DNA from: a virus
Taxonomy: Duplodnaviria; Heunggongvirae; Uroviricota; Caudoviricetes
Virus record (IMG/VR): IMGVR_UViG_3300012348_000120
Reading direction: 5' to 3' (one strand)
Length of the DNA: 64,000 nucleotides
The notes below the pieces were generated by a model. It was not told the DNA's origin and did no database searches. It was given only the letters and a program-made list of their open reading frames with translations. Below, one piece after another: positions 1 through 64,000 of this stretch; the first letter of the stretch is position 1, and each line of letters begins with the position of its first letter. The translations under genes and the position numbers were made by a program.

Positions 1-144
1 TCCAAGTTCCCCGTCAAGAGGTAAAAACCATTTACATCCACAACTACAGTCTGGATAATCTTGATTGTCAGCCCATCGCTTTACTTCACCACCATAATCT
101 GTATAATCAGATGGAAGGACTTTTACAAACGACATATCAATCAT
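1..144 (-). CDS. hypothetical Cys-rich protein; start (ATG at 144) lies in the window, 3' end truncated at the window edge
   Basis: minus-strand frame open from the ATG at 144 to position 1 (MIDMSFVKVLPSDYTDYGGEVKRWADNQDYPDCSCGCKW...); not in the ORF track because it is under 60 aa. Confidence 0.4.
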   Translation of the reverse strand, partial: MIDMSFVKVLPSDYTDYGGEVKRWADNQDYPDCSCGCKWFLPLDGELG

Positions 145-162
145 ATTCAGACCTTTTTATTT

Positions 163-238
163 TGGTAGTCCCCCTCGGACTTGAACCGAGATATCCGTTC
201 TTATGAGGAACGCTCATTCACCAATTATGATAAAGGAC
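163..238 (-). tRNA. tRNA with CAU anticodon (Met or lysidine-Ile), CCA encoded
   Basis: reverse complement folds as a cloverleaf with acceptor stem GTCCTTT/AGGGGAC-type pairing, anticodon stem CGTTC/GAACG, loop CTCATAA, T-loop GGTTCAAGTCC, 3' CCA. Confidence 0.7.
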
Positions 239-354
239 CGTAATTCTGATCGGTTTGTCGCAGACACCGAAAAACTGCTTTCAGCAACCTAGACGCAGAG
301 CATCATCCCTGTAGGACCATTGTCCCGCAACCGCCATCGTGTTACTGTCTAAAA

Positions 355-437
355 TGGTGTCCCCTGTCGGACTCGAACCGACACTCCTAAGAAGGAGATT
401 TTAAGTCTCCCGCGCCTACCAATTACGCCAAGGGGAC
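355..437 (-). tRNA. tRNA-Leu (UAA anticodon), class II with long variable arm, CCA encoded
   Basis: reverse complement: 7-bp acceptor GTCCCCT/AGGGGAC, anticodon stem GGAGA/TCTCC, loop CTTAAAA, T-loop GGTTCGAGTCC, 83 nt. Confidence 0.65.
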
Positions 438-557
438 GTTTATTTCGTTTCCGACACCAGCCCCCATACCCGCCGTGTCAGTGATTACTTCCATATCCCA
501 AAGAGAACAAGAAAGGAGAAAAGTTCTCAACGGTTTATTAAGTATCTTTCCTAAGAT

Positions 558-634
558 TGGCGATTCCGACAGGACTCGAACCTGTAACCCACAGCTTAGA
601 AGGCTGTTGCTCTATCCAGTTGAGCTACGGAACC
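558..634 (-). tRNA. tRNA-Arg (UCU anticodon), CCA encoded
   Basis: reverse complement: acceptor GGTTCCG/CGGAATC (one G-U pair), anticodon stem ACAGC/GCTGT, loop CTTCTAA, T-loop GGTTCGAGTCC. Confidence 0.7.
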
Positions 635-855
635 ATTATGTAGGTATTTATCAAATGGCTTTCAGTTCAGCACGAGACACGCCGTTGTGTCCACGAATGG
701 CATGAAAGAAAGACAAGGCGGCGGCACGAGTATCAAACACTTTTTCACCAGCATGACGACCATAGCGGCTCCAAACGACTTTGAACATTTCGTTCATCCC
801 TCTCTTGATTACTTTCTTACTATAGCTGATTCGCGTTAGATTGTCAAGTGTGTTT

Positions 856-1191
856 TCAGAGTTTGATGCCGAGAACTTCAAGTTCTTCTGCGGTGAGTTT
901 ACCCAAAGCAACTTTGCGAAGTTCTTCCTTACGCTTTTCAGCAGCTTCACGAGCACGGCGCTTTTCATCTTTCTCTTTGTGCTTCTTCCACCAAAGACCA
1001 AGAGTGCGGCGTTTCACGCCAGCTTCTTCCCAATCAACCAAGTCAAGAACCTTGTTCAGTTCGTCTACACCGAGTTTGGTTTCAAGTGCAGTCAACATAC
1101 CGCACATCGATGCTTCAAGCATATTGTGTTCAGCAACATCATCGCGGCTCACGCGAACTTCATCACTCCAACCACCATCACTGCAAGGCAT
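856..1191 (-). CDS. hypothetical protein with basic Lys/Arg-rich C-terminus
   Basis: ORF with AGGAGA RBS before the ATG at 1191; 3' end overlaps a hairpin. Confidence 0.5.
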   Translation of the reverse strand: MPCSDGGWSDEVRVSRDDVAEHNMLEASMCGMLTALETKLGVDELNKVLDLVDWEEAGVKRRTLGLWWKKHKEKDEKRRAREAAEKRKEELRKVALGKLTAEELEVLGIKL

Positions 1192-1226
1192 TTTGTATCT
1201 CCTTATGTTTCAGAAGTAGGGTTGGT

Positions 1227-1530
1227 TCAGGCAGCAGCCTGAACCTTATTCACCATCATTGCAGGAACTTTCCAGTTCGTAGTCACATTGTTCAGAGCCT
1301 TCTGAGAAACAATCAGGTTCTTGCGATTGACTTTTGTGACAACACCACGAATGGTCATACCACGAGCAACAAATTCAACTTGGTCACCAACAACAACCGA
1401 GCGAACATTTTGGTTGGTAATGAAGGTGCGTTGAAGTTTGATGCGTTCAGCAATGCGAACGATTTGGTCAAAGTCGGCTTTACCGATTAGAGCAAGAACG
1501 GTGTCCATTTCAGTGGCGGTGAGTTTCATT
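1227..1530 (-). CDS. hypothetical protein (start trimmed to MKLTATEM)
   Basis: ATG follows the conserved leader aagagaggaaatcaaaATG; the upstream part of the track ORF is the translated promoter. Confidence 0.55.
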
Positions 1531-1548
1531 TTGATTTCCTCTCTTTTG

Positions 1549-1590
1549 CTTACAGGATATGTATATCGTGATTCGTTCAGAATGTCAAGC
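1549..1590 (-). promoter_or_regulatory. early sigma70-type promoter plus conserved leader (copy)
   Basis: gene-sense TTGACA-ttctgaacgaatcac-gaTATACA-tatcctgtaagc then RBS. Confidence 0.6.
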
Positions 1591-1782
1591 AGATTCTTCA
1601 ACGTAAAAGTTATGAGTTTCTTTTACGAATTGAGAAAGCCAAGCATCAACCATATCAATGTATGATTTATACTTTGCAACTGGGATTGCGCCATTCAATC
1701 CAGTGTAAGGATCATAGGTGACGCCTTTGGTTTCATACACAACGTAGATGGGATTTTCTAACAACTCAGTTTTCATCATCAC
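1585..1782 (-). CDS. hypothetical protein (start trimmed to MMKTELLENP)
   Basis: RBS agggaag before ATGATG; promoter cassette immediately upstream. Confidence 0.5.
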   Translation of the reverse strand: MMMKTELLENPIYVVYETKGVTYDPYTGLNGAIPVAKYKSYIDMVDAWLSQFVKETHNFYVEESA

Positions 1783-1790
1783 TTCCCTAT

Positions 1791-1833
1791 TGGTTACATT
1801 GTATGTATATAGTGATTCGTTCAGATAGTCAAG
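1791..1833 (-). promoter_or_regulatory. early promoter plus conserved leader (copy)
   Basis: gene-sense TTGACT-atctgaacgaatcac-TATATA-catacaatgtaacc. Confidence 0.6.
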
Positions 1834-2230
1834 TGAAAACCATAGGAAGAATTGCCATAAACATAGCAAAAATCCCACCAGCAACGACTTTCATCATATA
1901 ATTACTGGACTTCAAATCGCGAACTTGTCGTTGCAATGAATAATTTTTGCTCATCAGACTGCGATGTTCAGTTGACAGATTGTCATACATGTATTTCAAT
2001 GTCTGCAAGTCAGCAGAGTTTGCGTTTTGCTTATGATAGTTGTAATAAGCCAGTGCCTTCTCATACCAATACTTCGCGGTATGGCCATTGTAAGTAACTT
2101 CTTCAACCTTGGTGTCAAAGGATTGAGTTACTTTTCCACCTTTTTTTCGTGCCATACGCAGACAAGCAATCGCTTCATCTTCTGAAGTTGTGCTCATAGC
2201 CTTGGCGATAAGTTGGTTAGTTGTGCTCAT
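1829..2230 (-). CDS. hypothetical protein with C-terminal transmembrane helix
   Basis: 133-aa ORF; hydrophobic C-terminus VVAGGIFAMFMAILPMVF. Confidence 0.5.
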   Translation of the reverse strand: MSTTNQLIAKAMSTTSEDEAIACLRMARKKGGKVTQSFDTKVEEVTYNGHTAKYWYEKALAYYNYHKQNANSADLQTLKYMYDNLSTEHRSLMSKNYSLQRQVRDLKSSNYMMKVVAGGIFAMFMAILPMVFT

Positions 2231-2478
2231 TTTACTTCCACTTCACGATATTGAACTTCAAGCCATTCATATGCAGAAATAGCATCATTAGGAATCCAGC
2301 GACCTTTGACAAACTCATGCTCACGACCATGGTTAGGTAAGTCAGCGTAAGCCTCTTCGGCTGTTGGCCAACGATCAAGAACTACCGCGCTGTTTGGATA
2401 GTTACAACCATATTGGTCAACTTGTTGAATAACAACTTGCCATTCACACTGAATTGTTTTTGTCCTGAAGTTTTTCAT
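2227..2478 (-). CDS. hypothetical protein
   Basis: 83-aa ORF; ATGA overlap with the upstream gene. Confidence 0.5.
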   Translation of the reverse strand: MKNFRTKTIQCEWQVVIQQVDQYGCNYPNSAVVLDRWPTAEEAYADLPNHGREHEFVKGRWIPNDAISAYEWLEVQYREVEVK

Positions 2479-2646
2479 CAGTAATCCCGCTCAGTTTCAA
2501 ACATCACGCCAAAGACAAACATCAGGGCAAGCCCTGGAATAGCAAGGGCAGCAGCAACCCATAGGGAAACTCCTTCATCAATGCAACCAGCGGCAATCAC
2601 CATCAAAAGACCAATCATAACCATCACAGTGCGAAACCAAGCCATT
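2478..2646 (-). CDS. small hydrophobic membrane protein (about 56 aa)
   Basis: not in the ORF track; RBS cagaaaggaaaataca then ATG; two predicted TM helices; stop overlaps the next ATG. Confidence 0.45.
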
Positions 2647-2662
2647 GTATTTTCCTTTCTGA

Positions 2663-2929
2663 TTAGGTGCGAACCGAAATGGTTGAACCATCTTTGAATT
2701 TCATATAGAAGCCATCATAGTAGTCAGCATCACCATGATCTTTTTCAAACTTGCCATATTCTTCTTCAAGGGCATCATATGCAATCACGGGAACAGACGT
2801 ATGAAACAGCTTGGCATCACGAGGATCAAACTTGACAAACTGTGCAAGGTGAGCGATGGTGGTTGACGTATCACCTTCTGCGGGATTGATCAGAAGCCGA
2901 GAACCGAAATGAGAAGCGAGAGTTTTCAT
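2663..2929 (-). CDS. hypothetical protein (start trimmed to MKTLASHFGS)
   Basis: ATG after a conserved-leader-like RBS; the track ORF runs through the promoter. Confidence 0.5.
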   Translation of the reverse strand: MKTLASHFGSRLLINPAEGDTSTTIAHLAQFVKFDPRDAKLFHTSVPVIAYDALEEEYGKFEKDHGDADYYDGFYMKFKDGSTISVRT

Positions 2930-2946
2930 GGTTGTCTCCTTGTTTG

Positions 2947-2986
2947 CTACAGGATATGTATATAGTGATTCGTAGTTCTTGTCAAG
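2947..2986 (-). promoter_or_regulatory. early promoter plus leader (copy)
   Basis: gene-sense TTGACA-agaactacgaatcac-TATATA-catatcctgtagc. Confidence 0.6.
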
Positions 2987-3194
2987 CCACATTCGGCTCA
3001 AGACGGAAAAACCACGAGTTTTTGTTTTCGGAAAACTTCGCAAGCACACGCTCACCGCAATGACGATAAGTGTTCATCAAACGAAGGCAAGCGAGTTCGG
3101 AACCAAAGGCATATAGCGTTCCACCAATTTCTTCAACCTCAAGATTTTCTTTTGCATGGATTTCAAACTCACGCTTGGCACGGAAAAGGTTCAT
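2982..3194 (-). CDS. hypothetical protein
   Basis: ATG preceded by cctgtaaccaagagagaggaaaccag. Confidence 0.5.
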   Translation of the reverse strand: MNLFRAKREFEIHAKENLEVEEIGGTLYAFGSELACLRLMNTYRHCGERVLAKFSENKNSWFFRLEPNVA

Positions 3195-3210
3195 CTGGTT
3201 TCCTCTCTCT

Positions 3211-3252
3211 TGGTTACAGATTACTTATATAGTGATTCGTATGGAATGTCAA
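3211..3252 (-). promoter_or_regulatory. early promoter plus leader (copy)
   Basis: gene-sense TTGACA-ttccatacgaatcac-TATATAagtaatctgtaacc. Confidence 0.6.
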
Positions 3253-3262
3253 TAGAAAAAAC

Positions 3263-4513
3263 TCAAGCGGCGGCAACCGCTTGAGTCCGAGCACGTTTCA
3301 TGCCTTCTTTGATCTTTTCAACTTTCTTTTCACCATTCGGGAAAACATCGTTGAACTTCACACTCTTGAACGCTTCCCACTTAGTCAGCAGAACATCCAG
3401 TTGATCAACAGGATTGTTTTCACTACCCAGACGACCACGCTCATCGCACATACCAACCCGATGCAGAACATTCACAGTCTCAGGATCATTCAGCGAACCC
3501 ATTTCATCAAACATTTTGACGAAAGTTTTAGCAGTCAGTTCATCCAGCTTGTGCATATTCATGTGAAACCGAGTAGCTTTCATAGCACGGTCACGCATCT
3601 TAGCAGGAACAGTCAGCCGATCAGCAAAGGCTTCAACAACGGGAACACCTTTCACGTCATGACCGAAGTGCTTCGGAAAGTCTTCTTTACGAGTCAGACC
3701 TTTACCAAAGTCATGAACCAGTGCAGCAAACCGAGTTTCCAGATCAAACCCAAACTTGGCAGCTTGAGTCAGAACCAGCATGGTATGCTCAAAGGCATTA
3801 CCTTCGGGATGCCAACGACGACTTTCCATTGCAGAACACAGGGCATACACTTCAGGAAACAGAACATGCAGAGCATCACATTCCAGCAGCGTATCAAAGA
3901 ACAGACGAGGATGGGGTTCCATCAGAGCACGGCTCAGTTCTTTCCACACACGTTCAGCAGTCAGTTCGTTCAGAACACCCTTCTTGGCCATCATGTGAAC
4001 CAGTTCACGAGTTTCCTTGGCAACAGTCCATTCCGCACCAAAACGAGCGCGAAACCGAGCCAGCCGCAGAACACGAACAGGGTCTTCAACAAAAGCATCA
4101 GAAGTATGACGCAGCACTTTCGCTTGCAGATCGTCTTGACCACCAAAGGGATCAAACAGAGCAAAACGACCTTCGTCACCTTCAACAAAGAACTCAGTGT
4201 CTTCCATCCGTTGCAGAGACATACTGTTGATGGTCAGGTCACGACGAGACAGGTCTTCTTCCAGCGTCACATCAGTGCCGAACTCAGAAGTGAAACCCAG
4301 ATACCCAGTGCCAGTCTTTTTTTCACGACGAGCCAGAGCAAATTCTTCACCAGTTTCGGGGTGCAGAAACACAGGAAAATCAGCGCCAACTTTTTCAAAG
4401 CCAGCAGCCAGCATTTCTTCGACCGTGGAACCAACCACCACGAAATCTTTATCTTTCGGCTCCATGCCCATCAGCATATCGCGAACAGCACCGCCGACCA
4501 GAAACGTTTGCAT
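3263..4513 (-). CDS. cca: CCA-adding tRNA nucleotidyltransferase with HD domain
   Basis: N-terminal PolB-type NTase (GGAVRD...DxD) plus HD-domain residues along 417 aa; start trimmed to MQTFLVGG after RBS aaggaa. Confidence 0.85.
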   Translation of the reverse strand: MQTFLVGGAVRDMLMGMEPKDKDFVVVGSTVEEMLAAGFEKVGADFPVFLHPETGEEFALARREKKTGTGYLGFTSEFGTDVTLEEDLSRRDLTINSMSLQRMEDTEFFVEGDEGRFALFDPFGGQDDLQAKVLRHTSDAFVEDPVRVLRLARFRARFGAEWTVAKETRELVHMMAKKGVLNELTAERVWKELSRALMEPHPRLFFDTLLECDALHVLFPEVYALCSAMESRRWHPEGNAFEHTMLVLTQAAKFGFDLETRFAALVHDFGKGLTRKEDFPKHFGHDVKGVPVVEAFADRLTVPAKMRDRAMKATRFHMNMHKLDELTAKTFVKMFDEMGSLNDPETVNVLHRVGMCDERGRLGSENNPVDQLDVLLTKWEAFKSVKFNDVFPNGEKKVEKIKEGMKRARTQAVAAA

Positions 4514-4532
4514 TGGTGATTCCTTTCTCATT

Positions 4533-4570
4533 ACTGTTATACCATACAGTATGATTCTTTCTTTGTCAAA
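4533..4570 (-). promoter_or_regulatory. sigma70-type promoter for cca (variant: TTGACA-N17-TATGGTATAAC)
   Basis: gene-sense TTGACAaagaaagaatcatactgTATGGTATAAC. Confidence 0.5.
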
Positions 4571-4601
4571 TAAAAAAGAGGGTTTCCCCTCTTTATTTTT
4601 G
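4571..4601 (-). terminator. intrinsic terminator hairpin (GAGGG-tttc-CCCTC flanked by A/T runs)
   Basis: aaaaaagagggtttcccctctttattttt, symmetric, downstream of CDS 4593..4787. Confidence 0.6.
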
Positions 4602-4787
4602 TTCTACAACTCGTATTTCTTTTTCTGCAATCATATACCAATCAGGTGCGATTGGTAGTTGATTGAATGAGTTGATATGGTCACGATACTTGATTGCTTC
4701 TTCTATTGTGTCAAACAGTGCATATTCTCGTGTTTGCCCCCAACCACGTTCTGATTCGATGGTGCAAACTTCATATTTTACTTTCAT
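4593..4787 (-). CDS. hypothetical protein
   Basis: 64-aa ORF with RBS. Confidence 0.5.
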   Translation of the reverse strand: MKVKYEVCTIESERGWGQTREYALFDTIEEAIKYRDHINSFNQLPIAPDWYMIAEKEIRVVEQK

Positions 4788-4845
4788 CTTGGGTTCCTTT
4801 CTGTTTCTATACTTCTATGATAGGTCCATAAACAAAGTTTGTCAA

Positions 4846-4878
4846 ACAAAAAAGGCGACCGAAGCCGCCTTTTGTTGA
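4846..4878 (-). terminator. UUCG-tetraloop intrinsic terminator (copy 1)
   Basis: aaaaaaggcgaccgaagccgccttttgttg; GGCGGCUUCGGUCGCC stem-loop plus U-tract in gene sense, downstream of LemA. Confidence 0.7.
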
Positions 4879-4880
4879 GA

Positions 4881-5426
4881 TTATCGTAGTTTGAGAGGTT
4901 CTTCAATTCCAGTCTTGAATGCTTCTTCGGTTCGGGCATTCGTAACAATCTTATAGTCGTCAAGATTGATTTTCGGGTATCCAGCAATTCGCATCCAAGT
5001 GCCTTGCCAGAAAGAACCAAGAGCAGTTTCATAAACACGTTTTTGATCAATCAACCGAGTTTGAGAGTTTGCAAAATCAATACGACCAGCTTCAATCATA
5101 CGTTGTAGTTGAGTATAAACCGTGCTGTCAATAGTTGGGTTTTGTTCCTGAATGAACTGAAACATAGCTTTTGAACCTTCTTCACCATAACGAGCATCAA
5201 GGGCAGCGGTTACAACGGCAGTAAGATCATCACGTTGCATAGCAGGGATTTGTGCAGCTTCGCCAATACGGTTGCTATACTGCGCAAGAACGTTTTTGTT
5301 GTCTTCAAATGTAGCAACAATTTGATTTTCAAGTTGGTTTGCAGTGTTATACGCTGTGATATAACTCATACTGACAATTCCAACAAGACCAACAACAAAA
5401 ACAAGGGCGGCGATTAGGTATTTCAT
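4881..5426 (-). CDS. lemA: LemA-family membrane protein
   Basis: N-terminal TM helix then LemA-like domain (AQIPAMQRDDLTAVV...FANSQTRLIDQKRVYE...); start trimmed to MKYLIAALVF after AAGGAGA. Confidence 0.75.
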   Translation of the reverse strand: MKYLIAALVFVVGLVGIVSMSYITAYNTANQLENQIVATFEDNKNVLAQYSNRIGEAAQIPAMQRDDLTAVVTAALDARYGEEGSKAMFQFIQEQNPTIDSTVYTQLQRMIEAGRIDFANSQTRLIDQKRVYETALGSFWQGTWMRIAGYPKINLDDYKIVTNARTEEAFKTGIEEPLKLR

Positions 5427-5436
5427 CTTTTTCTCC

Positions 5437-6546
5437 TTAGACGATTTCATATTTGTTCATCACATATGTGATGAGTGGGGTTACGATGAGAAGGACAATC
5501 AGTGCCAAGACAAATGCCCAAGTTGGCGGAACAATGTCGTTTGACAGGTATTCAAAAGCATCCATTGATTGGAGTTTATAGTCACTCCGAATCACATTCT
5601 CAATATAGGCATTGATAGTGTCAATGTCAAGAACTTTCGCATCATAAATTGCATCACGGATTTTAACATTTACGATACTATCAGAACTCCAACTACGAAC
5701 ATCTACCCAAGATACTTTGTCATCAGACATGCCAACAACAACAATCACATCGTTGATATTATGAGCATCCCAAGATTGCGCAAGTTGTTCTGCAAAGTTT
5801 TGCGTTTTACTGGTTACTACTACAATTACGTTTGCACCAGTTTTCATAACATTTGAGTTTAGAACAGAAAGTTTCTTATTCCACTCTGCTTTCATAGTGG
5901 CTGACATAGCATAATCAACTGTGATCACACGATCAGTCTTATAAAAATCATAGATTTTTGGATATGAGATTGATGGTAGTTCTTCTGGTTTCAGGCGTTT
6001 ATTGAAAAGACTTGCTGATGCACCACGAATATAGTTGGTGTATGAGACTTGACCAGACACAGGATCACCAACTTTCACTTCTGCAAAACGAGGTGGCGTA
6101 TTTACACCTTGGGCATCAACACGAGAAACCTCATACGTGTCAATTGTTGAGGTAATAAAGTAGCGGCGTTCCCAAGGATATACTGAACGGTATTGTGTTT
6201 TGTATTTTGGTGTGCAAGTCCGCTTATCATTTATAGTAGTGCAAGTTTGGCCATCACGGACTCGACGAGTATTTTGGTTTGTGCAAAAACTATCTGGCCA
6301 ATCACTCCAATATTGATCACATGATTTCTTACGTGGATCAAGTTCTGTCACCACGCCATTTACAAACTTAACATCACTTGTCTGTGATCCAACGCCAGTG
6401 AGGAATACCAGAAATATGATGAGACTTGTTGCGAAAAACTGAATCGCAATTTCACCCCAAGTAATATTCATATGAAGAAATATCTTGGCGATACCAATCC
6501 ATACAATAAGAGGAAGAATGAATAGAAATGCATAGTATATGGTCAT
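5437..6546 (-). CDS. membrane protein with two N-terminal TM helices and a Cys-rich extracytoplasmic domain
   Basis: 369-aa ORF; promoter TTGACA-N17-TATATG just upstream at 6560-6605. Confidence 0.55.
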   Translation of the reverse strand: MTIYYAFLFILPLIVWIGIAKIFLHMNITWGEIAIQFFATSLIIFLVFLTGVGSQTSDVKFVNGVVTELDPRKKSCDQYWSDWPDSFCTNQNTRRVRDGQTCTTINDKRTCTPKYKTQYRSVYPWERRYFITSTIDTYEVSRVDAQGVNTPPRFAEVKVGDPVSGQVSYTNYIRGASASLFNKRLKPEELPSISYPKIYDFYKTDRVITVDYAMSATMKAEWNKKLSVLNSNVMKTGANVIVVVTSKTQNFAEQLAQSWDAHNINDVIVVVGMSDDKVSWVDVRSWSSDSIVNVKIRDAIYDAKVLDIDTINAYIENVIRSDYKLQSMDAFEYLSNDIVPPTWAFVLALIVLLIVTPLITYVMNKYEIV

Positions 6547-6559
6547 GTATCACCTATTG

Positions 6560-6605
6560 ATCGATTACGAATCCATACATATACTATACAGATAAATTTG
6601 TCAAG
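6560..6605 (-). promoter_or_regulatory. early promoter (variant) for CDS 5437..6546
   Basis: gene-sense TTGACAaatttatctgtatagTATATGtatggattcgtaatcg. Confidence 0.5.
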
Positions 6606-6609
6606 TGTT

Positions 6610-7168
6610 TTTTTCATACAGATACTTACTTTGTAAGTATCAAATTATTATAGATATTCATTCCTCGCTATCACTTCGTCATTCATATCTATAATAATTC
6701 TTTTAGTTATGATATTATTTTGAATATCATTTCCAGAGCCAAGATACACTTTGCCTTCAGGCTGGCAAGCGTGTATCTATGGGGAAATCTTTTCCGTCAC
6801 ACTGATACTTCATACAGAACAACCTTATAATGTCAGGTTATGGTGGTCACGCGGTGCCATTTTACGTTCTAACTTATTATGACGCAGACATGCTATAGCA
6901 GTATGAATTACATTAGCAGTCTTGCAAGTTTCCGAGGTGTCGTGAAGAGCTTGCTCATTTTCAAGTGGTCATCTTGATACATAAACGAACTCAGGCATCG
7001 GTAAAATGCCTGAGCACACATTGTTACTATATCTATTCGCATAGTGGTTTATTACTACCGAAAACGTAACAGAGGATATATCCTCATTATTTGTGTTATG
7101 GGTTTTACTACCTTTATATGACAGGTATTACCTGACCTTATTAGAGTATCATAGACTCCATGATTCGG
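6610..7168. other. roughly 560-bp ORF-free, hairpin-dense intergenic region; candidate structured ncRNA(s) or origin
   Basis: no ORF of 60 aa or more on either strand; several perfect palindromes or hairpins (6621-6641, 6648-6693, 6751-6787, 6993-7017, 7071-7084, 7123-7135). Confidence 0.4.
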
Positions 7169-7417
7169 TCAACATACTACTTTATCAAAATATGCTTTTA
7201 GTTCTGTGAATCCACCAATGTGATTTCCATCTACCCAGATTTGAGGATATGTTCTTGGCGTATATCCAGCTTTTTCACACTCTATAAGCATGTTTTCTTT
7301 TGCCCCATCTACAAACTCAACGTTCAATTCTTCATACTGAACGCCACGAATTTGCAATAGTGTTTTCGCTTGAATGCAATAACTGCATCCATTTTTTGTG
7401 TATATTTTTGCTTTCAT
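7169..7417 (-). CDS. nrdC: glutaredoxin (T4 NrdC-like)
   Basis: 82 aa with CxYC active site (NGCSYCIQAK) and a thioredoxin fold. Confidence 0.8.
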   Translation of the reverse strand: MKAKIYTKNGCSYCIQAKTLLQIRGVQYEELNVEFVDGAKENMLIECEKAGYTPRTYPQIWVDGNHIGGFTELKAYFDKVVC

Positions 7418-7420
7418 TTT

Positions 7421-7735
7421 TTATCCATATAATATAATAAGATGTGCCTTTGTTTCGTCTGGCACATTAGTTTTGTTGATCCATTCATCAAAGTCATAAC
7501 GTTCACCATTCAAATAGAAATCAGAAAAATCATTTTCAATTATATCGGCTGGACCATCATTACGATGTATTTTTCCATAGCGGTAATATATTTTTCTATT
7601 TGCAGTGTGGTCAATATACGCTGCGCCTTTTTCTCTATGAAGACAACCGTATCTGTAATACATTGTCAAATTGCCATCTTGATAGATGGTATATTTATGA
7701 TCACCTTTACTTTTTGGTCTTTTGTAGTTCTTCAT
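7421..7735 (-). CDS. MORN-repeat-like protein
   Basis: repeated YYRYG(x)HRxxGPA motifs; paralogous to CDS 29562..29837. Confidence 0.45.
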   Translation of the reverse strand: MKNYKRPKSKGDHKYTIYQDGNLTMYYRYGCLHREKGAAYIDHTANRKIYYRYGKIHRNDGPADIIENDFSDFYLNGERYDFDEWINKTNVPDETKAHLIILYG

Positions 7736-8135
7736 TTGTTACTCGTTTTCGTAGATCACTTGAACTGAATCTGTGATCTCTCTGGTTGAAGTGAATTTCA
7801 ATTCCACGCTTTTTACAAATGTCTCTGCCTGTGAAATCCATATCTCTGTATTCAACACCAAGAATACGAATGTCAATATGCATTCCTGACAAAATATCTT
7901 CTAAGTCTTGTTCGGTTGCATATGGTATTATTTCGTCAACATACTTACATGCTCTTAGCTGTAAGTATCGTTCAACGACTGTTTGAACTGGTTTGTTCTT
8001 ATTTGGTCGGTCAATGGTTGGGTCGGTTTGAAGTCCTACAATGAGATAATCACACACTGTTTTAGCTTCTTCAAGCATCAGTGTGTGACCAGAATGTAGT
8101 AAATCAAAGGAAGACGCTGTAAATCCTATTTTCAT
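7707..8135 (-). CDS. cytidylyltransferase-like nucleotidyltransferase (TagD / RfaE-domain-II family, HxGH motif)
   Basis: FTASSFDLLHSGHTLMLEEAK...YLIVGLQTD matches the (H/T)xGH nucleotidyltransferase signature. Confidence 0.7.
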   Translation of the reverse strand: MKIGFTASSFDLLHSGHTLMLEEAKTVCDYLIVGLQTDPTIDRPNKNKPVQTVVERYLQLRACKYVDEIIPYATEQDLEDILSGMHIDIRILGVEYRDMDFTGRDICKKRGIEIHFNQRDHRFSSSDLRKRVTNEELQKTKK

Positions 8136-8408
8136 TTATATCAACATTGTAAATATGGCTGCATCATCTTCGTTGCGAAAACTGAGAGTTGCGGTCAATG
8201 TATATCTATCAAAGTATATACCAATATCTTTCCCACAGTTTTCAGCAAGAAGTTTGCGAAAGTCTTTTTCGCATTTTTTGATATTATGATTGTCGTAACT
8301 GCCAGGGTCTATACTAACAATTACGGTGTATGGAAGTCCAGCCCCTTTTATATGTCGTGTGCTGACAATCTTTATTTTGTAATCAAGGTTGGAGTTCTTC
8401 TCATACAT
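8136..8408 (-). CDS. hypothetical protein
   Basis: 90-aa ORF. Confidence 0.5.
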   Translation of the reverse strand: MYEKNSNLDYKIKIVSTRHIKGAGLPYTVIVSIDPGSYDNHNIKKCEKDFRKLLAENCGKDIGIYFDRYTLTATLSFRNEDDAAIFTMLI

Positions 8409-8414
8409 TCATTA

Positions 8415-8615
8415 TCAGCCAGCAATATCCTTAATTCGTTTTGCTTCTTCGCCTCTTTTCTCAACTGTTTTACCAGCGATAAGAAGGACCAATCCTACCA
8501 ATACGGGAGAAAGAATAAAGGCGGCGATGCCCCAACCCCAACCATTTCTACCCCAAGAGTTTGCCCAATATCCTACACCGAATGAGAATATCAGAAGAAA
8601 AATTAAAACTTCCAT
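8415..8615 (-). CDS. small membrane protein (two TM helices)
   Basis: 66-aa hydrophobic ORF. Confidence 0.5.
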   Translation of the reverse strand: MEVLIFLLIFSFGVGYWANSWGRNGWGWGIAAFILSPVLVGLVLLIAGKTVEKRGEEAKRIKDIAG

Positions 8616-8624
8616 TGTCTTTCC

Positions 8625-9797
8625 TTACATTTTTGTTGTTGTGGACTCGTATGTCCGATTGTATTGATTATTTACTCGAATAAATGTTGTGCATTTACTG
8701 AGTTGTTTCAGAGTTGGTGCGCCAACATATGTGCAAGTTGATCGTATTCCTCCGAGAATGGTTTGAACCGTAGATGAAACATTTCCACGATACGGAACTA
8801 ATACTTCCCTGCCTTCACTTGCCCGATAGTCCTTGAGGCCACCAAAGTGTTTTTCATTTGCAGCATCAGAACTCATACCATAGAACTGAACAAACTTCTT
8901 TTCTTTAACAACTGGAATATATGCCCTGTATTCTTCTGGGCGTCCAGTATTTGTATATTCACCCGTGGCATACCATTTACTTATGATTTCGCCGCCGCCT
9001 TCATCATGGCCAGCAAGCATTCCACCGAGCATCACAAAATCGGCCCCTGCTGCAAAAGCCTTTGCAACATCACCAGCACAGACACAACCGCCATCAGCAA
9101 TAATATGTCCCCCAAGACCATGAGCGGCATCAGCACATTCGATGATGGCCGATAGTTGAGGATAACCAACCCCAGTTTGTATACGAGTAGTGCACACGCT
9201 GCCAGGGCCAATCCCAACTTTAACAATATCGGCTCCATTTAGAATTAACTCCTGTGTTTGATCTGCGGTTACAACGTTTCCTGCAATGATCACGATGTTT
9301 GGATAAATTTTACGAATGTTTTTCACATGCTCAACAAAATGCTGACTGTATCCATTCGCAACATCAATGCACAAGTATTTCAGCTTTTCCCCAACTCTGG
9401 CATAGACTTGAACAAATTTATCATAGTCGGAATTGCTAATGCCAATACTCATCGCTACATGTTGAGTTATACGTTCAATGTTTTGTGAAAAGAACTCAAC
9501 AAGTTCTTCCTTAGAATATGTCTTGACCAAGCAAGTAAATATGCCTTGACTGGACAGAACGTCTGCCATTTTAAATGTTCCAACGCCATCCATGTTTGCT
9601 GCCATAATCGGAACTCCCTTGTATTGAGAGTAGTGACGATCAAACACTTCATTCATAGTTTCGTTTGGACTTGAAACATAGTTTCGAAACGTATACGACC
9701 GTTCCAGACTTACATCTGAACGGCTTTTGAGTGTGCTTCGTTTTGGACGAATTAGAACATCACTATAATCAAGTAACACTTCATTTTCTATACGCAT
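8625..9797 (-). CDS. guaC: GMP reductase (IMPDH/GuaC family)
   Basis: N-terminus [29 protein letters not shown] is near-identical to bacterial GuaC; catalytic-Cys loop [11 protein letters not shown]. Confidence 0.85.
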
Positions 9798-9999
9798 TCT
9801 TATTCCTATTTTTTACGTGTTGTTTTATAAATTCAACAGGAACATTAGGATTTAAATTGACCAATTCCTGTTCAGTATATGTTTCTGGTTTGCGAACACC
9901 GAACTTGTCGAATTGTTCGTAAGCCCAATCTGTTAAATCTTTTTTGTCTTTGAAAATCATTAGTATTTTCCATGTAATAAAGGGTGGGACGTTGCCCAC
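9781..9999 (-). CDS. hypothetical protein
   Basis: 72-aa ORF. Confidence 0.45.
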
Positions 10000-10006
10000 C
10001 CTTATT

Positions 10007-10279
10007 TTACTTACCGAGAATTTGTTTGAATTCTGTCAGGGTGTCGGCATCAACTAAGTCACTTCGGTAGAGTGCGTATCGTTTTGTGTTGCCATTATAT
10101 ACACCTACTTCGGTCACATCCCCACGATCATTGGTAGAAATCATGCCGTATAGATTTTCCTTGCCGCGAAACTGCTTTGCCAGTTTAATCGCTTCATCAA
10201 GAGAAGGAGTCCGAGAACGCCGCTGGTTTGATTGATTTGATTGAGGGCGACGATTCTTCTGATTAGTTTGGTTTGTCAT
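10007..10279 (-). CDS. hypothetical basic protein
   Basis: 90-aa ORF with RBS gaggaaaat before the ATG; preceded by an unusually long (about 300 nt) leader. Confidence 0.5.
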   Translation of the reverse strand: MTNQTNQKNRRPQSNQSNQRRSRTPSLDEAIKLAKQFRGKENLYGMISTNDRGDVTEVGVYNGNTKRYALYRSDLVDADTLTEFKQILGK

Positions 10280-10371
10280 ATTTTCCTCATATTGACAAAT
10301 TTAAAAAAGAGAAAGTTTTCAACTTGAGGTGAAGCATTTCTCATTACGGCTTCACCGATTAATTAATAAGA

Positions 10372-10530
10372 ATAACGATGACGGTTACATGACACCTACT
10401 CCAAGTGGAGGTTGAAGGTTAGTTTTTTGTTTTACGAGCAGCATTCCCATTATTCGGCGCTCATCATACTAAATTAGTCTCATATATCTATTAGTCAGTC
10501 ATAACATTAAGATGTAACCGTCATCGTCGC
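10372..10530. repeat. perfect 15-bp inverted repeat (CGATGACGGTTACAT / ATGTAACCGTCATCG) separated by about 120 bp, inside a 300-nt untranslated leader
   Basis: read directly: 10376-10390 and 10512-10526 are exact reverse complements; no ORF between them. Confidence 0.6.
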
Positions 10531-10564
10531 ATTTTGTTCTCCACGGTCAAGTTCTTGTTTCTGA

Positions 10565-10603
10565 TGTATTATTTATATCAGATTCGTGTCAAAGTGTCAA
10601 GAC
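10565..10603 (-). promoter_or_regulatory. early promoter with duplicated -35-like TGTCAA boxes
   Basis: gattcgtgtcaaagtgtcaagac; TTGACA occurs twice 9 bp apart. Confidence 0.45.
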
Positions 10604-11134
10604 TTATTCACTATCTTTGTAGAAAATATGATTGTCAATCACTTTCGTTTCTACGAAGTCTGAACTCCAATACGGATTTACGTAATCCGCATGATACATT
10701 GTTGCTCCACCAGTTGGGTCTGGAATTTGCCCATATGTATGGATTGCAACTTCTGCAACGAATTGTGCAAGCATCCAAGATGTTTTATCTTTTGGTTTGT
10801 CAGACATTCCGTCTTCTGTCCAAGAGAATTGGCCATCTTGCCAAACTACTTCACATACGCTTTTTGGGTAATTTTCATTTGTAACCCGATTGAGTGTCAC
10901 CCAAGCAACTGCCCGTTGCCCAAGAAACGATTGATTTCGTGCTTCAAAATAAATATTTTTTGCAAGACAATCTGTTTGTTTTTCAATATTCACTTGTTGA
11001 ATTTCGTTGTCGATAGACTTGGCCATAGCCACACGTCTTTCCGACTCTGCTTTTACCTCATGAACTCCGAGACCCGCAAGTCCTATTGCTACAGTAGCAT
11101 TCATGAGAAACGCTGCAAGGTTTAACCTTTTCAT
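10604..11134 (-). CDS. SleB-family cell-wall hydrolase with N-terminal signal or SAR-like segment (endolysin candidate)
   Basis: Hydrolase_2-like core (CLAKNIYFEARNQS...VAWVTLNRV...YPKSVCEVVWQDGQFSW); Gly/Ala-rich weakly hydrophobic N-terminus LAAFLMNATVAIGLAGLG. Confidence 0.75.
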   Translation of the reverse strand: MKRLNLAAFLMNATVAIGLAGLGVHEVKAESERRVAMAKSIDNEIQQVNIEKQTDCLAKNIYFEARNQSFLGQRAVAWVTLNRVTNENYPKSVCEVVWQDGQFSWTEDGMSDKPKDKTSWMLAQFVAEVAIHTYGQIPDPTGGATMYHADYVNPYWSSDFVETKVIDNHIFYKDSE

Positions 11135-11154
11135 TGTTGCTCCATGTTTGTTTC

Positions 11155-11196
11155 TTTTGCATCTTACTTATATTCTGATTCGTCGGTCGTGTCAAG
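11155..11196 (-). promoter_or_regulatory. early promoter (copy) for the hydrolase gene
   Basis: gene-sense TTGACAcgaccgacgaatcagaaTATAAGtaag. Confidence 0.5.
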
Positions 11197-11201
11197 GATT
11201 A

Positions 11202-11744
11202 TTATGCGAAAATTTTCAATATTTCGAGTTCTATATAATCTTTGTTTCGTTCAATATAAGCAACATCACCGATGGAACATCCTAATAGTTCTTTTCCAAC
11301 TGGTGATTTATGACTTATAACGCCCTCAGATGGATTACTTTCCATCTCTCCAAGGATTGTGTATGTTATAATTTTGTCAGTTGATAAGTTTTTCACAGTC
11401 ACACTAAGCCCAACTTCGACCTTACTATATTCCCCCTTTTTTTTCGCTGGTATGATAGTATATGTTTCTGCTACGATTTGGAGTTTTGCAATCTCCATAT
11501 CTAATCTCATCATTTCTTCCAGCGCCATAGAGAATTCTTCATTTTCTTCTATGCCGCCGTTTTCTCTGGCATCTTTAAGTTGCTCAGAAATTAGTGGTTT
11601 CTTTTTGGAAAGGATTTGAATCTTTTCCAAAATTTGTTTTCTTCCCTGTTCGGTAATAATGTCCCCACTCACTTCGTAGTATTCCTTGTTATTATTGTTG
11701 TGGTTATATTTATCGAAAACCACAAATGAAAGAGCATTATTCAC
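11202..11744 (-). CDS. GreA/GreB-family transcript-cleavage-factor-like protein
   Basis: coiled-coil N-domain with acidic tip plus C-terminal FKBP-like domain (VEVGLSVTVKNLSTDKIITYTILGE...SPVGKELLGCSIGDV). Confidence 0.65.
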   Translation of the reverse strand: MNNALSFVVFDKYNHNNNNKEYYEVSGDIITEQGRKQILEKIQILSKKKPLISEQLKDARENGGIEENEEFSMALEEMMRLDMEIAKLQIVAETYTIIPAKKKGEYSKVEVGLSVTVKNLSTDKIITYTILGEMESNPSEGVISHKSPVGKELLGCSIGDVAYIERNKDYIELEILKIFA

Positions 11745-12009
11745 TTTGCGTAACCTTATCGTTTATAATAGAGAAAACTTCAAACAAGTTGTCATCAATA
11801 TCATTTAGGTAATTGATGTGTGATTGAAATAGCATACTCAGTAAAATCATATTTTCTGCGGTCTGAATGTCATACGCATTATATTTGTATTTCATAAGTA
11901 TGGTTATAATGGATTTCATCAACTCTAATGACTCTATTTCATCTGTGCGAGTTGAAATAGAGTCATCTTTCTTGGAACGATAGTCTTCCAAATTTATTAT
12001 ATTACTCAT
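11737..12009 (-). CDS. hypothetical protein
   Basis: 90-aa ORF; ATGA coupling. Confidence 0.5.
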   Translation of the reverse strand: MSNIINLEDYRSKKDDSISTRTDEIESLELMKSIITILMKYKYNAYDIQTAENMILLSMLFQSHINYLNDIDDNLFEVFSIINDKVTQSE

Positions 12010-12545
12010 CGGATAGACAAACCTAATGTAGCAATAGCATCTTGGACAGACTTCGCTTGAAACTTCGCATCCTGCAACGGATCATGTTTCAAAAATGTGT
12101 ATTTCTTCCTTGGGTCATCTGGAAGAATACCAAACAATGTGGCACTATCTTTGATTCCCCAATAAGGCCAAGGAACGGGCGAGTCATATTGCTTGCACAT
12201 ATTCTGAACAATGCCAATATCCATCAGAATGCGTTGTGACCATACTGTGTCACAGCCAACATACCACTTCTTCAAGTGGCGTAGCATTTCTTGTGGTGAT
12301 ACACGATTGTCTGGCGAGAATGCCATTTCAATCGCATCTTTGTCCTGAGTAGACCACCAATCCAGCGTCTCAGTGCTTACGGTTCTACCAGTGCTTTCCT
12401 GACAGTCAATATCAACCCGAAAGAAAAACTCATCAAACGGGTCTTCTTTTGTATTCGGATTGAATTTTACTCCACCGATGGATAGAACCTGTGCGGTTGG
12501 AGACACGTCAAGTGTCTCCAAATCAATCATTGCATGTATTGTCAT
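12006..12545 (-). CDS. dexA: DnaQ-like 3'-5' exonuclease (T4 DexA-like)
   Basis: Exo I motif IDLETLD at the N-terminus, 179 aa. Confidence 0.7.
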   Translation of the reverse strand: MTIHAMIDLETLDVSPTAQVLSIGGVKFNPNTKEDPFDEFFFRVDIDCQESTGRTVSTETLDWWSTQDKDAIEMAFSPDNRVSPQEMLRHLKKWYVGCDTVWSQRILMDIGIVQNMCKQYDSPVPWPYWGIKDSATLFGILPDDPRKKYTFLKHDPLQDAKFQAKSVQDAIATLGLSIR

Positions 12546-12559
12546 TATTTTTCCTGTAA

Positions 12560-13027
12560 TTAAATACCATACGTATCTAGCAATAACTGCCCAACACGTT
12601 TCATATCTACTTTCGCCCCAAATGCGAATCTTGCAGCTTGCATAAATTCACTTTTCTTTGGAGTTGTTTCTGGGGTTTTGTCTTTCATTATCGAATTTAA
12701 CAAATTCAAAATTTCTTCCTCAGATGCCATTTGTGGCAGAACACCAGAAAGAATATTCTTTTCAAAATTCAGGGCGACACGGCGACCATCATCAATATTC
12801 AGCTTTAAGTTTTCGTCAATAGTGACGATAAGTTTTTGAATAACCTTGATGGCTTCGTCTTCTGTGGTTTCACGGTTGCCGTTATTCTTGCCAACCTTTT
12901 CAATTTCGCTAAGTGCAAAAAGAATGGATGGCGCAATAGGACTGCGAGTTTTACGCAGTGCGATGGATTCAGCTTTTAGTTTTTCAATAACACTCATTTT
13001 CTTTTCCTTAGCTACATAGTCCTGCAA
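12560..13027 (-). CDS. GatB/YqeY-domain protein
   Basis: C-terminal segment ILSGVLPQMASEEEILNLLNSI...KSEFMQAARFAFGAKVDMKRVGQLL resembles YqeY. Confidence 0.55.
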   Translation of the reverse strand: MQDYVAKEKKMSVIEKLKAESIALRKTRSPIAPSILFALSEIEKVGKNNGNRETTEDEAIKVIQKLIVTIDENLKLNIDDGRRVALNFEKNILSGVLPQMASEEEILNLLNSIMKDKTPETTPKKSEFMQAARFAFGAKVDMKRVGQLLLDTYGI

Positions 13028-13403
13028 GCATTTGATAGTGTTCCCATGCTTCTTTTACGGCGGGAACGTTGTCAAGTTCGTCAATTGGAACTGCACAATC
13101 AAGCCAATAATAGTTCAGCCGAAGTGGATTTGAACCAAACTTTCGCGGTTGGTGTATCTTTCCACTGTCATATAACTTGACTGCCAGTTTCCGAAAATCG
13201 TCGTATTTTTCAGCATGTGCATACCATTCTGGATTTGACCAACCACCTCGTGTGTATCCTTCCCAGATTTGATTCCATTCTGAGTCCACGTGAGGCGAAA
13301 AGTCGGTTCTTGAAATGATGACCATTACGTCATGAAAGTCAACCTTTCCTTCGTAGATGTCACGCATACAGCGACTAAAACTCAATCCGACTTTCATTTG
13401 CAC
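13008..13403 (-). CDS. hypothetical protein, paralog A of a tandem pair
   Basis: C-terminus AVKEAWEHYQMLAGLCS matches the neighbour's AVKLAWDHYRMLSGLCK. Confidence 0.5.
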   Translation of the reverse strand: MQMKVGLSFSRCMRDIYEGKVDFHDVMVIISRTDFSPHVDSEWNQIWEGYTRGGWSNPEWYAHAEKYDDFRKLAVKLYDSGKIHQPRKFGSNPLRLNYYWLDCAVPIDELDNVPAVKEAWEHYQMLAGLCS

Positions 13404-13801
13404 AATCCTGACAACATTCTATAATGATCCCACGCCAACTTTACCGCTGGCTCCATATCTTTTTCTCTTAGGTTTATCTGATACCAGTGATCACGTATTG
13501 ACTGATTTGCTCTCACAAGCAAGTTGATCGGATTACCTGTATCGCGAACCACTATAACACCATCTTGATACAGTGTCAAGCACAAATGATAAACTTCTTC
13601 AAAATCAAATAGGTGTAACACATTGTTTCCTTTTGATAGATTGACAACCATCGGATCAACTTGACCATCATACCAGTGAGTAAACGAATCCATATTTTTT
13701 ATGTTTACTTCATGTGCGATTATACAGTAAACATCGTTGATGTTTACTTTTTTTAGTAGTATGTCGCTGACACAATACGAAAGTTTTGTTCCGAGTAACA
13801 T
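13394..13801 (-). CDS. hypothetical protein, paralog B of a tandem pair
   Basis: same length class and shared C-terminal motif with CDS 13008..13403. Confidence 0.5.
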   Translation of the reverse strand: MLLGTKLSYCVSDILLKKVNINDVYCIIAHEVNIKNMDSFTHWYDGQVDPMVVNLSKGNNVLHLFDFEEVYHLCLTLYQDGVIVVRDTGNPINLLVRANQSIRDHWYQINLREKDMEPAVKLAWDHYRMLSGLCK

Positions 13802-14520
13802 TATAGCTTTCTTAGTTTGTTATTTACTTCTATCACTTTTTCAAGGATTTCACTGTTGCTGAAGTTCAGAAAGGCTTCTGTATCCTTTGGAAAGCAGTAA
13901 CCACCAAATCCCAACCCACCTTCATCATTTGGTGCCATCATATGACTTGGACCGATGTTTGGGAATTGAGATAGAATGTTTACCATAGAGTAAAAATTAG
14001 CTTCTGGAACAAGGGAATATATTTCATGAAAAAAGGCAACCTTCGTTGCAAGCCATACGTTATGCATATACTTTACCATACTTGCGGTATGCCGATCAGT
14101 TTCCATAATTTTGGCATCAATGTAAGAAAACACATGCTTCCAGTAAAATAGCTGAGAGTGGTCCCCACCAAGAACCATAATCTGTTGGTTCTTGAAATCC
14201 TCATAAGCATGAGCCGCCCGTAAAAACTCTGGATAGTAACTCACGTTATTTGGATATAGTGCGATAAGATCAGGAGGAACAGTGCTTTTCAGCAATATCG
14301 GAATATCACCAAGTTTTTCTATGATGAACCGTATTAGAGAATCGTCACATTTTCCATCTACTGTTGGAGTAGGAAGGCATATAATAGCAGACTGAAAGTT
14401 TGAAAAACTTGAAAGGTCTGTATCAAGTTTTGGGTCAACTCGCCCAACTGTATGTCTATTTTTTTCTAGGCTTGTTGCAACAGTTTCACCAACAAACCCA
14501 CATCCGATTACTAATATCAT
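13801..14520 (-). CDS. nucleotide-sugar dehydrogenase-like protein (UDP-glucose/GDP-mannose dehydrogenase family) lacking the C-terminal sugar-nucleotide-binding domain
   Basis: Rossmann start MILVIGCGFVGETVA, ICLPTP, PEFLRAAHAYEDF, catalytic-Cys motif GFGGYCFPKDTEAF; only 239 aa. Confidence 0.7.
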   Translation of the reverse strand: MILVIGCGFVGETVATSLEKNRHTVGRVDPKLDTDLSSFSNFQSAIICLPTPTVDGKCDDSLIRFIIEKLGDIPILLKSTVPPDLIALYPNNVSYYPEFLRAAHAYEDFKNQQIMVLGGDHSQLFYWKHVFSYIDAKIMETDRHTASMVKYMHNVWLATKVAFFHEIYSLVPEANFYSMVNILSQFPNIGPSHMMAPNDEGGLGFGGYCFPKDTEAFLNFSNSEILEKVIEVNNKLRKL

Positions 14521-14720
14521 TCTTCTATCTCAGCCCACCAACAACGACAAGGAATTTCTTTGTTTGGGAAACTATCTATAATTGATTGTGGGTAGCCCTC
14601 AGAAACCAACCAACGATGGAAATCAAAATCTTCTTTGAGTGTGAAATATTCTTCATGCATCTGTTTCGGAAAGCCATACTTCCAACCCTCTGGCGGGTCA
14701 ACCATTAGAACTTTTTGCAT
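14517..14720 (-). CDS. hypothetical protein
   Basis: 67-aa ORF, ATGA coupling. Confidence 0.45.
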   Translation of the reverse strand: MQKVLMVDPPEGWKYGFPKQMHEEYFTLKEDFDFHRWLVSEGYPQSIIDSFPNKEIPCRCWWAEIEE

Positions 14721-14854
14721 TTATTCCTCTTGCTTTGAAAGTAGATACATTTTCCAATAATGCTCAAAACATTTTGGATAGTGTTCTGGGTTTGGAATCT
14801 TACTTCCAAACATTTCAATGAACTCTTGAATTTGATCGTCAGTTGGTTTTGATT

Positions 14855-15697
14855 TTACGTCCACAGACTTCCTCTAACTTTGATCAGGCGAATAAGCATT
14901 TCAGTTTCTTCATCTTCGTATGCTTTTTCCATTTCGCGAATTTTATCATGCATTGAACGAGTATCCCATTTTTCTTCATCTGGGTCTTCTTCAAGAAAGT
15001 CTACGCCACGTTCACGCTTGTTGTCGCAGTATTCACTCCAACCGCTTACATCATATGGGTCTGGACGATTTGGATATACTTCTGTCCACCAAATGTAAAG
15101 ATCGTAGATTTCTTTTGCAGCAATGGATTGATAAGTTGGCTGTGCTTCAGATTTCTTATCTTCATCAAGCCATTCCTCATCGGTCAAGCCCATTTCCCAT
15201 TTCAGGTGTTCAATACCAGCTTCGGCACTTCTCCAAGTGCGAGTGCGCCAGCGACCAACTTGCCACCACTTCATGCCTTTTTGCTTTTCTTCGCACCAGC
15301 GATAATTGCTATATGCTTTTTCAATTTCAACAAAGTCGGCAAGTTCATCAAACAGACAAATCAGAATGCGATTATCAAAGTCGCGATACTCACCAGGTTT
15401 GATATGCTTTGGATGTGCAACAAGTGCATTTGACTGGTCAATCCAACGATTGACAATATAGTATTTCACTTCGTAAAGTTTGTCGATGGGCCAGTTTACA
15501 AAATTCTGAACTTTATCCAAGCCTTCTTCTGCCAACCAATAGCGGAAAGAATGCTTTTGTTTCGCTTCATTCTTCCATTGTTTCCAACCAGAACCAGACG
15601 CAACGTATGGTTTTTCAGTTCCACGAAGCCAGTCGGCAAACTTACTACAAGACCAATAATTATTTCTACTTACCATTTTTTGCAATCCTTTGATCAC
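14855..15697 (-). CDS. hypothetical Trp-rich protein with acidic C-terminus
   Basis: 280-aa ORF. Confidence 0.5.
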   Translation of the reverse strand: MIKGLQKMVSRNNYWSCSKFADWLRGTEKPYVASGSGWKQWKNEAKQKHSFRYWLAEEGLDKVQNFVNWPIDKLYEVKYYIVNRWIDQSNALVAHPKHIKPGEYRDFDNRILICLFDELADFVEIEKAYSNYRWCEEKQKGMKWWQVGRWRTRTWRSAEAGIEHLKWEMGLTDEEWLDEDKKSEAQPTYQSIAAKEIYDLYIWWTEVYPNRPDPYDVSGWSEYCDNKRERGVDFLEEDPDEEKWDTRSMHDKIREMEKAYEDEETEMLIRLIKVRGSLWT

Positions 15698-16049
15698 GAA
15701 ACTGTTTCACATCTTCAATCGCTGATTTCAGCACAGCAGAATAATTGAGTGCAGTCTGCTCATTCAACACAATAGTAGTTTCCATTTCTGCGTATCCTTT
15801 GGATAGGATTTGCCAGATTTGTTTCCACCGATTAGACTTCCACCACTTGGTATGCTGCTTGTGATAAATGTGGACTTGGACAAGCATATCATCTGCCTCT
15901 ACTTCAACAATGTGAGCACAATCTTCATTGCTACAATCACACTGCACATAGTAGAACTTTGCGTCTCCATAGTCGCCTTGTTTTAGAATACCTGATGCTG
16001 GTGTCTCTGGTGTCATACTTCTTTGACCTTTCCCTTTTCGTAATCCCAT
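15666..16049 (-). CDS. hypothetical protein (Cys/His-rich)
   Basis: 127-aa ORF. Confidence 0.45.
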   Translation of the reverse strand: MGLRKGKGQRSMTPETPASGILKQGDYGDAKFYYVQCDCSNEDCAHIVEVEADDMLVQVHIYHKQHTKWWKSNRWKQIWQILSKGYAEMETTIVLNEQTALNYSAVLKSAIEDVKQFRDQRIAKNGK

Positions 16050-16246
16050 CCTTGTCCACCAAGGATTTCCATCATTTTATACATTTCTGCTTTTTCTTGG
16101 CATTGCCTTGGTTCGCCAATGCTACCAACCATTGCAAAACAAGTCATGCAGCGATAACCCATATCTGATTCAGAATCCCACCTTGCAATATTGTTACAAG
16201 GTGGAATAATAAACTTTGGCGTCATTACTTTGTTGCTTCCAAACAT
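16013..16246 (-). CDS. hypothetical Cys-rich small protein
   Basis: 77-aa ORF. Confidence 0.4.
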   Translation of the reverse strand: MFGSNKVMTPKFIIPPCNNIARWDSESDMGYRCMTCFAMVGSIGEPRQCQEKAEMYKMMEILGGQGWDYEKGKVKEV

Positions 16247-16527
16247 GCAATATATGAAATGCCAGCAACCGATTCTGGGGCGGCAGTCGGCATCTTGTCA
16301 TAGACAATTTTGATGATTCCAAGTGCGACTTCTTCATCCAGACCTTGTTCAACAAGTGCTACGTATGCAGTAGATGCTGTCTGTCCCTCGTCTCTATATG
16401 CGGCGGTAACTCCAGCAAGTCGTCCCACAGCATTACAAAGTAATTCCCTGTCGGTGTCAGATATAGGTTGAGCAATTACAGCCAAGGGAGTAATAGCCAA
16501 CAGAGTAGCAAGTAGTAGTGATTTCAT
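16225..16527 (-). CDS. secreted protein with signal peptide (start trimmed to MKSLLLATLLAI)
   Basis: RBS ggagaacgaa before the ATG; classic n/h/c signal peptide ending AVIAQP. Confidence 0.5.
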   Translation of the reverse strand: MKSLLLATLLAITPLAVIAQPISDTDRELLCNAVGRLAGVTAAYRDEGQTASTAYVALVEQGLDEEVALGIIKIVYDKMPTAAPESVAGISYIACLEATK

Positions 16528-16547
16528 TTCGTTCTCCAAACGGTAGG

Positions 16548-16889
16548 TTATGCAACACCCTGTAGAATCTTCCACATATGGGCGGTCTTCTGCTTTTCCG
16601 CCCAATCTGAACGGATACCATTGGTGTCTTTGCACCAATTTTTGAAATTACCCTCATTGCCAAAACTACCATTTGGAAATTCAAGATAAATCCATTTTGC
16701 CTGACGTGTCATTAGTGGAGCATTGAAGTGGTCTGCTCTTGCCGAAGCAAGATACAGATTGCCACTCAGCAATGCGGTTGTGTATCCACCAGGTTCAATC
16801 CCAAGAAAAAGATACAATTCCAACGCTTCTACCATATAGTTGTTAAAAATATCATTTGGGATTTCAAACACGCCCTGAATGTCTTTCAT
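16548..16889 (-). CDS. hypothetical protein
   Basis: 113-aa ORF. Confidence 0.5.
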   Translation of the reverse strand: MKDIQGVFEIPNDIFNNYMVEALELYLFLGIEPGGYTTALLSGNLYLASARADHFNAPLMTRQAKWIYLEFPNGSFGNEGNFKNWCKDTNGIRSDWAEKQKTAHMWKILQGVA

Positions 16890-17038
16890 TCTTTTGCCTT
16901 TTTCTCTAAGATTTCAATGTATTGTAGCACACGATCTAGGCGATTCGCAAGGGTGTGAAACCCTTCATCCCACATCCAATCAATATCTTGTTCTAGCATC
17001 TTTTTTAGGCTGTCAGAATTTGGCATTGTTTTCTCCAT
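16886..17038 (-). CDS. small hypothetical protein (about 50 aa)
   Basis: not in the ORF track; ATGA-coupled to the downstream gene; weak RBS. Confidence 0.3.
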   Translation of the reverse strand: MEKTMPNSDSLKKMLEQDIDWMWDEGFHTLANRLDRVLQYIEILEKKAKE

Positions 17039-17090
17039 TGCACCAAAGTTTTTGTAGAGTTGATGGTAGTAGGTTGGCTAAAAGCCAACC

Positions 17091-17744
17091 TTATTGATCA
17101 AGCGGCGTAGTCGCGAGTTTTACGCCTTCAAAATACTTCGTAGCTTTTTCGCTCTTGGTATCAACTGCAACAACTTTTGCAATTGTGATGCCTTTGGTAT
17201 CATCAGTTTTGAGTAGCAAATCGCCAACCGAAACTGAACCTTCTTTACCAAGATACGAATACTCAGTTCCTTGTCCATTGAATTTGACAGAGAATGTGAA
17301 TGGCATAACCACTTCGACCTCTCGCTTGTCAAATGCTTCAAGATCACCAGAACCTTTCATTTCAAGAACGTATTTTCCAGTGCTATTGATCGCAAGACCA
17401 ATACCGAACCGTGGATTTGGTTCTTTCGTTTGAAATAGTTTACCCTTCATAGTAGTATTACCCTTCTGTTCATTGTTTCCATCAATCCTGACAAACTCAC
17501 TCATATGACGATAAGAAATCATACCACCACTATGCTCATAGCGGGCAGAAACTTTGTCATTGCCATATACACTTTCAACTATCAGTGGTCTTGTTCCAAA
17601 TCCGAGACGAACCCTGTCGCCTACAACAAGTTTCATGCTGTTTCCTTTTTTCTTCGTTTTTGTGATGTGATGGTATGGCGGGTCATCAAACCAACCGTCA
17701 ACCATGTGGTCAATATAATCGTCTGTATAATCGCTCATATCCAT
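17091..17744 (-). CDS. hypothetical protein
   Basis: 217-aa ORF; variant early promoter at about 17762-17790 (caatcattcgcctaagtcaagg). Confidence 0.5.
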   Translation of the reverse strand: MDMSDYTDDYIDHMVDGWFDDPPYHHITKTKKKGNSMKLVVGDRVRLGFGTRPLIVESVYGNDKVSARYEHSGGMISYRHMSEFVRIDGNNEQKGNTTMKGKLFQTKEPNPRFGIGLAINSTGKYVLEMKGSGDLEAFDKREVEVVMPFTFSVKFNGQGTEYSYLGKEGSVSVGDLLLKTDDTKGITIAKVVAVDTKSEKATKYFEGVKLATTPLDQ

Positions 17745-17771
17745 ATCCTTAGTTCAAGTATACTACTACAA

Positions 17772-18080
17772 TCATTCGCCTAAGTCAAGGACTTTATTAG
17801 GTTTTTTTACAGCTTTTATTCTGTCTTCCATCGTCAGTGGCGGTTGTGGGTCAACACTCCAATGTGGACTTCCCCATCGCCTTCTTTGGTTTTCTTTGTG
17901 AGTTTCTTCTTTACTTAGGTATTCACCAGACCAACTATCTATCACATCGGCCATTTCATATAGGGCTGAAACAACACTCTGATTGTCACCCCATGGACTC
18001 TCCCTTGCATTATGCTCACTCAAAAACTTGGCGCGGTCACGAAATGCATCTGCTAAACTTTTCATTACTTTTCCTTCCAT
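17772..18080 (-). CDS. hypothetical protein
   Basis: 102-aa ORF. Confidence 0.45.
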   Translation of the reverse strand: MEGKVMKSLADAFRDRAKFLSEHNARESPWGDNQSVVSALYEMADVIDSWSGEYLSKEETHKENQRRRWGSPHWSVDPQPPLTMEDRIKAVKKPNKVLDLGE

Positions 18081-18289
18081 ACAAATGAGAAATATACAGC
18101 ATCTTCTTCATCATCAAAGAAGAAAGTCCCTGCTATATCATGAAATGGGGATGCGTCAGAAATATCCAATACGTCATAGTAGGTATAACTTGGACAATGA
18201 TCTACCGCCCAATTATGTAGTTCGCTGTAGTATCGTGATGCATCATGCCAAGGTTCAACATCATATATTATAATTTTGTTCATAACCAA
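18065..18289 (-). CDS. hypothetical protein
   Basis: 74-aa ORF, coupled. Confidence 0.45.
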   Translation of the reverse strand: MVMNKIIIYDVEPWHDASRYYSELHNWAVDHCPSYTYYDVLDISDASPFHDIAGTFFFDDEEDAVYFSFVWKEK

Positions 18290-18525
18290 GTAAACAAAAA
18301 CTGACTGCGTTCTTCTTCGGTGTCAAAGTAAAAATGATTGCCCCATGGCCACCCAACATTCTGATTGCACCACTCATGTGCATTTTTCATTAGTTCATCG
18401 TCTTCGTCGGTTTCTTTTGACATATGGACACCAAATCGTTCGGGACTTGGTTGCATTACCCATTCGTCTTCTTCAATCTCAAACGGCTGTAAGGTTGATT
18501 CTTGATAAAAAAGACGTATTTTCAT
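18280..18525 (-). CDS. hypothetical acidic protein
   Basis: 81-aa ORF. Confidence 0.45.
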   Translation of the reverse strand: MKIRLFYQESTLQPFEIEEDEWVMQPSPERFGVHMSKETDEDDELMKNAHEWCNQNVGWPWGNHFYFDTEEERSQFLFTWL

Positions 18526-18526
18526 T

Positions 18527-18919
18527 TTATCCGTTTACCATACCAAACCATACGGCATCAGCTTCATATGCGAACACGAAGTGGTTATTCAACTGAATAT
18601 ATGCCCCAGGTTTTAGGTTTTTTTCACACCATAACATTGCATCTTTATACTTCAATGCAGGTATTTTCACACGAGTATACTTGTATTTTTCAACAATCTC
18701 TGAAAACCTATGAAACTTCTTACGGTTTGGCAACCGAACAAAATGCTGATAGTGAACTTTCTGCATAATAACCGACCCTTTTTCATAAATCATTGCATCA
18801 ATATAGTTGTCGGACGACATGTTTTGAACGCCAATAATATCATTTGCAATGATATTTGGCATAACTCGTCTTATGAGCGGCAGTAATACCTTGGCTGTGT
18901 TTGTATCTAACTCATTCAA
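18527..18919 (-). CDS. hypothetical protein
   Basis: 130-aa ORF. Confidence 0.5.
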   Translation of the reverse strand: MNELDTNTAKVLLPLIRRVMPNIIANDIIGVQNMSSDNYIDAMIYEKGSVIMQKVHYQHFVRLPNRKKFHRFSEIVEKYKYTRVKIPALKYKDAMLWCEKNLKPGAYIQLNNHFVFAYEADAVWFGMVNG

Positions 18920-19166
18920 ACTGATAATCCACTTCTTTTAGCATTTCTGCGATTCTGACCAAGTTATTTGCCCATGATCCAGTGATTGTAATATAGTTCA
19001 ACTCTCCAGTTTCGTCAAGAACTTTCTCATATTCAAAGTTGAAATCTATTTCGTCTTCCATCAGCAACTTGATAAACTTGCGAACTTGTGACACATCACG
19101 AAAATGAAACTCAAGTTCCCAAGTGCAGATACTTGCTCTGCCATTCACTACTGGCTTGTATGTCAA
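18912..19166 (-). CDS. hypothetical protein
   Basis: 84-aa ORF. Confidence 0.45.
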   Translation of the reverse strand: MTYKPVVNGRASICTWELEFHFRDVSQVRKFIKLLMEDEIDFNFEYEKVLDETGELNYITITGSWANNLVRIAEMLKEVDYQFE

Positions 19167-19738
19167 AATCCATGATCCTTTTTGTATTGAGTAAGCCAGT
19201 TTACTGCTCTTACTCGTTCTCTATCCCATCGTGGAATATGTTCTTCATATCCAACATAATATGGCCAAGTTGTGGGCTTCACATACGACTGTGGTGCTGA
19301 CAACTTTTCAATGGCTTCATCAATAGTTACGTTTCCACCAGAACCAAATACTCCCTGAATCTTTGCCGCTTCATGTTTCCCAAGTCCCTCAAGGGTAGAA
19401 ATACCAAGGGCGGTTTCCGCCCAACATTTCATACAGGATGCAGCAACACAGGTGCAATCACCCATATGAGAATATTGAAGTTCACTTACAAGTGCGGCTA
19501 CTCTTGAATCATCTTCATCCATATCACAGATTCTTGCCCACGCCGAAACTCGTCGTAGAATGTCTTTGTTAGATAGTGGGGGTTTGTTTTGATTGATGTG
19601 TTCTTCAAGTGTTAGAGACAGATCACAAAGAATCTCAACATAATCCTCGTTTTGAAGATACATACAAATACGTTGACGATCCCGTTCATCAACATCAACT
19701 GTTGTGAGTAGTGGGTTTTGATGCCAGTTTATTTTCAT
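19163..19738 (-). CDS. hypothetical Cys-containing protein
   Basis: 191-aa ORF. Confidence 0.5.
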   Translation of the reverse strand: MKINWHQNPLLTTVDVDERDRQRICMYLQNEDYVEILCDLSLTLEEHINQNKPPLSNKDILRRVSAWARICDMDEDDSRVAALVSELQYSHMGDCTCVAASCMKCWAETALGISTLEGLGKHEAAKIQGVFGSGGNVTIDEAIEKLSAPQSYVKPTTWPYYVGYEEHIPRWDRERVRAVNWLTQYKKDHGF

Positions 19739-20157
19739 TCGTATTTCGTGCTTTCTCGCTTACTTGCAAGATTGTGGTTCTTACAATCTTCCAAGAATAC
19801 ATTCAGATTTTCGCTTGTGCGACTTACTTTATAGCAGAACGTCCCACCAAAATAAACAAGGTATTCTTGTGTATTTCTGCATTCCAACACAATAGTATAA
19901 GCAGTTGTTATAGCAGCACCACCCATCCCACCATGTCCAAGTGCAGTGCTCCCCCAAGTTTGAGTAAACATAGTGTAAACCCAAAAGTCACGACCCGTGG
20001 GTCTGCGGGTTGCAGTAATTCTCACATCATCTTTACCAGAACTGTCGCGGTATGCTTTCCAGTCTCGCGTTTCATATTCAATGTCACTAAACCCCTCGTA
20101 TTGAGCATGTGCCATGGCTTCGTGCAAGTCGTGTAGTGGATTTTCTGCATACATCAT
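19735..20157 (-). CDS. hypothetical protein
   Basis: 140-aa ORF. Confidence 0.5.
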   Translation of the reverse strand: MMYAENPLHDLHEAMAHAQYEGFSDIEYETRDWKAYRDSSGKDDVRITATRRPTGRDFWVYTMFTQTWGSTALGHGGMGGAAITTAYTIVLECRNTQEYLVYFGGTFCYKVSRTSENLNVFLEDCKNHNLASKRESTKYE

Positions 20158-20435
20158 TTGGTCCTCACAATATATCTGCCTACTTGCTTGATCTTCATTT
20201 TCTTTTTCAGGCGGCGCATATGCTTTCCTCTGATTTGAAGAAGATGTTTCCCGTTGATACGAATACCATCAGGAAAGATTTCAAGCCTTTCTTCAACTTT
20301 GTTTTTTAGTTCGCGGGTTGAATACCAATGTTGGATTCCTTTTGGTTGGTCAATAACCGCCTTGCCATTACGAAGGATGCGACCCTTTACGTATCCAAGC
20401 TCGATAAGTCGGCGCTTTTTATCATTCGTCATCAT
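20154..20435 (-). CDS. hypothetical basic protein
   Basis: 93-aa ORF. Confidence 0.45.
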   Translation of the reverse strand: MMTNDKKRRLIELGYVKGRILRNGKAVIDQPKGIQHWYSTRELKNKVEERLEIFPDGIRINGKHLLQIRGKHMRRLKKKMKIKQVGRYIVRTK

Positions 20436-20743
20436 TTCTTGATACTTCCTCCAATCAAGTATGAAACTGCCCAGAACAACGCAGTTGAGCCGTTTTCAGT
20501 CTCATAATGCACATCCAGCCAGTCAAGAAACTCTGCCAGTTTTTCTTGTGCATCTATTGGCAACGGATTGGTTCCGATTGGAGTTTCAAGTGTATGATAA
20601 ACAACAGGACAAGGATCAGCAAGTTTGCCCCATCCACTTGGTGTATCAGCGGTATCACACTTTTTACATACGTAATCGTAGTGTGAACTATCATGCCATT
20701 CTAAATCATGGCTTGGATGTGCTTGGCTCATTTTCTTCTCCAC
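20432..20743 (-). CDS. hypothetical Cys-rich protein
   Basis: 103-aa ORF. Confidence 0.45.
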   Translation of the reverse strand: MEKKMSQAHPSHDLEWHDSSHYDYVCKKCDTADTPSGWGKLADPCPVVYHTLETPIGTNPLPIDAQEKLAEFLDWLDVHYETENGSTALFWAVSYLIGGSIKK

Positions 20744-20930
20744 AAACAGGGCAATGGTTTTCTCTTACATTGAATGAAGTAAGAAAGGCATTTGACGTTC
20801 CTACATAAGAGCCTTTTGCCCATCGAATAGTTGTATCATAAAGTGCATCGCAACACTTGCAACGCACAAGATTGTGCTGGTTGGAATAAGTCATTTTTTC
20901 TTCGGAAAGCAAGTGCATTTGGGGCCGCAA
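20706..20930 (-). CDS. zinc-ribbon protein (CxxC...CxxC)
   Basis: 74 aa; CKCC...CPVCG. Confidence 0.45.
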   Translation of the reverse strand: MRPQMHLLSEEKMTYSNQHNLVRCKCCDALYDTTIRWAKGSYVGTSNAFLTSFNVRENHCPVCGEENEPSTSKP

Positions 20931-20970
20931 CTACTTCCACGATGTTCAAAGTTGTTTGGACAAATCAGTT

Positions 20971-21195
20971 TCATTTCTTACCCCATGTGGCGATGAAATA
21001 GCTGGCATCATCTTGTGAAGGAAAATCAATAGTGATAGTAGGTGAATTCCCATTGGTGTATTTCATAAACACTTTGATGTTGTGAGTAGCCAACCAACTT
21101 TTTACATCTTGTGTCAAGTTCCACTCTCCTTGTTGTGGACTCGGTTCCACCAAGTTACTATGATCTTTATGATGAAATATAACTTGATGTATCAT
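20971..21195 (-). CDS. hypothetical protein
   Basis: 74-aa ORF. Confidence 0.45.
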   Translation of the reverse strand: MIHQVIFHHKDHSNLVEPSPQQGEWNLTQDVKSWLATHNIKVFMKYTNGNSPTITIDFPSQDDASYFIATWGKK

Positions 21196-21210
21196 TCTAT
21201 AAGAATTCCC

Positions 21211-21357
21211 CGTGTCCCCCAGTTGTTCAGGTCAGAAAGGCGATGAACTTTACGCCAGTCATCAGCATAGTCGCCACCCTCATAGAAAACTTCTGTATCA
21301 GGTGGAAACTTTTTTAGTTCTTCAATGAGTTCTTTGACTGTCATTTTCTTGCTCTTT
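21211..21357 (-). CDS. small hypothetical protein (about 49 aa)
   Basis: not in the ORF track; MTVKELIEELKKFPPDTEVFYEGGDYADDW... Confidence 0.3.
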
Positions 21358-21439
21358 CAGAAGTTCCAGAAGTCGTTCTTCCAATGCTGGCATTCTATAA
21401 CCATGAAATGCTCCAAGCATAATCTCACCTTCAAGATCA

Positions 21440-21679
21440 TCAATCAGTTTGAGTCGTTCTTTCGCTGTCATCTTCAATGCCTTCTTCGTTTATAATTTCC
21501 ATAACACGCATAATGGCGTGACGAGTCATATTACATTCTTGTTTGTAACGATCTATAATCTCGTCCTTGGTCAGTGGAGTATGTCTAAAGCCAACTTCAA
21601 GTGAGTTATACGTTGGGTTCTCCAAGCAACTTGCCCAGAACTCAAGATTTACCAATACGTCACTTACTTTCATTTGCAT
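21440..21679 (-). CDS. hypothetical acidic protein
   Basis: 79-aa ORF. Confidence 0.45.
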   Translation of the reverse strand: MQMKVSDVLVNLEFWASCLENPTYNSLEVGFRHTPLTKDEIIDRYKQECNMTRHAIMRVMEIINEEGIEDDSERTTQTD

Positions 21680-21807
21680 TACCTATATGAATAATGACTT
21701 TTCGCCGTTCTTTTATCAACTCCACAATTCTATGCAAAGACGTTTCATCCTCTATTGTGATGAAACGTCTCATAGAATCTTTGATTTCCGTGTTTATTCG
21801 GCGTAGG

Positions 21808-22182
21808 TCATTCGACACTTTTTGGTTTCCATAACTTGGCGAACTTCAACACATTTGGCAAAGGTTCATCATCTTGATATGGACATACTACCACGCAACT
21901 ATCCCTTCCGTCAAGAGTTTTCTTCTCATGACCAATATAAACACTTGGAAGTGCTGCAATCTTGTCAAACTCTTTTTGACTTACTCGGACCACACATTTC
22001 TTGAATGAGTTTTCAAGCCAGTCAATATATTGCGGATACTTGTATGGACCATCATCTACAATACGAGCAAGGTCAGTATGGCATTTGACAAAATGCAGAT
22101 GAGCACCAAGCATAGAATGAGCGACAAGAGTTGGCGTCATATAGTCTGGAAACTCATCTAATACTGCAATGTAAAGTTTCAT
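21808..22182 (-). CDS. possible PTH2-family peptidyl-tRNA hydrolase-like protein (weak)
   Basis: MKLYIAVLDEF...TPTLVAHSMLGAHLHF resembles the PTH2 N-terminal motif; weaker than CDS 29170..29559. Confidence 0.4.
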   Translation of the reverse strand: MKLYIAVLDEFPDYMTPTLVAHSMLGAHLHFVKCHTDLARIVDDGPYKYPQYIDWLENSFKKCVVRVSQKEFDKIAALPSVYIGHEKKTLDGRDSCVVVCPYQDDEPLPNVLKFAKLWKPKSVE

Positions 22183-22346
22183 TTGTCATCCCATTCTTCC
22201 AAGGTTTCCATAAGTTCATACAAACTCATATCAATAATGTGTTGTCTGAATGCTATTTCTGGAGTATCCCCATAGTAAAGCGATGGAATGTTATGTGGGG
22301 CTTGATGCTTGATCCACCAAGCCTTATAGTTAGTATATGCTTTCAT
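22180..22346 (-). CDS. small hypothetical protein (about 55 aa)
   Basis: not in the ORF track; ATGA-coupled at both ends. Confidence 0.35.
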
Positions 22347-22582
22347 TCTTGAATAAACCCTTGCTGCTTTTGATATTCAATTAAACCCAAGTTGATCAAA
22401 TTTTCAATAAACTTAGGATCAAACTGAGAAGCGGGTTCAACCATATTGATTAGGTTCCATCCATGCCTATGACCACATCGCCCTAAGTAAAGGGCGTAGC
22501 CATCTCCATGTGGTTCAATCGTGTATTTACTTTCACAAGTGCAAGGTTTGAGTAATGCTGTCCATACATCTTCATTGGTCAT
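22343..22582 (-). CDS. hypothetical Cys/His-rich protein
   Basis: 79-aa ORF. Confidence 0.45.
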   Translation of the reverse strand: MTNEDVWTALLKPCTCESKYTIEPHGDGYALYLGRCGHRHGWNLINMVEPASQFDPKFIENLINLGLIEYQKQQGFIQE

Positions 22583-23199
22583 CCGCGATACTCTCCAACG
22601 CCAAGTCCATCTTTCAGCCCCGCACTTCGAGTTCCCGGCCTTACAGGAATTACTGTGAGGTTAATCCAGCTTTCAATTCCAACACCATCATGTGCGTCTT
22701 CAACCCTGATATGAAGTGCGTTCTCCCTTGCCCATCTCGCAAGTTCGTCCCAAATATCTTGGTGTGCAGCTTTACCTTTCACTGCATCTTGAACCCATTT
22801 CTTTCGGTCATAATCCTTGATCTTAATCAAGGGAACTTTTCCTTCAACGATTGATGCGGTCAACGTAACAATCGTGTCATCTTTCAGACGCGATAGTTTG
22901 ATACGTTCTTGACGAATCTTTTCACGATCCGCATTCGCTTGTTGTTCAAGACCTTTGATTTTTGCTTGTTCAAGTTCATCAAGGGTAGCAGCCAGTTTTT
23001 GGCCAAGAGTTTCACTTTGCATATTCTTATCTCCGCGATTCAAGTAAATGAGAGTTTTTACCAAGTCGGGGTTTGGAACACATTCCCCTTTGTTATGCCC
23101 CATCATAGACGATGCCTTTCCGCAAGTCAAGCAGAAATATCCATGAGCAAGACCGTTTGGGCGAATGTGTTCCATATTAGTTACTCCATAGTCGGACAA
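22579..23199 (-). CDS. hypothetical protein with N-terminal zinc-finger-like motif and coiled coil
   Basis: 206-aa ORF; CLTCGK...HNKGEC. Confidence 0.5.
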   Translation of the reverse strand: MSDYGVTNMEHIRPNGLAHGYFCLTCGKASSMMGHNKGECVPNPDLVKTLIYLNRGDKNMQSETLGQKLAATLDELEQAKIKGLEQQANADREKIRQERIKLSRLKDDTIVTLTASIVEGKVPLIKIKDYDRKKWVQDAVKGKAAHQDIWDELARWARENALHIRVEDAHDGVGIESWINLTVIPVRPGTRSAGLKDGLGVGEYRG

Positions 23200-24230
23200 A
23201 GGTTACGTAGTTGTGGGGCTTCAGTGAAGCCATAACGGTTCATAATGTTCTGTGCCTCTTGGACAGTGCCGCGATGATAGTAGCCACCAGCTACCGATTG
23301 CTCAGTCATAACAACAGGAACCATACCATACGGCAGTTCTACAAACTCTGCGGTCACACCGTCAAACTTGTTTTGTGGAATAACCCATACTGCTACAGCT
23401 TCTTCATCGCCATCCCAAGGATTATCAATGGTGAAAGCAACATAGTAGCAATCTTCTGGATTCAGTTCTGGTTCTTTGACAACAAGACTTTCTTTTTCTT
23501 TTTCATCACTTTCGATTTTGTTTGCCAACGCATCAAGAAAATCATCAAGAGAGAGGTTCATAAAGTCGTCAGAGAACTCAACACCAGTGTCTTTTTCTGT
23601 AACTTCATCTGCAAGTTCCATCAAAAGTTTGAATGGTTCTGAGCCTTCAGCAAACTCGTCATTATCTTCATTGCACTTATCCATATAGTCTTGGATCATT
23701 TTAGAAAAATCGGAATTTTCAACCAGACCAAGAGCAAGAAGCGCGGCCTTAGCTTCCTCTACCGTGCCATCATACACAAACTGCCCTTCCATGACTTCAT
23801 CAAATCCATCAGGAAGATCAATTCCACTGTGCTGATCATACATGTGTCCAGTTTGCTTGAAATAGTCAATCGGCGTGATAGAAACCGATGTTACAAGATC
23901 ATCATCGTCATCACCGAAAATGTCGGGTGCTTCATGTGCATAAAAGCAGTAACCACTTGGATTGGTTGGCGGTTGATACGTTGCCGTGTTATCATCCTCA
24001 TCTTCATCATCTTCATACGGATGATAGTGTTCGGAAATCTCAAAATCCGCATTATCATGAAGTTCCAAGTCTTCTTCGCGCCAGCCGATGTCTTCATTTA
24101 GGTCAGACAACTTGTCAATACGTGCCTGACGTGCAGCCGCAGTCGAAAACACTTCAATCGGAGAATAGAAGATATTGCAATCTTCACGGCTTCCATGGTC
24201 AACATCATAGATGAGAACGTATACGGTCAT
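23181..24230 (-). CDS. highly acidic protein (Asp/Glu-rich); candidate DNA mimic or internal protein
   Basis: 349 aa with long D/E runs (EDDEDEDD, GDDDDDL). Confidence 0.5.
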   Translation of the reverse strand: MTVYVLIYDVDHGSREDCNIFYSPIEVFSTAAARQARIDKLSDLNEDIGWREEDLELHDNADFEISEHYHPYEDDEDEDDNTATYQPPTNPSGYCFYAHEAPDIFGDDDDDLVTSVSITPIDYFKQTGHMYDQHSGIDLPDGFDEVMEGQFVYDGTVEEAKAALLALGLVENSDFSKMIQDYMDKCNEDNDEFAEGSEPFKLLMELADEVTEKDTGVEFSDDFMNLSLDDFLDALANKIESDEKEKESLVVKEPELNPEDCYYVAFTIDNPWDGDEEAVAVWVIPQNKFDGVTAEFVELPYGMVPVVMTEQSVAGGYYHRGTVQEAQNIMNRYGFTEAPQLRNLCPTME

Positions 24231-24496
24231 TTAGTTTCGCTTTCCATTACAAAAAAAGTGGGTTCGTAGTCAAGTTCAAATACAAAGTATCGTTTATTTC
24301 CTGATTCGTCAATAGCCAAAATGCGTTCATCCGAATCTTTCATCCATTCCCAACCATCGCGGTGACTATACAGATACTTGCAAAAGTTGGTAATATCCCA
24401 ATCAATCATCAAATCGGAAGAATCGATGACGTGAGTTGGTTCCAACTCACCATTGAAATCTTTATATTCTTGTTCTAAGAACAACTGATACTTCAT
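24227..24496 (-). CDS. hypothetical acidic protein
   Basis: 89-aa ORF. Confidence 0.45.
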   Translation of the reverse strand: MKYQLFLEQEYKDFNGELEPTHVIDSSDLMIDWDITNFCKYLYSHRDGWEWMKDSDERILAIDESGNKRYFVFELDYEPTFFVMESETK

Positions 24497-25206
24497 TAGT
24501 AGTCTCGCTTTCCATATGTGAAACGTTTCACTGACCCAGTGATACTTGCATCGTCAACAAGCAACTCATGAGAAAGAGTTGCGGCCAAAGTAGGCCAATC
24601 TTCAGCAAACATTTTGCAATCATAGCTAAATGTGTTATTATTGCCGCCACCACCTGTTCCAATGTGAATACCAGTTTTACGCATTACGTCAGAACCAAAG
24701 CCAAGATCATGACTGACCTGATACGAGATGCGTCCTTGCCAACCAGGGTAAGAACGAGGAATGCCCTCTTTATCCTTGCTACCACACCAGTTGGTTTTCT
24801 TTCCACGCGGTGCAGAATGTGAGTTGGAAATTTGTTGGTTGTAGGTCAAGTCCAAATAATGGATTTTGATCCAGAATTCGGAACGAATATGAGCACGACG
24901 ATTTGACCACCCACTGTGGCCAAACTCAATCATATTGTCAAAAAAGAATTCTGGATTGGTTTCAATCCAATCAATAATGTCTTTGAATGTCGGTTGATTG
25001 TAGAACGTAGCAAACTTACGGTCTAAGATGTTGCGCCGCGCCCGCTTATGCATACGATTTTCGCGAAGGTCTTTCAAATGTTTCAAATATGCTTTTTTTG
25101 TGGAAAACAAATCGTTTGTCCAAGGGCATTGGTAAACCTTTGCAATCTTTGCTTCACTCACTGGAATAATCTTTCCGTTTGCTTTGTATGCTTGAATCGC
25201 GGGCAT
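24496..25206 (-). CDS. hypothetical protein
   Basis: 236-aa ORF. Confidence 0.5.
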   Translation of the reverse strand: MPAIQAYKANGKIIPVSEAKIAKVYQCPWTNDLFSTKKAYLKHLKDLRENRMHKRARRNILDRKFATFYNQPTFKDIIDWIETNPEFFFDNMIEFGHSGWSNRRAHIRSEFWIKIHYLDLTYNQQISNSHSAPRGKKTNWCGSKDKEGIPRSYPGWQGRISYQVSHDLGFGSDVMRKTGIHIGTGGGGNNNTFSYDCKMFAEDWPTLAATLSHELLVDDASITGSVKRFTYGKRDY

Positions 25207-25259
25207 TTTAGTTTCCTATTGTTTCTTCAAAACAGTTATGCCACAAAATGGCATAACTG

Positions 25260-25601
25260 TCAAGAACCTTTTTTCTTGTCCCAATAGTCTTTTGGAACGT
25301 TTGTCCAGTAAGTCGACCAATAGAACACAATGAAATACAGGTTCAGTTGAGCATGTGGACAATCATGCCAAAATTTATGAAACCCGAAGTTCTCAGAACC
25401 CCAAATTTTTCGCATCCAAGAGTCGCCTTTGAACTCTCGCATCGCTTTACGCATTTCTTTGTCAACGAGTCCGACCTTGAAATAGTAGGCATACCAATCA
25501 GACCCAAGAGTCTTTTCGGTTTGATACCATTCAATACCAAGTTCGCCCTTCCAACAAAGTTTGAACTTCCAAGGATATTGTTTTACTTTTTCCATTGTCA
25601 T
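25260..25601 (-). CDS. hypothetical Trp-rich protein
   Basis: 113-aa ORF. Confidence 0.45.
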   Translation of the reverse strand: MTMEKVKQYPWKFKLCWKGELGIEWYQTEKTLGSDWYAYYFKVGLVDKEMRKAMREFKGDSWMRKIWGSENFGFHKFWHDCPHAQLNLYFIVFYWSTYWTNVPKDYWDKKKGS

Positions 25602-25607
25602 TTACTA

Positions 25608-25796
25608 CTATCCAAGTTTCTCTGCCCAAAACTCCGCATATGCTCGGTCAGGAGACGCCCATGATTTATGACCCGGCTGTTTCCTGATCCACGATTCTAC
25701 TTCTTTTCGCATCTGTAATTCAAAATCTGATTTGACTGGCTTTGCATAGATTCTCCAATACTCATCCATCACAGTATCATTATACTTGTCACTCAT
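25608..25796 (-). CDS. hypothetical protein
   Basis: 62-aa ORF. Confidence 0.4.
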   Translation of the reverse strand: MSDKYNDTVMDEYWRIYAKPVKSDFELQMRKEVESWIRKQPGHKSWASPDRAYAEFWAEKLG

Positions 25797-25820
25797 TGTT
25801 TATCCTCTACATATTTCATA

Positions 25821-26870
25821 TCAGTCCCCGCCTTTCAGAAGGAACTGATTGCTGATCGTCTTGAAACTGAAACTTGGGTCTTCGTTGCATTTCCACACAA
25901 GACCCTCGCGAACCTTGTGAACGATGCTTGGACCTTCAGCAAGAGCAAGACCTTCTTCCACATTACGTGGCGCTGGCATTGCCGTTCCGAACACTGGAAC
26001 GTGTTCCAGTTTCAATTGTTTACATACTTCCCGCCGTGCTGTGGGACCAACGTATAGATGGCTGAACATATTGAACACGTCAAACACAAAGAACTGATGT
26101 TCTTTGAACCCTTCACGGTTTCCCTGAATGCCCGGACCCATAAATTCACCTTGGAAAGCAAACCCATCGGGAATGCTGTCACCAATCTTGAGGGCCATAG
26201 CAACAAGAGTATTGTCTTTGTTTTCTTCGTTGATTTTCAGTTCAAGGTTCCGACTGCAAACACGAAGTTCACCTTCCCAACGGAAGATAGTGCAACTGGT
26301 TCCATCCAGTTTCATTGTTACTTCGTAAGTAACATCACCTTTGTCCTGAATCTCTTGGAAACAGTTCTGAATGCGTTCCTGATCAGTTTTAGGAATCAGG
26401 CTGGTGGGAAACAGACCACGAACTTGACCAGCAAGTTGAGCAGGGATTTCTGGTTCCCACTTTTGGATGTTGAGAGCATCAGTTACGTCATCGTCCAGTG
26501 AAACTTGTCGATGGAACCCAATCCCATCTTCATGCTTGAAAGCCAGAATACATGGGAACTTGTCGCGGTCACCGTGCCATTCTACAGGAAGCAGTAGCCC
26601 CTGAGAAACTTGACCACGCAGTTTGACTGTCCGAAGACGTTCACCTTTCACCCCATTGTATTCACGGGGTTCTTGTCCTTTTGACAGGAACGCAGCAAGT
26701 TCAGTTGGCACCCAAGAGTCAATTTCAAGGTAAACGGCAAGGTCACCAACTTGAAACTCGTCTTTCTTGACCACAACTTTCCAGCCATCAACTGTGGCCA
26801 CGACAATAGCATCAGCACCTTCAATGGGCTGAATGTCGGAAATCCGACGAATAGAGGCAAGTTTACGCAT
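25821..26870 (-). CDS. ATP-dependent RNA ligase, DraRnl/Rnl5-like (N-terminal OB-like domain plus nucleotidyltransferase domain)
   Basis: motif I KLDGTS (Lys about 187), motif III FQGEFMGPG, motif IV EGLVWK, motif V SFKTISNQFLLK; start trimmed to MRKLASIRR after gggagaaaaaata. Confidence 0.8.
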   Translation of the reverse strand: MRKLASIRRISDIQPIEGADAIVVATVDGWKVVVKKDEFQVGDLAVYLEIDSWVPTELAAFLSKGQEPREYNGVKGERLRTVKLRGQVSQGLLLPVEWHGDRDKFPCILAFKHEDGIGFHRQVSLDDDVTDALNIQKWEPEIPAQLAGQVRGLFPTSLIPKTDQERIQNCFQEIQDKGDVTYEVTMKLDGTSCTIFRWEGELRVCSRNLELKINEENKDNTLVAMALKIGDSIPDGFAFQGEFMGPGIQGNREGFKEHQFFVFDVFNMFSHLYVGPTARREVCKQLKLEHVPVFGTAMPAPRNVEEGLALAEGPSIVHKVREGLVWKCNEDPSFSFKTISNQFLLKGGD

Positions 26871-27229
26871 TATTTTTTCTCCCGAATAAAGGCAGTGAGT
26901 GGAGTTCCGTATCCACATTGTAAGTCCGAATGAAGATTTCCACCGTTGATGGAATCGTTTAGATAGTCACTTTCAGTATAGCCATACCGATCAATACCAT
27001 CGCCAATCCCAACGTATTCACCGTCAGCATCAAAGGCAGAGTATCCGTAACTGTCAAAACCTTCGCTGTCGTAGTCGCCAAACATGGTTTTTTCATCATA
27101 TTCGATTCCATCCTCATACACTTCTTGATTCCAATCGGCAGGAACTTCGCCATAGCAGTTGTATTTGAACATTTCCCATCCGCTTTCATTCGCGTGTGGG
27201 CATAGCGGCGAATATTTTCCAGTGCTCAT
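26870..27229 (-). CDS. acidic Tyr/Gly/Asp-rich protein
   Basis: 119-aa ORF. Confidence 0.45.
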   Translation of the reverse strand: MSTGKYSPLCPHANESGWEMFKYNCYGEVPADWNQEVYEDGIEYDEKTMFGDYDSEGFDSYGYSAFDADGEYVGIGDGIDRYGYTESDYLNDSINGGNLHSDLQCGYGTPLTAFIREKK

Positions 27230-27240
27230 TTGTTACTCCT

Positions 27241-27468
27241 TCAGATTTCGCCGTTCAGACCTACATAGACCGCAATGGTTTTGATGTCATGCTCACGAAA
27301 GCCTTCCATCGCAAGACAGTTGCGAAGATATTTCAACAGTCGTTCTTCGTCCGCTTTGATTTGCGGCATCTGATTTTCAAGCGTGTTCCAAATGGAGAAC
27401 GACTTCCAAGGTTTCAGAAACCCAGAAGTGAAGCTATTGCAGAACGATTCAAAACGACGATAGTCCAT
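27241..27468 (-). CDS. hypothetical protein
   Basis: 75-aa ORF directly after a promoter cassette. Confidence 0.5.
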   Translation of the reverse strand: MDYRRFESFCNSFTSGFLKPWKSFSIWNTLENQMPQIKADEERLLKYLRNCLAMEGFREHDIKTIAVYVGLNGEI

Positions 27469-27483
27469 ATCTTCACCTCTCTT

Positions 27484-27525
27484 GGTTACAGATTATGTAT
27501 ACAGTGATTCGTATGAAATGTCAAG
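27484..27525 (-). promoter_or_regulatory. early promoter plus leader (copy)
   Basis: gene-sense TTGACAtttcatacgaatcacTGTATAcataatctgtaacc. Confidence 0.6.
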
Positions 27526-28045
27526 AGTATGATTTCAAAAAGTTGCGAACATATTCATCGGAAGCATCGCCCATATCTTTGCCTTCATCCATCACATGAT
27601 GCTGATTGCCAAATTTAGCAAGTTTGCGGCCAGCAGCATCATTATCACATACACAAATGACGGGACGATTCTTTCTCGCCACCCATAACCAACGAGCCAC
27701 AGAACTGTCCAGATCATTAGAAAGGGTGGCAATAGCAGAATAGCCATAAGAAGTAAGTCGAGCAGCATCAAAAACACCTTCTGTTACAAACAATACGTTT
27801 GAGAATGACCAAGATTCAAGACCCCAAACCCCGACCACTTTATCTTTTCGCCAAGTAAAGTATTTGCCATCTTTCGGATGGTTGAATGCTTTTTTGTCAC
27901 CAGCAGGGCGATATTGCTGATAGCCAACCATTTGACCAGAAAGGTTCCACAATGGAAAAGTGGCAACGCCTTCTTCTTCATCCACCCAAGCAGTGTGAAC
28001 GTTCAAGTCAAAGTGTCTGGACTTCAAGTTTTCAAGAACGGTCAC
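27521..28045 (-). CDS. stand-alone Toprim-domain protein
   Basis: VICVCDNDAAGRKLAKF...DASDEY Toprim acidic motifs; probable GTG start after aaggag; the track start is a TTG. Confidence 0.55.
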   Translation of the reverse strand: MTVLENLKSRHFDLNVHTAWVDEEEGVATFPLWNLSGQMVGYQQYRPAGDKKAFNHPKDGKYFTWRKDKVVGVWGLESWSFSNVLFVTEGVFDAARLTSYGYSAIATLSNDLDSSVARWLWVARKNRPVICVCDNDAAGRKLAKFGNQHHVMDEGKDMGDASDEYVRNFLKSYS

Positions 28046-28057
28046 AATATTACTCCT

Positions 28058-28100
28058 TCTTATCAAAAGCAATATACGACGATTCGTGTAGAATGTAAAG
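28058..28100 (-). promoter_or_regulatory. early promoter variant (TTTACA -35)
   Basis: gene-sense cTTTACAttctacacgaatcgtcgTATATTg. Confidence 0.45.
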
Positions 28101-28102
28101 AG

Positions 28103-28327
28103 TTATTTTTGTTTTTCGATGACTTCTTTACGCCAGTCGGCATAAAAAACGAAAGTCAAATAACCCAAAACGATCATTGCCGCATACCACAAAAAATCTA
28201 CGGTTGTAGCGGCAGTGATGGTCATTATAAAACTTGCAGCCATTCCATCTGCAATCCACAAACAAACTAAGTAATCATACCATTTCATAGTTTTGTTTCC
28301 GCAAGTTGTTTCATTTTCGGTAGCCAA
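28103..28327 (-). CDS. small membrane protein (two TM helices)
   Basis: 74-aa ORF. Confidence 0.5.
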   Translation of the reverse strand: MATENETTCGNKTMKWYDYLVCLWIADGMAASFIMTITAATTVDFLWYAAMIVLGYLTFVFYADWRKEVIEKQK

Positions 28328-28764
28328 GTATTGGTGTAATCGTTCAGAAACGTTGTAAGACCATCAGGTGCGTTTTTGAACTCTGGGGCATTATGAATCA
28401 TATCGATGAGTTCGTTCAAATGACGTTGCAGAATATTTCGCTGAACGATTGCGTTTGCAACATGATCATCAATGAACGCAGCGACTGGAACATTTTGAGA
28501 GTTCAATAGATCGCGAATTGCTGCACTTACTGCTCCTTCCAATCCATCGTTTTCATGATACTTTTCAATTGCACTATCACGTTCATATACCAAGGCAGTG
28601 ATAGCAATAGCCGCTTCTTTTTGAATAGGTGGAGTTTCAAACGTCCGAACAAACTCGTTTGGATTATTTGGTTCTTCTCCACCCGCCGCTCCAAGCCCAT
28701 CAGTGATCGGAATACGGTATTCTCCATTCAGTCGTTGAACCAAACTTGTGTATTCATGTGCCAT
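28285..28764 (-). CDS. hypothetical protein
   Basis: 159-aa ORF. Confidence 0.5.
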   Translation of the reverse strand: MAHEYTSLVQRLNGEYRIPITDGLGAAGGEEPNNPNEFVRTFETPPIQKEAAIAITALVYERDSAIEKYHENDGLEGAVSAAIRDLLNSQNVPVAAFIDDHVANAIVQRNILQRHLNELIDMIHNAPEFKNAPDGLTTFLNDYTNTWLPKMKQLAETKL

Positions 28765-29159
28765 CAGTCGTCCTTTACTAACATATTCATTGCGATTCTT
28801 TCAAGTGAAAGATATTCTTTTTCGGACATACCGTTCATCATGATTTCTTTTTTATGCTTCTGCAACTCATCTATATACTTTTTGAAACGATATATAGTAT
28901 ACCGAGATGCCCTTCCATTGATTGGAGAATCACGAAGAGTAGCGTATGAATGTGGATATGACGCAATCCAAACAGAGACATCACCAAATGAAATAGTATA
29001 TGTGTTTAGGTCACCTTTTACGTTTCTATCCAAAATATCATTTATGAACTTGTCTATGTTGGGGTTGTATTTTGATGACATCACCCAAAATGCAGGGTTT
29101 AAAATGACAGTTGAGTAGAAAAGAAACTTTACCAACTTATTTTTTGCGTTTTGTCTCAT
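28764..29159 (-). CDS. hypothetical membrane-anchored protein
   Basis: 131 aa; N-terminal TM helix. Confidence 0.5.
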   Translation of the reverse strand: MRQNAKNKLVKFLFYSTVILNPAFWVMSSKYNPNIDKFINDILDRNVKGDLNTYTISFGDVSVWIASYPHSYATLRDSPINGRASRYTIYRFKKYIDELQKHKKEIMMNGMSEKEYLSLERIAMNMLVKDD

Positions 29160-29169
29160 TTACTTTCAC

Positions 29170-29559
29170 CTACCGATGCAGAGAAAATTGTTTCATGTAT
29201 TCCGCTTCTTCTTCGGTGTAAACAAACACCCAAGCACAGGTGACTTCCGAACTTACGAAAACATCACCATAGAAGTTACGCCAAGGATAAGTCGGATCAA
29301 CCGTAACGCCACTGTGTGGCATAACACTGGTGATTTCGTTGATCTTTTCCAGAGGTTCGTGTAGAACCAGAGTTACACCAAATTCACGATCTTCTCGCCA
29401 AGCACTCATAGCCCGCCAAAACTCATCTCCGTCTTGATGAACTAACGAACTTTGATAAGCCCCAAAGTCTGCTTGAGCATGTGCAGCTTGCGCCATAGCT
29501 TTGCCAGGATTCATATCCTGAATATCTTTGCGCATGATAATATACAGTTTCGGTTCCAT
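29170..29559 (-). CDS. PTH2-family peptidyl-tRNA hydrolase
   Basis: LYIIMRKDIQDMNPGKAMAQAAHAQ matches the PTH2 signature (KMVxVVRxDL..GKxAAQxxHA). Confidence 0.65.
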   Translation of the reverse strand: MEPKLYIIMRKDIQDMNPGKAMAQAAHAQADFGAYQSSLVHQDGDEFWRAMSAWREDREFGVTLVLHEPLEKINEITSVMPHSGVTVDPTYPWRNFYGDVFVSSEVTCAWVFVYTEEEAEYMKQFSLHR

Positions 29560-29561
29560 TT

Positions 29562-29837
29562 TTACTCCATTGTGAACAACATCATTGCCTTATCTGTATC
29601 AGATAATGTGCAGTATGTCAACCATTCTTTGAAGGACATATCACATCCTTCGATATAAAACAAGGAAACCCCACGCCGAATAATTGCAGGACCATTCGTG
29701 TTATGGAGTTTCCCATTTTTTAGAAACATCGTTCCCTGTGATAAATCCACTCGTTTCGTCTCACCTTCGGTTACAAAAATAATCCGACTCGCGATGTATT
29801 GATCAATAGTCTTTGATGTATTCTTAGCCTTTGCCAT
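29562..29837 (-). CDS. MORN-repeat-like protein
   Basis: NGKLHNTNGPAII motif; paralogous to CDS 7421..7735. Confidence 0.45.
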   Translation of the reverse strand: MAKAKNTSKTIDQYIASRIIFVTEGETKRVDLSQGTMFLKNGKLHNTNGPAIIRRGVSLFYIEGCDMSFKEWLTYCTLSDTDKAMMLFTME

Positions 29838-30519
29838 AGATACTCTCGTGTGTCACTTCCAGATCATCCAAATCCACGTCTACATAATCAAGTTCTCCAA
29901 GACACATAAACGTGGTGTTTCCATACTTGTGACGCATGGTGTGGTGCCAGTGGCCAAAAAACCAAAAGTCAGGTTGATGAATATCAAGCATTGCATCAAA
30001 CGCTTGGGCAGTTCTGGTTTTGTATTCAGCCCCTTTGATAATCCCAGTATTGAAAAACATTTCTCGTGAGATACGTTGAGGGCAATCATGAGTAATCATA
30101 ATACGAGGTTTTGCAAAAGAATACAGTTCAATAAAACGATAGAACTGTTCATCAGAACATTGCTCATCTGCCCACCAATCCACATCCTCTGTGCGACGAT
30201 ACCAACCTGGTGCACCATCTGGACCGTCAATACTCCAAGCACCACCGATGAACATTGTTTCATTTTCAACCGTGCCATCTGGAATGTATCCGACCATTTC
30301 AGACCTACACATTGAAGGCTTGTCATGGTTTCCACGAATGAAGCGATGAGTGCCATCAGAATGAAATGAGTTTACACTTTCAACCCAGTAGTCACTTTGA
30401 CCAAACCCAATGCCAAAATCTCCGACCTGAATAGTAGGACCACCAAAGTTTCCAATAGAGTATGCTTTGTAGTCATTCACCATACCATGAATGTCACCAA
30501 TCAAACGAGTGAGTGTCAT
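29824..30519 (-). CDS. calcineurin-like metallophosphoesterase
   Basis: GDIHG, GDFG...GNHD, GHWHH motifs. Confidence 0.75.
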   Translation of the reverse strand: MTLTRLIGDIHGMVNDYKAYSIGNFGGPTIQVGDFGIGFGQSDYWVESVNSFHSDGTHRFIRGNHDKPSMCRSEMVGYIPDGTVENETMFIGGAWSIDGPDGAPGWYRRTEDVDWWADEQCSDEQFYRFIELYSFAKPRIMITHDCPQRISREMFFNTGIIKGAEYKTRTAQAFDAMLDIHQPDFWFFGHWHHTMRHKYGNTTFMCLGELDYVDVDLDDLEVTHESIYGKG

Positions 30520-30707
30520 TGTCCAACTTCCTCCAAGAAACTTTCAATGTCCTCTTTCAGACAGTAACCATCACAATCAGTGCCATCGTAGAACGCAGTT
30601 TCACTGAGAACATCCAACACATACGTGCTTTTATCGCATTTGTTTAGTAGTTGCAGTGCTGCTTTCAGAAGCACAATAGCACGATCTTCTTCCATCAAAA
30701 TCTCCAT
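30516..30707 (-). CDS. hypothetical acidic protein
   Basis: 63-aa ORF. Confidence 0.4.
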   Translation of the reverse strand: MEILMEEDRAIVLLKAALQLLNKCDKSTYVLDVLSETAFYDGTDCDGYCLKEDIESFLEEVGQ

Positions 30708-30973
30708 TACTCATTTTCGTCTTCGGAGTCCAGACTGACCCATTCGGTTTCAAGATGACATTCTGCGAAGAATGTGCTTGTCTCACCTTCTTTACCATAC
30801 ACGAAGATACTTGGTCCGTCAAGGTCTTTTGACATAAAAACAGTGTGAAACATCAAATCTTCTGCTGTTTCTAGGCTTTCACATAGATAATCAAGTTCTG
30901 ATCTTACCTTTGCTACTTGTTCTGCGGTGGGAATGATTTCGCCTTCCCATACGATTTCATAGTTTTCAATCAT
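30707..30973 (-). CDS. hypothetical acidic protein
   Basis: 88-aa ORF. Confidence 0.45.
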   Translation of the reverse strand: MIENYEIVWEGEIIPTAEQVAKVRSELDYLCESLETAEDLMFHTVFMSKDLDGPSIFVYGKEGETSTFFAECHLETEWVSLDSEDENE

Positions 30974-31194
30974 CTACATTTCTCAATCATTTGACGAGCC
31001 AGTGTGGTATCTTTTGTTTCTTCCAATTCTTCATCAATCATAGACAGTATCAGCATTTCACGCAAAACCATTACTTCTTTGACAAGAACTGGGGGTAGAC
31101 CTCGTATCCAATCTGCCAATTCTTCCTCTGTTTCAATACTCCACATTTTGTCAAGTAGCTTGCATTGATCTTGGGTGATTCCATGTAGGATCAT
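30970..31194 (-). CDS. hypothetical protein
   Basis: 74-aa ORF; promoter TTGACT-N17-TATATT upstream at about 31200-31250. Confidence 0.45.
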   Translation of the reverse strand: MILHGITQDQCKLLDKMWSIETEEELADWIRGLPPVLVKEVMVLREMLILSMIDEELEETKDTTLARQMIEKCR

Positions 31195-31254
31195 TCGCCA
31201 TTCCTTTTCTTGGTTGCAATAGAGTCAATATACTCTAAACTTATTCCGAAGTCA

Positions 31255-31292
31255 ACAAAAAAGAGGCGACCGAAGCCGCCTCTTTTGTATAT
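31255..31292 (-). terminator. UUCG-tetraloop intrinsic terminator (copy 2)
   Basis: aaaaaagaggcgaccgaagccgcctcttttgtat; same GGCGGCUUCGGUCGCC core as at 4846-4878. Confidence 0.7.
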
Positions 31293-31301
31293 GTAAACAG
31301 A

Positions 31302-32696
31302 TTACTGTTTGGTAGGAGTTCCGATAGTTGGATCAACACTCAGTTGTTTTGCAGAGTTCAGCATCATAAGTTGCATGAACTGGTCAACCGTGCCAAGTGC
31401 ATTTCCAGAAGTCCCATCACCACCACCAGCAATCACAGTAGAAGGAACGTTGATCTTAGAGGCAGCATCCGCCCAAACACGCTGTGCTTCAACCCAAGCA
31501 TCAAGTTTCTGTTGTAGAGCACCGTCAGCTTCAAGAATGGCTTGCTTTGCGTAGGCTTCTGCATCAGCAGCAACAGTCACAGATTGTGCGTCAACCTTTG
31601 CACGTTCCAGATTGATTTCAGAAGTTTCTTGTGCAATTCGGGCTTCTTCGCGAACACGTTCAGCTTCGATCAGAGCAAGTTTTTTCGTGGTTTCAGCGTT
31701 TGTGGTCTTTTCAATCTGTTCCACTTTTGCTTCTGCTTGACGCTTGGCAATGTCAGTTTCACCTTGTTGGATTGCAAGCAACCGCTGTTCTTCTTGTTCA
31801 AGACGCTGTTCACGAGCAACTACGCGACGAGATGCAGCTTTCTTACGTTCACCAATCTGACGCTCGTATTCATCATCGGGGTCAATGTTTTCAAGAATTG
31901 CAGAAGATACAACAACACCGATTTCCGCGAAGTCATGTGGGGTTCGGATGTCATTGCCGCTTGCGTCTGTCACTTTTTCCATCATAACACGACGAACTTC
32001 AGTGTCACCAACTTCCGAAGTGTCGGCAGCAACATCGCTACTTGATGGAGCAGCACGGCTAGGAATTACGCCACCAGCTTGGTTGAATGAAACTTGACGA
32101 ACCTGAGCACGACCCTTTTCAACAGTATCTTTGAACTCGCTCTTGAACTGGTCACGCTTACCACCAGAGTAGTATTCTTCCATTGTGAACATGTTAGATA
32201 CTGAGTCAAGTGATGCAGTAACGGCAGGTTTCAGAGTAGTGCTAATTAGACGTTCAGGACTACGGAAGGTTCGTGCCATCGTCAAGAATTGTTCTTGATC
32301 TTGTGGGATCGCAAAACGAGTGGTCTGAGTAACATCACCTGTCCAGTTGTCTGCTAGGCGAACACGATATGGACCCGTGACAGAACTGCCATCCGCTTCG
32401 ATATCAATCGTGTTTGCGACTGTGATGAAGTGAGGCCATGCTGTGGAAGTCCCCCAACCAACAAAGAACCAACCTGTTTCACAGACTGCGGTTTCGGTTC
32501 CGAAAATGCTTCGCGTATGCTGGCAGTATCCAGCGTCATTGTAACTTACCGCGCCAAGACCGATGATCGCGACACCAAATACACCAATTGCCGATGCGAC
32601 AATTGTTTTTACTTTTCGTAGTTCGGGAATGAGAGGAACCGCCTTGATTGCAATTGCAGCAATGATAAAGACGATGCCTAGAATGAGTCCAGTCAT
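31302..32696 (-). CDS. SPFH/band-7 (prohibitin/HflK-like) membrane protein with long coiled-coil C-terminal region
   Basis: N-terminal TM helix, SPFH-like core, then a long Ala/Glu/Gln-rich coiled coil. Confidence 0.7.
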   Translation of the reverse strand: MTGLILGIVFIIAAIAIKAVPLIPELRKVKTIVASAIGVFGVAIIGLGAVSYNDAGYCQHTRSIFGTETAVCETGWFFVGWGTSTAWPHFITVANTIDIEADGSSVTGPYRVRLADNWTGDVTQTTRFAIPQDQEQFLTMARTFRSPERLISTTLKPAVTASLDSVSNMFTMEEYYSGGKRDQFKSEFKDTVEKGRAQVRQVSFNQAGGVIPSRAAPSSSDVAADTSEVGDTEVRRVMMEKVTDASGNDIRTPHDFAEIGVVVSSAILENIDPDDEYERQIGERKKAASRRVVAREQRLEQEEQRLLAIQQGETDIAKRQAEAKVEQIEKTTNAETTKKLALIEAERVREEARIAQETSEINLERAKVDAQSVTVAADAEAYAKQAILEADGALQQKLDAWVEAQRVWADAASKINVPSTVIAGGGDGTSGNALGTVDQFMQLMMLNSAKQLSVDPTIGTPTKQ

Positions 32697-32744
32697 TTAT
32701 ATATCCTATTTTGAGATTGTGTGTGAGTTAGAGTTGTGTTGAAC

Positions 32745-32880
32745 TATCGTAGTTCATAATGGTTTCATGGTTTTCAATCAAGTGCCATACTCCGCGCTCA
32801 ATCGCTTTACCAAGACCCCATAGCCCGCCAAACATAAGAACGTTTGGGATTACATAGTATACAATTACATCTACCATGTT
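32745..32880 (-). CDS. small membrane protein (about 45 aa)
   Basis: not in the ORF track; promoter cassette at 32912-32956 directly upstream; RBS ggaaataac before the ATG. Confidence 0.4.
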
Positions 32881-32911
32881 ATTTCCTTCATATTGAGTTC
32901 GCACTATTGCT

Positions 32912-32956
32912 CACTCTTATGTGTTATATATAGTATAGATTCGTGTCTATGTCAAG
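32912..32956 (-). promoter_or_regulatory. early promoter (copy)
   Basis: gene-sense TTGACAtagacacgaatctatacTATATAtaacac. Confidence 0.55.
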
Positions 32957-33144
32957 AGGATATTAAGTGAAAAGCAAGATTTTCTGAGTTTGCATACTTT
33001 CTATAAGTATAGATGTATTCCATCCTTCCGCCCATAATAGTAACTTTAGTGCATATTCTCAAAAACATCCACTTTTTAGTAAAGATGCACCAACTAAATG
33101 GATTGATGCACCTTACTTCTTTGCAGTCTATTATACGGTCATCA

Positions 33145-33483
33145 TTATGCAAAGTTTACAGAGACTCCACATCCGCAGCCAGATTGTGCATTTGGATTGA
33201 AAAGTTCAATCTTACTTCCAGTAATATCGCTGACATAATCAACAGTTGTTCCGATGAGATACATTAGACTGTGACTGTCAACATACAGAGTAAATGTATC
33301 GTATTCTTGAACTTCATCACCAAACATATGGTCTTTGACTTCATCAAAGATTTCCCAGTGGTATTGAAACCCTGCACATCCGCCGCCTATAATTCCAAAC
33401 TTCACCAGTTTGCCAGATGCGATATTAGTAAAGTGATTGATTGCTTTGTCGGTTAGTGTTACAACACTCATTTTTTTCTCCAT
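33145..33483 (-). CDS. HesB/IscA-family iron-sulfur cluster insertion protein
   Basis: GGGCAGFQY and C-terminal GCGCGVS Cys motifs. Confidence 0.75.
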   Translation of the reverse strand: MEKKMSVVTLTDKAINHFTNIASGKLVKFGIIGGGCAGFQYHWEIFDEVKDHMFGDEVQEYDTFTLYVDSHSLMYLIGTTVDYVSDITGSKIELFNPNAQSGCGCGVSVNFA

Positions 33484-33965
33484 TTCGTAATTGATAGACC
33501 ACTATCTGTGAGTTCGTTATTGTGAATATAAAAGTTACTTTCAACTTTTTCTTTGGGTAAGAATACATCACAGTCATACGAACTCGTAATATTACTTATC
33601 CACAATTCATCTATAATGCCAATACAGCTTTCAACAAGAGTTGCGCCGCCGATGATCCATGTGATATACTCTGAATATCTGGGTTCAATGATTTCTTTTA
33701 TTATCTTAGATGGATCGCCACTATAAACTCCATGTGGGGCATTCTTCCACTCATTTGAATTCATGGTAGAAGATATTACAAAGTTTAGACGATTAGATAG
33801 TGGCTTATAAGGAAGACTTTCCCAAGTTTTTCGCCCCATAACAACTGAATGTCCATTTGTGCAATCTTTGAACCATTTCAGATCAGCAGAGTTGCGAGGC
33901 CAAGGCAAGTCTCCGTTCTTGCCTATGCCCCAATTTTCATCCATCGCAAATATTGCTCTTATCAT
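33468..33965 (-). CDS. frd: dihydrofolate reductase
   Basis: MIRAIFAMDENWGIGKNGDLPW...VMGRKTWESLP...IGGATL. Confidence 0.85.
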   Translation of the reverse strand: MIRAIFAMDENWGIGKNGDLPWPRNSADLKWFKDCTNGHSVVMGRKTWESLPYKPLSNRLNFVISSTMNSNEWKNAPHGVYSGDPSKIIKEIIEPRYSEYITWIIGGATLVESCIGIIDELWISNITSSYDCDVFLPKEKVESNFYIHNNELTDSGLSITKWRKK

Positions 33966-33976
33966 TGTATTCCTAC

Positions 33977-36643
33977 TTAAAACCTTTTTGTAAGTGTGAA
34001 ACCAATCTGTGGTGCAGTTTCACCGTCAATGCCCATATAGTTTTCGCGAACTTCTGCAAACATAGACACATTTGTAGTAGGTGTTACATCTACGTTATAA
34101 AACAGACCAAGATTTACTTCTCGGCTATTGTTCGCAAGAGATTCCGACGAAGTAGCGGAAGACACAATTCCCTCTGCACTTACGGATGATGCGTATTCCA
34201 TACTTACGTCACCAGATTGAATTGCTACGGGCAATGCAGCAACAATACCAAAATTTCCATTTCTGGTATTGAATTTTGCTCCAACACTCGCAGTGTTGCT
34301 GATCATTGTGCCAGCACTTTTCATCATAGAATTTTCTCCAACGTTTAGATCAGTAGCACCAACACCGATACTTCCGAACAAAGAACCAGACGAAGTTTGG
34401 ACTTCATGCTTCAGATTTACATAGGTAGTGGTTGCGCCCGTTACATTCATAATTGGACTGGTTGCCACATTTCCAAGGAATGATCCATCTTCTTTCATAA
34501 CACCAAATGTTACAAAGTCGTTGTTATATGAAACCCCATAGTTTGTGCCATCGTCATTAGCTGATACTGCAAAGTTTCCAACATTGATATTGAGTCCCTT
34601 TGTATAGCCAAGATAATTGTCCGCATTTGAATTGTATGATGCGGCAAGAACTGGACTCACCATACGAGTATCAGTCGCAATATTTAGTTTGTTGCCATCC
34701 ATATAAAAGTTTCGGTCATATTCATCTACCACCATCATACTTGACAGTGAAGCCATATTCATACCAGAAACCGATAGCTGTCCATCAATAGATGTAGTTG
34801 CACCATCAACCCGCCCAGTAGTTGGAATACCAATCGCACCCTGTGGACTTGTTGCATTGTCAAGGTCCATAAGTCCTTGTCCATGAATGTTTACATCATA
34901 ACCAGAAAATGATTTGTCAGCAGTATTCATTAGCAACTTTACAACATTCTCGCCAGTCATATATGGCCACATTTGATGAACAAGTGCAACGCCACCAGAA
35001 ATAGCAGGAGCAGCCATTGAAGTTCCACTCAATGCACGATAGTCGCCGTTATTGTTGGTAGAAGTCACCCAAGTCCCTGGTGCCATTAGGTAGTAATCAC
35101 TAATACGGTTTGTATTGTTACAATCGTTTGTGACTGCATTGTAATCAAAGCACATTGTTCCAGCACGGTTGGAGTAGGATGCAATGTTATTGGTGCCAAG
35201 ATCAAATGAACCAGCGATGATTACACGACCATCCAGCGCAAGGTTTCCACTTTCGTCTGTGATAGTTGCATAATGTGCAGGGAAAGCAGGAAATGCCAAG
35301 CCTTGGTTTCCAGCAGCAACAACCAGAACGGTGTCATTTCCACTCATTGCAGTAATAACTGGTGCCGTGAAATTGTCGCTGTTTAGGAGTTGGTTATATC
35401 CAAGAGACTGATATGGAGCATATGTGCTGCGATAGAACCCATCACCAATTGATACTACGCTGTTGCGATAGGTAGAGTCCATATTCATTTCTGCACTTAC
35501 GTTTACAACATCAGCACCGTTTGATACTGCCCAAGCGATGCCATTGCCAACTTGGTCAAGTTCAACGTATCCATTATCATGGCTGATTTTACCAACCAGA
35601 ATATCAGCATCGGGTGCAACACCAGTCATACCCACTCCATCAAGTGCGGCAGCAGCAATACCAGTAACATGTGTGCCATGTGCTACTGAGTTTTTGTCCT
35701 GAATCGTTTCATAGCCATTCTTGCACATCACAGTGAAACATTTGGTTCCGACAATACGACCATCAAACTCTTGATGATCCAAATCAATACCAGTGTCCAG
35801 AATTGCGATAGTTGAGCCAGCACCAGTATATCCGCGACTCCAAGCAACGTTTGCGCCAGTAGCAGGAAGCCAGTTGGCATATGGTCCAAGCCCACTTGGA
35901 TTTAGAATTGTATTAGTTGTGTAATATGGATTCGTAACTTTTACCGCATCAATATACGTCTGTGTCCCTGCAAGGCTTACGTCCGTTCTTGTCGCATATT
36001 CTTCTGCGGTCAAGAATTCAGATTGGCTCGCGTGTGTATTTTGCACAGAACTTACCAACACTCTACCCGATGTTTGCGTCTCAGAGATTGACGAAGAAGT
36101 TGAAATTACGTTTGATGCTGTATTTGTTTTTGTTGTTCCATCACTGTAATACTCAGTGGTAATTTTGGTTTCAACAACTTGAATCGTAGTTGTGGTTTGA
36201 TAATACTTTACCGTAACCTCATATGTATCGGTTGTAGTGTCAGTGTTTACAACTTCGGTTGTTTTAGTTGTATTTACGAGAACTGGATCAGAAACCGTTG
36301 TATTTGTATTTTGTGTAGAAGTTGATGCAGTGTTGATAACTGTCGGTGTGAGAGGATTTGAAACACCCAACAGAATAGCAAACTTTGCAACATCTTCCTT
36401 ATACATTACAACTTTCGCTTCCAACGATTCGTAACTTGCAGTGCCATCTAACCGCTTGTATGCATCAAGATAGGCAGAATAGGTTTTGATATAACCCAAG
36501 TATTGAGTCATATATCTTTGAGCAAGAGTTGTCTGTGTTGTTTTGTTTTTGATGCTTGCGATTGAATCGTAAACTGCACCAGCATACACTGGTGAGACGA
36601 CTGCGAACATAGAAATCAAAAAAGCGAACAGAAAGTTTTTCAT
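33977..36643 (-). CDS. secreted subtilisin-like serine protease (S8) with Thr-rich linker and autotransporter-like C-terminal beta-domain
   Basis: signal peptide; catalytic triad motifs DTGID, HGTHVTG, GTSMAAPAISG; about 330-aa C-terminal region of alternating residues ending in ...FTLTKRF. Confidence 0.75.
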   Translation of the reverse strand: MKNFLFAFLISMFAVVSPVYAGAVYDSIASIKNKTTQTTLAQRYMTQYLGYIKTYSAYLDAYKRLDGTASYESLEAKVVMYKEDVAKFAILLGVSNPLTPTVINTASTSTQNTNTTVSDPVLVNTTKTTEVVNTDTTTDTYEVTVKYYQTTTTIQVVETKITTEYYSDGTTKTNTASNVISTSSSISETQTSGRVLVSSVQNTHASQSEFLTAEEYATRTDVSLAGTQTYIDAVKVTNPYYTTNTILNPSGLGPYANWLPATGANVAWSRGYTGAGSTIAILDTGIDLDHQEFDGRIVGTKCFTVMCKNGYETIQDKNSVAHGTHVTGIAAAALDGVGMTGVAPDADILVGKISHDNGYVELDQVGNGIAWAVSNGADVVNVSAEMNMDSTYRNSVVSIGDGFYRSTYAPYQSLGYNQLLNSDNFTAPVITAMSGNDTVLVVAAGNQGLAFPAFPAHYATITDESGNLALDGRVIIAGSFDLGTNNIASYSNRAGTMCFDYNAVTNDCNNTNRISDYYLMAPGTWVTSTNNNGDYRALSGTSMAAPAISGGVALVHQMWPYMTGENVVKLLMNTADKSFSGYDVNIHGQGLMDLDNATSPQGAIGIPTTGRVDGATTSIDGQLSVSGMNMASLSSMMVVDEYDRNFYMDGNKLNIATDTRMVSPVLAASYNSNADNYLGYTKGLNINVGNFAVSANDDGTNYGVSYNNDFVTFGVMKEDGSFLGNVATSPIMNVTGATTTYVNLKHEVQTSSGSLFGSIGVGATDLNVGENSMMKSAGTMISNTASVGAKFNTRNGNFGIVAALPVAIQSGDVSMEYASSVSAEGIVSSATSSESLANNSREVNLGLFYNVDVTPTTNVSMFAEVRENYMGIDGETAPQIGFTLTKRF

Positions 36644-36678
36644 TGCGAGTCTCCAATTGGTAAAATACTTCGCACCAA

Positions 36679-37230
36679 TTATTTGATGCGAAGTTCTTCG
36701 ATGTTGACAGGAGTGTAGTTAGTCTGTTCCACACAGACACACTTGTATGGACCTTCTGGCGAAAGGTTTTGGTGAATGTGACCATGAACGTTCAATAGTT
36801 GGTTTGGTGGATGCTCCGAAAAACTCTTATCGGGCGCACCACGAAATAGAGAACTTTCGTGCAATGGAACATGGCTCAACATAAGTCCAAACTCTGGAAA
36901 CATTCTCCACATTTGAACTTTCTGAAAGAAGCCACCACTGGATAGAAACTTGATGTCATCATGGTTTCCAACAATCAGACGCTTACTGCCTGTAAGTCGT
37001 GGCCATAGCTTCTTGAATTCATCGCCATTTCCCATGAACACATCACCAAGGTGATATACTTTGTCGCCTTGTTTGACAACGCTATTCCAGCGGTCTACCA
37101 TACATTCATTCATTTCCTCAACAGTTGAAAACTCTGGACGAATTCTTAGCCCAGTATTACTGTCGGTAAATGAAAGAATATTTTTATGGAAAAAGTGTGT
37201 ATCACTCGTAATCCAAATATCAGACATCAT
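36679..37230 (-). CDS. calcineurin-like metallophosphoesterase (second copy)
   Basis: ITSDTHFFH, LGDVF, GNHD, GHIH motifs. Confidence 0.75.
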   Translation of the reverse strand: MMSDIWITSDTHFFHKNILSFTDSNTGLRIRPEFSTVEEMNECMVDRWNSVVKQGDKVYHLGDVFMGNGDEFKKLWPRLTGSKRLIVGNHDDIKFLSSGGFFQKVQMWRMFPEFGLMLSHVPLHESSLFRGAPDKSFSEHPPNQLLNVHGHIHQNLSPEGPYKCVCVEQTNYTPVNIEELRIK

Positions 37231-37465
37231 ATTCTCCGTATATTAGCACATAATGTGCCTTGCTTATATCATCAAGATAGAATACCACATCGCACACTTC
37301 TGCGTCAAGGTCCATATCAAAGACATGATTAGAAAATTCATACTTGTTGCTATTATGACATAGAAAGTTGATTTTTTCATAATCTTGACATATTTGAGCC
37401 AACCAAGTTTCTTTTGTCCATCCGCCTGAAATCTCCATCGTTATTTTCAATGTGTCAGATTTCAT
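37220..37465 (-). CDS. hypothetical acidic protein
   Basis: 81-aa ORF, coupled chain. Confidence 0.45.
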   Translation of the reverse strand: MKSDTLKITMEISGGWTKETWLAQICQDYEKINFLCHNSNKYEFSNHVFDMDLDAEVCDVVFYLDDISKAHYVLIYGEYDV

Positions 37466-37707
37466 GATTGTTGCCCGTATAGCAATGCATACATTGCCGC
37501 ATCATCAAATGTCATAACATAGCAGATTTGCCAGCGTTCAATATAATCCATTGTATCTAACATCAACTCAGTTCTATCAAGTTTGTGAGTTTCAAGATAG
37601 TTTAGCCATGGCATCTTTGATGCCATTCCCTCAACCAAATCGGAGTATTTATCGCCAGCCGCCAAGGCCCACTCAACGTAAACTGCGCCTGAATCAGTGT
37701 CGATCAT
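37462..37707 (-). CDS. hypothetical protein
   Basis: 81-aa ORF, ATGA coupling. Confidence 0.45.
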   Translation of the reverse strand: MIDTDSGAVYVEWALAAGDKYSDLVEGMASKMPWLNYLETHKLDRTELMLDTMDYIERWQICYVMTFDDAAMYALLYGQQS

Positions 37708-37943
37708 TTGAACCTCACGATAAATTCTGCTGCGTCATCTTCAATCATATACGAAAAGAACTCTAAACGCAATCCCATATTTTCATAATCGTTGTGAATG
37801 TCGTATTCAATCACACATTCGGGTTTTGACGTAACCCATTTTCCAGCGTCAGTTTGGTAGAAATCATTTAGAACAAGTTTGGCGGTCCTGTTTACTGCTA
37901 TATCCATACCAATAAGCTGTTCATAAACTGAAACTCTTACCAT
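37704..37943 (-). CDS. hypothetical protein
   Basis: 79-aa ORF. Confidence 0.45.
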   Translation of the reverse strand: MVRVSVYEQLIGMDIAVNRTAKLVLNDFYQTDAGKWVTSKPECVIEYDIHNDYENMGLRLEFFSYMIEDDAAEFIVRFK

Positions 37944-38278
37944 CTCTGAACCGCTGGATACACAAATTGTGTGTCTCCTTTTCGCAAGGTAGAGTGAAGA
38001 ACTGCATGGTCATATTCGTCAATCGCATAGATCAATGCCGCACGAAATACTCCTTCGCCAAGGGATTCTTTGGCAAAGGTTTGAGCATCGGTGGGAGAAG
38101 TAAATTCAATATCAGAGCGAACACTGCCACCAGTTCGAAAGAAGTTCACAACGAAGCGTGTATTCTCGCCGTTGCGAATATCTTCTTCATACTTGTCAAG
38201 CGGCTTCAATTCACCTTTCACCCGTTCAGATTGAATCTTCTGAACAGGTGCAGATTTCTTTACGACAAAGGGTTTCAT
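37937..38278 (-). CDS. hypothetical protein
   Basis: 113-aa ORF. Confidence 0.5.
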   Translation of the reverse strand: MKPFVVKKSAPVQKIQSERVKGELKPLDKYEEDIRNGENTRFVVNFFRTGGSVRSDIEFTSPTDAQTFAKESLGEGVFRAALIYAIDEYDHAVLHSTLRKGDTQFVYPAVQRW

Positions 38279-38514
38279 TACAATCCAAGAACTCGTGAAA
38301 CAGAAGTGCTTGTAAGTTTCTCTGGACTGTCAGCAATGAACTCTGCAAGTTGCCCAAAGTAATATGCAGCGCCTTCTTCGCCAGCGGCTTCAAGTTCTTT
38401 CTGCGCAAGAAGTGCAAATGTCTTCAAATCTTGCAAAGACATATTACCTTCGTTGGCAGAGGCAGCGGCACGATGCATTTTGGCAGGACGTTGATTCGAC
38501 ATGTATATCTCCAA
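38278..38514 (-). CDS. hypothetical protein
   Basis: 78-aa ORF. Confidence 0.45.
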   Translation of the reverse strand: MEIYMSNQRPAKMHRAAASANEGNMSLQDLKTFALLAQKELEAAGEEGAAYYFGQLAEFIADSPEKLTSTSVSRVLGL

Positions 38515-38556
38515 GGTTTCTCTTCACTTGTTTTATACACCGCTGGAGTTAGAATG

Positions 38557-39873
38557 TCAATCGTTTTTTTCTTTCATTTTCAGAAAACCTAACTTATTTC
38601 CAGCACTAAACCCTGCCCAGTCAAATTTGAAGTCGGCATTCTTGAAACGCTCGTGTGAAAAATACACAATTGATTTTGTCACGTCAACGTTCAACTGTAT
38701 CATTGAAATGTTTCTGGCTAAGTTGGTAAGAGATTCACGATACTCTTTATGATCGTTGTTTAGATATTTTGCAATATAGTCTCCAAGTGGAGCAACAACA
38801 AAACGAACTCTGTCGTCTGCTTCTAACACTCGTTTGGTGAATTTGTAATCATTCGCTGCTTTCCAGAATGGAGACAACGTTTGAATTATGTCTTTTTGAG
38901 GAAGCCCATCCATAAATTCTTTGATAGAATAGATATTGATTTCTGAACTATCCATCTGCATAACTTCTGCAAGTTTCTGTATTGCAGGAGTATTCAAATA
39001 CTTATTGAGTTCAATGAAACCTTCTTTCATTGTCGTAGTATTCACAATATCAATGATCTTGTATACTTTGTGTTCTGGCAATGAAATTTTGCCTTGTGTG
39101 ATTTTATCTGACAATGCATCAACAATGTTTTGAACGGTGACCTTACCACCCCCACCAGATTTGATAGAAACTGGATATTCTACTTTCAGGCGTTCTCCAT
39201 AAAAGTCGATCAGTTTTTCATTTGAAACGGATGGAAATGAAATAGTCTTGAACGAAAGATTGTTAGTTGCCCATATTGCACCCAATACTTCTCCAAAGTT
39301 TTTTGATATTGTTGCCAAATCGGAGGAAGAATATTTTGTAGTGTCAATACTAAACGAAAATGAACTGCCCTTCTTATTGCATATATCCATCAAGTAAGAA
39401 AGCATTTCAAGATGGTCAGGATATTTTTGCTGTATTACGTTTTTTGATTCTGTTATGATTTCAGAAGCAGTCAGTTTCTTTCCAGCAAGTTCAAGGTCAT
39501 CTGGTGTAAGGTCTTTTGGTCCAAATAGTTTGTTTACAGAAGAGTTTGCACCCACGTAGTTGTTGACCCAAGGCAGAGTTGTTCCAACTGGAATACCGTT
39601 GGTTTCGTCTCTCATTACTAAGTCATATGTGGGAAACGTGCCAGAGGACGAACTTGCGCCCGTCATAACATCTACGCCAAATTCATCAAAAAAAGATTGA
39701 AAGTCGGACAGTTCGCCTTCCAATTGAAAACGAATATGCATGCCACCTCGGCCAAGATCACTTGATCCAAGTATTTTTTGTATTCCTTTTTGGCGTAGCT
39801 TAGACATAAGCCAACGCTTGAAATCATTCTGTGCTGCGTCTTCAAGTAGAATGCTTGTGATTTTTGAAATCAT
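38557..39873 (-). CDS. large hypothetical protein (438 aa), no recognisable motif
   Basis: long uninterrupted ORF; Ser-rich. Confidence 0.55.
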   Translation of the reverse strand: MISKITSILLEDAAQNDFKRWLMSKLRQKGIQKILGSSDLGRGGMHIRFQLEGELSDFQSFFDEFGVDVMTGASSSSGTFPTYDLVMRDETNGIPVGTTLPWVNNYVGANSSVNKLFGPKDLTPDDLELAGKKLTASEIITESKNVIQQKYPDHLEMLSYLMDICNKKGSSFSFSIDTTKYSSSDLATISKNFGEVLGAIWATNNLSFKTISFPSVSNEKLIDFYGERLKVEYPVSIKSGGGGKVTVQNIVDALSDKITQGKISLPEHKVYKIIDIVNTTTMKEGFIELNKYLNTPAIQKLAEVMQMDSSEINIYSIKEFMDGLPQKDIIQTLSPFWKAANDYKFTKRVLEADDRVRFVVAPLGDYIAKYLNNDHKEYRESLTNLARNISMIQLNVDVTKSIVYFSHERFKNADFKFDWAGFSAGNKLGFLKMKEKND

Positions 39874-39902
39874 CTGATAAACCCCAATTTGTATATTGGT
39901 AT

Positions 39903-40274
39903 TTATCCTTTCGTTGCTTCATCTTTTGCAGATTGTGCATCTCCAATATTGAGATATACATTTACAAGCGGGTTTTCACATACAAAATTCAATGTATGTT
40001 TTTCGTTGGTTTTCACATTTTCCAACACAATAATGTCAGTATAGTCACTTATGGTGTCATCTTCTGGCAACTCTCCTTCAAACAGTTGAGTTACTTTTCC
40101 TTTGACCACCCATGTCGCAACATAATATTCAACGCTTGGCTTGTCATAACGATGCCATTGATTGCCTTCATCATCAATCATAGTAAGACGCTTCTGACTT
40201 CCATTCGCCCAGTTGTATATTTCTTCAACTGTATAAATTAAGTCGCCTATGTTTATATCTTTTATATGTGTCAT
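39903..40274 (-). CDS. hypothetical protein
   Basis: 123-aa ORF. Confidence 0.5.
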   Translation of the reverse strand: MTHIKDINIGDLIYTVEEIYNWANGSQKRLTMIDDEGNQWHRYDKPSVEYYVATWVVKGKVTQLFEGELPEDDTISDYTDIIVLENVKTNEKHTLNFVCENPLVNVYLNIGDAQSAKDEATKG

Positions 40275-40633
40275 GAGAAGTTAAAATGAAACTCTTGGAA
40301 ATATATAAGATTGAATGGCTGATTTTCGTTTTCTGGATTGCTCATATTAATGACTACGTGTGGAATATAGAATTGATATGCATTCAAAAATTCTTCACGA
40401 GTATAATGCTGAACGCCTCTCATAAAGTATGAATCAACACGTTCCGCCATTTCTCGCTCAATTATTTTTTCTGGTGGAACAGCAAGAGTTCCGAACCAGC
40501 CATTTTTCAATGATGGCGGGTCTTCCCAATCCTCTGCGATAGGATTTCCACGTGTGATCATAAGAAACATAGTGCGACCTTCTCCTGTAGCAGAATAGTC
40601 AATCGCTGCATAATAATTCAAGTCTTCGGTCAT
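40271..40633 (-). CDS. hypothetical protein
   Basis: 120-aa ORF. Confidence 0.5.
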   Translation of the reverse strand: MTEDLNYYAAIDYSATGEGRTMFLMITRGNPIAEDWEDPPSLKNGWFGTLAVPPEKIIEREMAERVDSYFMRGVQHYTREEFLNAYQFYIPHVVINMSNPENENQPFNLIYFQEFHFNFS

Positions 40634-40941
40634 TTTACGATTTCTTTCACTATGTCGTAGTTTTCTTTGGCTTCGCGAAGTGCAGGATATTCTCGCAACA
40701 GATGCTTATCAGTTTGACGATATTTCAGTTGGGCATTGCCTTCGTTATTGATGCCCATGTAATACTCATACCCCTTTTCAAAACGGTTCAGAATACGCTC
40801 CAAACTCCTACGCTGACGTTGGTAGTCTGACAGCAACAAAAACTTTTCCTCTTTTTCATAGACGGTTTCAAGTTCTTTGAGAGTATCGATTTCTTCACGA
40901 ATTGCATCTATGATGGTATATGGTTCACTCATCGGTTCCAC
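40630..40941 (-). CDS. hypothetical protein
   Basis: 103-aa ORF. Confidence 0.5.
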   Translation of the reverse strand: MEPMSEPYTIIDAIREEIDTLKELETVYEKEEKFLLLSDYQRQRRSLERILNRFEKGYEYYMGINNEGNAQLKYRQTDKHLLREYPALREAKENYDIVKEIVK

Positions 40942-41290
40942 CTTGGATTATTTTGAAAGGAATGACTTTTGCTGATTTATTAATGATTGGTTTTTTTGTC
41001 GGACGTGGGGGCGTAGGAACATATCCTTCGCCAATAGTTCGCGGATCATAGCTTCCATCTGGGACAACGCCTACTTCCAGCCAATTGTCTCTGGCAAGAT
41101 TAATTCCACGATGTTTGCTATAATCGATAGAGTAATCAGTTTTGAACTTTCGTTTCCCACATGCACACTGATAGAAACGCATCGTGTGATATATTACTCT
41201 CTCAGAATCAGTGTAAGTTGTATGATAGTCGCGATTGACTGCGACCACCTCAAACTTATGTGAGCCAAAAAAACAACCAATAGATTTCAA
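40925..41290 (-). CDS. hypothetical Cys-containing protein
   Basis: 121-aa ORF. Confidence 0.5.
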   Translation of the reverse strand: MKSIGCFFGSHKFEVVAVNRDYHTTYTDSERVIYHTMRFYQCACGKRKFKTDYSIDYSKHRGINLARDNWLEVGVVPDGSYDPRTIGEGYVPTPPRPTKKPIINKSAKVIPFKIIQGGTDE

Positions 41291-41565
41291 ATCAGATCAC
41301 TCCATTTTTTCAGTTTTTCTTTCTTGACTTCTGATCGGGCTTCCAGTTCATCCCAAGTCAATACATTATGGGCAACCATTAGCTGTAACATGCACAACAC
41401 GTCACCCGCTTCTTCTACCAACTTTACGCGGTTCGCAATCGCTCTTTCATCATCGGCAATCACTTCTTCAACAGTTTCGTATTTGCGAACAGTCTTACTG
41501 CATTGCTGCGTAAGTTCGGCGCATTCTTCCATGGTGATTACCATCAGTTGTTGTAGCTTATTCAT
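41287..41565 (-). CDS. mazG: MazG-like nucleotide pyrophosphohydrolase
   Basis: ITMEECAELTQ...LVEEAGDVLCMLQL, all-alpha NTP-PPase EExxE motifs. Confidence 0.65.
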   Translation of the reverse strand: MNKLQQLMVITMEECAELTQQCSKTVRKYETVEEVIADDERAIANRVKLVEEAGDVLCMLQLMVAHNVLTWDELEARSEVKKEKLKKWSDLI

Positions 41566-41804
41566 GTGAACCTCAATTTATGTAGTTTGTCTCTTACCGC
41601 ACGAGTATACCAAGTTTGATCCTGTTTGTCAACGGTTTCAATAAGATATTCAAGATCAAACTTATCTAAGAATTGATCGGAACTGTGGTTTTCCTCTGGT
41701 TCAGCAATATAGCCACGGAGTTTTAGTTCTTCCACTAAGTCATCATCAGTGAAATCATCCAAGTCAACATCTACATCAACATCGACTGTAATCGTTTTAT
41801 ACAT
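41562..41804 (-). CDS. hypothetical acidic protein
   Basis: 80-aa ORF. Confidence 0.45.
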   Translation of the reverse strand: MYKTITVDVDVDVDLDDFTDDDLVEELKLRGYIAEPEENHSSDQFLDKFDLEYLIETVDKQDQTWYTRAVRDKLHKLRFT

Positions 41805-42051
41805 TTTCCATCTCCCTTATTTTTGCTGGTGGAAGTATGTCGCCTTGCATAAGCATCATTTCTTCCAATGCATTCTCATTTGTTGGATGTGTGACGACCC
41901 ATCTAACCGTTTCGTTAGCTTGTGTCACCTCTTTAGTCACAAATCCTGTATCACGTAGGATGTTTCGCCATCTGTCAATTTTGTTCCTCTTGACATAATA
42001 CGGATTTGTGTTTCCGTAGTATACTTCAATCACCCAAGTTTTCATAGCCAT
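41797..42051 (-). CDS. hypothetical protein
   Basis: 84-aa ORF. Confidence 0.45.
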   Translation of the reverse strand: MAMKTWVIEVYYGNTNPYYVKRNKIDRWRNILRDTGFVTKEVTQANETVRWVVTHPTNENALEEMMLMQGDILPPAKIREMENV

Positions 42052-42473
42052 TGTAATGCAAACCTCGCAGCGTCAGTTTCATTTTCAAATGCGACAAATA
42101 CAGCTTCGCCGCCTCTCCCATCAAAGTAGTCAAATGTTCCATCGGAACGAGTTCTATGCCAATGCACTCTATACTTGCCCTCGCAGTTATGTTTGCACCA
42201 TATTCTAAACTCAAACGTTCCGTCTGAAAAAAATCCATTATCATACGAAGGCTGTCGCATTACAATTCCAAATGGAACTTCAAACAGAATGTAACCAGAA
42301 TAAAACTCTTGGACTGTCTTAGCATTTACATTCAAGTTGGGGTCACGAATCATATGATATTCATACCAAGTCTTGCATCCAGAATCTTCAAGAACCTTGC
42401 GGATTCTTCTTTTTCTAAGTCTTGCCCTGATACGAAAAATACCAAACATAGTTATTGCTTGCGTTCCCACCAC
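42042..42473 (-). CDS. hypothetical protein
   Basis: 143-aa ORF. Confidence 0.5.
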   Translation of the reverse strand: MVGTQAITMFGIFRIRARLRKRRIRKVLEDSGCKTWYEYHMIRDPNLNVNAKTVQEFYSGYILFEVPFGIVMRQPSYDNGFFSDGTFEFRIWCKHNCEGKYRVHWHRTRSDGTFDYFDGRGGEAVFVAFENETDAARFALQWL

Positions 42474-43018
42474 TGTTTCCAGACTTTGCGTGACACAGTG
42501 TCATACAAATCTTCGTATCCAGTCTCTACTGGATTATCATTGCCGCCTTTCTTGATATGAAAGAACGCCAACGCACCTTTATTTTCCTTGCAGAAGTTCT
42601 CAATCGGTATGAGTTCATCTGCAATTTTCATCAGTTCTTCAGAACCAGTAAAGAATTCTCCTTGCCAATTCAGTCTTAGGCCATAACAATACACGTTGAT
42701 ATTCCAATTGTCAACAAGATTCGCTAAATCCCATACTTGTTCTTTTGTAAGAAACTGTGCCTCATCAACCATCAAAAAGTCTGGTTTGGTGGCGTGTGAT
42801 TTTAGAATCTTTGCACTCGGTAAGTCAGATGGTCCGACAATCAAACACTCATGCTCAATACCAAGGCGAGTTGTAATGGCAGTTGATCTATCATCAACCG
42901 CTGGCTTCATTAGAACCGTGCTAAATCCTTTTTGTGTCAATGTATGATTTCTGGTAAGAACCGAAAGGCTCTTACCAGAATTCATTGACGAATATACAAA
43001 CGTCAGTTTAGTCATCAA
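42452..43018 (-). CDS. tk: thymidine kinase
   Basis: P-loop FVYSSMNSGKS, FLMVDEAQF, C-terminal zinc-ribbon-like region. Confidence 0.85.
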   Translation of the reverse strand: MMTKLTFVYSSMNSGKSLSVLTRNHTLTQKGFSTVLMKPAVDDRSTAITTRLGIEHECLIVGPSDLPSAKILKSHATKPDFLMVDEAQFLTKEQVWDLANLVDNWNINVYCYGLRLNWQGEFFTGSEELMKIADELIPIENFCKENKGALAFFHIKKGGNDNPVETGYEDLYDTVSRKVWKQWWERKQ

Positions 43019-43590
43019 CGGCTCTCGCTGTGCAGCTTCTTTGCATAGTATTTGCCGATTTTGTCAAACGACGAACCAAGGAAAACATAAACGAAGTTGT
43101 ATAGGAATACAAAAGGCTTATGAATAACTTCCCAAGTAAAGTGGAATGGCCACATTAGAACGTATGACGCAAGACGATCTTTGTTGTTTCGGGCTGTATA
43201 CTTTGAATATTCATATGAGTCCAAATAGTCATCAAACGTGCCTTCATGATTGCGATGCCAAGATTTGAACTTATCTTCAATATCGTAGTGATGATGTTTG
43301 ATGAACAGAGGCCAACGCCATAGACCTGTATATACTGCACCAATAGCTGCGTAGACAAATGCGGAAACTACAAATGTCAAGGTATTTGCAAAAATATAAG
43401 AAATAACTGCAATACCCACCGCATACTCTGCGACTATGGCACCAAGGAATAGAATTCCAAACCCCATAATCATACTTTCAGTTCGGCTTGCCAGAATACC
43501 AGAGGCAAGAAATACAATCAAAAATAGTGCCGCCCAAACGCCACTAAACGCACCAATAAAACTTTCCATCAGATTTACCTTTCTATCCAA
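43015..43590 (-). CDS. polytopic membrane protein (about 5 TM helices)
   Basis: 191-aa hydrophobic ORF. Confidence 0.55.
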   Translation of the reverse strand: MDRKVNLMESFIGAFSGVWAALFLIVFLASGILASRTESMIMGFGILFLGAIVAEYAVGIAVISYIFANTLTFVVSAFVYAAIGAVYTGLWRWPLFIKHHHYDIEDKFKSWHRNHEGTFDDYLDSYEYSKYTARNNKDRLASYVLMWPFHFTWEVIHKPFVFLYNFVYVFLGSSFDKIGKYYAKKLHSESR

Positions 43591-44087
43591 TTGCCCATGA
43601 TGCTTTGTGCATTGAGCATGTGTTTATACAATAGACCGTTTTCTGGATCGGTCTGAACCAATCTTCCTTTTCCGAGGATTTCCTTGAACCGATACCGATT
43701 ATCATCAAACAAGATGAAATCATCTACATCGGTTGCAAAATTTTCAAGATAGTCTTTTACTTCATTTGCACGATCCCACTTCTTTTGAACTGCAAAATTG
43801 TCTGGATCGGTTTTCCAAGGTGATGCAATCATACCACGAAAACCAGAGTTGGCAAAAGCAGAACGAACCCAATGTTCAATCATGTTGTCGTCATTACGAA
43901 GTCCATTTTTCCAAGTTGACATAATAACAAACTCAACTGGATACTTGTCATGAATCTTGTTCATAAAGTCAACGGCAACTGGATCAAACCTTGCCCACAT
44001 CTTGTATTCTGAATTGTGTGCAAAGTGGACACGTGACGAAGTAAACACTCCGTCAATATCCAAAAACACAAGATACTTTCTATCCAT
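43575..44087 (-). CDS. HAD-superfamily phosphatase-like protein
   Basis: motif I FLDIDGVF near the N-terminus. Confidence 0.55.
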   Translation of the reverse strand: MDRKYLVFLDIDGVFTSSRVHFAHNSEYKMWARFDPVAVDFMNKIHDKYPVEFVIMSTWKNGLRNDDNMIEHWVRSAFANSGFRGMIASPWKTDPDNFAVQKKWDRANEVKDYLENFATDVDDFILFDDNRYRFKEILGKGRLVQTDPENGLLYKHMLNAQSIMGNWIER

Positions 44088-44242
44088 TACGCCAATTCTC
44101 GTAGTTTGTCTGGTGGGACTTTCATAATGTCTGCCAGCGCATCCACCACTTCGTTGATAGAATGACCACCAAACATCATATTCTCATCTTGCCGTTCTGC
44201 GAACAACAGAAAGAAGACCAACTTATATAGACTTTCATTCAT
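44087..44242 (-). CDS. small hypothetical protein (start trimmed to MNESLYK)
   Basis: ATG overlaps the upstream stop (ATGAATGA). Confidence 0.35.
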   Translation of the reverse strand: MNESLYKLVFFLLFAERQDENMMFGGHSINEVVDALADIMKVPPDKLRELA

Positions 44243-44519
44243 TATGTAGTTCCTTTCGGGCGGCTTCAAGTTCTGCGCGAAGTGAAAGAACTTCTGCGGC
44301 GAGTTCAGGTGCAAGAGCGATGAGTTCAGCGTTTGCGTCATTCTTCATGCCGACTACATAAGCGACTACAAACACATCACCTTCAAACTCAGGGGGGAAT
44401 TCAGCACCGCATACATATGGATGTGGATGTCCATTAGTGCCACGTTCATGATGCGTCCAAGGTCCAGTCGTTGCCTTTTGCAATAGATCAGGAAGACGCT
44501 TTATAAGATCATCATCCAT
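44235..44519 (-). CDS. hypothetical protein (start trimmed to MDDDLIKRL)
   Basis: ATG 4 nt after the upstream TAA. Confidence 0.4.
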   Translation of the reverse strand: MDDDLIKRLPDLLQKATTGPWTHHERGTNGHPHPYVCGAEFPPEFEGDVFVVAYVVGMKNDANAELIALAPELAAEVLSLRAELEAARKELHNE

Positions 44520-44523
44520 TCTT

Positions 44524-44679
44524 TTATGCTCGGTTGCTGCCAGCAGCAAGACCAAGGGCGACCCATCCAACGATGGAATCGACATGTTGATCAAGTAGCC
44601 AAGCCATACCGTATACGACACCAACAGCGATGACTGTGTTAATCAACACAGTGAACACATTTAGAAAAAACTTTTCCAT
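44524..44679 (-). CDS. small membrane protein, about 51 aa (start trimmed to MEKFFLNVF)
   Basis: hydrophobic core TVLINTVIAVGVVYGMAWLL. Confidence 0.4.
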   Translation of the reverse strand: MEKFFLNVFTVLINTVIAVGVVYGMAWLLDQHVDSIVGWVALGLAAGSNRA

Positions 44680-44680
44680 A

Positions 44681-44995
44681 TCAGGCACCCATCTTTTTAA
44701 GAGCAGTAAGAACACGTTTGGAACCACCCGATTTGTTCATCTTGAACATGCGGCTGGACATTGCAGACATTGCACCGATGCCACCACCATCAGTCCCCCA
44801 CACCGAACCAGCAGACGTGGAAGGCAGAAGTCCAAGAATGCTGTAATATTCCATATCAGCACGGCAGAAGGCTTCACGGTCATTGATGCCATCTTTGTAG
44901 ATGGTCAGAATGGAACCACGGACAGTAACGTCCCAACCAAGTTCTTTGGCGGTGTCAAGGATTTTCTTGGCGGTTTCAGTGGCGTTCACAGTCAT
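44681..44995 (-). CDS. hypothetical protein
   Basis: 104-aa ORF directly after a promoter cassette; RBS aaggagagataa. Confidence 0.5.
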   Translation of the reverse strand: MTVNATETAKKILDTAKELGWDVTVRGSILTIYKDGINDREAFCRADMEYYSILGLLPSTSAGSVWGTDGGGIGAMSAMSSRMFKMNKSGGSKRVLTALKKMGA

Positions 44996-45005
44996 TTATC
45001 TCTCC

Positions 45006-45050
45006 TTGCTGACTACTCTATTCTTATAGCGTGATTCGTTCAGTTTGTCA
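45006..45050 (-). promoter_or_regulatory. early promoter (copy)
   Basis: gene-sense TTGACAaactgaacgaatcacgcTATAAGaatagag. Confidence 0.55.
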
Positions 45051-45054
45051 ACTA

Positions 45055-45273
45055 TTAGATTGATTGGACTTTGTAAAATAGTCGAACCAACCCAACAAAC
45101 TCACAATAAACTTCTTCCAGTCCACCAGAGTGGCGACGATCATAAGCCTCGGACCAAAGGAATGAAGCCTGTGCTTCTGAAACAATGTCTTTGTATTCAT
45201 GAAAGACGCATTCAGTAAGGACGGCTTCATCATCAGTGCGGTATTCATGAAAGGAGCGATATTCAGGAAGCAT
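45055..45273 (-). CDS. hypothetical protein
   Basis: 72-aa ORF. Confidence 0.45.
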   Translation of the reverse strand: MLPEYRSFHEYRTDDEAVLTECVFHEYKDIVSEAQASFLWSEAYDRRHSGGLEEVYCEFVGLVRLFYKVQSI

Positions 45274-45294
45274 TTGTTTTCCTTTATTTGCGTT

Positions 45295-45335
45295 ATGTAG
45301 TCAATCTATACTGATTCTTTCAGTTTGTCAACTCA
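45295..45335 (-). promoter_or_regulatory. early promoter (copy)
   Basis: gene-sense TTGACAaactgaaagaatcagTATAGAttgac. Confidence 0.5.
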
Positions 45336-45781
45336 TTCTTTTTGATTTTCTGTTTTTTTCGAAACAAAAGAAGACTTAGTTGCGAACTGCGACCTACCTC
45401 GCGCAACGATTTTACACGGTAGTTTTTTTGCAGAGTTGTTTGAATTGTTTTGATTAGGGCAGATTGCGATTTTGGCAAGGAGTATGTCAGCGCCCGCAAT
45501 GATTTTTCTTGTTCATGCGTAAGTTGTGCAGTGTCAAGCACTTCTAATGTGTATTTGAATGTTTCTGCAAGACCCTTGGTGGCATAAGAGTTTCCTTCAT
45601 ACTCAAACCAAGAGACACCCGTTCCATCATAATACCACGCATCCTTGCCGATGATGGCAGGGCCGATAAATGAATCACAGTCTGGGGTTCTATCATCGAA
45701 GTTGTCGTCGCTGATCTTCATCCAGAACTCAAGTTGAAGAACTTTGATTCGTGTCGGAAACTTAGTCATTGAGTTCTCCAT
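45320..45781 (-). CDS. hypothetical protein
   Basis: 153-aa ORF. Confidence 0.5.
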   Translation of the reverse strand: MENSMTKFPTRIKVLQLEFWMKISDDNFDDRTPDCDSFIGPAIIGKDAWYYDGTGVSWFEYEGNSYATKGLAETFKYTLEVLDTAQLTHEQEKSLRALTYSLPKSQSALIKTIQTTLQKNYRVKSLREVGRSSQLSLLLFRKKQKIKKNELTN

Positions 45782-45829
45782 CTGATTCTTACTTTTGTAA
45801 GTTATACCAGATAGAGAACGAAGTCAACA

Positions 45830-46087
45830 TTATTCTACTGAAATAACGTTTTCCCAACGAAAAGATCGCCAACCATTTGCTTCAACGTCCCACACGCTGC
45901 AAACTTCTGGACTTACTGCTCTTACTTTCTTTTGTGATAGTGGGTCTTCTTTTGTTGCTGGCGGAATGACACTCTCTTGTAGAGTGCATTTCATAGTGCG
46001 TTCTTCACCAGAAACTTTCTTGAACTTTACAATTACTTCTTCTGATTTCAGACGTTCCGATAGAATGTCTTTTTCTTCTTGTGTCAT
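45830..46087 (-). CDS. hypothetical protein
   Basis: 85-aa ORF. Confidence 0.45.
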   Translation of the reverse strand: MTQEEKDILSERLKSEEVIVKFKKVSGEERTMKCTLQESVIPPATKEDPLSQKKVRAVSPEVCSVWDVEANGWRSFRWENVISVE

Positions 46088-46944
46088 TTGTATCCAATCC
46101 TCATAAATCGTTTGTATTTTGGGAGTAGTAGCTCACCAGAAAACAATTCAGTTTTCATTGGTGTTTGTATAGAGAACGCTTCCAAATCTTTTGAGCAATT
46201 CACATGTTCTTTGATTTCAAAGTAATCGTTACTTTGTAGAACAACTAATCTTCCTTCTGGAATCTTGGCATACCATTCATCAAAATTGCTGATGTGCTCA
46301 CAAGACGTGTTGATGATTGTATCAGGAGATTCAACAATAGGATGGCTATATCTATTGTTCTTGTTGCTCCACACTTGCCAAGAGTGCGATTCAAAATTTA
46401 TGTCATTGATGTTCTGTGTTATAGACTTGAATTTCCAGTTTTCCATAACCCAAGGTTTATTGAAGACTTCTGCAATTGCTACACAGCTTTCATCTATGTC
46501 AAAACTTCGTATGCTTTCAATTGAAGTTCCACTTTCAAACAGCATAGTGGCAAGAGTGCCATACCATCCTGCACAGAGATACACAGTTCCAAGTGGTATT
46601 TTCAAATCAACTACGTTATTCACTAACCAAAGCTTCGATTCAAGTTGACCCCTACTGAAACAGTCATCTGCGAATTCTGTGTTGTTCACGTAGAAATTTT
46701 TGAATGCTGCAACGAATTGAGTGGAATTACATTCTTGTAGAATTTTCCATAGCGCCCAATAATTATCTTCTAATATTACCTTACGCAAATCTTCTGGTTC
46801 AACGCCATTCGCTATGAGCCGAAAGATGCTATTCAAATCTTTGTCTATATATGCCCTACGAAGGTCAGACATATTTTTGTTGTCTGAATAGAGAAGTTCA
46901 AATCTATCAAGTAACTGATAGATGTCTAAATGTGTGGTCATCAT
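46084..46944 (-). CDS. hypothetical protein, possible SAM-dependent methyltransferase-like fold (weak)
   Basis: 286 aa; VYLCAGWYGTLATMLFE resembles an MTase motif I. Confidence 0.45.
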   Translation of the reverse strand: MMTTHLDIYQLLDRFELLYSDNKNMSDLRRAYIDKDLNSIFRLIANGVEPEDLRKVILEDNYWALWKILQECNSTQFVAAFKNFYVNNTEFADDCFSRGQLESKLWLVNNVVDLKIPLGTVYLCAGWYGTLATMLFESGTSIESIRSFDIDESCVAIAEVFNKPWVMENWKFKSITQNINDINFESHSWQVWSNKNNRYSHPIVESPDTIINTSCEHISNFDEWYAKIPEGRLVVLQSNDYFEIKEHVNCSKDLEAFSIQTPMKTELFSGELLLPKYKRFMRIGYK

Positions 46945-47687
46945 ATGTTATATCTTCCAACTATGTGGGCATAGTAAAAATTATTACCGAACAGTTTCCT
47001 TATGTAGACGGTTCCTGAAAAATCAATTGTGTTATTATTTAGGTCAAGAACCTTGTCCATAAGTTGAGATTCCATAGTATGCATTGGTATTAGCATACGA
47101 AACAAATGACCTTTGGTGTTCTTGAACCAGTAATCATGCTTCGCCGCAGAGTTCAAAAACTTAGTTGTTCGTTTTTTTGCAAAGATCAGCTTTCCTTGGT
47201 AATGCTCACCATTTTTATGATTGTCATTATGTGGAATATCCACAAACTCTTTCATAAGTTCAAATATCTTGTGGTCTTCTTCATACATGCTTGGCAGAGA
47301 AATAACCATACCAACATTGTCTAAGTTCAACGAGTTTTTATTGTCTGCCGCCAGAAATTTTATCAATGCAGTTTGAAACGGAGATAGATGTTCTTCTCCC
47401 ATCATAAGTGCGTAGGCATATTTTTGCTGGTAAAAGTCACGAATTTCTTGTGCTTTTCGAAGTGAGGATTCCGAAATCATATAAGCAGAGGGAGCCATAT
47501 CTGGCTGATTCGTCAATGCAGATGCAACGTCAAACGGCGCATATCCAGCCGATGACGCTGAATGTGGTAGATTTCCATCAAGCCAATGGATTGTCAATGC
47601 AAGAGGGTCAACAGGGTATGTTTTGAATCTTGATTCTATTTCTTTGGATTGTTCGTAATCTTCAAACAATACTTTTAACGTTTGCAT
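46941..47687 (-). CDS. hypothetical protein
   Basis: 248-aa ORF, ATGA-coupled to the downstream gene. Confidence 0.5.
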   Translation of the reverse strand: MQTLKVLFEDYEQSKEIESRFKTYPVDPLALTIHWLDGNLPHSASSAGYAPFDVASALTNQPDMAPSAYMISESSLRKAQEIRDFYQQKYAYALMMGEEHLSPFQTALIKFLAADNKNSLNLDNVGMVISLPSMYEEDHKIFELMKEFVDIPHNDNHKNGEHYQGKLIFAKKRTTKFLNSAAKHDYWFKNTKGHLFRMLIPMHTMESQLMDKVLDLNNNTIDFSGTVYIRKLFGNNFYYAHIVGRYNI

Positions 47688-47691
47688 TTCA

Positions 47692-48021
47692 CTATCCTTT
47701 CATAAACAGATATTGTGCGTATACTTCATCTGGTATTACCATAGACACAGTAAATTTCATTTCCATCGTTGCTGCCTCATAAAAGACTTGTGCGGTGGTG
47801 TGCTCGTCTACGTAGTCTTTTACAAGGTGGAAGTATTCGAACTCGTTGACAAACCAGTTCATCGCATATTCTTGCGCTACTTTTAATTTTACGTCAAATA
47901 CAATCCCATATAAAGAATTGCTTTGAATAAAATTATCTGGTATGGAACCTCTAAAAATGACACGTTTTGCCCATAGACGACCGTCTTTGTGCCAACGATA
48001 ATTGTTCAGTTGTTCCATCAA
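47692..48021 (-). CDS. hypothetical protein
   Basis: 109-aa ORF. Confidence 0.45.
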   Translation of the reverse strand: MMEQLNNYRWHKDGRLWAKRVIFRGSIPDNFIQSNSLYGIVFDVKLKVAQEYAMNWFVNEFEYFHLVKDYVDEHTTAQVFYEAATMEMKFTVSMVIPDEVYAQYLFMKG

Positions 48022-48260
48022 ATCATAGCAGTCCCTTGCTTCAAGTTGAGAACAAAGTTTTCAACAAGCAGCTTGACAATAGACGCCATCGCGACAACCT
48101 CTTTCTCGTTGTCGTTCAACTTCGTCATCATCTCAATAACAGATGCCGCCATCATTTCGTAGGCGACATCTTCTTGTATGGTAAGCTCGCCCCATTCAAT
48201 AGGGTCGGTTATTTCAGCTTCTTTGGCAAGTTTTGCCAACTGTGATGTTGTTATTTGCAT
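48018..48260 (-). CDS. hypothetical acidic protein
   Basis: 80-aa ORF. Confidence 0.45.
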   Translation of the reverse strand: MQITTSQLAKLAKEAEITDPIEWGELTIQEDVAYEMMAASVIEMMTKLNDNEKEVVAMASIVKLLVENFVLNLKQGTAMI

Positions 48261-48267
48261 ACGGTCC

Positions 48268-48528
48268 TTACTTGATGTCGGGAGAATGGACGAAACGTAG
48301 AAACGCTTCTACATCCGCCTTCTCTTTTGGAACCACAACAGTTTTACGAACAGCAGTGTTTGTGGAAAGCCAAGTGTATTGCTCTGACCTCTTCAGGCTT
48401 TTCAATACCCTTCCACGAATGGTCCACTTTCCTTTTCCGCACTCTTTGTTCAGAGTATTTACAACCGCATAAAATTGTTCACGATTAGTGAACACAAACT
48501 CAAATTCATGATCGTTAGTGGCAGTCAT
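48268..48528 (-). CDS. hypothetical protein
   Basis: 86-aa ORF; promoter TTGACA-N17-TAGTAT at 48560-48600. Confidence 0.5.
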   Translation of the reverse strand: MTATNDHEFEFVFTNREQFYAVVNTLNKECGKGKWTIRGRVLKSLKRSEQYTWLSTNTAVRKTVVVPKEKADVEAFLRFVHSPDIK

Positions 48529-48559
48529 TGTCTTTCTCTTTCAGTGTTGGTTTGATTCT

Positions 48560-48600
48560 ACATTTCTCATACTAACAGATAAATACATATATGTCAAGAA
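48560..48600. promoter_or_regulatory. divergent promoter region: minus-strand early promoter plus plus-strand ATAAATAC late-promoter-like box
   Basis: minus-sense cTTGACAtatatgtatttatctgttagTATGAG; plus-sense cagATAAATACat about 40 nt before the ATG at 48620. Confidence 0.45.
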
Positions 48601-48619
48601 ATGATGAAGGGATTTTTCA

Positions 48620-49354
48620 ATGAAATACAATGCAGACATGCTAAAGTGGAAGCGTCTTATCGAAAGTATATCAAGACAAGACGAGCAAGCAGAAGATGAG
48701 CCTGACCATGAAGTTGGTATGGCAAAGGGCCAATTGCTTTCGGCAGTGAAAAATGCAACTCGCATCGCAAAACATCTATCTAAAACCTCAGAAGAAGATG
48801 GAATAGATGGATGGATTGCAAGTAAAATTACATTAGCGAGTGACTACATCGAGAATGTGGCCAACTATATGGACGGTCAATCTCTGAGAGAATCATCAGA
48901 AGGTGGCGACAAGACGGATACCGTGACGATGGATGTTCCTCTCATTCTTCGCATAATGGAATATGCAAGAGAAGAAATAAAAGATGATGTGACTTTGCAC
49001 AAGGTTGCGGAAAAATTGGTTGAGTTGTCAAAAACAAAATCCCTTTCTATGGATGACTACGAATCTATTGTTGGCGAGGCCGCTGCTACTATGACAGAAG
49101 CAAGAGGCGAAGAGGTTTCCTCACCAGAAGAAGCAATTGAGCAAGCATATGACTATCTGGATACTCGCCATGATAGTTTGGATATGGTAGAAATTATGAC
49201 CAAAGATGGATCAGCTTTCATTCTTCGTGATTCCCAAAACCGAAACGGAATAAACTCAATGAAAGAACGCGGATGGAAAACAGTAATCATCGCGCACAAA
49301 GATCGAACTCTTAGAACCACTAAAAAATATGAATACGTGAAAACCGAGCAATAA
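48620..49354 (+). CDS. acidic hypothetical protein; the only plus-strand gene in the window; possible late gene
   Basis: 244-aa ORF with RBS gaaggga; bracketed by the divergent promoter region and a bidirectional terminator. Confidence 0.55.
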   Translation: MKYNADMLKWKRLIESISRQDEQAEDEPDHEVGMAKGQLLSAVKNATRIAKHLSKTSEEDGIDGWIASKITLASDYIENVANYMDGQSLRESSEGGDKTDTVTMDVPLILRIMEYAREEIKDDVTLHKVAEKLVELSKTKSLSMDDYESIVGEAAATMTEARGEEVSSPEEAIEQAYDYLDTRHDSLDMVEIMTKDGSAFILRDSQNRNGINSMKERGWKTVIIAHKDRTLRTTKKYEYVKTEQ

Positions 49355-49355
49355 A

Positions 49356-49395
49356 AAAAAGCCCTACAAAAAGTAGGGCTTTATTATTTCTGAGA
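49356..49395. terminator. bidirectional intrinsic terminator
   Basis: aaaaaaaagccctacaaaaagtagggctttattattt; hairpin flanked by A-tract and T-tract. Confidence 0.7.
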
Positions 49396-49455
49396 GTTAG
49401 TCCTTCGCGGGTTGCCTTATTGTTGACAACTTATGTTATTTATACAAAACTTAAA

Positions 49456-49869
49456 TTATAGCTTTACTTTTCCCTGTTCTATAAGAATTTTTCTATTTGC
49501 TGCATGCGCATCGGCTACTAACTTTTTATTTTCGCCGTTATATGGAACTGCCAAATGATTTTCAAGTAGGTGTTGACTGAGCAAAACTCCATCCACGCGA
49601 ATGTCTCCAAGTATACGCCCATACTTTCCTCTAAACTCCATTGAAACAAGAGTACATTCCTTTCCAACTGGAAGCATTTCTGTCACACATTTTTTGGCCA
49701 GCAGTCCAAATACTTTTTCTTGGGCATCTAATGTTTTGCTTTCTGGTGTATCAATTCCCTGAATGCGAATACGTTCTGATTGCATCCACACTCCGAACCC
49801 CAAGTCAATGTTCACATCAACTGTGTCGCCATCTATTACTTCTACGATCACGCATCTATACTCATACAT
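49456..49869 (-). CDS. staphylococcal-nuclease (SNase/thermonuclease)-like nuclease
   Basis: VIDGDTVDV...IRIQGIDTPE...GKYGRILGDI matches SNase fold motifs. Confidence 0.65.
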   Translation of the reverse strand: MYEYRCVIVEVIDGDTVDVNIDLGFGVWMQSERIRIQGIDTPESKTLDAQEKVFGLLAKKCVTEMLPVGKECTLVSMEFRGKYGRILGDIRVDGVLLSQHLLENHLAVPYNGENKKLVADAHAANRKILIEQGKVKL

Positions 49870-50867
49870 TATTCAATATCCTTCTTGCTTACTTGTTTCC
49901 ATTCACCATAAATTCCATGATCTGGCAAGTATAGCATACGGTCGTTCCAAGATATTTCTGTTCCACTTTCAATTATTGCATCAATATTTTCTACGTAACT
50001 ATTCATGTAATGATCTGGAAGTTCTTTTCCAACTTCATAGAACGATAAACTCTCTTCAGATGCAAACAGCCAAAAACTATTCACGCCGTAATTCAAACTG
50101 TCTGGCTCATCAATATAGCAGTATTTTCCATTTTCCAATAGCTTTATCATAGTACCAAGATGTGCGTAACGATTTCTGTGTGTTCCAGTAGGAGGAACTA
50201 ATGCAACTACATCAGTTTCGTTTACGATGCGAGTAAGTTTTATTTTACCTCTCATCACACGAGTTCCTATTGAATCTGTGACTTTTGGCTGTCCAAAGGT
50301 AATACACTCAGCGATGTTGAAATTACTGTAATCTAAATACCAAGACACAATAAGGGCTTGTGCCGCACCAAGGCTGTGACCAGTAACATATATGCTGTAT
50401 GTTTTGTCTAAGCGATTTAGCAAATCATCCGCAATTAGTTCTGCGGTTCTATGAAATCCAGTATGCAGATAAATTCCCAAACGAAAACTTTTGTCTTTTA
50501 GAAAGTTTATGTCTTGTAATGCGTTGTGTGAATTATTTGTTCCACGAATTGAAATGTAATACTTTTTTGTGGCATCGTCTTTCAATACGATATATTTGAT
50601 GCTATTGATTTCATGTATGTAAATTTCTGAGAAGGTTTCATACTTTTTGCGTATAACATCGTTGTCTCTTTTGTATGCGTATGCAGCAAGAACAGCGAAC
50701 CAACGAATGTTGACCCAATCGATCTCACGTGATCGTTCAACGTTCTGAACGAACGTTTCGTCCAGTCTGTATCTTTTTACGATTGCTCTGCGAATAAGTT
50801 TTGCAAAATTGGCAATAAGCCATTTTTGAAATACATGCCGTAGCAAGTATGAAATAATAATACTCAT
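49869..50867 (-). CDS. class-3 (fungal-type) lipase-like alpha/beta hydrolase with N-terminal hydrophobic segment
   Basis: ISIRGT motif and nucleophile elbow VTGHSLGAAQA. Confidence 0.7.
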   Translation of the reverse strand: MSIIISYLLRHVFQKWLIANFAKLIRRAIVKRYRLDETFVQNVERSREIDWVNIRWFAVLAAYAYKRDNDVIRKKYETFSEIYIHEINSIKYIVLKDDATKKYYISIRGTNNSHNALQDINFLKDKSFRLGIYLHTGFHRTAELIADDLLNRLDKTYSIYVTGHSLGAAQALIVSWYLDYSNFNIAECITFGQPKVTDSIGTRVMRGKIKLTRIVNETDVVALVPPTGTHRNRYAHLGTMIKLLENGKYCYIDEPDSLNYGVNSFWLFASEESLSFYEVGKELPDHYMNSYVENIDAIIESGTEISWNDRMLYLPDHGIYGEWKQVSKKDIE

Positions 50868-50900
50868 AGCGTCTCTCCCAACAGCTATGAGTATTTATCG

Positions 50901-51764
50901 TCAATCTTTGAATTTGTTCTCTATGTAATTTATAATTTCTTCAACACTTGACAGACGAAGTGAGGATGCCTTTGCTAAAAACTTATCCAAGTCTGGACGC
51001 GACGAGCCATTTCTTGCATTATGTATATCTGCGGCCAATGATCGTTTAGCATCATTTTTATACCAGCCATCCATATTAGACAACAGGCGTCTTGCATCTT
51101 TACTGAGTTTTGATTTATCTGGAACCGACAACAACTCCATATATGGTGCAAAGTAGTTCCTTGAAACACGGGCGTATGGTTTTACTATCTCTTGGTTGGT
51201 GTCATATTTTAGAGTTGAAATGCTTACTGATTTTGACGTATTCAACAGTTTGAATGCTTCTATGTCATCATATACATACATCTTTATTCCAAGTTTATTC
51301 GCCATCAGATATGCAGCCCGTAGCCATCTTACGCTTTTTGCCTTCATATCTTCATCTGATTCTGCTTTGTAAAATACGTGTATCTCTTTTAGATACTTTG
51401 ACGCACCTTCAATGTATGGCTTTTTACTGAACAAACGATCTTCCATTTCATCTTTGTTGCCCCATCCCCAATAGTCAATTGGGTTGCCAGTATATCCATC
51501 TTGTTTTAACTGTCTGCCATCAATCACCAAGAGTGCAAGATTTCCAGCATACTTGCTTGGTTGATGATAATCTCCCATCTTGCTTCTTGCGAAACTCATG
51601 TAATAGATACGGTTTTTCTTTCGTAGATTTGCTTCTGCGTCCGTGCCAATGTCTGGAGTCAATTGAAATTTGTTATTTTTTAGAATGCTCAACACATTAT
51701 ACAAACTGGTAGAATGATAGAGTATATCACTCAATCCTTCGGTTATAATTTGTGACATTTTCAT
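50901..51764 (-). CDS. hypothetical protein (start trimmed to MKMSQIITEG); ATAAATAC late-promoter-like box upstream
   Basis: RBS ggagaacatca before the ATG; gene-sense ttgATAAATACatcaaatacc about 25 nt upstream. Confidence 0.5.
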   Translation of the reverse strand: MKMSQIITEGLSDILYHSTSLYNVLSILKNNKFQLTPDIGTDAEANLRKKNRIYYMSFARSKMGDYHQPSKYAGNLALLVIDGRQLKQDGYTGNPIDYWGWGNKDEMEDRLFSKKPYIEGASKYLKEIHVFYKAESDEDMKAKSVRWLRAAYLMANKLGIKMYVYDDIEAFKLLNTSKSVSISTLKYDTNQEIVKPYARVSRNYFAPYMELLSVPDKSKLSKDARRLLSNMDGWYKNDAKRSLAADIHNARNGSSRPDLDKFLAKASSLRLSSVEEIINYIENKFKD

Positions 51765-51815
51765 TGATGTTCTCCAACTGGTATTTGATGTATTTATCAA
51801 AAAAAACGCAGCCAA

Positions 51816-51850
51816 TAAAGGCTGCGTTGAGTAGGAAAACCAAATGAAAT
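51816..51850 (-). terminator. intrinsic terminator
   Basis: gene-sense caacgcagcctttattggctgcgtttttttt. Confidence 0.65.
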
Positions 51851-51859
51851 TATTATATA

Positions 51860-52102
51860 TTATGCCATGAAGCCAGTTCGTTTACGTGGATCGCCATAGT
51901 GTTCACGGGCGTTCACGCGAATGAACTTTTTGTTAGTTTCATTCTTGTTTGGGTTTTCAATGGTAATCACTACGTTCTTACCAGCTTTCCATGCCAGAAG
52001 CTGGTTCATAATCCGATCCGCAGGATGACGAGTTGCGGTCTTCATTGACCCAATACGTTCACCCTTGGAAGTGTAATGCTTACCAGATGCTTTCTTACCC
52101 AT
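51860..52102 (-). CDS. small basic hypothetical protein
   Basis: 80-aa Lys/Arg-rich ORF. Confidence 0.5.
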   Translation of the reverse strand: MGKKASGKHYTSKGERIGSMKTATRHPADRIMNQLLAWKAGKNVVITIENPNKNETNKKFIRVNAREHYGDPRKRTGFMA

Positions 52103-52103
52103 T

Positions 52104-52619
52104 TTATAGTCCTTCTTTGTTGATTTTGTATGGAATGATCTTTACGTCTTCAAACTTTTGACCAAACGTATCGATCCAGTGTTTCAGTCTATTTTCAGCT
52201 TCTTTGTGTGTTTCAAAACCCCACTCTTGGTGAATATCTCCCCAAGAGCCATACCATCTAAACTGCAATCTCCACCTGTCCACTAATTCAACATCAGTGT
52301 TTGGTTTCAATTTTAGCTGTCGTTCAAGTTCAGCAACACGTTCTTTGTAGAACTTTGTTTCATCAGAATTTGAATATACCACAGATTCGGCTTTGATGTC
52401 AAGTCTTTTTTCTAATACTTTTGAATTCAATGGAAGTGCGATATTTGGATTTTCAGTTGCGGATGTTTGAATATATTCTGGTGGATCACAGACGGTGTAT
52501 GGCATAACTGCCATGTTTACATAACCCTTATGTCCATCCTCATCCGAAACTTCCCATACGTTTGGAGTTGTGAGTTCAAACCCACGGCGATGACAAGTTG
52601 TGTATACTTTCATAACCAA
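52104..52619 (-). CDS. hypothetical protein
   Basis: 171-aa ORF. Confidence 0.5.
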   Translation of the reverse strand: MVMKVYTTCHRRGFELTTPNVWEVSDEDGHKGYVNMAVMPYTVCDPPEYIQTSATENPNIALPLNSKVLEKRLDIKAESVVYSNSDETKFYKERVAELERQLKLKPNTDVELVDRWRLQFRWYGSWGDIHQEWGFETHKEAENRLKHWIDTFGQKFEDVKIIPYKINKEGL

Positions 52620-53329
52620 GCATCCAATATGGGCAATAGTTTTTGTGTAAGGTTTGCAGCTTTTTCACTGCTTTCGTCTACAAACGTATCAAAATCAAAG
52701 TGAGACGTATTTCCAGCCAAGTCACTCAAAACACGAATGACAATGAATGGCTTGCTCCAGTTACAGCAAACTTGTGCGATTGCCGCACCTTCCATTTCAA
52801 CTGCGTCTGCGCCGAATTTGTTTCGTAGTTGTTCTCTGGTTGTGCTACAAGCCACATAGGTGTCGCCTGTCAAGACCTTGCCAAAGTAAACATCATGGTC
52901 TGGTCCGAGAAGATGGCGAATGGTATTCTTCATTGCGGTTGGCATTTTGTAAGAGACGTTTTTATCATCTTCGGTATACCCAGGAAAACTCCCAGGAATC
53001 GCATTGAAGAAAACACTTTTTGACATTGTGCCGTAATCATGCTGCACAAGTTCATCTGCAATGATGACTTGTCCTATATTGAGTTTTGGATTTATTCCAC
53101 CAGCAACGCCGCTAAAAATAATCCCATCACAGTTGTAGTGGCCAAGAAGCAAAGAAGTGGTCATTGCAGCGTTTACTTTTCCAATACCGCACTCTGCGGC
53201 AATTACGTCAACGCCGTTGATTGTTCCAAATTGGAATATCTTGTTTATTATAGATTCTGTTCTTGGTGCAGCGTCCCAAGATAATTTAGAATATTCTTCT
53301 GGAATTGCGGATATTACGCCAATTGGCAT
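52610..53329 (-). CDS. mtnN: 5'-methylthioadenosine/S-adenosylhomocysteine nucleosidase
   Basis: GVISAIPEE..., SGVAGGINP, AVEMEGAAIAQVC, VIRVLSDLAGN match Pfs/MtnN. Confidence 0.8.
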   Translation of the reverse strand: MPIGVISAIPEEYSKLSWDAAPRTESIINKIFQFGTINGVDVIAAECGIGKVNAAMTTSLLLGHYNCDGIIFSGVAGGINPKLNIGQVIIADELVQHDYGTMSKSVFFNAIPGSFPGYTEDDKNVSYKMPTAMKNTIRHLLGPDHDVYFGKVLTGDTYVACSTTREQLRNKFGADAVEMEGAAIAQVCCNWSKPFIVIRVLSDLAGNTSHFDFDTFVDESSEKAANLTQKLLPILDAWL

Positions 53330-53631
53330 TAGGCTGGCTCCACCGTAGATTTTAGTGGATGGTCATGAACTTTGGCTACATGAGAAACATCTGAAACCTT
53401 TTGTTCTGCGATTTCCAAGTTATACATTCCCACAATTGCTTTGCCTTCTTCGTGAATCTTCATTGTAAGATCAAAAGAAGTTTGAGGATCATGATGGAAG
53501 ATTTCAATCAATACATCAACGACGAAATCCATTGGAGTTGTGTCATCATTATGCATAATGACATAATAGTTAAGAGGTTCAGTAATTTCTACTTCAGTTC
53601 GACTTGATGATTTTACTTCTGCTATTGACAT
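53329..53631 (-). CDS. clpS: ClpS ATP-dependent Clp protease adaptor
   Basis: YYVIMHNDDTTPMDFVVDVL...GKAIVGMY matches the ClpS core. Confidence 0.8.
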   Translation of the reverse strand: MSIAEVKSSSRTEVEITEPLNYYVIMHNDDTTPMDFVVDVLIEIFHHDPQTSFDLTMKIHEEGKAIVGMYNLEIAEQKVSDVSHVAKVHDHPLKSTVEPA

Positions 53632-53680
53632 TGTTTCTATCCAGTAAAGGTGAGGGGCTTATTCAGCCCCTCTGTTAAAA

Positions 53681-54118
53681 TTATACTTGAGTGATCTCGA
53701 TGCGCTTTGGCTGTAGTTCTGGTGGAACAACTCTGGTTAGATGAATGTTCAACATTCCCAACTCCAATGTTGCATTAGAGATTTCGATATGATCCGCAAG
53801 AGTAAACTCTCTACGGAATGCCCGACCTGCAATACCTTTGTGTAGGTAATTTACTTCTTCCTCACCCGATGGCGGTGTTCCTTCAATTCGCAATATGTTT
53901 TTATCGCGAGTGATTTCAAGGTTGTCCATTCCAAATCCAGCCACGGCCAGAGTAACCATATACTCATTTTCATTGATCTGTGCAACATTATATGGAGGGT
54001 ATCCCCCACTGTTGACTCCACTCAGTTGCGCGTCAAGCGCACTTAGTAACTTGTCAAAACCAATTGTTGCACTGTATAGGTGTGGAATAGATGAAGATGT
54101 AATTTTTCGTTGTGTCAT
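53681..54118 (-). CDS. small heat-shock protein (Hsp20/alpha-crystallin family; IbpA-like)
   Basis: alpha-crystallin domain (YNVAQINENEYMVTLAVAGF...ILRIEG...AFRREFTL); start trimmed to MTQRK after AAGGAGA. Confidence 0.75.
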   Translation of the reverse strand: MTQRKITSSSIPHLYSATIGFDKLLSALDAQLSGVNSGGYPPYNVAQINENEYMVTLAVAGFGMDNLEITRDKNILRIEGTPPSGEEEVNYLHKGIAGRAFRREFTLADHIEISNATLELGMLNIHLTRVVPPELQPKRIEITQV

Positions 54119-54169
54119 TTTTTTCTCCTTAATAAGCAAGAATATCGTGACCCATTATGGCGTCACAGT

Positions 54170-54215
54170 AAAGTTCAAATCATTATGAAACTTTACACCA
54201 TCAATATAACACTTT
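54170..54215 (-). promoter_or_regulatory. sigma70-type promoter with about 80-nt structured leader upstream of hsp20
   Basis: gene-sense TTGACAatcaacataaaaagtgtTATATT, then hairpin gtgacgccataatgggtcac. Confidence 0.5.
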
Positions 54216-54235
54216 TTATGTTGATTGTCAATAGT

Positions 54236-54505
54236 TTAGAGACCAATTTTTTCAGAAAAAAGTTCAATACTTTTTGCTGGTCCGACTTGACTTGGCAATC
54301 CCCCATACTCATCCATGTATGACTGAATGACAGACTTATACCATAGTTGAGAATTGTGGTGTGCCAGTTTATTGAACTTTGAAAGTCCATCATTTGTCCC
54401 GTCCATTGTCAATAATGCACGGGTAGATTCTTTTTGCAATGTTCTCAAATCCAGACTGTCTAAGTTGATCAGTCGTTTCTCATCTGACGTAGCTTCTTCT
54501 GCCAT
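54236..54505 (-). CDS. hypothetical protein
   Basis: 89-aa ORF. Confidence 0.45.
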   Translation of the reverse strand: MAEEATSDEKRLINLDSLDLRTLQKESTRALLTMDGTNDGLSKFNKLAHHNSQLWYKSVIQSYMDEYGGLPSQVGPAKSIELFSEKIGL

Positions 54506-54717
54506 CTTTTTTTGCCCGCATCTTTATCTTTTCTGCGTTTCTCACTTCCACCAACATATTCTTGGCGGTCGCGATATTCTTGAATGATGTTTTCATCAAC
54601 GCATAGTTTTTTGAACCTACGGATTGCACGTTCAACATTTCCATTCTTCACAGTGACAGTTGTCCCTGATTTAATGTGTCGCTCTTGGTCGTTGCCTTTT
54701 ATATAATGTTTAGCCAT
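54469..54717 (-). CDS. rpsU: ribosomal protein S21 homolog
   Basis: VKNGNVERAIRRFKKLCVDENIIQEYRDRQEY...KRRKDKDAGKKRWQKKL parallels bacterial bS21. Confidence 0.65.
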   Translation of the reverse strand: MAKHYIKGNDQERHIKSGTTVTVKNGNVERAIRRFKKLCVDENIIQEYRDRQEYVGGSEKRRKDKDAGKKRWQKKLRQMRND

Positions 54718-55234
54718 CTTTTGTTATAACACCTGTAATTCGATTTCCCGATTGTTTAAGTTCTTGTTCATATTTGAAGTTTGAAAGAAGTGATGCAATA
54801 TCATCTATCATGCTTGCAATCACATCAGACCCTTTCGTGATCTCCCGACCACGAAGTGGAATTGTAATTTTTACTTTTGCATTAGCTTCAAGGAACTTCA
54901 TAACCTGTTTCATTTTGATTTCAAGGTCATGAATACCGATTCCCGGTCTGATCTTTACCTCTTTTACTTCAACAACATTCTGTCGTGCTTTTTTCTCAGC
55001 ATCTTTCTGACGCTTTTTTTGCTCGTAGGTATATTTAGCTACATCAACAATTCGTGCAACAGGAGGGTTGCTTTGTAGTGTGATTACAACTAAATCCAGA
55101 TTTTTATTATAGGCAAGACTTCTTGCTTTTGATGTTTCCATAACACCAAGTTGAGTTCCATCATCATCGATGACTCTGACCTCAGTGCTTTTAATATACT
55201 CGTTGTAGACGATTGTGTTGGCGGAATTAGTCAT
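54710..55234 (-). CDS. infC: translation initiation factor IF-3 homolog
   Basis: N- and C-domains align with E. coli IF3 ([14 protein letters not shown]...LDLVVI...PPVARIVD...[14 protein letters not shown]...[12 protein letters not shown]); start trimmed to MTNSANT overlapping the clpX stop. Confidence 0.75.
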
Positions 55235-56471
55235 TTTGAGTATCGGAAAGTCCTTGCTCGTCATTGAATACCATAATAGGTTTGTTGCTTCCTTCGATAA
55301 ATTCTTTGGTGATAATCACCTTTTTCAGTCCTTCTTTTGCAAGAGTTGGTAATTTAAATTGTAGTTGTAGTAGAGATTTTTCAATAACACTACGAAGACC
55401 ACGCGCACCAGTTTTGTTATTTATTGCTTGCTTCGCAACAGACTTGATTGCATCATCTGTAAATTCAAGTTCAACATTATCAAGGCTGAACAAGCGAATA
55501 AATTGGCTTACGATGTTGTTCTTTGGCGCAGTCATTACATGAATAAGCTGTTCCTCTGACAAGTTGTCCAGTCCAACAATGATAGGAAAGCGGCCCATAA
55601 ATTCTGGAATAAGACCGAATTTCATAAGGTCTTGTGCCATAATGTTCTGCCGAACATTTACTTCATCATTTTCAGATTTTACACTTGCATTGAAGCCAAT
55701 GCCACTCTTTTTGTTGACACGGCGCTCAATTATCTTATCTACGCCAACGAATGCCCCGCCGACAATGAATAGAATGTTAGTGGTATTTACCTCAATCATA
55801 TCTTGGCCAGGATGCTTTCTGCCGCCGCCAGGGGGGACACGAACCTTGGTGCCTTCAACGATTTTCAGAAGTGCTTGCTGGACGCCTTCACCAGAAACAT
55901 CTTTTGTAATCGACACGTTTTCGCCTTTCTTGGCTTTCTTGTCAATTTCATCAATGTATACAATTCCACGCTCTGCTTTTTCAATATCAAAGTCAGCAGC
56001 AATAAGTAGACGCTGAACGACATTTTCAACATCTTCTCCAACATACCCACTTTCAGTGAGTGTAGTGGCGTCCACTTGTGCGAATGGGACATCCAATATT
56101 TTAGCAACTGTTTTTGCGATCAGTGTTTTGCCTGTGCCAGACGGACCCAAAAGAATGACGTTAGATTTCTCAATCTCAATGTCACTATTTGTATGATTGA
56201 TACGCTTGTAATGATTATATACGGCCACACTCAATACTTCTTTTGCTTCATCTTGACCAATGATGTATTGGTCAAGATGTGCTTTTATTTCTTCTGGTGT
56301 GGGGAAACTGTCAGTAGATTTGTGCTTTTCCGACTTTTTCTGATGAATAATGTCATAGCATAAATCAATACACTCATCACATATATAAATTCCTGGCCCT
56401 GCAATTAGCGTGTTGACTTCGGATTTGTTCTTGCCGCAAAACGAACAAGAGTAGTTTTTATTATCAGACAT
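55227..56471 (-). CDS. clpX: ClpX ATP-dependent unfoldase (full length, with C4 zinc-binding domain and IGF loop)
   Basis: CSFCGK...CDEC ZBD, Walker A GPSGTGKT, pore loop GYVG, IGF docking tripeptide, sensor motifs. Confidence 0.9.
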
Positions 56472-56480
56472 ATTTCCTCG

Positions 56481-57917
56481 TTATTTGCGAATGTAATCTA
56501 ACCATCCGTTAGGTTTTCTTGGTGTTTTGATAATCGTAGGCTCTGGTGTTGCCTCCGTTTTATTTATCACAGTATATGACTTTTCACTGGTAGTTAGGTC
56601 ATTATGCGTAATTTCTTCATCAATAACAGTTTGATTATCACTTATATCCTCTTGATTGTCAAGAGGTTTTTCAGTCTTTTCTTCGTTAGTTTGACGTGAA
56701 AAGATTGCTTCAAAGATTTCCTCTTGGCCTCTGTCATCATGACGATGCTTCCAAGAGAAGTTTGCTGCAATCAACAACAAAACTGCCAGTGGATCAAACA
56801 CAAAAATGAATACAATGATTAGCCAACGGACTGCAACGTCAATTGTGCTTTTCTCTGTATTCCCATATACTAATTCTGCAATGTATTTTATCGGCCCAAC
56901 TTCTGCTTCTAATTTACGAATTTCTGTTTCCAGCATAAACTTTTCTTCAACCATTTTATTCAGTTCATCAGTCTCAGTTTCAATCTGAGTTTGAACCTTT
57001 TGAACTTCAGCCGTATTGTCAGCAGTAGAAACAGTTGTAAGTTGTTGACGTAAGTTGTCAATGGTTGTTTGTGATGCTGCAACCTCTTGTTCTGCCAATG
57101 AACGAATACGTGCAATCTCTGCACGTGCTGCATCAATTTTTGACTGGTCTGCGTTTTGCTGTGCTTTTGCTATTGAATCAAGTAAAGCGTTTTTCTCACT
57201 GATTTTTTGTTGTTTGAAACGATCAACTGCCGCAGTTGTTTGTGACCCATAGTTTCCATCAGCTTCAACGCCGACCATTGCTTGTAATTGAGCAATACTA
57301 TTAGATTCAATATAGCTTTGTATCTGTGCCAACTCAGCGTCAATTTGCTCAACACTACGTTGATAGGTCTGAACTTCTGGACTTGCGCCACTCTGTTCTC
57401 TTTCGATTATAGCATTTTGCTCATCAATCGCTGGTTGAATACGTGCATAAGCCTGATCTTTTCTTGCCTGTTCAGCATCAATCTGTGCTTGTATACTTGC
57501 AGTGTTGTCACTTGTCTGTGATTGCAACTCTTTTGATTTTTCTATAAGAGATGCAATCTCTCGTTCTTTATTGCTAATTTCTGAAGCAAACTGTTCAACT
57601 TGCGCACTACCTTGTTCCATTTGTGCAGATTGTTCTAAGTGAGCCTTAGACAAAAAGCCAAAAATGCCCATCGATGTGATGAACATCAAGATGACTGTCG
57701 CCGCAGTCAAATACGACTTCAATAGAAATGGTGCAATATTCCAGTTTCTATAAACCCAAGATGCAGATACTAACTTGCCCACTTCAAGCGATCCCGCCAT
57801 CAATGCAACAGGAATCGCAGCAGAAGAAAATATAGCAATCAACCCTGCGATAGAAAACCAAGCCGCAATGATTGCAATAGCAATAGCGACAATAAATGTA
57901 ATAATTGGAAATAACAT
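56481..57917 (-). CDS. membrane protein with N-terminal TM helices, long Gln/Ala-rich coiled coil, PG_binding_1-like motif and C-terminal TM helix
   Basis: VGVEADGNYGSQTTAAVDRFKQQ matches a peptidoglycan-binding-domain consensus; start trimmed to MLFPIITFIV after gagaggggg. Confidence 0.55.
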   Translation of the reverse strand: MLFPIITFIVAIAIAIIAAWFSIAGLIAIFSSAAIPVALMAGSLEVGKLVSASWVYRNWNIAPFLLKSYLTAATVILMFITSMGIFGFLSKAHLEQSAQMEQGSAQVEQFASEISNKEREIASLIEKSKELQSQTSDNTASIQAQIDAEQARKDQAYARIQPAIDEQNAIIEREQSGASPEVQTYQRSVEQIDAELAQIQSYIESNSIAQLQAMVGVEADGNYGSQTTAAVDRFKQQKISEKNALLDSIAKAQQNADQSKIDAARAEIARIRSLAEQEVAASQTTIDNLRQQLTTVSTADNTAEVQKVQTQIETETDELNKMVEEKFMLETEIRKLEAEVGPIKYIAELVYGNTEKSTIDVAVRWLIIVFIFVFDPLAVLLLIAANFSWKHRHDDRGQEEIFEAIFSRQTNEEKTEKPLDNQEDISDNQTVIDEEITHNDLTTSEKSYTVINKTEATPEPTIIKTPRKPNGWLDYIRK

Positions 57918-57971
57918 TACCAACCCCCTCTCAAAATAACTCTCACCTGTATTTATCATTTTTGAGGGACT

Positions 57972-58451
57972 TTACTGGATTTGAACATGGAAGGATACGT
58001 AGTCTCCATAGCGAAAACGTTCATTTGTATGAAAAGTGAAATACTGCCAACCATCATAGATCACAGTTTCAAATCCATGTCGGTGATGTGTTTGGACCGT
58101 AACCCACTCTACATAGCATTCAACATGGTTGGTAGTTTCAGTGCGAACATGACTATTCTTACGGCCTTGGTCGGCCCCGACAATGGCACCAAGAACTGTC
58201 ATTGCATCCTTGCCGCTTCCACTGCCGAATTGGTTTCCGATAATTGCTCCAATCACAGCGCCAGCTACTTGGTTGTCTTGGCGGTATTGTTGTGTGACCT
58301 GAACGTTTTGACAAACTTGTTGTGGAACACTCTCTGTGATGTAAGAACGAACTGGGTTAGTAGATACAACCTCGCCCTGAACAACAATAGTGTCTGCAAG
58401 TGCAGAACTTCCAACAAGAGCGAATACCGCCGCCATAAGTTTAGTTTTCAT
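57972..58451 (-). CDS. secreted glycine-zipper (SlyB/Pcp-like) envelope protein
   Basis: signal peptide MKTKLMAAVFALVGSSALA; glycine-zipper segment GAVIGAIIGNQFGSGSG...LGAIVGA. Confidence 0.6.
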   Translation of the reverse strand: MKTKLMAAVFALVGSSALADTIVVQGEVVSTNPVRSYITESVPQQVCQNVQVTQQYRQDNQVAGAVIGAIIGNQFGSGSGKDAMTVLGAIVGADQGRKNSHVRTETTNHVECYVEWVTVQTHHRHGFETVIYDGWQYFTFHTNERFRYGDYVSFHVQIQ

Positions 58452-58678
58452 TTGTTTTTTCCTTTTAGAATTCTGATGTTGCCAACGTCAACTGTAACCT
58501 CTCCCAATGCCACGTCATCAACAATAACATATTTAGGGTCATTGCCCCATAGTTTGTCAGCTTCGCATATTACTTTCTTGACAACACCCATGCCTTTTCG
58601 GTGAGGTTCAAACCATTCTACATTACATCCTTTCTGGACACGCCAGCTTGGTTTGTGTTTTGTTTTGTCTATTTTCAT
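58448..58678 (-). CDS. hypothetical protein
   Basis: 76-aa ORF. Confidence 0.45.
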   Translation of the reverse strand: MKIDKTKHKPSWRVQKGCNVEWFEPHRKGMGVVKKVICEADKLWGNDPKYVIVDDVALGEVTVDVGNIRILKGKNK

Positions 58679-59035
58679 GTGATTCTCGGTTTCGTCCCAC
58701 GTTCACCATACATCTTGGTTCCGTTCTTACGAATCCAATCCACCAACCACTGAGGATCACGATCAGCAACTTCACGCAGAGATTCTTCGGTGATGTCTTC
58801 ATTAGAAGTGAAAGTCCAAATCTCAGGATGGCGTTGAGGATTGAAACGCGCCCGCATCGTCATCATATTGTAGATGGACGAAATACTTTGATCTTGGCGT
58901 TTGTCATGCACTAATAGATCAAATGCTTCTTTTTCAAGACGAGCGCCAACGTCAACAATACCTTCAAATCCAGTATTGTCCCAATAAACTAACCATTGTT
59001 TTCCTTCAAACATCGTGAGTCCATTCTTCTTTTGC
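58675..59035 (-). CDS. hypothetical protein (start uncertain)
   Basis: the track ORF overlaps the upstream gene by 89 nt; probable start MTLQKK or MFEGK. Confidence 0.4.
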
Positions 59036-59482
59036 AAGGTCATTTTCTTCCGCCCACCGAACAAAAAGTCCAGTTTCGCGTCCGTATGCTTCAATTTCCC
59101 AAGGCAAATCCCAGTAGGAAATCGTATTCATATCTACTTCTTTTCCCATCCACTTGCGAATGTTAGCAGGACGGGACATCAAATCCTTCATTTCCCCTTT
59201 GGCAAACTGCTTCACATGAACCATTTCATGAGTCACAGTTTCCAGCATTCTACGAAGGCGAATATGTTTAGAGGCGTTCACTTCAATGGTGAACTCACGA
59301 GGGCGATGATTATCATCTTCCCAAGTCGCGTTTCCAAGAGTAGCGCCAAGGTCATGGCGAAGTTCAATAGTGATTTCAACTGAAGCGGCAAGACGCGAAC
59401 CCAACAGCTTCACTGCCGAATACTCAGCAATGCTCTGAACGAGTTCACGTTGTTTCTTAGTTCCGCCAGTAACTTCAATCAT
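59006..59482 (-). CDS. HExxH-motif protein, putative zinc metallopeptidase (SprT/WLM-like)
   Basis: TVTHEMVHVKQF HExxH motif; 158 aa. Confidence 0.45.
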   Translation of the reverse strand: MIEVTGGTKKQRELVQSIAEYSAVKLLGSRLAASVEITIELRHDLGATLGNATWEDDNHRPREFTIEVNASKHIRLRRMLETVTHEMVHVKQFAKGEMKDLMSRPANIRKWMGKEVDMNTISYWDLPWEIEAYGRETGLFVRWAEENDLAKEEWTHDV

Positions 59483-59724
59483 TACTTGATTTCCTTGCCA
59501 GTGGTGATTTCGTAAATAGCACCTTCTGCAAGTTTCACATTGAGAAATTTTACACCCTCATCGAGGATGTCCCAGTTGTCATGGGTTGAGGGATGATTAA
59601 TGAAATGTTGTTTTGCCAAGTCAAGGGCATCAGTGTATGTCGCAGTCGCAGCAAACGACTTGATGTCGTCAAGAGCAAGGCGAATAAGTTCTTCATTGGT
59701 CATGGCGATCTCCCGATTACTCAT
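59482..59724 (-). CDS. hypothetical protein
   Basis: 80-aa ORF. Confidence 0.45.
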   Translation of the reverse strand: MSNREIAMTNEELIRLALDDIKSFAATATYTDALDLAKQHFINHPSTHDNWDILDEGVKFLNVKLAEGAIYEITTGKEIK

Positions 59725-59870
59725 ACAATATAGAGTGATTCGGGAGATAAGTCAAGTAAAAAAGTATTGTGCAATCTCACAGTCTGCAATGATTGTGCCA
59801 AGATAAAGAATGGTCGGTTCAAAGTTTTTGTTAGTTCGAAAGGCGTGTGCGAAAATAAGTGCGATTGTAA

Positions 59871-60218
59871 TCATTGTTTGATAATCCCTTTTTGTTTGAG
59901 GCGTTGTTTCATATTATAAGAATCAGAGTATGGGCAAGGATCGGCAATGATTGCAATCCGTTGAAACTCATCGTTGTCAACTTGAAACTTAGAATGGGCG
60001 CTTTCACCCGTCCATCCATCATATTTTTCGTAAAACACATTTCCAGTTTTTGTATCATACCGCCAAATACGACGAGAACCGCTATCAAAGTTCTTCTTGT
60101 TCAGGGCATCCTTGTCCACTGCCATCGCATAATACTCATAGTTTTCTTGTTCTGGCCAAGCATGTATGTCTTTATATTCGTAATATTCAACATATCTTGA
60201 CATTAGTATAGCCCCCAA
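59871..60218 (-). CDS. hypothetical protein
   Basis: 115-aa ORF. Confidence 0.45.
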   Translation of the reverse strand: MGAILMSRYVEYYEYKDIHAWPEQENYEYYAMAVDKDALNKKNFDSGSRRIWRYDTKTGNVFYEKYDGWTGESAHSKFQVDNDEFQRIAIIADPCPYSDSYNMKQRLKQKGIIKQ

Positions 60219-60511
60219 CAGGTTCGTAGGTCATATTCAAGTTGCACAAAGAAACGCTTTACTTTGTGGCAAATCGTATTAGGGCGAATGTCTTTTTGAT
60301 TCCAATTGCGGACAGCAGATTCGATTGCTTCATCTTCTGTTTCTTCAATAAAGGTTCCGCCTTGAGCAGAACAATGCTCACATTTTACATATGCCTTTAC
60401 GCCCAACCGATGTTTGCCAGTGTTGATGCTAATACCGTCTTCACCGGCACCATTTCCACAAAACGGGCAGTATTCAAGCATATGTCCCATCAGAACTCTT
60501 CTACTTCCCAT
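60203..60511 (-). CDS. lar: Lar-family restriction-alleviation-like zinc-ribbon protein
   Basis: EYCPFCGNGAGEDG...CEHCSAQG Cys4 pattern typical of Lar. Confidence 0.55.
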   Translation of the reverse strand: MGSRRVLMGHMLEYCPFCGNGAGEDGISINTGKHRLGVKAYVKCEHCSAQGGTFIEETEDEAIESAVRNWNQKDIRPNTICHKVKRFFVQLEYDLRTCWGLY

Positions 60512-60819
60512 TGTGGCGCAACACCGTTATAGACGGTTTCAATGCCATATGGCATCTTACCATCGCGTTTGAGCAGGAATTCTTCAGTTTCAAACCAATG
60601 TGAGTGTAGGTTCTGTTGGTATCTCGCAGAAGAACGAGCACCCGAAAGTGTTGGATACACTCGTGCATAGATGGGGTCTTTGTAGTCCACCGACTTTGCG
60701 TGGCTTGTAGTTACATATTTACCAGTAGAAAGGTCTTTGACACGATACGGCATTACGTTTTCCTTATGAATAGTGAACGAGTGATACAAGTTTCCAAGGC
60801 TTTTCTGCAAGCCAGTCAT
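60490..60819 (-). CDS. hypothetical protein
   Basis: 109-aa ORF. Confidence 0.45.
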   Translation of the reverse strand: MTGLQKSLGNLYHSFTIHKENVMPYRVKDLSTGKYVTTSHAKSVDYKDPIYARVYPTLSGARSSARYQQNLHSHWFETEEFLLKRDGKMPYGIETVYNGVAPQWEVEEF

Positions 60820-61162
60820 AATACTGTGGAAACTTTTCTTTGAACTCGGCCATAAACTTTGTTTTCATATCTTCCAAAAGTGCGTCATTGATTTCAATCT
60901 CATTGGAATTATTCATTTCACCCCAACGAGCATCGCCAGAATCGTATAAACGATTGCCGAAGACCATATATTCGCAACTCATACCATCAAAAAGATATTG
61001 CGAAGTATCAAGTTCGTCATATACTTCTTCGAAATCTTCTGATAAGTCATGATTGTATTCAGTGCGGACACCCCAATAGGTGTAAACATGTGTATTGATA
61101 CCCAACTGACTTATTCCTTTTCCTCTGAAAAGTCGCCTTCGGTTCGTCCGTAGCTTCCCCAA
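60764..61162 (-). CDS. hypothetical acidic protein
   Basis: 132-aa ORF. Confidence 0.45.
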   Translation of the reverse strand: MGKLRTNRRRLFRGKGISQLGINTHVYTYWGVRTEYNHDLSEDFEEVYDELDTSQYLFDGMSCEYMVFGNRLYDSGDARWGEMNNSNEIEINDALLEDMKTKFMAEFKEKFPQYYDWLAEKPWKLVSLVHYS

Positions 61163-61380
61163 TAGACTTTACTTCCATCGGGCATCTTAATACGAATGAA
61201 CGATGTTCCGTTCACATATGAGGTTTTTGGTTTATCACCTTCTTTGAGGCCAGCCTCAGTGGTATTCCAAGCATGACTATGCCCAGAAAAGTCGCCAGGT
61301 CTGAATGCAGTTGCCGACTTGTCAGCCAAATACCATCCACTGCGAATGTAAAGGCCATGTTTATCCTTACGGATTATCAT
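61111..61380 (-). CDS. hypothetical protein
   Basis: 89-aa ORF. Confidence 0.45.
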   Translation of the reverse strand: MIIRKDKHGLYIRSGWYLADKSATAFRPGDFSGHSHAWNTTEAGLKEGDKPKTSYVNGTSFIRIKMPDGSKVYWGSYGRTEGDFSEEKE

Positions 61381-61537
61381 TGTTTCTCATCCCATTCAAT
61401 GCCACGGTCAGCAAACCATTTGCGGCGAACCGCTTTCTCTTGCTCAGTTTTGGCACAGAACGCCCAACTCTTATATCCATTGACAAACATAATCACATCT
61501 GCGATTACAAAGCCAGCGATCAAAATGCATATACCAG

Positions 61538-61771
61538 TCATATGTTTTCCGTTTTTTGAGGTTGCAGGATTTTCTGTTCACAAGTAACAGAAAATTCGTT
61601 GGTAGGATAGATACTGTTTTTTACTTCTTCTGTCGGATTTTCGTAGGTTGCTGCAATATCATTTTCTATGATTTGCGAAAGAGTGTTGCATTGATCTGCG
61701 TTCTGCCCTTCGTAACCCAATACCATAACGACTGTTCCGGCATACCAAACTGTCGCCCAAAATGTGACCAT
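61538..61771 (-). CDS. small membrane protein
   Basis: 77 aa; hydrophobic N-terminus. Confidence 0.4.
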   Translation of the reverse strand: MVTFWATVWYAGTVVMVLGYEGQNADQCNTLSQIIENDIAATYENPTEEVKNSIYPTNEFSVTCEQKILQPQKTENI

Positions 61772-61927
61772 TATTATATTCCATTTTTCAAAGTTTTAAT
61801 GCAACAGCCATTTGTAGAAGTTCAAACTTTCCAGCCATCAGCGCATACCGATGGTTGGAACCTTCTGGTTGTTGGGAAATCAGATGGTCCAGTTCGTTGA
61901 CCCGTTCAATGATGTATGCTTTCATAT

Positions 61928-62197
61928 TTAGTCTGTCCATTGTCCCAACCCTTCTGACGAAAAAGGATGAACATCATCAAGATGTTCACCATGTTGATAG
62001 TCTTTTAGGCGTTCTGGATGCAGATTACTTACTCCGCGTCCATTCATGAATGCTTTGTATTGTCCGTTTTTCTTTTCTTGATTTTTTGCTTTGCAAGATT
62101 TGGAACAAAATCGTCCCCATCCTCTTGTCACATCAGCGGCGCGGACGCTCATATTGCATCCGCACCACTTACAACGTGTATCAACCATCTTTGCCAT
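61928..62197 (-). CDS. zinc-ribbon protein
   Basis: CKWCGC...CSKSC. Confidence 0.45.
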   Translation of the reverse strand: MAKMVDTRCKWCGCNMSVRAADVTRGWGRFCSKSCKAKNQEKKNGQYKAFMNGRGVSNLHPERLKDYQHGEHLDDVHPFSSEGLGQWTD

Positions 62198-62202
62198 TAT
62201 GC

Positions 62203-62451
62203 TTACTCAAAGTAAACATGAAGGTTGCGATAGGTGGCGTTTTCGCCAGCAAGAAGAACAGACCCGTCAATAATATCGCCACCATACCCAGTTTCTTTCA
62301 TCGACTCTTCGTCATAAGCGATGGTGACTTGAATGTCGCTGCCATACTTCACACGAGTCTTGGTGATGTAACCAAGAAACGGCACATCATTCTTATAACC
62401 AGTGACAACCGAACCTTCAGCATTGTAAAGGGCGTTCATGAAGCTGTTCAT
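62203..62451 (-). CDS. hypothetical protein, paralog of CDS 63156..63359
   Basis: shared motif TRVKYGSDIQVT versus SRVKYGGKVQHT. Confidence 0.5.
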   Translation of the reverse strand: MNSFMNALYNAEGSVVTGYKNDVPFLGYITKTRVKYGSDIQVTIAYDEESMKETGYGGDIIDGSVLLAGENATYRNLHVYFE

Positions 62452-62467
62452 CGTGTTTCCTCTCTCT

Positions 62468-62511
62468 TGGCTACAGATTATGTATACAGCGATTCGTATG
62501 GAAAGTCAAGC
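62468..62511 (-). promoter_or_regulatory. early promoter plus leader (copy)
   Basis: gene-sense TTGACTttccatacgaatcgcTGTATAcataatctgtagcc. Confidence 0.6.
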
Positions 62512-62747
62512 GATGTTTTCGATTCTTTTGTATTATGCGTGTATGGAATGATGCGAATGTTATTTTCATCGCCTTCCATCATAAGCATAAGTGCTAACGA
62601 CTCTTCGTTGTAAGAATGATATATCACACCAATAGTATGATATATTCCATAATCTTTGATGCGTTCCTTGAACTCGCGTTTTGGTATTCCCGCAAGTCCT
62701 TGGGGAATGATTTTCCAGAACAAAGGAACGGGTGGAATGCTGGACAT
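62478..62747 (-). CDS. hypothetical protein (start trimmed to MSSIPPV); 3' end reads through the downstream promoter
   Basis: ATG 2 nt after the upstream TAA. Confidence 0.4.
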   Translation of the reverse strand: MSSIPPVPLFWKIIPQGLAGIPKREFKERIKDYGIYHTIGVIYHSYNEESLALMLMMEGDENNIRIIPYTHNTKESKTSLDFPYESLYT

Positions 62748-62748
62748 A

Positions 62749-63090
62749 TTAGTCCAGCCGCGACCCCGCCCACACATCCAGATCAGTCAGTTCACGCATC
62801 TTTGCAGCATAGGCAGCGGCCCCTGCTTCTTTGATGTCAATGTTCTGGCCAGGATATTTGGAGGGGTTCCACAGTTCCCACGATTTGCCAGTCCAGTCTT
62901 TGCGGAAGCCAATCGATTCAAGGAGTTTACGTTCAGCGCGGCCACCTTTGGTGTTACCTTTTTCTTTGGGCGTGACTTTCACCCAAGCAAAACCGCACAT
63001 ACCGAAGTCACCGCCCCACTGTTTCAGTGCAGCATCCGAAGCGGCTTTTGCTTCGTCAAGAGCGAGAGAGTGAACGAGTTGAATATCCAT
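62749..63090 (-). CDS. hypothetical protein
   Basis: 113-aa ORF after a promoter cassette. Confidence 0.5.
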   Translation of the reverse strand: MDIQLVHSLALDEAKAASDAALKQWGGDFGMCGFAWVKVTPKEKGNTKGGRAERKLLESIGFRKDWTGKSWELWNPSKYPGQNIDIKEAGAAAYAAKMRELTDLDVWAGSRLD

Positions 63091-63105
63091 TGGAAGTCCC
63101 TTTCT

Positions 63106-63150
63106 ATTGGCTACATTGTATGTATATAGTGATTCGTTCAGAAAGTCAAG
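63106..63150 (-). promoter_or_regulatory. early promoter plus leader (copy)
   Basis: gene-sense TTGACTttctgaacgaatcacTATATAcatacaatgtagcc. Confidence 0.6.
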
Positions 63151-63155
63151 AACTA

Positions 63156-63359
63156 TTACACTACAACCAGTTCATCTTCATCAACAAGAATCGTATCTCG
63201 GTCTTCGCCAAACACGTTGATGGCCGAAAGAAGTTTTACCGTATGCTGGACCTTGCCACCATACTTCACACGAGATTCAGAAATCTTGCCAGCATAGGGA
63301 AAGATACCCATATAGTTGCCAGCAACAAAATCACCTTCGCGGTTCCAAGAAGCCATTTT
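63156..63359 (-). CDS. hypothetical protein, paralog of CDS 62203..62451 (start trimmed to MKMASW)
   Basis: the upstream part of the track ORF is leader sequence. Confidence 0.45.
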   Translation of the reverse strand, partial: KMASWNREGDFVAGNYMGIFPYAGKISESRVKYGGKVQHTVKLLSAINVFGEDRDTILVDEDELVVV

Positions 63360-63372
63360 CATATCCTCTCTA

Positions 63373-63582
63373 TTAGCAGAAGCCAAACGCAGAAAGACCA
63401 AGCCGAATGAATTTGTCAGCAGCGTCTTTTGCAAACTCTTCAGTTTTCAGAAACATCGTGGTCATCAGTTGTTTACCTTCGTAAAGTTCAACAACCCAAG
63501 TCGTCTTGGTGACGAACCCATCATAATCACCGTAGCACACATCAACATCAATGAGTTCGGGAGTGATAGTCACGTTACGCAT
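63373..63582 (-). CDS. hypothetical protein
   Basis: 69-aa ORF after a promoter cassette. Confidence 0.45.
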   Translation of the reverse strand: MRNVTITPELIDVDVCYGDYDGFVTKTTWVVELYEGKQLMTTMFLKTEEFAKDAADKFIRLGLSAFGFC

Positions 63583-63595
63583 CTGATTTCCTCTC

Positions 63596-63640
63596 TTGGT
63601 TACAGGATATGTATATAGTGATTCGTCTTGAATGTCAAGA
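63596..63640 (-). promoter_or_regulatory. early promoter plus leader (canonical copy)
   Basis: gene-sense TTGACAttcaagacgaatcacTATATAcatatcctgtaaccaagagaggaaatcagATG. Confidence 0.65.
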
Positions 63641-63644
63641 CATT

Positions 63645-63932
63645 TTACACACGAATTTTGTTTACATTCCGAATTTCTTCGTCGTGTTCTTTCACAATCA
63701 TGGAAGAAGGATAGTAAAACCGACGAGAACCAAGACCATCAACCTCAGTGGGATAGTCTTTGGCGGGCAAGTAGCAGAACCCGTTGTAGTTGCCAGACTC
63801 ATGGAGAACAGCTTCAATGAACGAAGCAACACCTTCCCGTTCATCGGCTGACGTATTTTTTGCGGCAAGAAAGTGATTTGCCATACGCAGAATTTTACCA
63901 ACTTCAATCGTTTTACGAGCGGGTTTCGTCAT
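63645..63932 (-). CDS. hypothetical protein
   Basis: 95-aa ORF. Confidence 0.45.
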   Translation of the reverse strand: MTKPARKTIEVGKILRMANHFLAAKNTSADEREGVASFIEAVLHESGNYNGFCYLPAKDYPTEVDGLGSRRFYYPSSMIVKEHDEEIRNVNKIRV

Positions 63933-63944
63933 CTGTCTCTCCTT

Positions 63945-63990
63945 GCTGACTACATGATATGTATATAGTGATTCGTTAGGATTGTCAAAT
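63945..63990 (-). promoter_or_regulatory. early promoter plus leader (copy)
   Basis: gene-sense TTGACAatcctaacgaatcacTATATAcatatcatgtagtcagcaaggagagac. Confidence 0.6.
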
Positions 63991-64000
63991 AAAAAAAGAG

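Follow-up and report, generated by a model that had tools for sequence, protein, structure and literature searches.

A four-gene island in the early region of an uncultured phage of about 350 kb is apparently turned on from a T4-late-type promoter box

The DNA analyzed here, a stretch of 64,000 nucleotides that we call the window, is a portion of the long single-strand early region of an uncultured, myovirus-like phage of about 350 kb, which is driven by strong promoters of the host sigma-70 type. Inside this early region lies a self-contained island of four genes bounded by terminators (48578-51828), which is apparently turned on from a short promoter box of the T4 late type, GATAAATAC. The explanation that we favor, and to which we give a probability of about 0.65, is that of an early-region island in which the boxes drive the late-type expression of an acidic protein, an ADP-ribosyltransferase (ART), a lipase and a nuclease. 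The island is a further example of a known regulatory design, and not a new kind of system.

A gene map of the whole window based on codon usage contains about 120 genes on the minus strand and a single one, at 48620-49354, on the plus strand, and independent gene calls over the 20 kb around this gene give the same picture. Both agree with a preliminary description of this DNA, which had singled out 48620-49354 as the sole plus-strand gene. The same description considered the surroundings to be an early region; in line with this, the motif TTGACa-N7-ACGAATCACTATATACATA is present in about 16 copies in the window, all on the minus strand, and is absent from 48529-51860. The sole promoter-like elements inside the island are three copies of GATAAATAC. 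When the nucleotide sequence of the region was searched in 50,697 phage records, no match and no cultured close relative were found, and a scan of genome contigs found no relative that could give a clue to the host. Comparisons were made within the family, with four relatives (L001, L013, L014 and L015), and with L104, L112, L157, L021, L165 and L168 for the flanks and the wider set. To the left of the window (L104, L112, L157) there are further small genes on the same strand, tRNAs and one endolysin only; to the right (L021, L165, L168) there are replication genes and some virion-type genes, the capsid, portal and sheath genes being outside the stretch covered.

The terminator that ends the upstream early transcription unit, T1 (51805-51828, minus strand; 9-bp stem with 6 GC pairs, T8 tail, -16.6 kcal/mol), lies directly 5' of the island, and the succession of terminator, T-run and box is also found in L001 and L013. 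A second intrinsic terminator, T2 (49358-49382), is bidirectional (plus strand, -15.8 kcal/mol; minus strand, -17.4 kcal/mol) and is common to the acidic gene and to the convergent ART-lipase-nuclease unit. Its stem is kept in the four relatives, with one compensatory change (A-U to G-C) in L015, which bears out the strong bidirectional terminator of the preliminary description. The "divergent promoter" of that description needs to be corrected: the plus-strand box is present, and what accompanies it is a sigma-70-like promoter on the minus strand (48569-48597; TTGACA at 48597-48592, a 17-nt spacer, TAGTAT at 48574-48569 and a TG, 10 of 12 matches), whose spacer includes the box. This promoter is kept in L001 and L013, and its position is not kept in L015. 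The box at 48578 thus overlaps a sigma-70-like promoter of the opposite strand.

Boxes with the sequence ATAAATAC had been reported before the gene at 48620 and before the gene of the 288-aa protein, and both were found. On the plus strand, the GATAAATAC box at 48578-48586 (ATAAATAC at 48579-48586) is 34 nt before the ATG of the acidic gene, while on the minus strand the box at 51790-51798 (ATAAATAC at 51790-51797) is 26 nt before the ATG of the ART gene, at 51764. We note that a third copy had been overlooked, 24 nt before the ATG of the lipase gene (50891-50899, minus strand; ATAAATAC at 50891-50898). The corresponding transcription start sites (about 48591, 51785 and 50886, respectively) are predictions from sequence.

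In the window, ATAAATAC is preceded by a G in all seven of its copies. The resulting GATAAATAC is observed seven times against 0.52 expected, a number that none of 100 shuffles reaches. The T4 consensus in its exact form, TATAAATA, shows no enrichment (2 copies versus 2.3 expected). All seven boxes have the orientation of the downstream gene or tRNA: five are 23-34 nt before a start codon, one is 10 nt before a tRNA-Arg, and the one at 37653, which is ambiguous and not conserved in L013, lies within a called ORF, about 19 nt ahead of an ATG that is in frame. Over 124.6 kb of sequence, 21 boxes are in the sense orientation and one is antisense (48578-48586), and this lone antisense box precedes the lone antisense gene. 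Upstream of the box, no position between -45 and -1 attains an information content of 0.8 bit, and there is no -35 element. Six nucleotides past the last A of the core, where the +1 is expected in T4, there is an A in 9 of 11 independent sites and a G in the other two.

The boxes are kept in relatives whose proteins are 80%, 64% and 58% identical, and diverged relatives retain them even at places where the flanking sequence has changed. The box of the ART gene is kept in L001 and L013, where it adjoins the T-run of the terminator, which leaves no space for a conserved -35 element; several boxes abut such T-runs directly. The box of the lipase gene is kept in L001 and L013, and its version in L015, TATAAATAC, comes right after a terminator. 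That of the acidic gene is kept in L001, L013 and L015. A second plus-strand gene is present in L015, and it too has a plus-strand box.

T4-type late promoters have the sequence TATAAATA at positions -13 to -6 and are used with the sigma factor gp55, gp33 and the gp45 clamp. The boxes share with them the ATAAATA core, the lack of a -35 element, a purine at the expected +1 and, for some boxes in close relatives, a place ahead of lysis and putative virion genes, in addition to places within early regions. They differ from them by the G at the first position, by a conserved C or T at the 3' end (GATAAATAC) and by their occurrence ahead of tRNA genes as well. The first base of the T4-like late consensus, TATAAATA, is variable, as seen in RB49, KVP40, S-PM2 and other T4-like phages (PMC1524935). 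Together with the strand bias and the conservation, these features support the view that ATAAATAC boxes define a distinct class of putative promoters, with a T4 late core and devoid of -35 element, and they strengthen the preliminary description, which had called the boxes late-promoter-like.

The genes that follow the boxes elsewhere in the family point partly in the same direction. A box precedes an endolysin gene in L112 (phrog_181, E = 5e-79) and, in close relatives, a PAAR/hub-like operon and the genes matching phrog_14154 and phrog_11854, whose PHROG label is "virion structural protein", whereas what precedes the primase, helicase and exonuclease genes is a sigma-70-like promoter in place of the box. 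The association with late genes rests on this endolysin, the PAAR operon and the PHROG labels, all of them in close relatives and not in this very genome. On this basis, we infer that across the family the box defines a second temporal class, to which lysis and virion genes belong; judging from sequence, the genes driven by the boxes would be expressed late.

The plus-strand gene encodes a protein of 244 amino acids that is indeed acidic, as had been stated (pI 4.87; 49 D+E versus 34 K+R). The AlphaFold2 domains define three modules: a three-helix N-terminal module (residues ~5-95), a small helical one (~100-152) and an alpha/beta C-terminal domain (~169-226). The fold search gave no informative match and no enzymatic fold. 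The N-terminal domain is homologous to the N-terminus of cyanomyovirus proteins of about 710 residues encoded between gp16 and gp17, "T4-like GC 119" (for example S-SM2 SSM2_109 and S-SCSM2R ORF117; tblastn 7e-9 and 8e-7), over their first ~90-130 residues. The latter proteins are much longer, are located in the packaging/neck module, and share the N-terminal module alone. A profile of the whole acidic protein matched 4438 representative clusters with many architectures, and among the matches listed most were obtained via the central domain.

The lipase gene (49869-50867, minus strand, 332 aa) codes for a class-3 lipase with intact RGT (108-110) and GHSLG (163-167) motifs, as the preliminary description had read it; the match to Lipase_3 (PF01764) has an E-value of 5.9e-21 and 75.3 bits against a gathering cut-off of 22. 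The Ser and Asp of the triad and a probable catalytic His are present: S165 (in GHSLG), D219 and H286 are invariant across the four relatives, and the first two align to Rhizopus lipase. The His, in a PDHY motif, is outside the aligned Rhizopus stretch, and H286 is the probable triad residue. The protein shares PF01764, the GHSLG elbow, the Asp and the DH..Y His motif with class-3 lipases of the Rhizomucor/Rhizopus type and with the phage "esterase/lipase" phrog_21992; unlike these, it has an N-terminal extension of about 70 residues with an amphipathic/hydrophobic start, and a C-terminal tail of about 45 residues.

The nuclease gene (49456-49869, minus strand, 137 aa) encodes an endonuclease with the SNase fold (PF00565, E = 1.2e-9, 39 bits against a cut-off of 21; phrog_452, E = 5e-28), in agreement with the earlier reading. 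Its residues D15, R35, D40, T41, E43, Y83 and R85, catalytic and Ca2+-binding, align to D21, R35, D40, T41, E43, Y85 and R87 of staphylococcal nuclease. The ATG of this gene overlaps the stop codon of the lipase gene (TAATG), which suggests that the two are co-transcribed. The nuclease-lipase pair pointed out earlier does not hold as a conserved unit: the nuclease gene is absent in L013 and L014, and in L015 another gene separates it from the lipase gene. On the contrary, the lipase gene adjoins the terminator region of the acidic gene in all the relatives examined. The apparent pairing of nuclease and lipase is incidental; what is conserved is that the acidic gene and the lipase gene lie side by side.

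The fourth gene (50901-51764, minus strand) encodes a basic protein of about 287-288 residues (pI 9.3), whose N-terminal domain, at residues ~10-130, has an ADP-ribosyltransferase fold and whose C-terminal domain is helical. This fold had not been recognized in the preliminary description. The domain has the split beta-sheet, the His in strand 1 and the acidic residue in strand 5 of the H-Y-[EDQ] clade of the ADP-ribosyltransferase superfamily; its signature is H-x-T ... S-x-x-R ... E-x-E and its fold is DarT/Tpt1-like. The fold match is to 7yw4_A (108 residues aligned, chain of 120 residues) and covers the NAD lobe only, and a profile search of PDB sequences gives no ART match at the sequence level. 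The three enzymes of the island (ART, lipase and nuclease) appear to be catalytically competent.

The protein could be identified neither as DarT nor as Tpt1/KptA. Regarding DarT, the ssDNA thymidine ADP-ribosyltransferase of DarTG, there is no match at E <= 1 in PADLOC or Pfam and no DarT among PDB sequences by profile; unlike DarT, the protein has an additional C-terminal helical domain of about 150 residues, and no gene for a DarG macrodomain is found among the gene calls in its neighborhood or in the gene lists of the relatives. Regarding the RNA 2'-phosphotransferase Tpt1/KptA, there is no KptA match in Pfam or PHROGs and the ART domain begins at about residue 10; the protein lacks the N-terminal RNA-binding lobe, to which some of the Arg-His-Arg-Arg tetrad belongs. 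A 347-aa protein (phrog_11974) was considered as a possible paralogue, but its sole support is a YHGTSL motif (E = 0.14), and we do not claim it as such.

The view that the boxes are late promoters has to be weighed against two other readings of them. They may be "middle" or delayed-early promoters, used by another sigma factor of the phage or by a phage RNA polymerase, in which case the island proteins would act in host takeover and not in lysis or assembly. This is the stronger of the competing explanations, but we consider it unlikely. Boxes are found twice ahead of tRNA genes and ahead of several genes of unknown function or metabolic genes (coding for a 438-aa protein, a 478-aa membrane protein and the phrog_11974 protein), for which a middle class fits equally well; they are interleaved among replication genes; and a PHROGs search that included concatenated ORFs detected no gp55, gp33 or gp45 homologue in the ~150 kb of family sequence that it covered, for a genome of ~350 kb. 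Against this, both the core and the geometry of the box match the gp55-type ATAAATA consensus, and lysis and virion-type genes carry it. That the boxes are no promoters at all, being chance AT-rich words, parts of opposite-strand sigma-70 promoters, or RNA signals for processing or translation control, we regard as very improbable. It is true that one of them sits in a sigma-70-like spacer and that every box is in a 5' leader, which would also be a fitting place for an RNA signal. But the excess over expectation and the 21:1 strand bias argue against chance, boxes that come right after terminators have little RNA upstream, the acidic gene has no other promoter-like element ahead of it on the plus strand, and in L015 it is kept despite the fact that the overlapping -35 of the opposite strand has shifted.

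Another explanation concerns the proteins rather than the boxes: by analogy with effector-immunity and toxin-antitoxin pairs, the acidic protein may inhibit the lipase (or else the ART or the nuclease), confer immunity to it or serve as its chaperone, and the shared boxes would ensure their co-expression. The acidic gene and the lipase gene are indeed the only members of the island that occur together in all four relatives, while the nuclease and ART genes come and go; the acidic, modular and helical nature of the protein and its lack of an enzymatic fold would suit such a role, and phage pairs of an ART and an antitoxin have been described (PMC9503650). However, the acidic protein has no homology to known immunity or antitoxin families in Pfam, PHROGs or PADLOC, its domains are found in thousands of other architectures that contain no lipase, and its gene is convergent with those of its presumed partners instead of being in the same operon. 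We find this explanation doubtful, about midway between the two alternative readings of the boxes.

In the late-promoter reading that we prefer, T1 would stop incoming early transcription, T2 would part the two convergent units, and the sigma-70-like promoter at 48597-48569 would restart leftward early transcription. After the early phase, a phage factor, either gp55-like or functionally equivalent to gp55, would redirect the RNA polymerase of the host, which would then use the boxes and initiate about 6 nt downstream of them. The rightward transcript would give the acidic modular protein, and leftward transcription the DarT/Tpt1-like ART, the class-3 lipase and the translationally coupled SNase-type nuclease, both units ending at T2. 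Most likely, the enzymes would act late, the ART and the nuclease on host nucleic acid or protein and the lipase on membrane lipid; alternatively, they may be loaded into virions for the next infection, like T4 Alt. The polymerase factor, the substrates of the enzymes and any packaging are parts of this scheme that we infer.

T4 Alt is an ART that is made late, packaged in the head and injected, and the protein described here is likewise an ART of a phage whose gene apparently has a late-type promoter. Alt differs in that it belongs to the R-S-E clade, and the ART gene here is in an early region, away from head genes. A Pfam search found no MuF domain in the protein. The only hints of packaging are the homology of the acidic N-terminal domain to a protein of the gp16-gp17 interval and the ARTs widespread among jumbo myoviruses, for which packaging in the head is often inferred (PMC9503650).

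These results leave current concepts unchanged; what they add is a new lineage to which the T4 late-promoter paradigm would apply, and with it the theme of ARTs that are made late or packaged. They provide a regulatory code for an uncultured family of phages of about 350 kb, TTGACa-N7-ACGAATCACTATATACATA for early genes and GATAAATA[C/T] for late-type genes, with which hundreds of unannotated genes could be sorted into temporal classes from their sequence alone. A further outcome is that an ADP-ribosyltransferase fold can be given to a family of proteins which is annotated neither in Pfam nor in PHROGs and is widespread, often in multiple copies, in jumbo phages such as Lu11, SCTP-2 and 253-kb Vibrio phages.

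Last, we note a 3' element on the minus strand (49354-49446), in which a variant of the box, TATAAATAA, is followed by AUAAGUU, GGACUAACUCUCA and the terminator T2. It is kept in L001, L013 and L015 (in L013, it is the lipase gene that precedes it) and matches no Rfam family; that it produces a small minus-strand RNA of about 75 nt (49431-49355) is speculative. Quite improbable, slightly more so than the inhibitor or immunity hypothesis above, is the joint reading in which the island is a conserved late "effector cassette": the acidic three-module protein would be the dedicated inhibitor, chaperone or capsid-targeting adaptor of its partners, the lipase and the DarT/Tpt1-like ART, and the small RNA made from the TATAAATAA box would pair, through a conserved ACUCUC tract, with GAGAG tracts in the Shine-Dalgarno sequences of early mRNAs and help to shut them off. 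If so, it would be a late-promoter-driven anti-Shine-Dalgarno riboregulator in a huge phage.

A search of 50,697 phage records gave no nucleotide match to the window (GC 40.6%). Its proteins are found on metagenomic contigs of 347-356 kb, which indicates that it is part of an uncultured huge phage. It codes for ClpX, ClpS, HSP20, ribosomal protein S21, IF3, a CCA-adding enzyme, an RNA ligase, a subtilase, an SPFH protein, a GMP-reductase-like protein, DHFR, thymidine kinase and three tRNAs. By codon usage, the gene map has about 120 minus-strand genes against a single plus-strand one, 48620-49354; independent gene calls concur, as the preliminary description had it. A strong sigma-70-type promoter, TTGACa-N7-ACGAATCACTATATACATA, is present in about 16 copies (16-17 sites), only on the minus strand (for example at 63988, 63638, 63149, 27524, 3252, 2985, 1832 and 1588, followed by ..CTGTA(A/G)), from which we conclude that the window is an early region, the setting first proposed. 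The CGAATCA motif of the spacer is invariant, and this conservation, far above the needs of sigma-70 recognition, suggests an extra factor or an UP-like signal.

Two loci of this early region deserve mention. ClpS, HSP20, S21, IF3 and ClpX are encoded in one early operon (53329-57959, minus strand) which adjoins an MTA/SAH-nucleosidase-like PNP_UDP_1 gene; such a module for taking over proteostasis and translation is typical of huge phages. The 130-aa ORF at 18527-18919 (minus strand) begins with LLPLIRRVMPNIIANDIIGVQNMSS, similar to the conserved N-terminal motif of the T4 major head proteins gp23/gp24; its only match in PHROGs is a weak one to phrog_138 and the rest of the protein is unrelated. 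It could be a major capsid protein fragment, a decoy or a remnant lying in the early region.

Within the early region of this new huge-phage lineage, 48578-51828 is a terminator-insulated gene island whose promoters are probably of the T4 late type. Reading leftward on the minus strand, terminator T1 (51828-51805) closes the early unit and is followed by a short promoter box (51798-51790), the gene of a 288-aa protein (51764-50901), another box (50899-50891), the lipase gene (50867-49869), the SNase gene (49869-49456; its ATG shares bases with the stop codon of the lipase gene), a conserved element of about 90 nt (49446-49354) and the bidirectional terminator T2 (49382-49358). The strength attributed to T2 is borne out (-15.8 kcal/mol on the plus strand, -17.4 on the minus strand), and it is kept in four relatives with one compensatory change. 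Beyond it lies the plus-strand gene for an acidic protein (box 48578-48586, gene to 49354), and a minus-strand sigma-70-like promoter (48597-48569) restarts early transcription. There is no early promoter inside the island, and no sigma-70-like plus-strand promoter upstream of the acidic gene. The box of this gene and the leftward sigma-70-like promoter interdigitate; occupancy of either would occlude the other, which may constitute a simple early/late toggle. In L015, a relative at 58% identity, the box is kept and the overlapping minus-strand TTGACA is altered and shifted. A relative shows another overlap of both promoter types, about 35 kb to the right of window position 48620 (L021 380-46, minus strand). 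There, a short block of small genes on the opposite strand, including one that is DUF1127-like by motif alone, has in front of it a sigma-70-like promoter (TTGAAA-17-TATATT) and, next to this, a TATAAATAC box.

The element between the SNase stop codon and T2 (49354-49446, minus strand) consists of a box variant TATAAATAA, AUAAGUU, a conserved single-stranded GGACUAACUCUCA and the terminator hairpin. It matches no Rfam family and is kept in three related loci, L001, L013 (where the lipase gene lies 5' of it) and L015. It contains a CUCUC tract, the complement of the GAGAG found in Shine-Dalgarno tracts of early genes, and is a candidate small RNA of about 75 nt.

The boxes reported upstream of the acidic and 288-aa genes are indeed present, as ATAAATAC at 48579-48586 (plus) and 51790-51797 (minus); a third, just upstream of the lipase gene (50891-50898, minus), had been overlooked. 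The window contains seven copies, each with a G directly 5', and the resulting 9-mer GATAAATAC is expected 0.52 times, a count of seven being reached in none of 100 shuffles. All seven point in the same direction as the gene 3' of them, and five lie 23-34 nt upstream of a start codon with a Shine-Dalgarno sequence. The GATAAATAC box at 644-652 (minus) is 10 nt upstream of the mature 5' end of tRNA-Arg, and the one at 37653, inside a called ORF and about 19 nt upstream of an in-frame ATG, is ambiguous. In a 124.6 kb non-redundant family set (the window plus IMG/VR and Logan loci, 80-100% protein identity), GATAAATA[C/T] occurs 21 times on the bulk-gene strand and once on the other, where it is the box of the acidic gene, the sole opposite-strand gene of the set. 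A second plus-strand gene, in L015, also has a plus-strand box 5' of it. Relatives with 80%, 64% and 58% protein identity keep the boxes of the acidic, lipase, 288-aa, 478-aa and 438-aa genes, and the intergenic flanks of these five diverge in the same relatives. For gene 56481-57959 (minus), which has a GATAAATAC box at 57957-57949, the start of the longest ORF (57959) is probably misplaced: the ATG at 57917 has a strong Shine-Dalgarno sequence, GAGAGGGGG, in front of it, and public-collection gene callers also give the shorter, 478-aa product. This multi-pass membrane protein has a faint tetraspanin match.

Like T4 late promoters, the boxes combine an ATAAATA core with a lack of upstream information and a purine at the expected +1 position. 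When 11 independent sites are aligned, no position between -45 and -1 reaches 0.8 bit, and the base exactly 6 nt past the last A of ATAAATA, where the geometry of T4 late promoters places +1 (PMC1524935), is A in nine sites and G in two. A specific -35 element is impossible where the box abuts the T-run of an intrinsic terminator (as at 51798, at L016 870 and in front of the L015 lipase gene). Unlike in T4, the window boxes have a G before ATAAATAC, and the exact T4 consensus TATAAATA is not enriched in the window; the first base of TATAAATA is poorly conserved across T4-like phages (PMC1524935).

Since the window contains no structural genes, we walked along related IMG/VR contigs, leftward (L104, L112, L157) and rightward (L165, L168, on a contig shared with L001). 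On the left the same-strand gene block goes on, a GH19 endolysin gene (phrog_181, E = 5e-79) has the box GATAAATAT 26 nt upstream, and GATAAATAC at L104 19436-19444 (plus) lies 7 nt upstream of a mature tRNA 5' end. On the right, GATAAATAC is found upstream of two genes for 'virion structural proteins' (437-aa phrog_14154 and 81-aa phrog_11854) and of an operon whose last products are a PAAR protein (phrog_281) and a tape-measure/hub-like protein of 590 aa, whereas primase, DnaB helicase and exonuclease genes of that stretch have sigma-70-like promoters. Such a pattern would be expected of a late class, in a walk that stops short of capsid, portal and sheath genes. The boxes might instead belong to some other non-early promoter class, since gp55, gp33 and gp45 were not found in the approximately 150 kb examined, and tRNAs and genes without assigned function are boxed as well; the boxed endolysin, PAAR/hub-like and virion protein genes, set against the replication genes, argue for the late type. 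Weighing this pattern against these three limits, we give late-type promoters a probability of roughly 0.65, and hold another non-early class to be unlikely. The initial observation is confirmed and its interpretation partly supported. The tRNA genes appear to be members of the box-driven class; in the related locus L018, (T/C)ATAAATAC variants lie directly 3' of other tRNA genes.

The 288-aa protein, which has no annotation from Pfam, PHROG or PADLOC, has homologues in metagenomes (58) and in phage records (38), often in several copies per genome (e.g. Lu11, SCTP-2 and 253-kb Vibrio phages). H17, T19, S57, E106, E108 and R110 are invariant in the family, R60 is at least 90% conserved, and the AF2 model is confident (pLDDT 87, pTM 0.82), which together lead us to assign it as a predicted H-Y-E-type enzyme of the ADP-ribosyltransferase (ART) superfamily with a C-terminal helical domain. 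It does not qualify as a DarT, having neither a sequence-level match nor a DarG partner, nor as a Tpt1, since it lacks the RNA lobe. Annotation thus gains an ART fold for this family, besides a promoter code for a new huge-phage lineage. More than 40% of jumbo phages carry ARTs, for which head packaging like that of T4 Alt is often inferred (PMC9503650). A box-driven 347-aa phrog_11974 protein (L016 899-1942, plus; paralogue 2192-3310) has a stretch, YGYHGTSLRRLRGILK, similar to the strand-1 ART motif in the 288-aa protein (E of only 0.14 in BLASTP), and may represent a second ART family under this promoter class.

Both the SNase homologue and the class-3 lipase, the latter with its RGT and GHSLG motifs, are present as described, and their catalytic residues are intact. 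SNase D15, R35, D40, T41, E43, Y83 and R85 align to staphylococcal nuclease D21, R35, D40, T41, E43, Y85 and R87. Regarding the catalytic residues of the lipase, S165 and D219 align to Rhizopus lipase and are invariant in four relatives; H286, equally invariant, lies outside the aligned stretch and is presumably the catalytic histidine. The pairing of nuclease and lipase is not conserved: the SNase gene is missing from L013 and L014, and in L015, which lacks the 288-aa gene, a 244-aa gene separates it from the lipase, so that the pairing is incidental. Only the acidic and lipase genes stay together in all relatives; if any functional pair exists, it would be this one.

The acidic protein (244 aa) deserves its name (pI 4.87) and is built of three modules. 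Its N-domain is homologous to the N-terminus of cyanomyovirus proteins of about 710 aa encoded between gp16 and gp17. The whole-protein profile matches 4438 representative clusters, most of the listed matches being via the central domain of about 60 aa, in many architectures; fold and family searches gave no function. In L015 (10001-11074, plus), the C-terminal domain is swapped for a basic module of about 110 aa ending in ...FGDPDMKIKKSNPERRKSFRARHNCDNPGPKTKARYWSCRKW, which shows domain shuffling at this end. An alternative oxidase/PTOX gene just right of the window end (L016 219-818, also in the related loci L020-L099) shares 74-96% identity with hundreds of IMG/VR contigs, many of them cyanomyovirus-looking; together with the cyanophage-like N-domain, it hints that genes were exchanged with cyanophages or that the host is a cyanobacterium. 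Upstream of PTOX, L021 552-7755 (plus) encodes an NAD-dependent epimerase, a radical SAM enzyme, a thiolase-like protein, a methyltransferase, a sulfotransferase and an AMP-binding enzyme, and looks like a phage-borne pathway for small-molecule or glycan modification.

Follow-up and report, generated by a model that had tools for sequence, protein, structure and literature searches.

Why would a large phage carry, on a single strand, genes for ClpX, IF3, bS21, an IbpA-like sHsp (Hsp20) and ClpS? We addressed this question for a 64-kb stretch of viral DNA (hereafter the window), in which these genes follow one another in that order on the minus strand between positions 53329 and 56471. Many large phages share an old gene block, of which the five host-like genes here are one copy. 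On balance, we favour the view that this block is inherited vertically and gives the infected cell parts for translation initiation and protein quality control.

Identity of the encoded proteins

The original prediction gave the positions, order and strand of the five genes correctly (Table 1), and all five of its family assignments are right: in profile searches every protein scored above the Pfam cut-offs. It missed a sixth gene of the run, orf89, placed between S21 and Hsp20. The orf89 protein is strongly conserved and has no known fold; its exact start is uncertain, since with the ATG as listed the gene would share 37 nt with the end of S21.

Table 1. Features of the block and its surroundings, in the direction of transcription
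Feature	Position	Strand	Description
up492	56481..57959	-	492-aa membrane protein with long coiled coil; conserved upstream module member
ClpX	55227..56471	-	414 aa, full length; N-terminal zinc-binding domain and IGF loop
IF3 (infC homolog)	54710..55234	-	174 aa; both domains and lysine-rich linker; ATG start
bS21 homolog	54469..54717	-	82 aa; ATG start
orf89	54236..54505	-	small helical conserved protein; 89 aa here, 78-80 aa in most relatives
sigma-70-like promoter match	54203..54231	-	TTGACA-17-TATATT with upstream TG, in gap before Hsp20
Hsp20 leader	54119..54200	-	ROSE-like candidate RNA thermometer
IbpA-like sHsp (Hsp20)	53681..54118	-	145 aa; C-terminal I-E-I motif (...KRIEITQV)
GC-rich hairpin	53652..53672	-	GAGGGGCU-GAAUA-AGCCCCUC; directly 3' of Hsp20 stop
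ClpS	53329..53631	-	100 aa; PF02617 98.7 bits (cut-off 23)
MTA/SAH nucleosidase (MtnN/Pfs)	52610..53329	-	NF004079 199.8 bits (cut-off 169)
orf169 + orf80	51860..52613	-	two coupled genes closing the ClpS-MTAN unit
terminator-like hairpin, intrinsic	51805..51828	-	AACGCAGCC-TTTATT-GGCTGCGTT-TTTTTT (T-run)

ClpX scores 595.6 bits against the NCBIfam equivalog NF003745 (cut-off 359), matches Pfam zf-C4_ClpX and AAA_2, and aligns with E. coli ClpX (8e91_A) over residues 6-404 (510 bits). The Cys4 zinc finger and the GYVG, RKH, IGF and GARGLR motifs are all kept in this alignment, which bears out the predicted zinc-binding domain, GYVG and IGF and reveals an intact ClpP-docking loop. For IF3, the 174-aa gene call was taken from public contigs; the protein matches IF3_N (91.9 bits), IF3_C (69.1 bits) and TIGR00168 (148 bits, cut-off 60), and its residues contacting the 30S subunit are mostly as in ordinary IF3, judged by alignment with E. 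coli IF3. The bS21 homolog (PF01165, 48.8 bits; TIGR00030, 51.3 bits, cut-off 28.95) has a basic, aromatic N-terminal extension of ~18-24 aa, and its PDB alignments start at query residues 19-25.

The sHsp matches PF00011 (HSP20; 54.7 bits, cut-off 20.8) and phrog_432, and scores 137 bits against the IbpA equivalog, under the cut-off of 212. The ClpS score is also under the NCBIfam equivalog cut-offs. Compared with E. coli ClpS, the protein keeps N34, D35, D36, T38, M40, H66, E79, E82 and K84 and has the substitutions Y37T and M62T; in the alignment the N-degron pocket and the residues contacting the ClpA N-domain are conserved.

The block has neighbours on both sides. Upstream, up492 (TM helices at its N-terminus, one TM helix at its C-terminus) stops 9 nt before clpX; its Pfam matches are all sub-threshold and a PHROG search gave no match. 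Downstream, the MTA/SAH nucleosidase adjoins ClpS only in the closest relatives and is 5-7 kb away or absent in other clades, and orf80 matches phrog_23239.

An old gene block of large phages

Among IMG/VR contigs anchored on ClpS or IF3, the genes occur in the fixed order up492, ClpX, IF3, S21, orf89, Hsp20, ClpS, sometimes with clpP also present in the neighbourhood, and this colinear arrangement recurs in more than 100 viral contigs. Because the IMG/VR samples were drawn with patterns from this lineage (61 of 80 ClpS proteins are distinct), the following frequencies describe this lineage and not all phages: 62 ClpS-anchored loci with at least 5 kb of upstream sequence include Hsp20 in 59, up492 (upstream, same strand) in 45, S21 in 42, ClpX in 31, IF3 in 25 and orf89 in 20, and 62 IF3-anchored loci include up492, again upstream on the same strand, in 57, S21 in 56, ClpS in 54, Hsp20 in 46 and ClpX in 44. 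Gene order was violated in none of 80 ClpS-anchored loci, and colinearity held in every pattern listed for the IF3-anchored ones. In a bacterial control, 67 of 80 clpX loci had clpP nearby, and not one of the 80 carried IF3, S21, Hsp20 or ClpS within 10 kb of clpX. The arrangement is thus far beyond chance.

Could the genes be a recent, non-functional capture from a host, or bacterial DNA misjoined to a phage contig? The five families are typically cellular, and with many bacterial ClpX proteins the phage protein shares 53-59% identity. However, the block stands on several independent assemblies of ~350 kb as well as on the IMG/VR contigs, and the bacterial loci lack the linkage. Moreover, 48 of 50 NJ bootstraps set 26 phage ClpX proteins apart from their 80 nearest bacterial counterparts, dN/dS is 0.013-0.115 (about 0.01-0.12) across all module genes (up492 0.10, ClpX 0.034, bS21 0.022), marking purifying selection, and GC content and strand bias are uniform over the window. 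Together these observations refute recent capture and misassembly, to which we give practically no chance. The context is that of a phage: the window has PHROG matches and tRNAs, its relatives in IMG/VR are viral, and it matches contigs of ~350 kb exactly.

The same loci bear on the pairing of ClpS with ClpX, which had been called odd. By position, ClpS goes with Hsp20 and not with ClpX: Hsp20 lies upstream in those 59 of 62 ClpS loci, with a median gap of 122 nt (all 71 Hsp20-ClpS pairs). ClpS also keeps its ClpA N-domain contacts.

Subsets in cultured phages

The block had also been thought undescribed. This copy is not unique: subsets are annotated in published phages and the full block is common in IMG/VR. 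As a unit, though, the block is still undescribed, and our literature search found no paper that treats or tests the linked genes together.

Cultured phages carry subsets of the module with the genes in the same order. PA5oct (MK797984; EST35_0255-0260), MIJ3, Paride, Callisto and other PA5oct-like phages have ClpX, S21, sHsp and ClpS in the order and strand seen here. PA5oct, with four of the five genes (45% identity for ClpX, 33% for Hsp20, 38% for ClpS), has an S21 start that overlaps the end of clpX. Unlike the window, it lacks IF3 and orf89, places two unrelated genes (one hypothetical, one PTPS/QueD-like) between S21 and Hsp20, and, in the 9 kb downstream, encodes FtsH and a ClpP of its own; we found no up492 homolog in PA5oct.

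Two further groups carry other subsets. In the Rak2-like/Asteriusvirus group, E. coli phage 121Q has IF3-ClpS-KTSC and Vibrio phage 2.275.O has IF3-S21-ClpS-KTSC, each on one strand. Both lack Hsp20 and ClpX (the upstream P-loop protein is a Dda-type helicase), and their ClpS pocket has diverged, with H66 replaced in both. In Agrobacterium phage Atu_ph07 and Sinorhizobium phages Phosso and AP-J-162, IF3 directly follows a ClpX that groups with the window ClpX, an adjacency mentioned for AP-J-162 in a 2024 paper (PMC11242549). Here S21, Hsp20 and ClpS are dispersed, at distances of 7-16 kb or more, and the genomes also carry ClpA, ClpB and ClpP (PMC6102473). The bS21 and IF3 proteins of huge phages (PMC6375957, PMC7162821) belong to the same families, and their S21 has a basic, aromatic N-terminal extension too, but Mizuno 2019 (PMC6375957) and Al-Shayeb 2020 (PMC7162821) treated the genes singly and did not describe a Clp/sHsp linkage.

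What the block may supply

We propose that the block would place under phage control the supply of exchangeable or limiting parts for two linked processes, making bulk phage-protein synthesis independent of host gene expression. The first process would be 30S initiation, with IF3 and bS21 both acting at the 30S platform. E. coli ribosomes have been found to take up a phage bS21; against the proposal, ribosomes with phage bS21 were nearly inactive in vitro in the sole experimental test (PMC6375957). Bacterial infC is autoregulated through its start codon, a control that the phage IF3 gene, which starts with ATG, should evade; among 63 distinct phage IF3 loci, 48 offer an ATG in frame as a candidate start, and the other 15 have GTG or TTG only.

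The second process would be protein quality control. ClpX, together with a ClpP from the host or encoded elsewhere by the phage, would dispose of specific targets and of proteins that are unfinished or tagged. Proteins that aggregate would be held by the sHsp, while ClpS would direct a ClpA-type partner to substrates that are aggregated or bear an N-degron. Joint action of phage ClpS and host ClpAP, with ClpS bringing in the targets, has been proposed in a review (PMC7824862). The two halves of the block may nevertheless be linked only by shared expression timing and not by function. Module content also varies: about half of the ClpS-anchored loci lack ClpX and IF3, which means that no one joint activity can depend on every part, and orf89 and up492, among the best-conserved members, fall outside this explanation.

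The original prediction went further: the phage ClpX would capture the host ClpP barrel, and IF3 and bS21 would re-specify start-site and leader discrimination in favour of phage mRNAs. We consider this unlikely. The IGF and pore loops of ClpX are intact, and clpP is indeed absent from the window (tblastn with phage ClpP, E<=10) and from within 10 kb of the module in window-clade contigs, although the window is about 18% of a ~350-kb genome; ClpA is missing from the window as well, since its only ORF above 500 aa is a subtilase. However, more distant carriers encode their own ClpP in or beside the module (PA5oct and the metagenomic relatives L095/L097/L105, L063/L065/L070 and L193). As to initiation, IF3 and bS21 both work at this step, the S21 extension resembles those of huge-phage S21 proteins (PMC7162821) and the ATG start would free phage IF3 from autoregulation, yet we see no sequence sign of selectivity for phage leaders, and the 30S contacts of IF3 are mostly ordinary.

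The block might instead serve to restart hosts that are starved or dormant, which we regard as improbable. IF3 would act on idle or hibernating ribosomes by splitting them, and through bS21 the 30S subunits would regain their competence for initiation. Stationary-phase proteins would fall to ClpX/ClpS-dependent proteolysis, and aggregates of the kind typical in dormant cells would be left to the sHsp. ClpXP and ClpS/ClpAP substrates include Dps, a stationary-phase protein, and carriers of the block abound in aquatic metagenomes (Tara among them), a setting in which nutrients often limit the hosts. Moreover, the PA5oct-like phage Paride, which carries ClpX-S21-Hsp20-ClpS, was reported to replicate directly on P. 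aeruginosa in deep dormancy (PMC10761892). The paper does not mention the module genes, though, and the link is circumstantial, resting on one phage; many carriers, such as 121Q, infect fast-growing enterobacteria.

A role in host takeover or counter-defence seems to us equally improbable. ClpS and ClpX could act as adaptors and unfoldases that send host defence proteins or regulators to Clp proteases, or ClpS could block ClpA-dependent antitoxin turnover and so keep abortive-infection toxins silent. In favour, the ClpS pocket and ClpA-contact residues are conserved, the jumbo-phage review suggests that phage ClpS delivers targets to host ClpAP (PMC7824862), and the patchy distribution of ClpX and IF3 over clades resembles that of accessory conflict genes. 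Counter-defence genes usually evolve fast, however, whereas the core of this module (Hsp20-ClpS, S21, up492) has low dN/dS and has stayed stable and colinear across deep divergence. The module genes have no defence link in Pfam or PHROGs, and counter-defence leaves IF3, bS21 and an sHsp gated by a candidate thermometer unexplained. We return to phage-supplied initiation and quality-control parts, and to how they might be expressed.

Expression units and a candidate RNA thermometer

The genes had been described as one operon. They are not a single tightly coupled one, because the gaps around Hsp20 hold a promoter-like site (in the 117 nt after orf89) and a hairpin (in the 49 nt before ClpS); with a ROSE-like leader predicted to sequester its Shine-Dalgarno sequence, Hsp20 appears insulated from both neighbours. 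Expression would then proceed as at least three units. The first, (up492)-ClpX-IF3-S21-orf89, would be coupled via overlapping start and stop codons: the ATG of IF3 overlaps the end of clpX by 8 nt (ATGACTAA), an overlap the original prediction had noticed, and the ATG of S21 overlaps the end of IF3 by another 8 nt (ATGGCTAA). The second would be the free-standing sHsp gene, its RBS masked by the leader and its end marked by the hairpin, which is probably a terminator or attenuator; when 49 distinct relatives were folded, most were predicted to have a GC-rich hairpin right behind their Hsp20 stop codon, in many cases followed or accompanied by a U-run. The third would be ClpS-MTAN-orf169-orf80, where ClpS and the nucleosidase are translationally coupled at a TAATG junction and orf169 and orf80 are coupled genes, with an ATGA overlap and a 1-nt gap at the junctions.

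The Hsp20 leader of the window folds into three hairpins (-19.7 kcal/mol, z = -2.2). Hairpin A (~54146-54167) is a stem that covaries and has a (U/C)-G-C-C...G-G-G core and an unpaired G; it is predicted in nearly all distinct Hsp20 leaders (mean z = -2.4). Hairpin B (~54123-54142) is formed by imperfect pairing between UCUUGCU and AAGGAG, the Shine-Dalgarno sequence. Of 51 distinct leaders, 49 contain U(U/C)GCU-N3-12-AGGAG, and the spacers seen in them are 3-7 nt long. Covariation across the leaders amounts to 98 double-change cells, against 26 +/- 6.6 in shuffles (0/500).

Judged by the defining features of ROSE-like elements (PMC3669281, PMC4166951), this leader may act as a thermometer. 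Like the bacterial ibpA/hspA elements, it lies upstream of an sHsp gene and has 2-3 hairpins. Unlike them, the candidate is phage-borne and matches no Rfam family, including the ROSE models even at E<=10. Nor is the promoter-like site, a consensus match alone (11 of 12 positions), sigma-32-like: in the window it resembles a sigma-70 site, and many relatives have a TATAAATA-like one.

A conserved block of initiation and quality-control genes

The window is no singular oddity: it holds the most complete version of a phage block that is both common and conserved. The original prediction had placed five families (ClpS, Hsp20, bS21, IF3 and ClpX) in this order on one strand at 53329-56471. The genes lie there on the minus strand, and every assignment is backed by profile searches. 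None is a new kind of gene, because each family is already known in jumbo phages. The block also includes two conserved proteins without assigned function: up492 and orf89, the latter overlooked in the prediction.

Features of the window, in order of position
Feature	Coordinates	Strand	Description
tRNA cluster	163-634	-	Met (CAT), Leu (TAA), Arg (TCT)
CCA-adding tRNA nucleotidyltransferase	3263-4531
IMP dehydrogenase/GMP reductase family protein	8625-9797	-
SleB-type cell-wall hydrolase	10604-11134	-
GreA/GreB-type transcript cleavage factor	11202-11744	-	GreA_GreB C-terminal 73 bits, N-terminal 35.6 bits
Rv2179c-like 3'-5' exoribonuclease	12006-12545	-
UDP-glucose dehydrogenase-like ORF	13801-14520	-	short
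RNA ligase	25821-26918
SPFH/Band 7 protein	31302-32696	-	phrog_11908
Subtilase-family protease	33977-36643	-	888 aa
Thymidine kinase	42452-43018	-
Staphylococcal-nuclease-like protein	49456-49869	-
Class 3 lipase	49869-50867	-
Terminator-like hairpin	51805-51828		end of ClpS-orf80 unit
Hsp20 leader	54119-54200	-	predicted hairpins
orf89	54236-54505	-	small helical protein between S21 and Hsp20
IF3		-	174 aa; IF3_N, IF3_C, TIGR00168; start as in public gene calls
ClpX	55227-56471	-	NF003745 equivalog; Pfam zinc finger and AAA_2
up492	56481-57959	-	492 aa; membrane protein with long coiled coil; 9 nt upstream of clpX
Sigma-70-like match	56634-56662		TTGACA-17-GATAAT, within up492 3' end, ~160 nt before clpX

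ClpX scores 595.6 bits against NF003745 (NCBIfam; cut-off 359) and 572 bits against TIGR00382 (cut-off 370.75), and its zinc finger scores 66.9 bits against PF06689. Residues 6-404 align with E. coli ClpX (8e91_A; 510 bits). The four zinc cysteines, Walker A and B, the GYVG pore-1 loop, RKH, the IGF ClpP-docking loop and the GARGLR sensor are all kept in this alignment, which bears out the claim that the zinc-binding domain, GYVG and IGF are present.

IF3 has N- and C-terminal domains (IF3_N 91.9 bits and IF3_C 69.1 bits in Pfam; TIGR00168 148 bits, cut-off 60) and, in alignment to E. coli IF3, a basic linker of 16 residues. We take Y75, R99, D106, K110, R112, R116, R129, R131 and R133 to be the E. 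coli IF3 residues for 30S binding and fidelity; in the same alignment Y75, R99, D106, K110, R131 and R133 are unchanged, and the substitutions are R112K, R116K and R129P. The IF3 ATG sits within the last clpX codons, as first noticed (junction ATGACTAA). An upstream ATG at 55264, opening a 184-aa ORF, was discarded as the start: the protein in public gene calls is 174 aa long, and the starts in relatives lie close to that one. In bacterial infC an unusual AUU start underlies autoregulation. The window IF3 lacks such a non-canonical AUU-type start and begins with ATG. Among distinct phage IF3 genes, 48 of 63 have an in-frame ATG candidate and 15 of 63 have GTG or TTG only.

The start of S21 overlaps the end of IF3 (junction ATGGCTAA). 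The protein scores 48.8 bits against PF01165 (cut-off 27) and 51.3 bits against TIGR00030 (cut-off 28.95). An extra N-terminal segment of ~18-24 residues, basic and aromatic in the alignment, resembles that of huge-phage S21 proteins; a survey of huge phages reported IF3, and S21 with N-terminal extensions (PMC7162821). Incorporation into the 30S subunit has been demonstrated in E. coli for a pelagiphage S21 (PMC6375957), but that protein is unrelated to the window S21.

Hsp20 has an alpha-crystallin domain (PF00011, 54.7 bits; cut-off 20.8). It is IbpA-like and not an IbpA ortholog, because its score against the IbpA equivalog NF008013 (136.8 bits) falls under the cut-off of 212. An I-x-I at the C-terminus of small heat-shock proteins (sHsps) is an oligomerization motif, and the Hsp20 C-terminus (...KRIEITQV) carries it as I-E-I.

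ClpS scores 98.7 bits against PF02617 (cut-off 23) and reaches the cut-off of none of the NCBIfam equivalogs (highest score 87.4, cut-off 143). Aligned to E. coli ClpS, it retains N34, D35, D36, T38, M40 and H66, which we take to be the N-degron pocket, and E79, E82 and K84, presumably the contacts to the ClpA N-domain; it differs by Y37T and M62T. The ClpS-like proteins of Vibrio phage 2.275.O (L005 9992-10348) and E. coli phage 121Q (L025 6512-7057) may no longer read N-degrons, because they have lost the pocket His (E. coli H66) and carry C-terminal or N-terminal extensions.

The strongly conserved orf89 occupies the same position in window-clade relatives at 64-76% amino-acid identity, which in the more distant of them exceeds the identity of IF3, S21, Hsp20 and ClpS. 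The ATG listed for orf89 gives it a 37-nt overlap with the end of S21, and the window and its closest relative share a 10-residue N-terminal extension. No Pfam or PHROG family and no PDB or BFVD fold matched orf89. Its profile retrieved 1615 metagenome proteins, some from Tara, all unannotated and none with a Pfam domain. No family matched up492.

Gene order is maintained across related viral loci

We counted neighbours in IMG/VR from two anchors. For ClpS, the best 80 of 210 relatives were fetched, and counts come from the 62 whose upstream flank is 5 kb or longer; for IF3, 80 of 93 relatives were fetched and the 62 with adequate flanks were counted. The order ClpP, up492, ClpX, IF3, S21, orf89, Hsp20, ClpS is broken in 0 of 80 ClpS-anchored loci. 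The viral samples of both anchors were drawn with peptide patterns of the window lineage and include near-duplicates (61 of 80 ClpS distinct). The IF3-anchored loci are likewise colinear, and up492 travels with the block from either anchor. The median gap between Hsp20 and ClpS is 122 nt over all 71 pairs.

Genes accompanying ClpS or IF3 in IMG/VR loci
Gene	Same strand, upstream of ClpS	Neighbour of IF3
ClpP	3/62
up492	45/62	57/62
ClpX	31/62	44/62
IF3	25/62
S21	42/62	56/62
orf89	20/62
Hsp20	59/62	46/62
ClpS		54/62

The bacterial control is quite different. Around 80 bacterial clpX loci, the best matches to the window ClpX (52-59% identity; Clostridia, Actinomycetota, Bdellovibrionota and others), clpP is nearby in 67, whereas IF3, S21, Hsp20 and ClpS occur within 10 kb in none.

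Cultured phages carry partial forms. PA5oct, as in the window, has ClpX, S21 (its start overlapping clpX), an sHsp and ClpS on one strand, but with two unrelated genes between S21 and the sHsp, and with FtsH and ClpP within 9 kb. MIJ3, Callisto, Paride and other PA5oct relatives match at ClpS by tblastn. Vibrio phage 2.275.O has IF3, S21 and ClpS; a P-loop protein upstream of its IF3, considered as a ClpX, is a helicase instead. E. coli phage 121Q has IF3 then ClpS, and Atu_ph07 and Phosso have ClpX then IF3. Matches among phage records number 102 for IF3 and 19 for ClpS. The carriers include cultured and clinically relevant phages (PA5oct, Paride, 121Q-like), and laboratory hosts support growth of PA5oct-type carriers.

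The claim that the block was undescribed holds in part. Partial forms are annotated in published genomes, and the full block is common in IMG/VR. PHROG entries exist for all five families, the best ClpX match (phrog_4339) having no function label. A comparative review of jumbo phages lists ClpS, ClpX, IF3 and Hsp20 each separately (PMC7824862), and the AP-J-162 paper notes the clpX-IF3 adjacency (PMC11242549). An incomplete literature search found no paper describing the linked block as a unit. Within the limits of that search, three points appear to be new: that the linked genes form a unit, that it includes the conserved orf89, and that its sHsp has the ROSE-like leader discussed below.

The block is borne by phages and under selection

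Several indirect but consistent lines identify the window as phage. Small minus-strand ORFs are densely packed with uniform composition, three tRNAs are present, and phage families are matched by a tRNA nucleotidyltransferase (phrog_2244), an RNA ligase (phrog_968), phrog_2087 and phrog_11908. One phage-specific window gene has protein-level relatives in T4-like and Rak2-like large phages; at the nucleotide level the phage collection held no relative of the window. An identical ClpX lies on a 356-kb NCBI contig (CACUWB010000001.1; GCA_902725615.1), where the window is matched nearly exactly, some genes being one residue apart. The window is also matched in Logan run ERR3489834, and identical or near-identical module proteins lie on other contigs of 185-356 kb. 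The assignment is indirect because neither a capsid nor a terminase gene turned up among the window ORFs scanned.

Neighbour-joining, a simple method, places all 26 distinct phage ClpX sequences (from the window clade, Phosso, Atu_ph07, PA5oct and further IMG/VR clades) apart from 80 bacterial ClpX, which were picked by similarity to the window ClpX; 48 of 50 bootstraps show this split. A single old acquisition of ClpX followed by vertical descent and differential loss would fit this tree. Compared with L007, the closest relative, every module gene of the window has a dN/dS in the range 0.013-0.115, at a dS near 1-2. Colinear and selected, the block has apparently been inherited anciently across a wide lineage of large phages.

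Hsp20 looks like an insulated unit within the block

The block had been called one operon, but it does not look like a single tightly coupled one. ClpX, IF3, S21 and orf89 are joined by overlaps, and Hsp20 is flanked by putative internal signals, as judged by consensus matches and fold predictions. The 117-nt gap before Hsp20 contains a strong sigma-70-like match (TTGACA-17 nt-TATATT, preceded by TG), and Hsp20 has a good Shine-Dalgarno (SD) sequence. The 49-nt gap between Hsp20 and ClpS contains a predicted GC-rich hairpin. Overlaps or 1-nt gaps join the last four genes, which are ClpS, an MTA/SAH nucleosidase, orf169 and orf80 and which stop at a clear terminator-like hairpin. A GC-rich hairpin straight after the Hsp20 stop is predicted in most of 49 distinct related loci, many with a U-run. 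On these predictions, Hsp20 appears insulated from its neighbours. The block would be expressed as three or more units, and translation of the sHsp would be gated.

Other promoter-like sequences were seen in the relatives. Sequences resembling TATAAATA, and with it T4-type late promoters, lie just upstream of the Hsp20 leader and ClpS in many of them (L012-L017, L043, L063, L075, L084 and others), whereas the window clade carries a sigma-70-like match in their place, so that the clades may differ in when these genes are expressed. The Hsp20-ClpS gap of L012 and L015-L017 holds a sigma-70-like TTGACA-17-TATAAT with a strong terminator hairpin ~40 nt downstream. This pair could encode a very short RNA; alternatively, the two signals may just overlap.

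The Hsp20 leader is ROSE-like in design

Three hairpins are predicted in the Hsp20 leader (-19.7 kcal/mol, z = -2.2). In the predicted fold of the last hairpin, UCUUGCU pairs with the SD sequence AAGGAG and leaves one G unpaired (window sequence UCUUGCUUAUUAAGGAGA). This arrangement is widespread: in related viral contigs, 49 of 51 distinct Hsp20 upstream regions have U(U/C)GCU followed by AGGAG after a spacer of 3-7 nt, and the surrounding sequence has diverged.

A second hairpin is predicted just upstream in nearly every leader (mean z = -2.4). Its stem sequence varies by clade with pairing retained, around a core of (U/C)-G-C-(C/U)...(G/A)-G-G. RNAalifold found no structure in a plain MAFFT alignment of the leaders, because the stems are out of register there. 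Covariation was computed on an alignment in structural register, which is fitted to the structure so that the counts lean towards it: 92.6% of cells pair, as against 19-54% in slid controls, and two-sided changes occupy 98 cells versus 26 +/- 6.6 after shuffling (0/500).

ROSE-like thermometers are defined by their location at sHsp genes, two to four hairpins and, in the 3'-proximal one, a U(U/C)GCU that pairs imperfectly with the SD sequence (PMC3669281, PMC4166951). The window leader shares the sHsp 5' location, the hairpin number and the U(U/C)GCU-SD pairing. However, the Rfam ROSE covariance models gave no match at E<=10 on the 141-nt leader, and no Rfam model reached its gathering score in 10 related loci. 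A match to the Rfam freshwater-2 model (17.8 bits; threshold 49.9) was not accepted as membership. Because the Rfam models are unmatched, we call the leader ROSE-like in design only; it would be an RNA thermometer candidate outside the curated family.

The source of ClpP and the partner of ClpS

The phage ClpX had been proposed to hijack host ClpP, no clpP being encoded in the window. That absence holds: tblastn with PA5oct ClpP returned nothing in the window. Nor was clpP found in the ~8 kb added beyond the window on one side, and no contig of the window clade showed one within 10 kb of the module. In ClpP-profile searches, long window-clade contigs are absent among the best 80 of at least 600 IMG/VR matches, and no ~350-kb contig is among the best 120 of at least 8000 matches in the protein collection. 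Some metagenomic relatives, by contrast, carry clpP inside or beside the block (L095, L097, L105, L193, L063, L065, L070), laid out as ClpP-up492-ClpX-IF3-S21-Hsp20-ClpS or as a compact ClpX-Hsp20-ClpS-ClpP. The window clade may hijack host ClpP, but the window covers 64 kb of a genome of ~350 kb, and ClpP is encoded within or next to the block in more distant carriers. Phage-type ClpP is very abundant in metagenomes, with at least 8000 candidates better than 1e-30.

The pairing of ClpS with ClpX had seemed odd. We find that ClpS is paired near-universally with Hsp20 (59 of 62 loci), which resolves the oddity. The putative partner of ClpS is the sHsp together with a ClpA-type enzyme, not ClpX; the 64-kb window has no ClpA-sized AAA+ ORF. 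The Atu_ph07 paper (PMC6102473) summarizes reports that ClpS shifts ClpAP towards aggregated proteins, and phage ClpS has been proposed to feed host ClpAP (PMC7824862). The near-universal pairing suggests that Hsp20 and ClpS share substrates, for which aggregation-prone proteins from mass synthesis of virion parts would be a likely candidate.

What the block may do

The stable physical link between its two halves suggests that initiation factors and Clp/sHsp quality control would be used together during infection. In the best-supported reading of the sequence data, the block would provide the phage with exchangeable parts of its own for 30S initiation and protein quality control. Two other proposals are also compatible with the data, namely selective reprogramming of initiation and targeted proteolysis of host proteins.

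A further compatible reading, which we think improbable, is that the block is a conserved 'reboot kit' with which large phages replicate in cells that are starved or dormant. IF3 without autoregulation, together with the extended bS21, would bring idle ribosomes back into use. Stationary-phase proteins would be removed through ClpX and ClpS-directed proteolysis, and a thermometer-gated sHsp would handle the aggregates of dormant cells; orf89 and up492 would add phage-specific components to this machinery. This reading is suggested by Paride, which carries the block and is the only phage for which direct replication on deep-dormant P. aeruginosa has been demonstrated (PMC10761892). If it were true, the block in Paride would be causal and not incidental. 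We favour the supply of exchangeable parts.

Other genes of the window phage

The GreA/GreB homolog is a further host-type gene-expression factor in this phage. The subtilase-family protein is a second protease, unrelated to Clp. Host-like as well are the SPFH/Band 7 protein, the lipase, the staphylococcal-nuclease-like protein, the IMP dehydrogenase/GMP reductase family protein, the thymidine kinase, the exoribonuclease, the cell-wall hydrolase and the UDP-glucose dehydrogenase-like ORF. Beyond the window, the matching contig of run ERR3489834 encodes an alternative oxidase (PF01786; L346 219-818) ~7 kb past position 64000.
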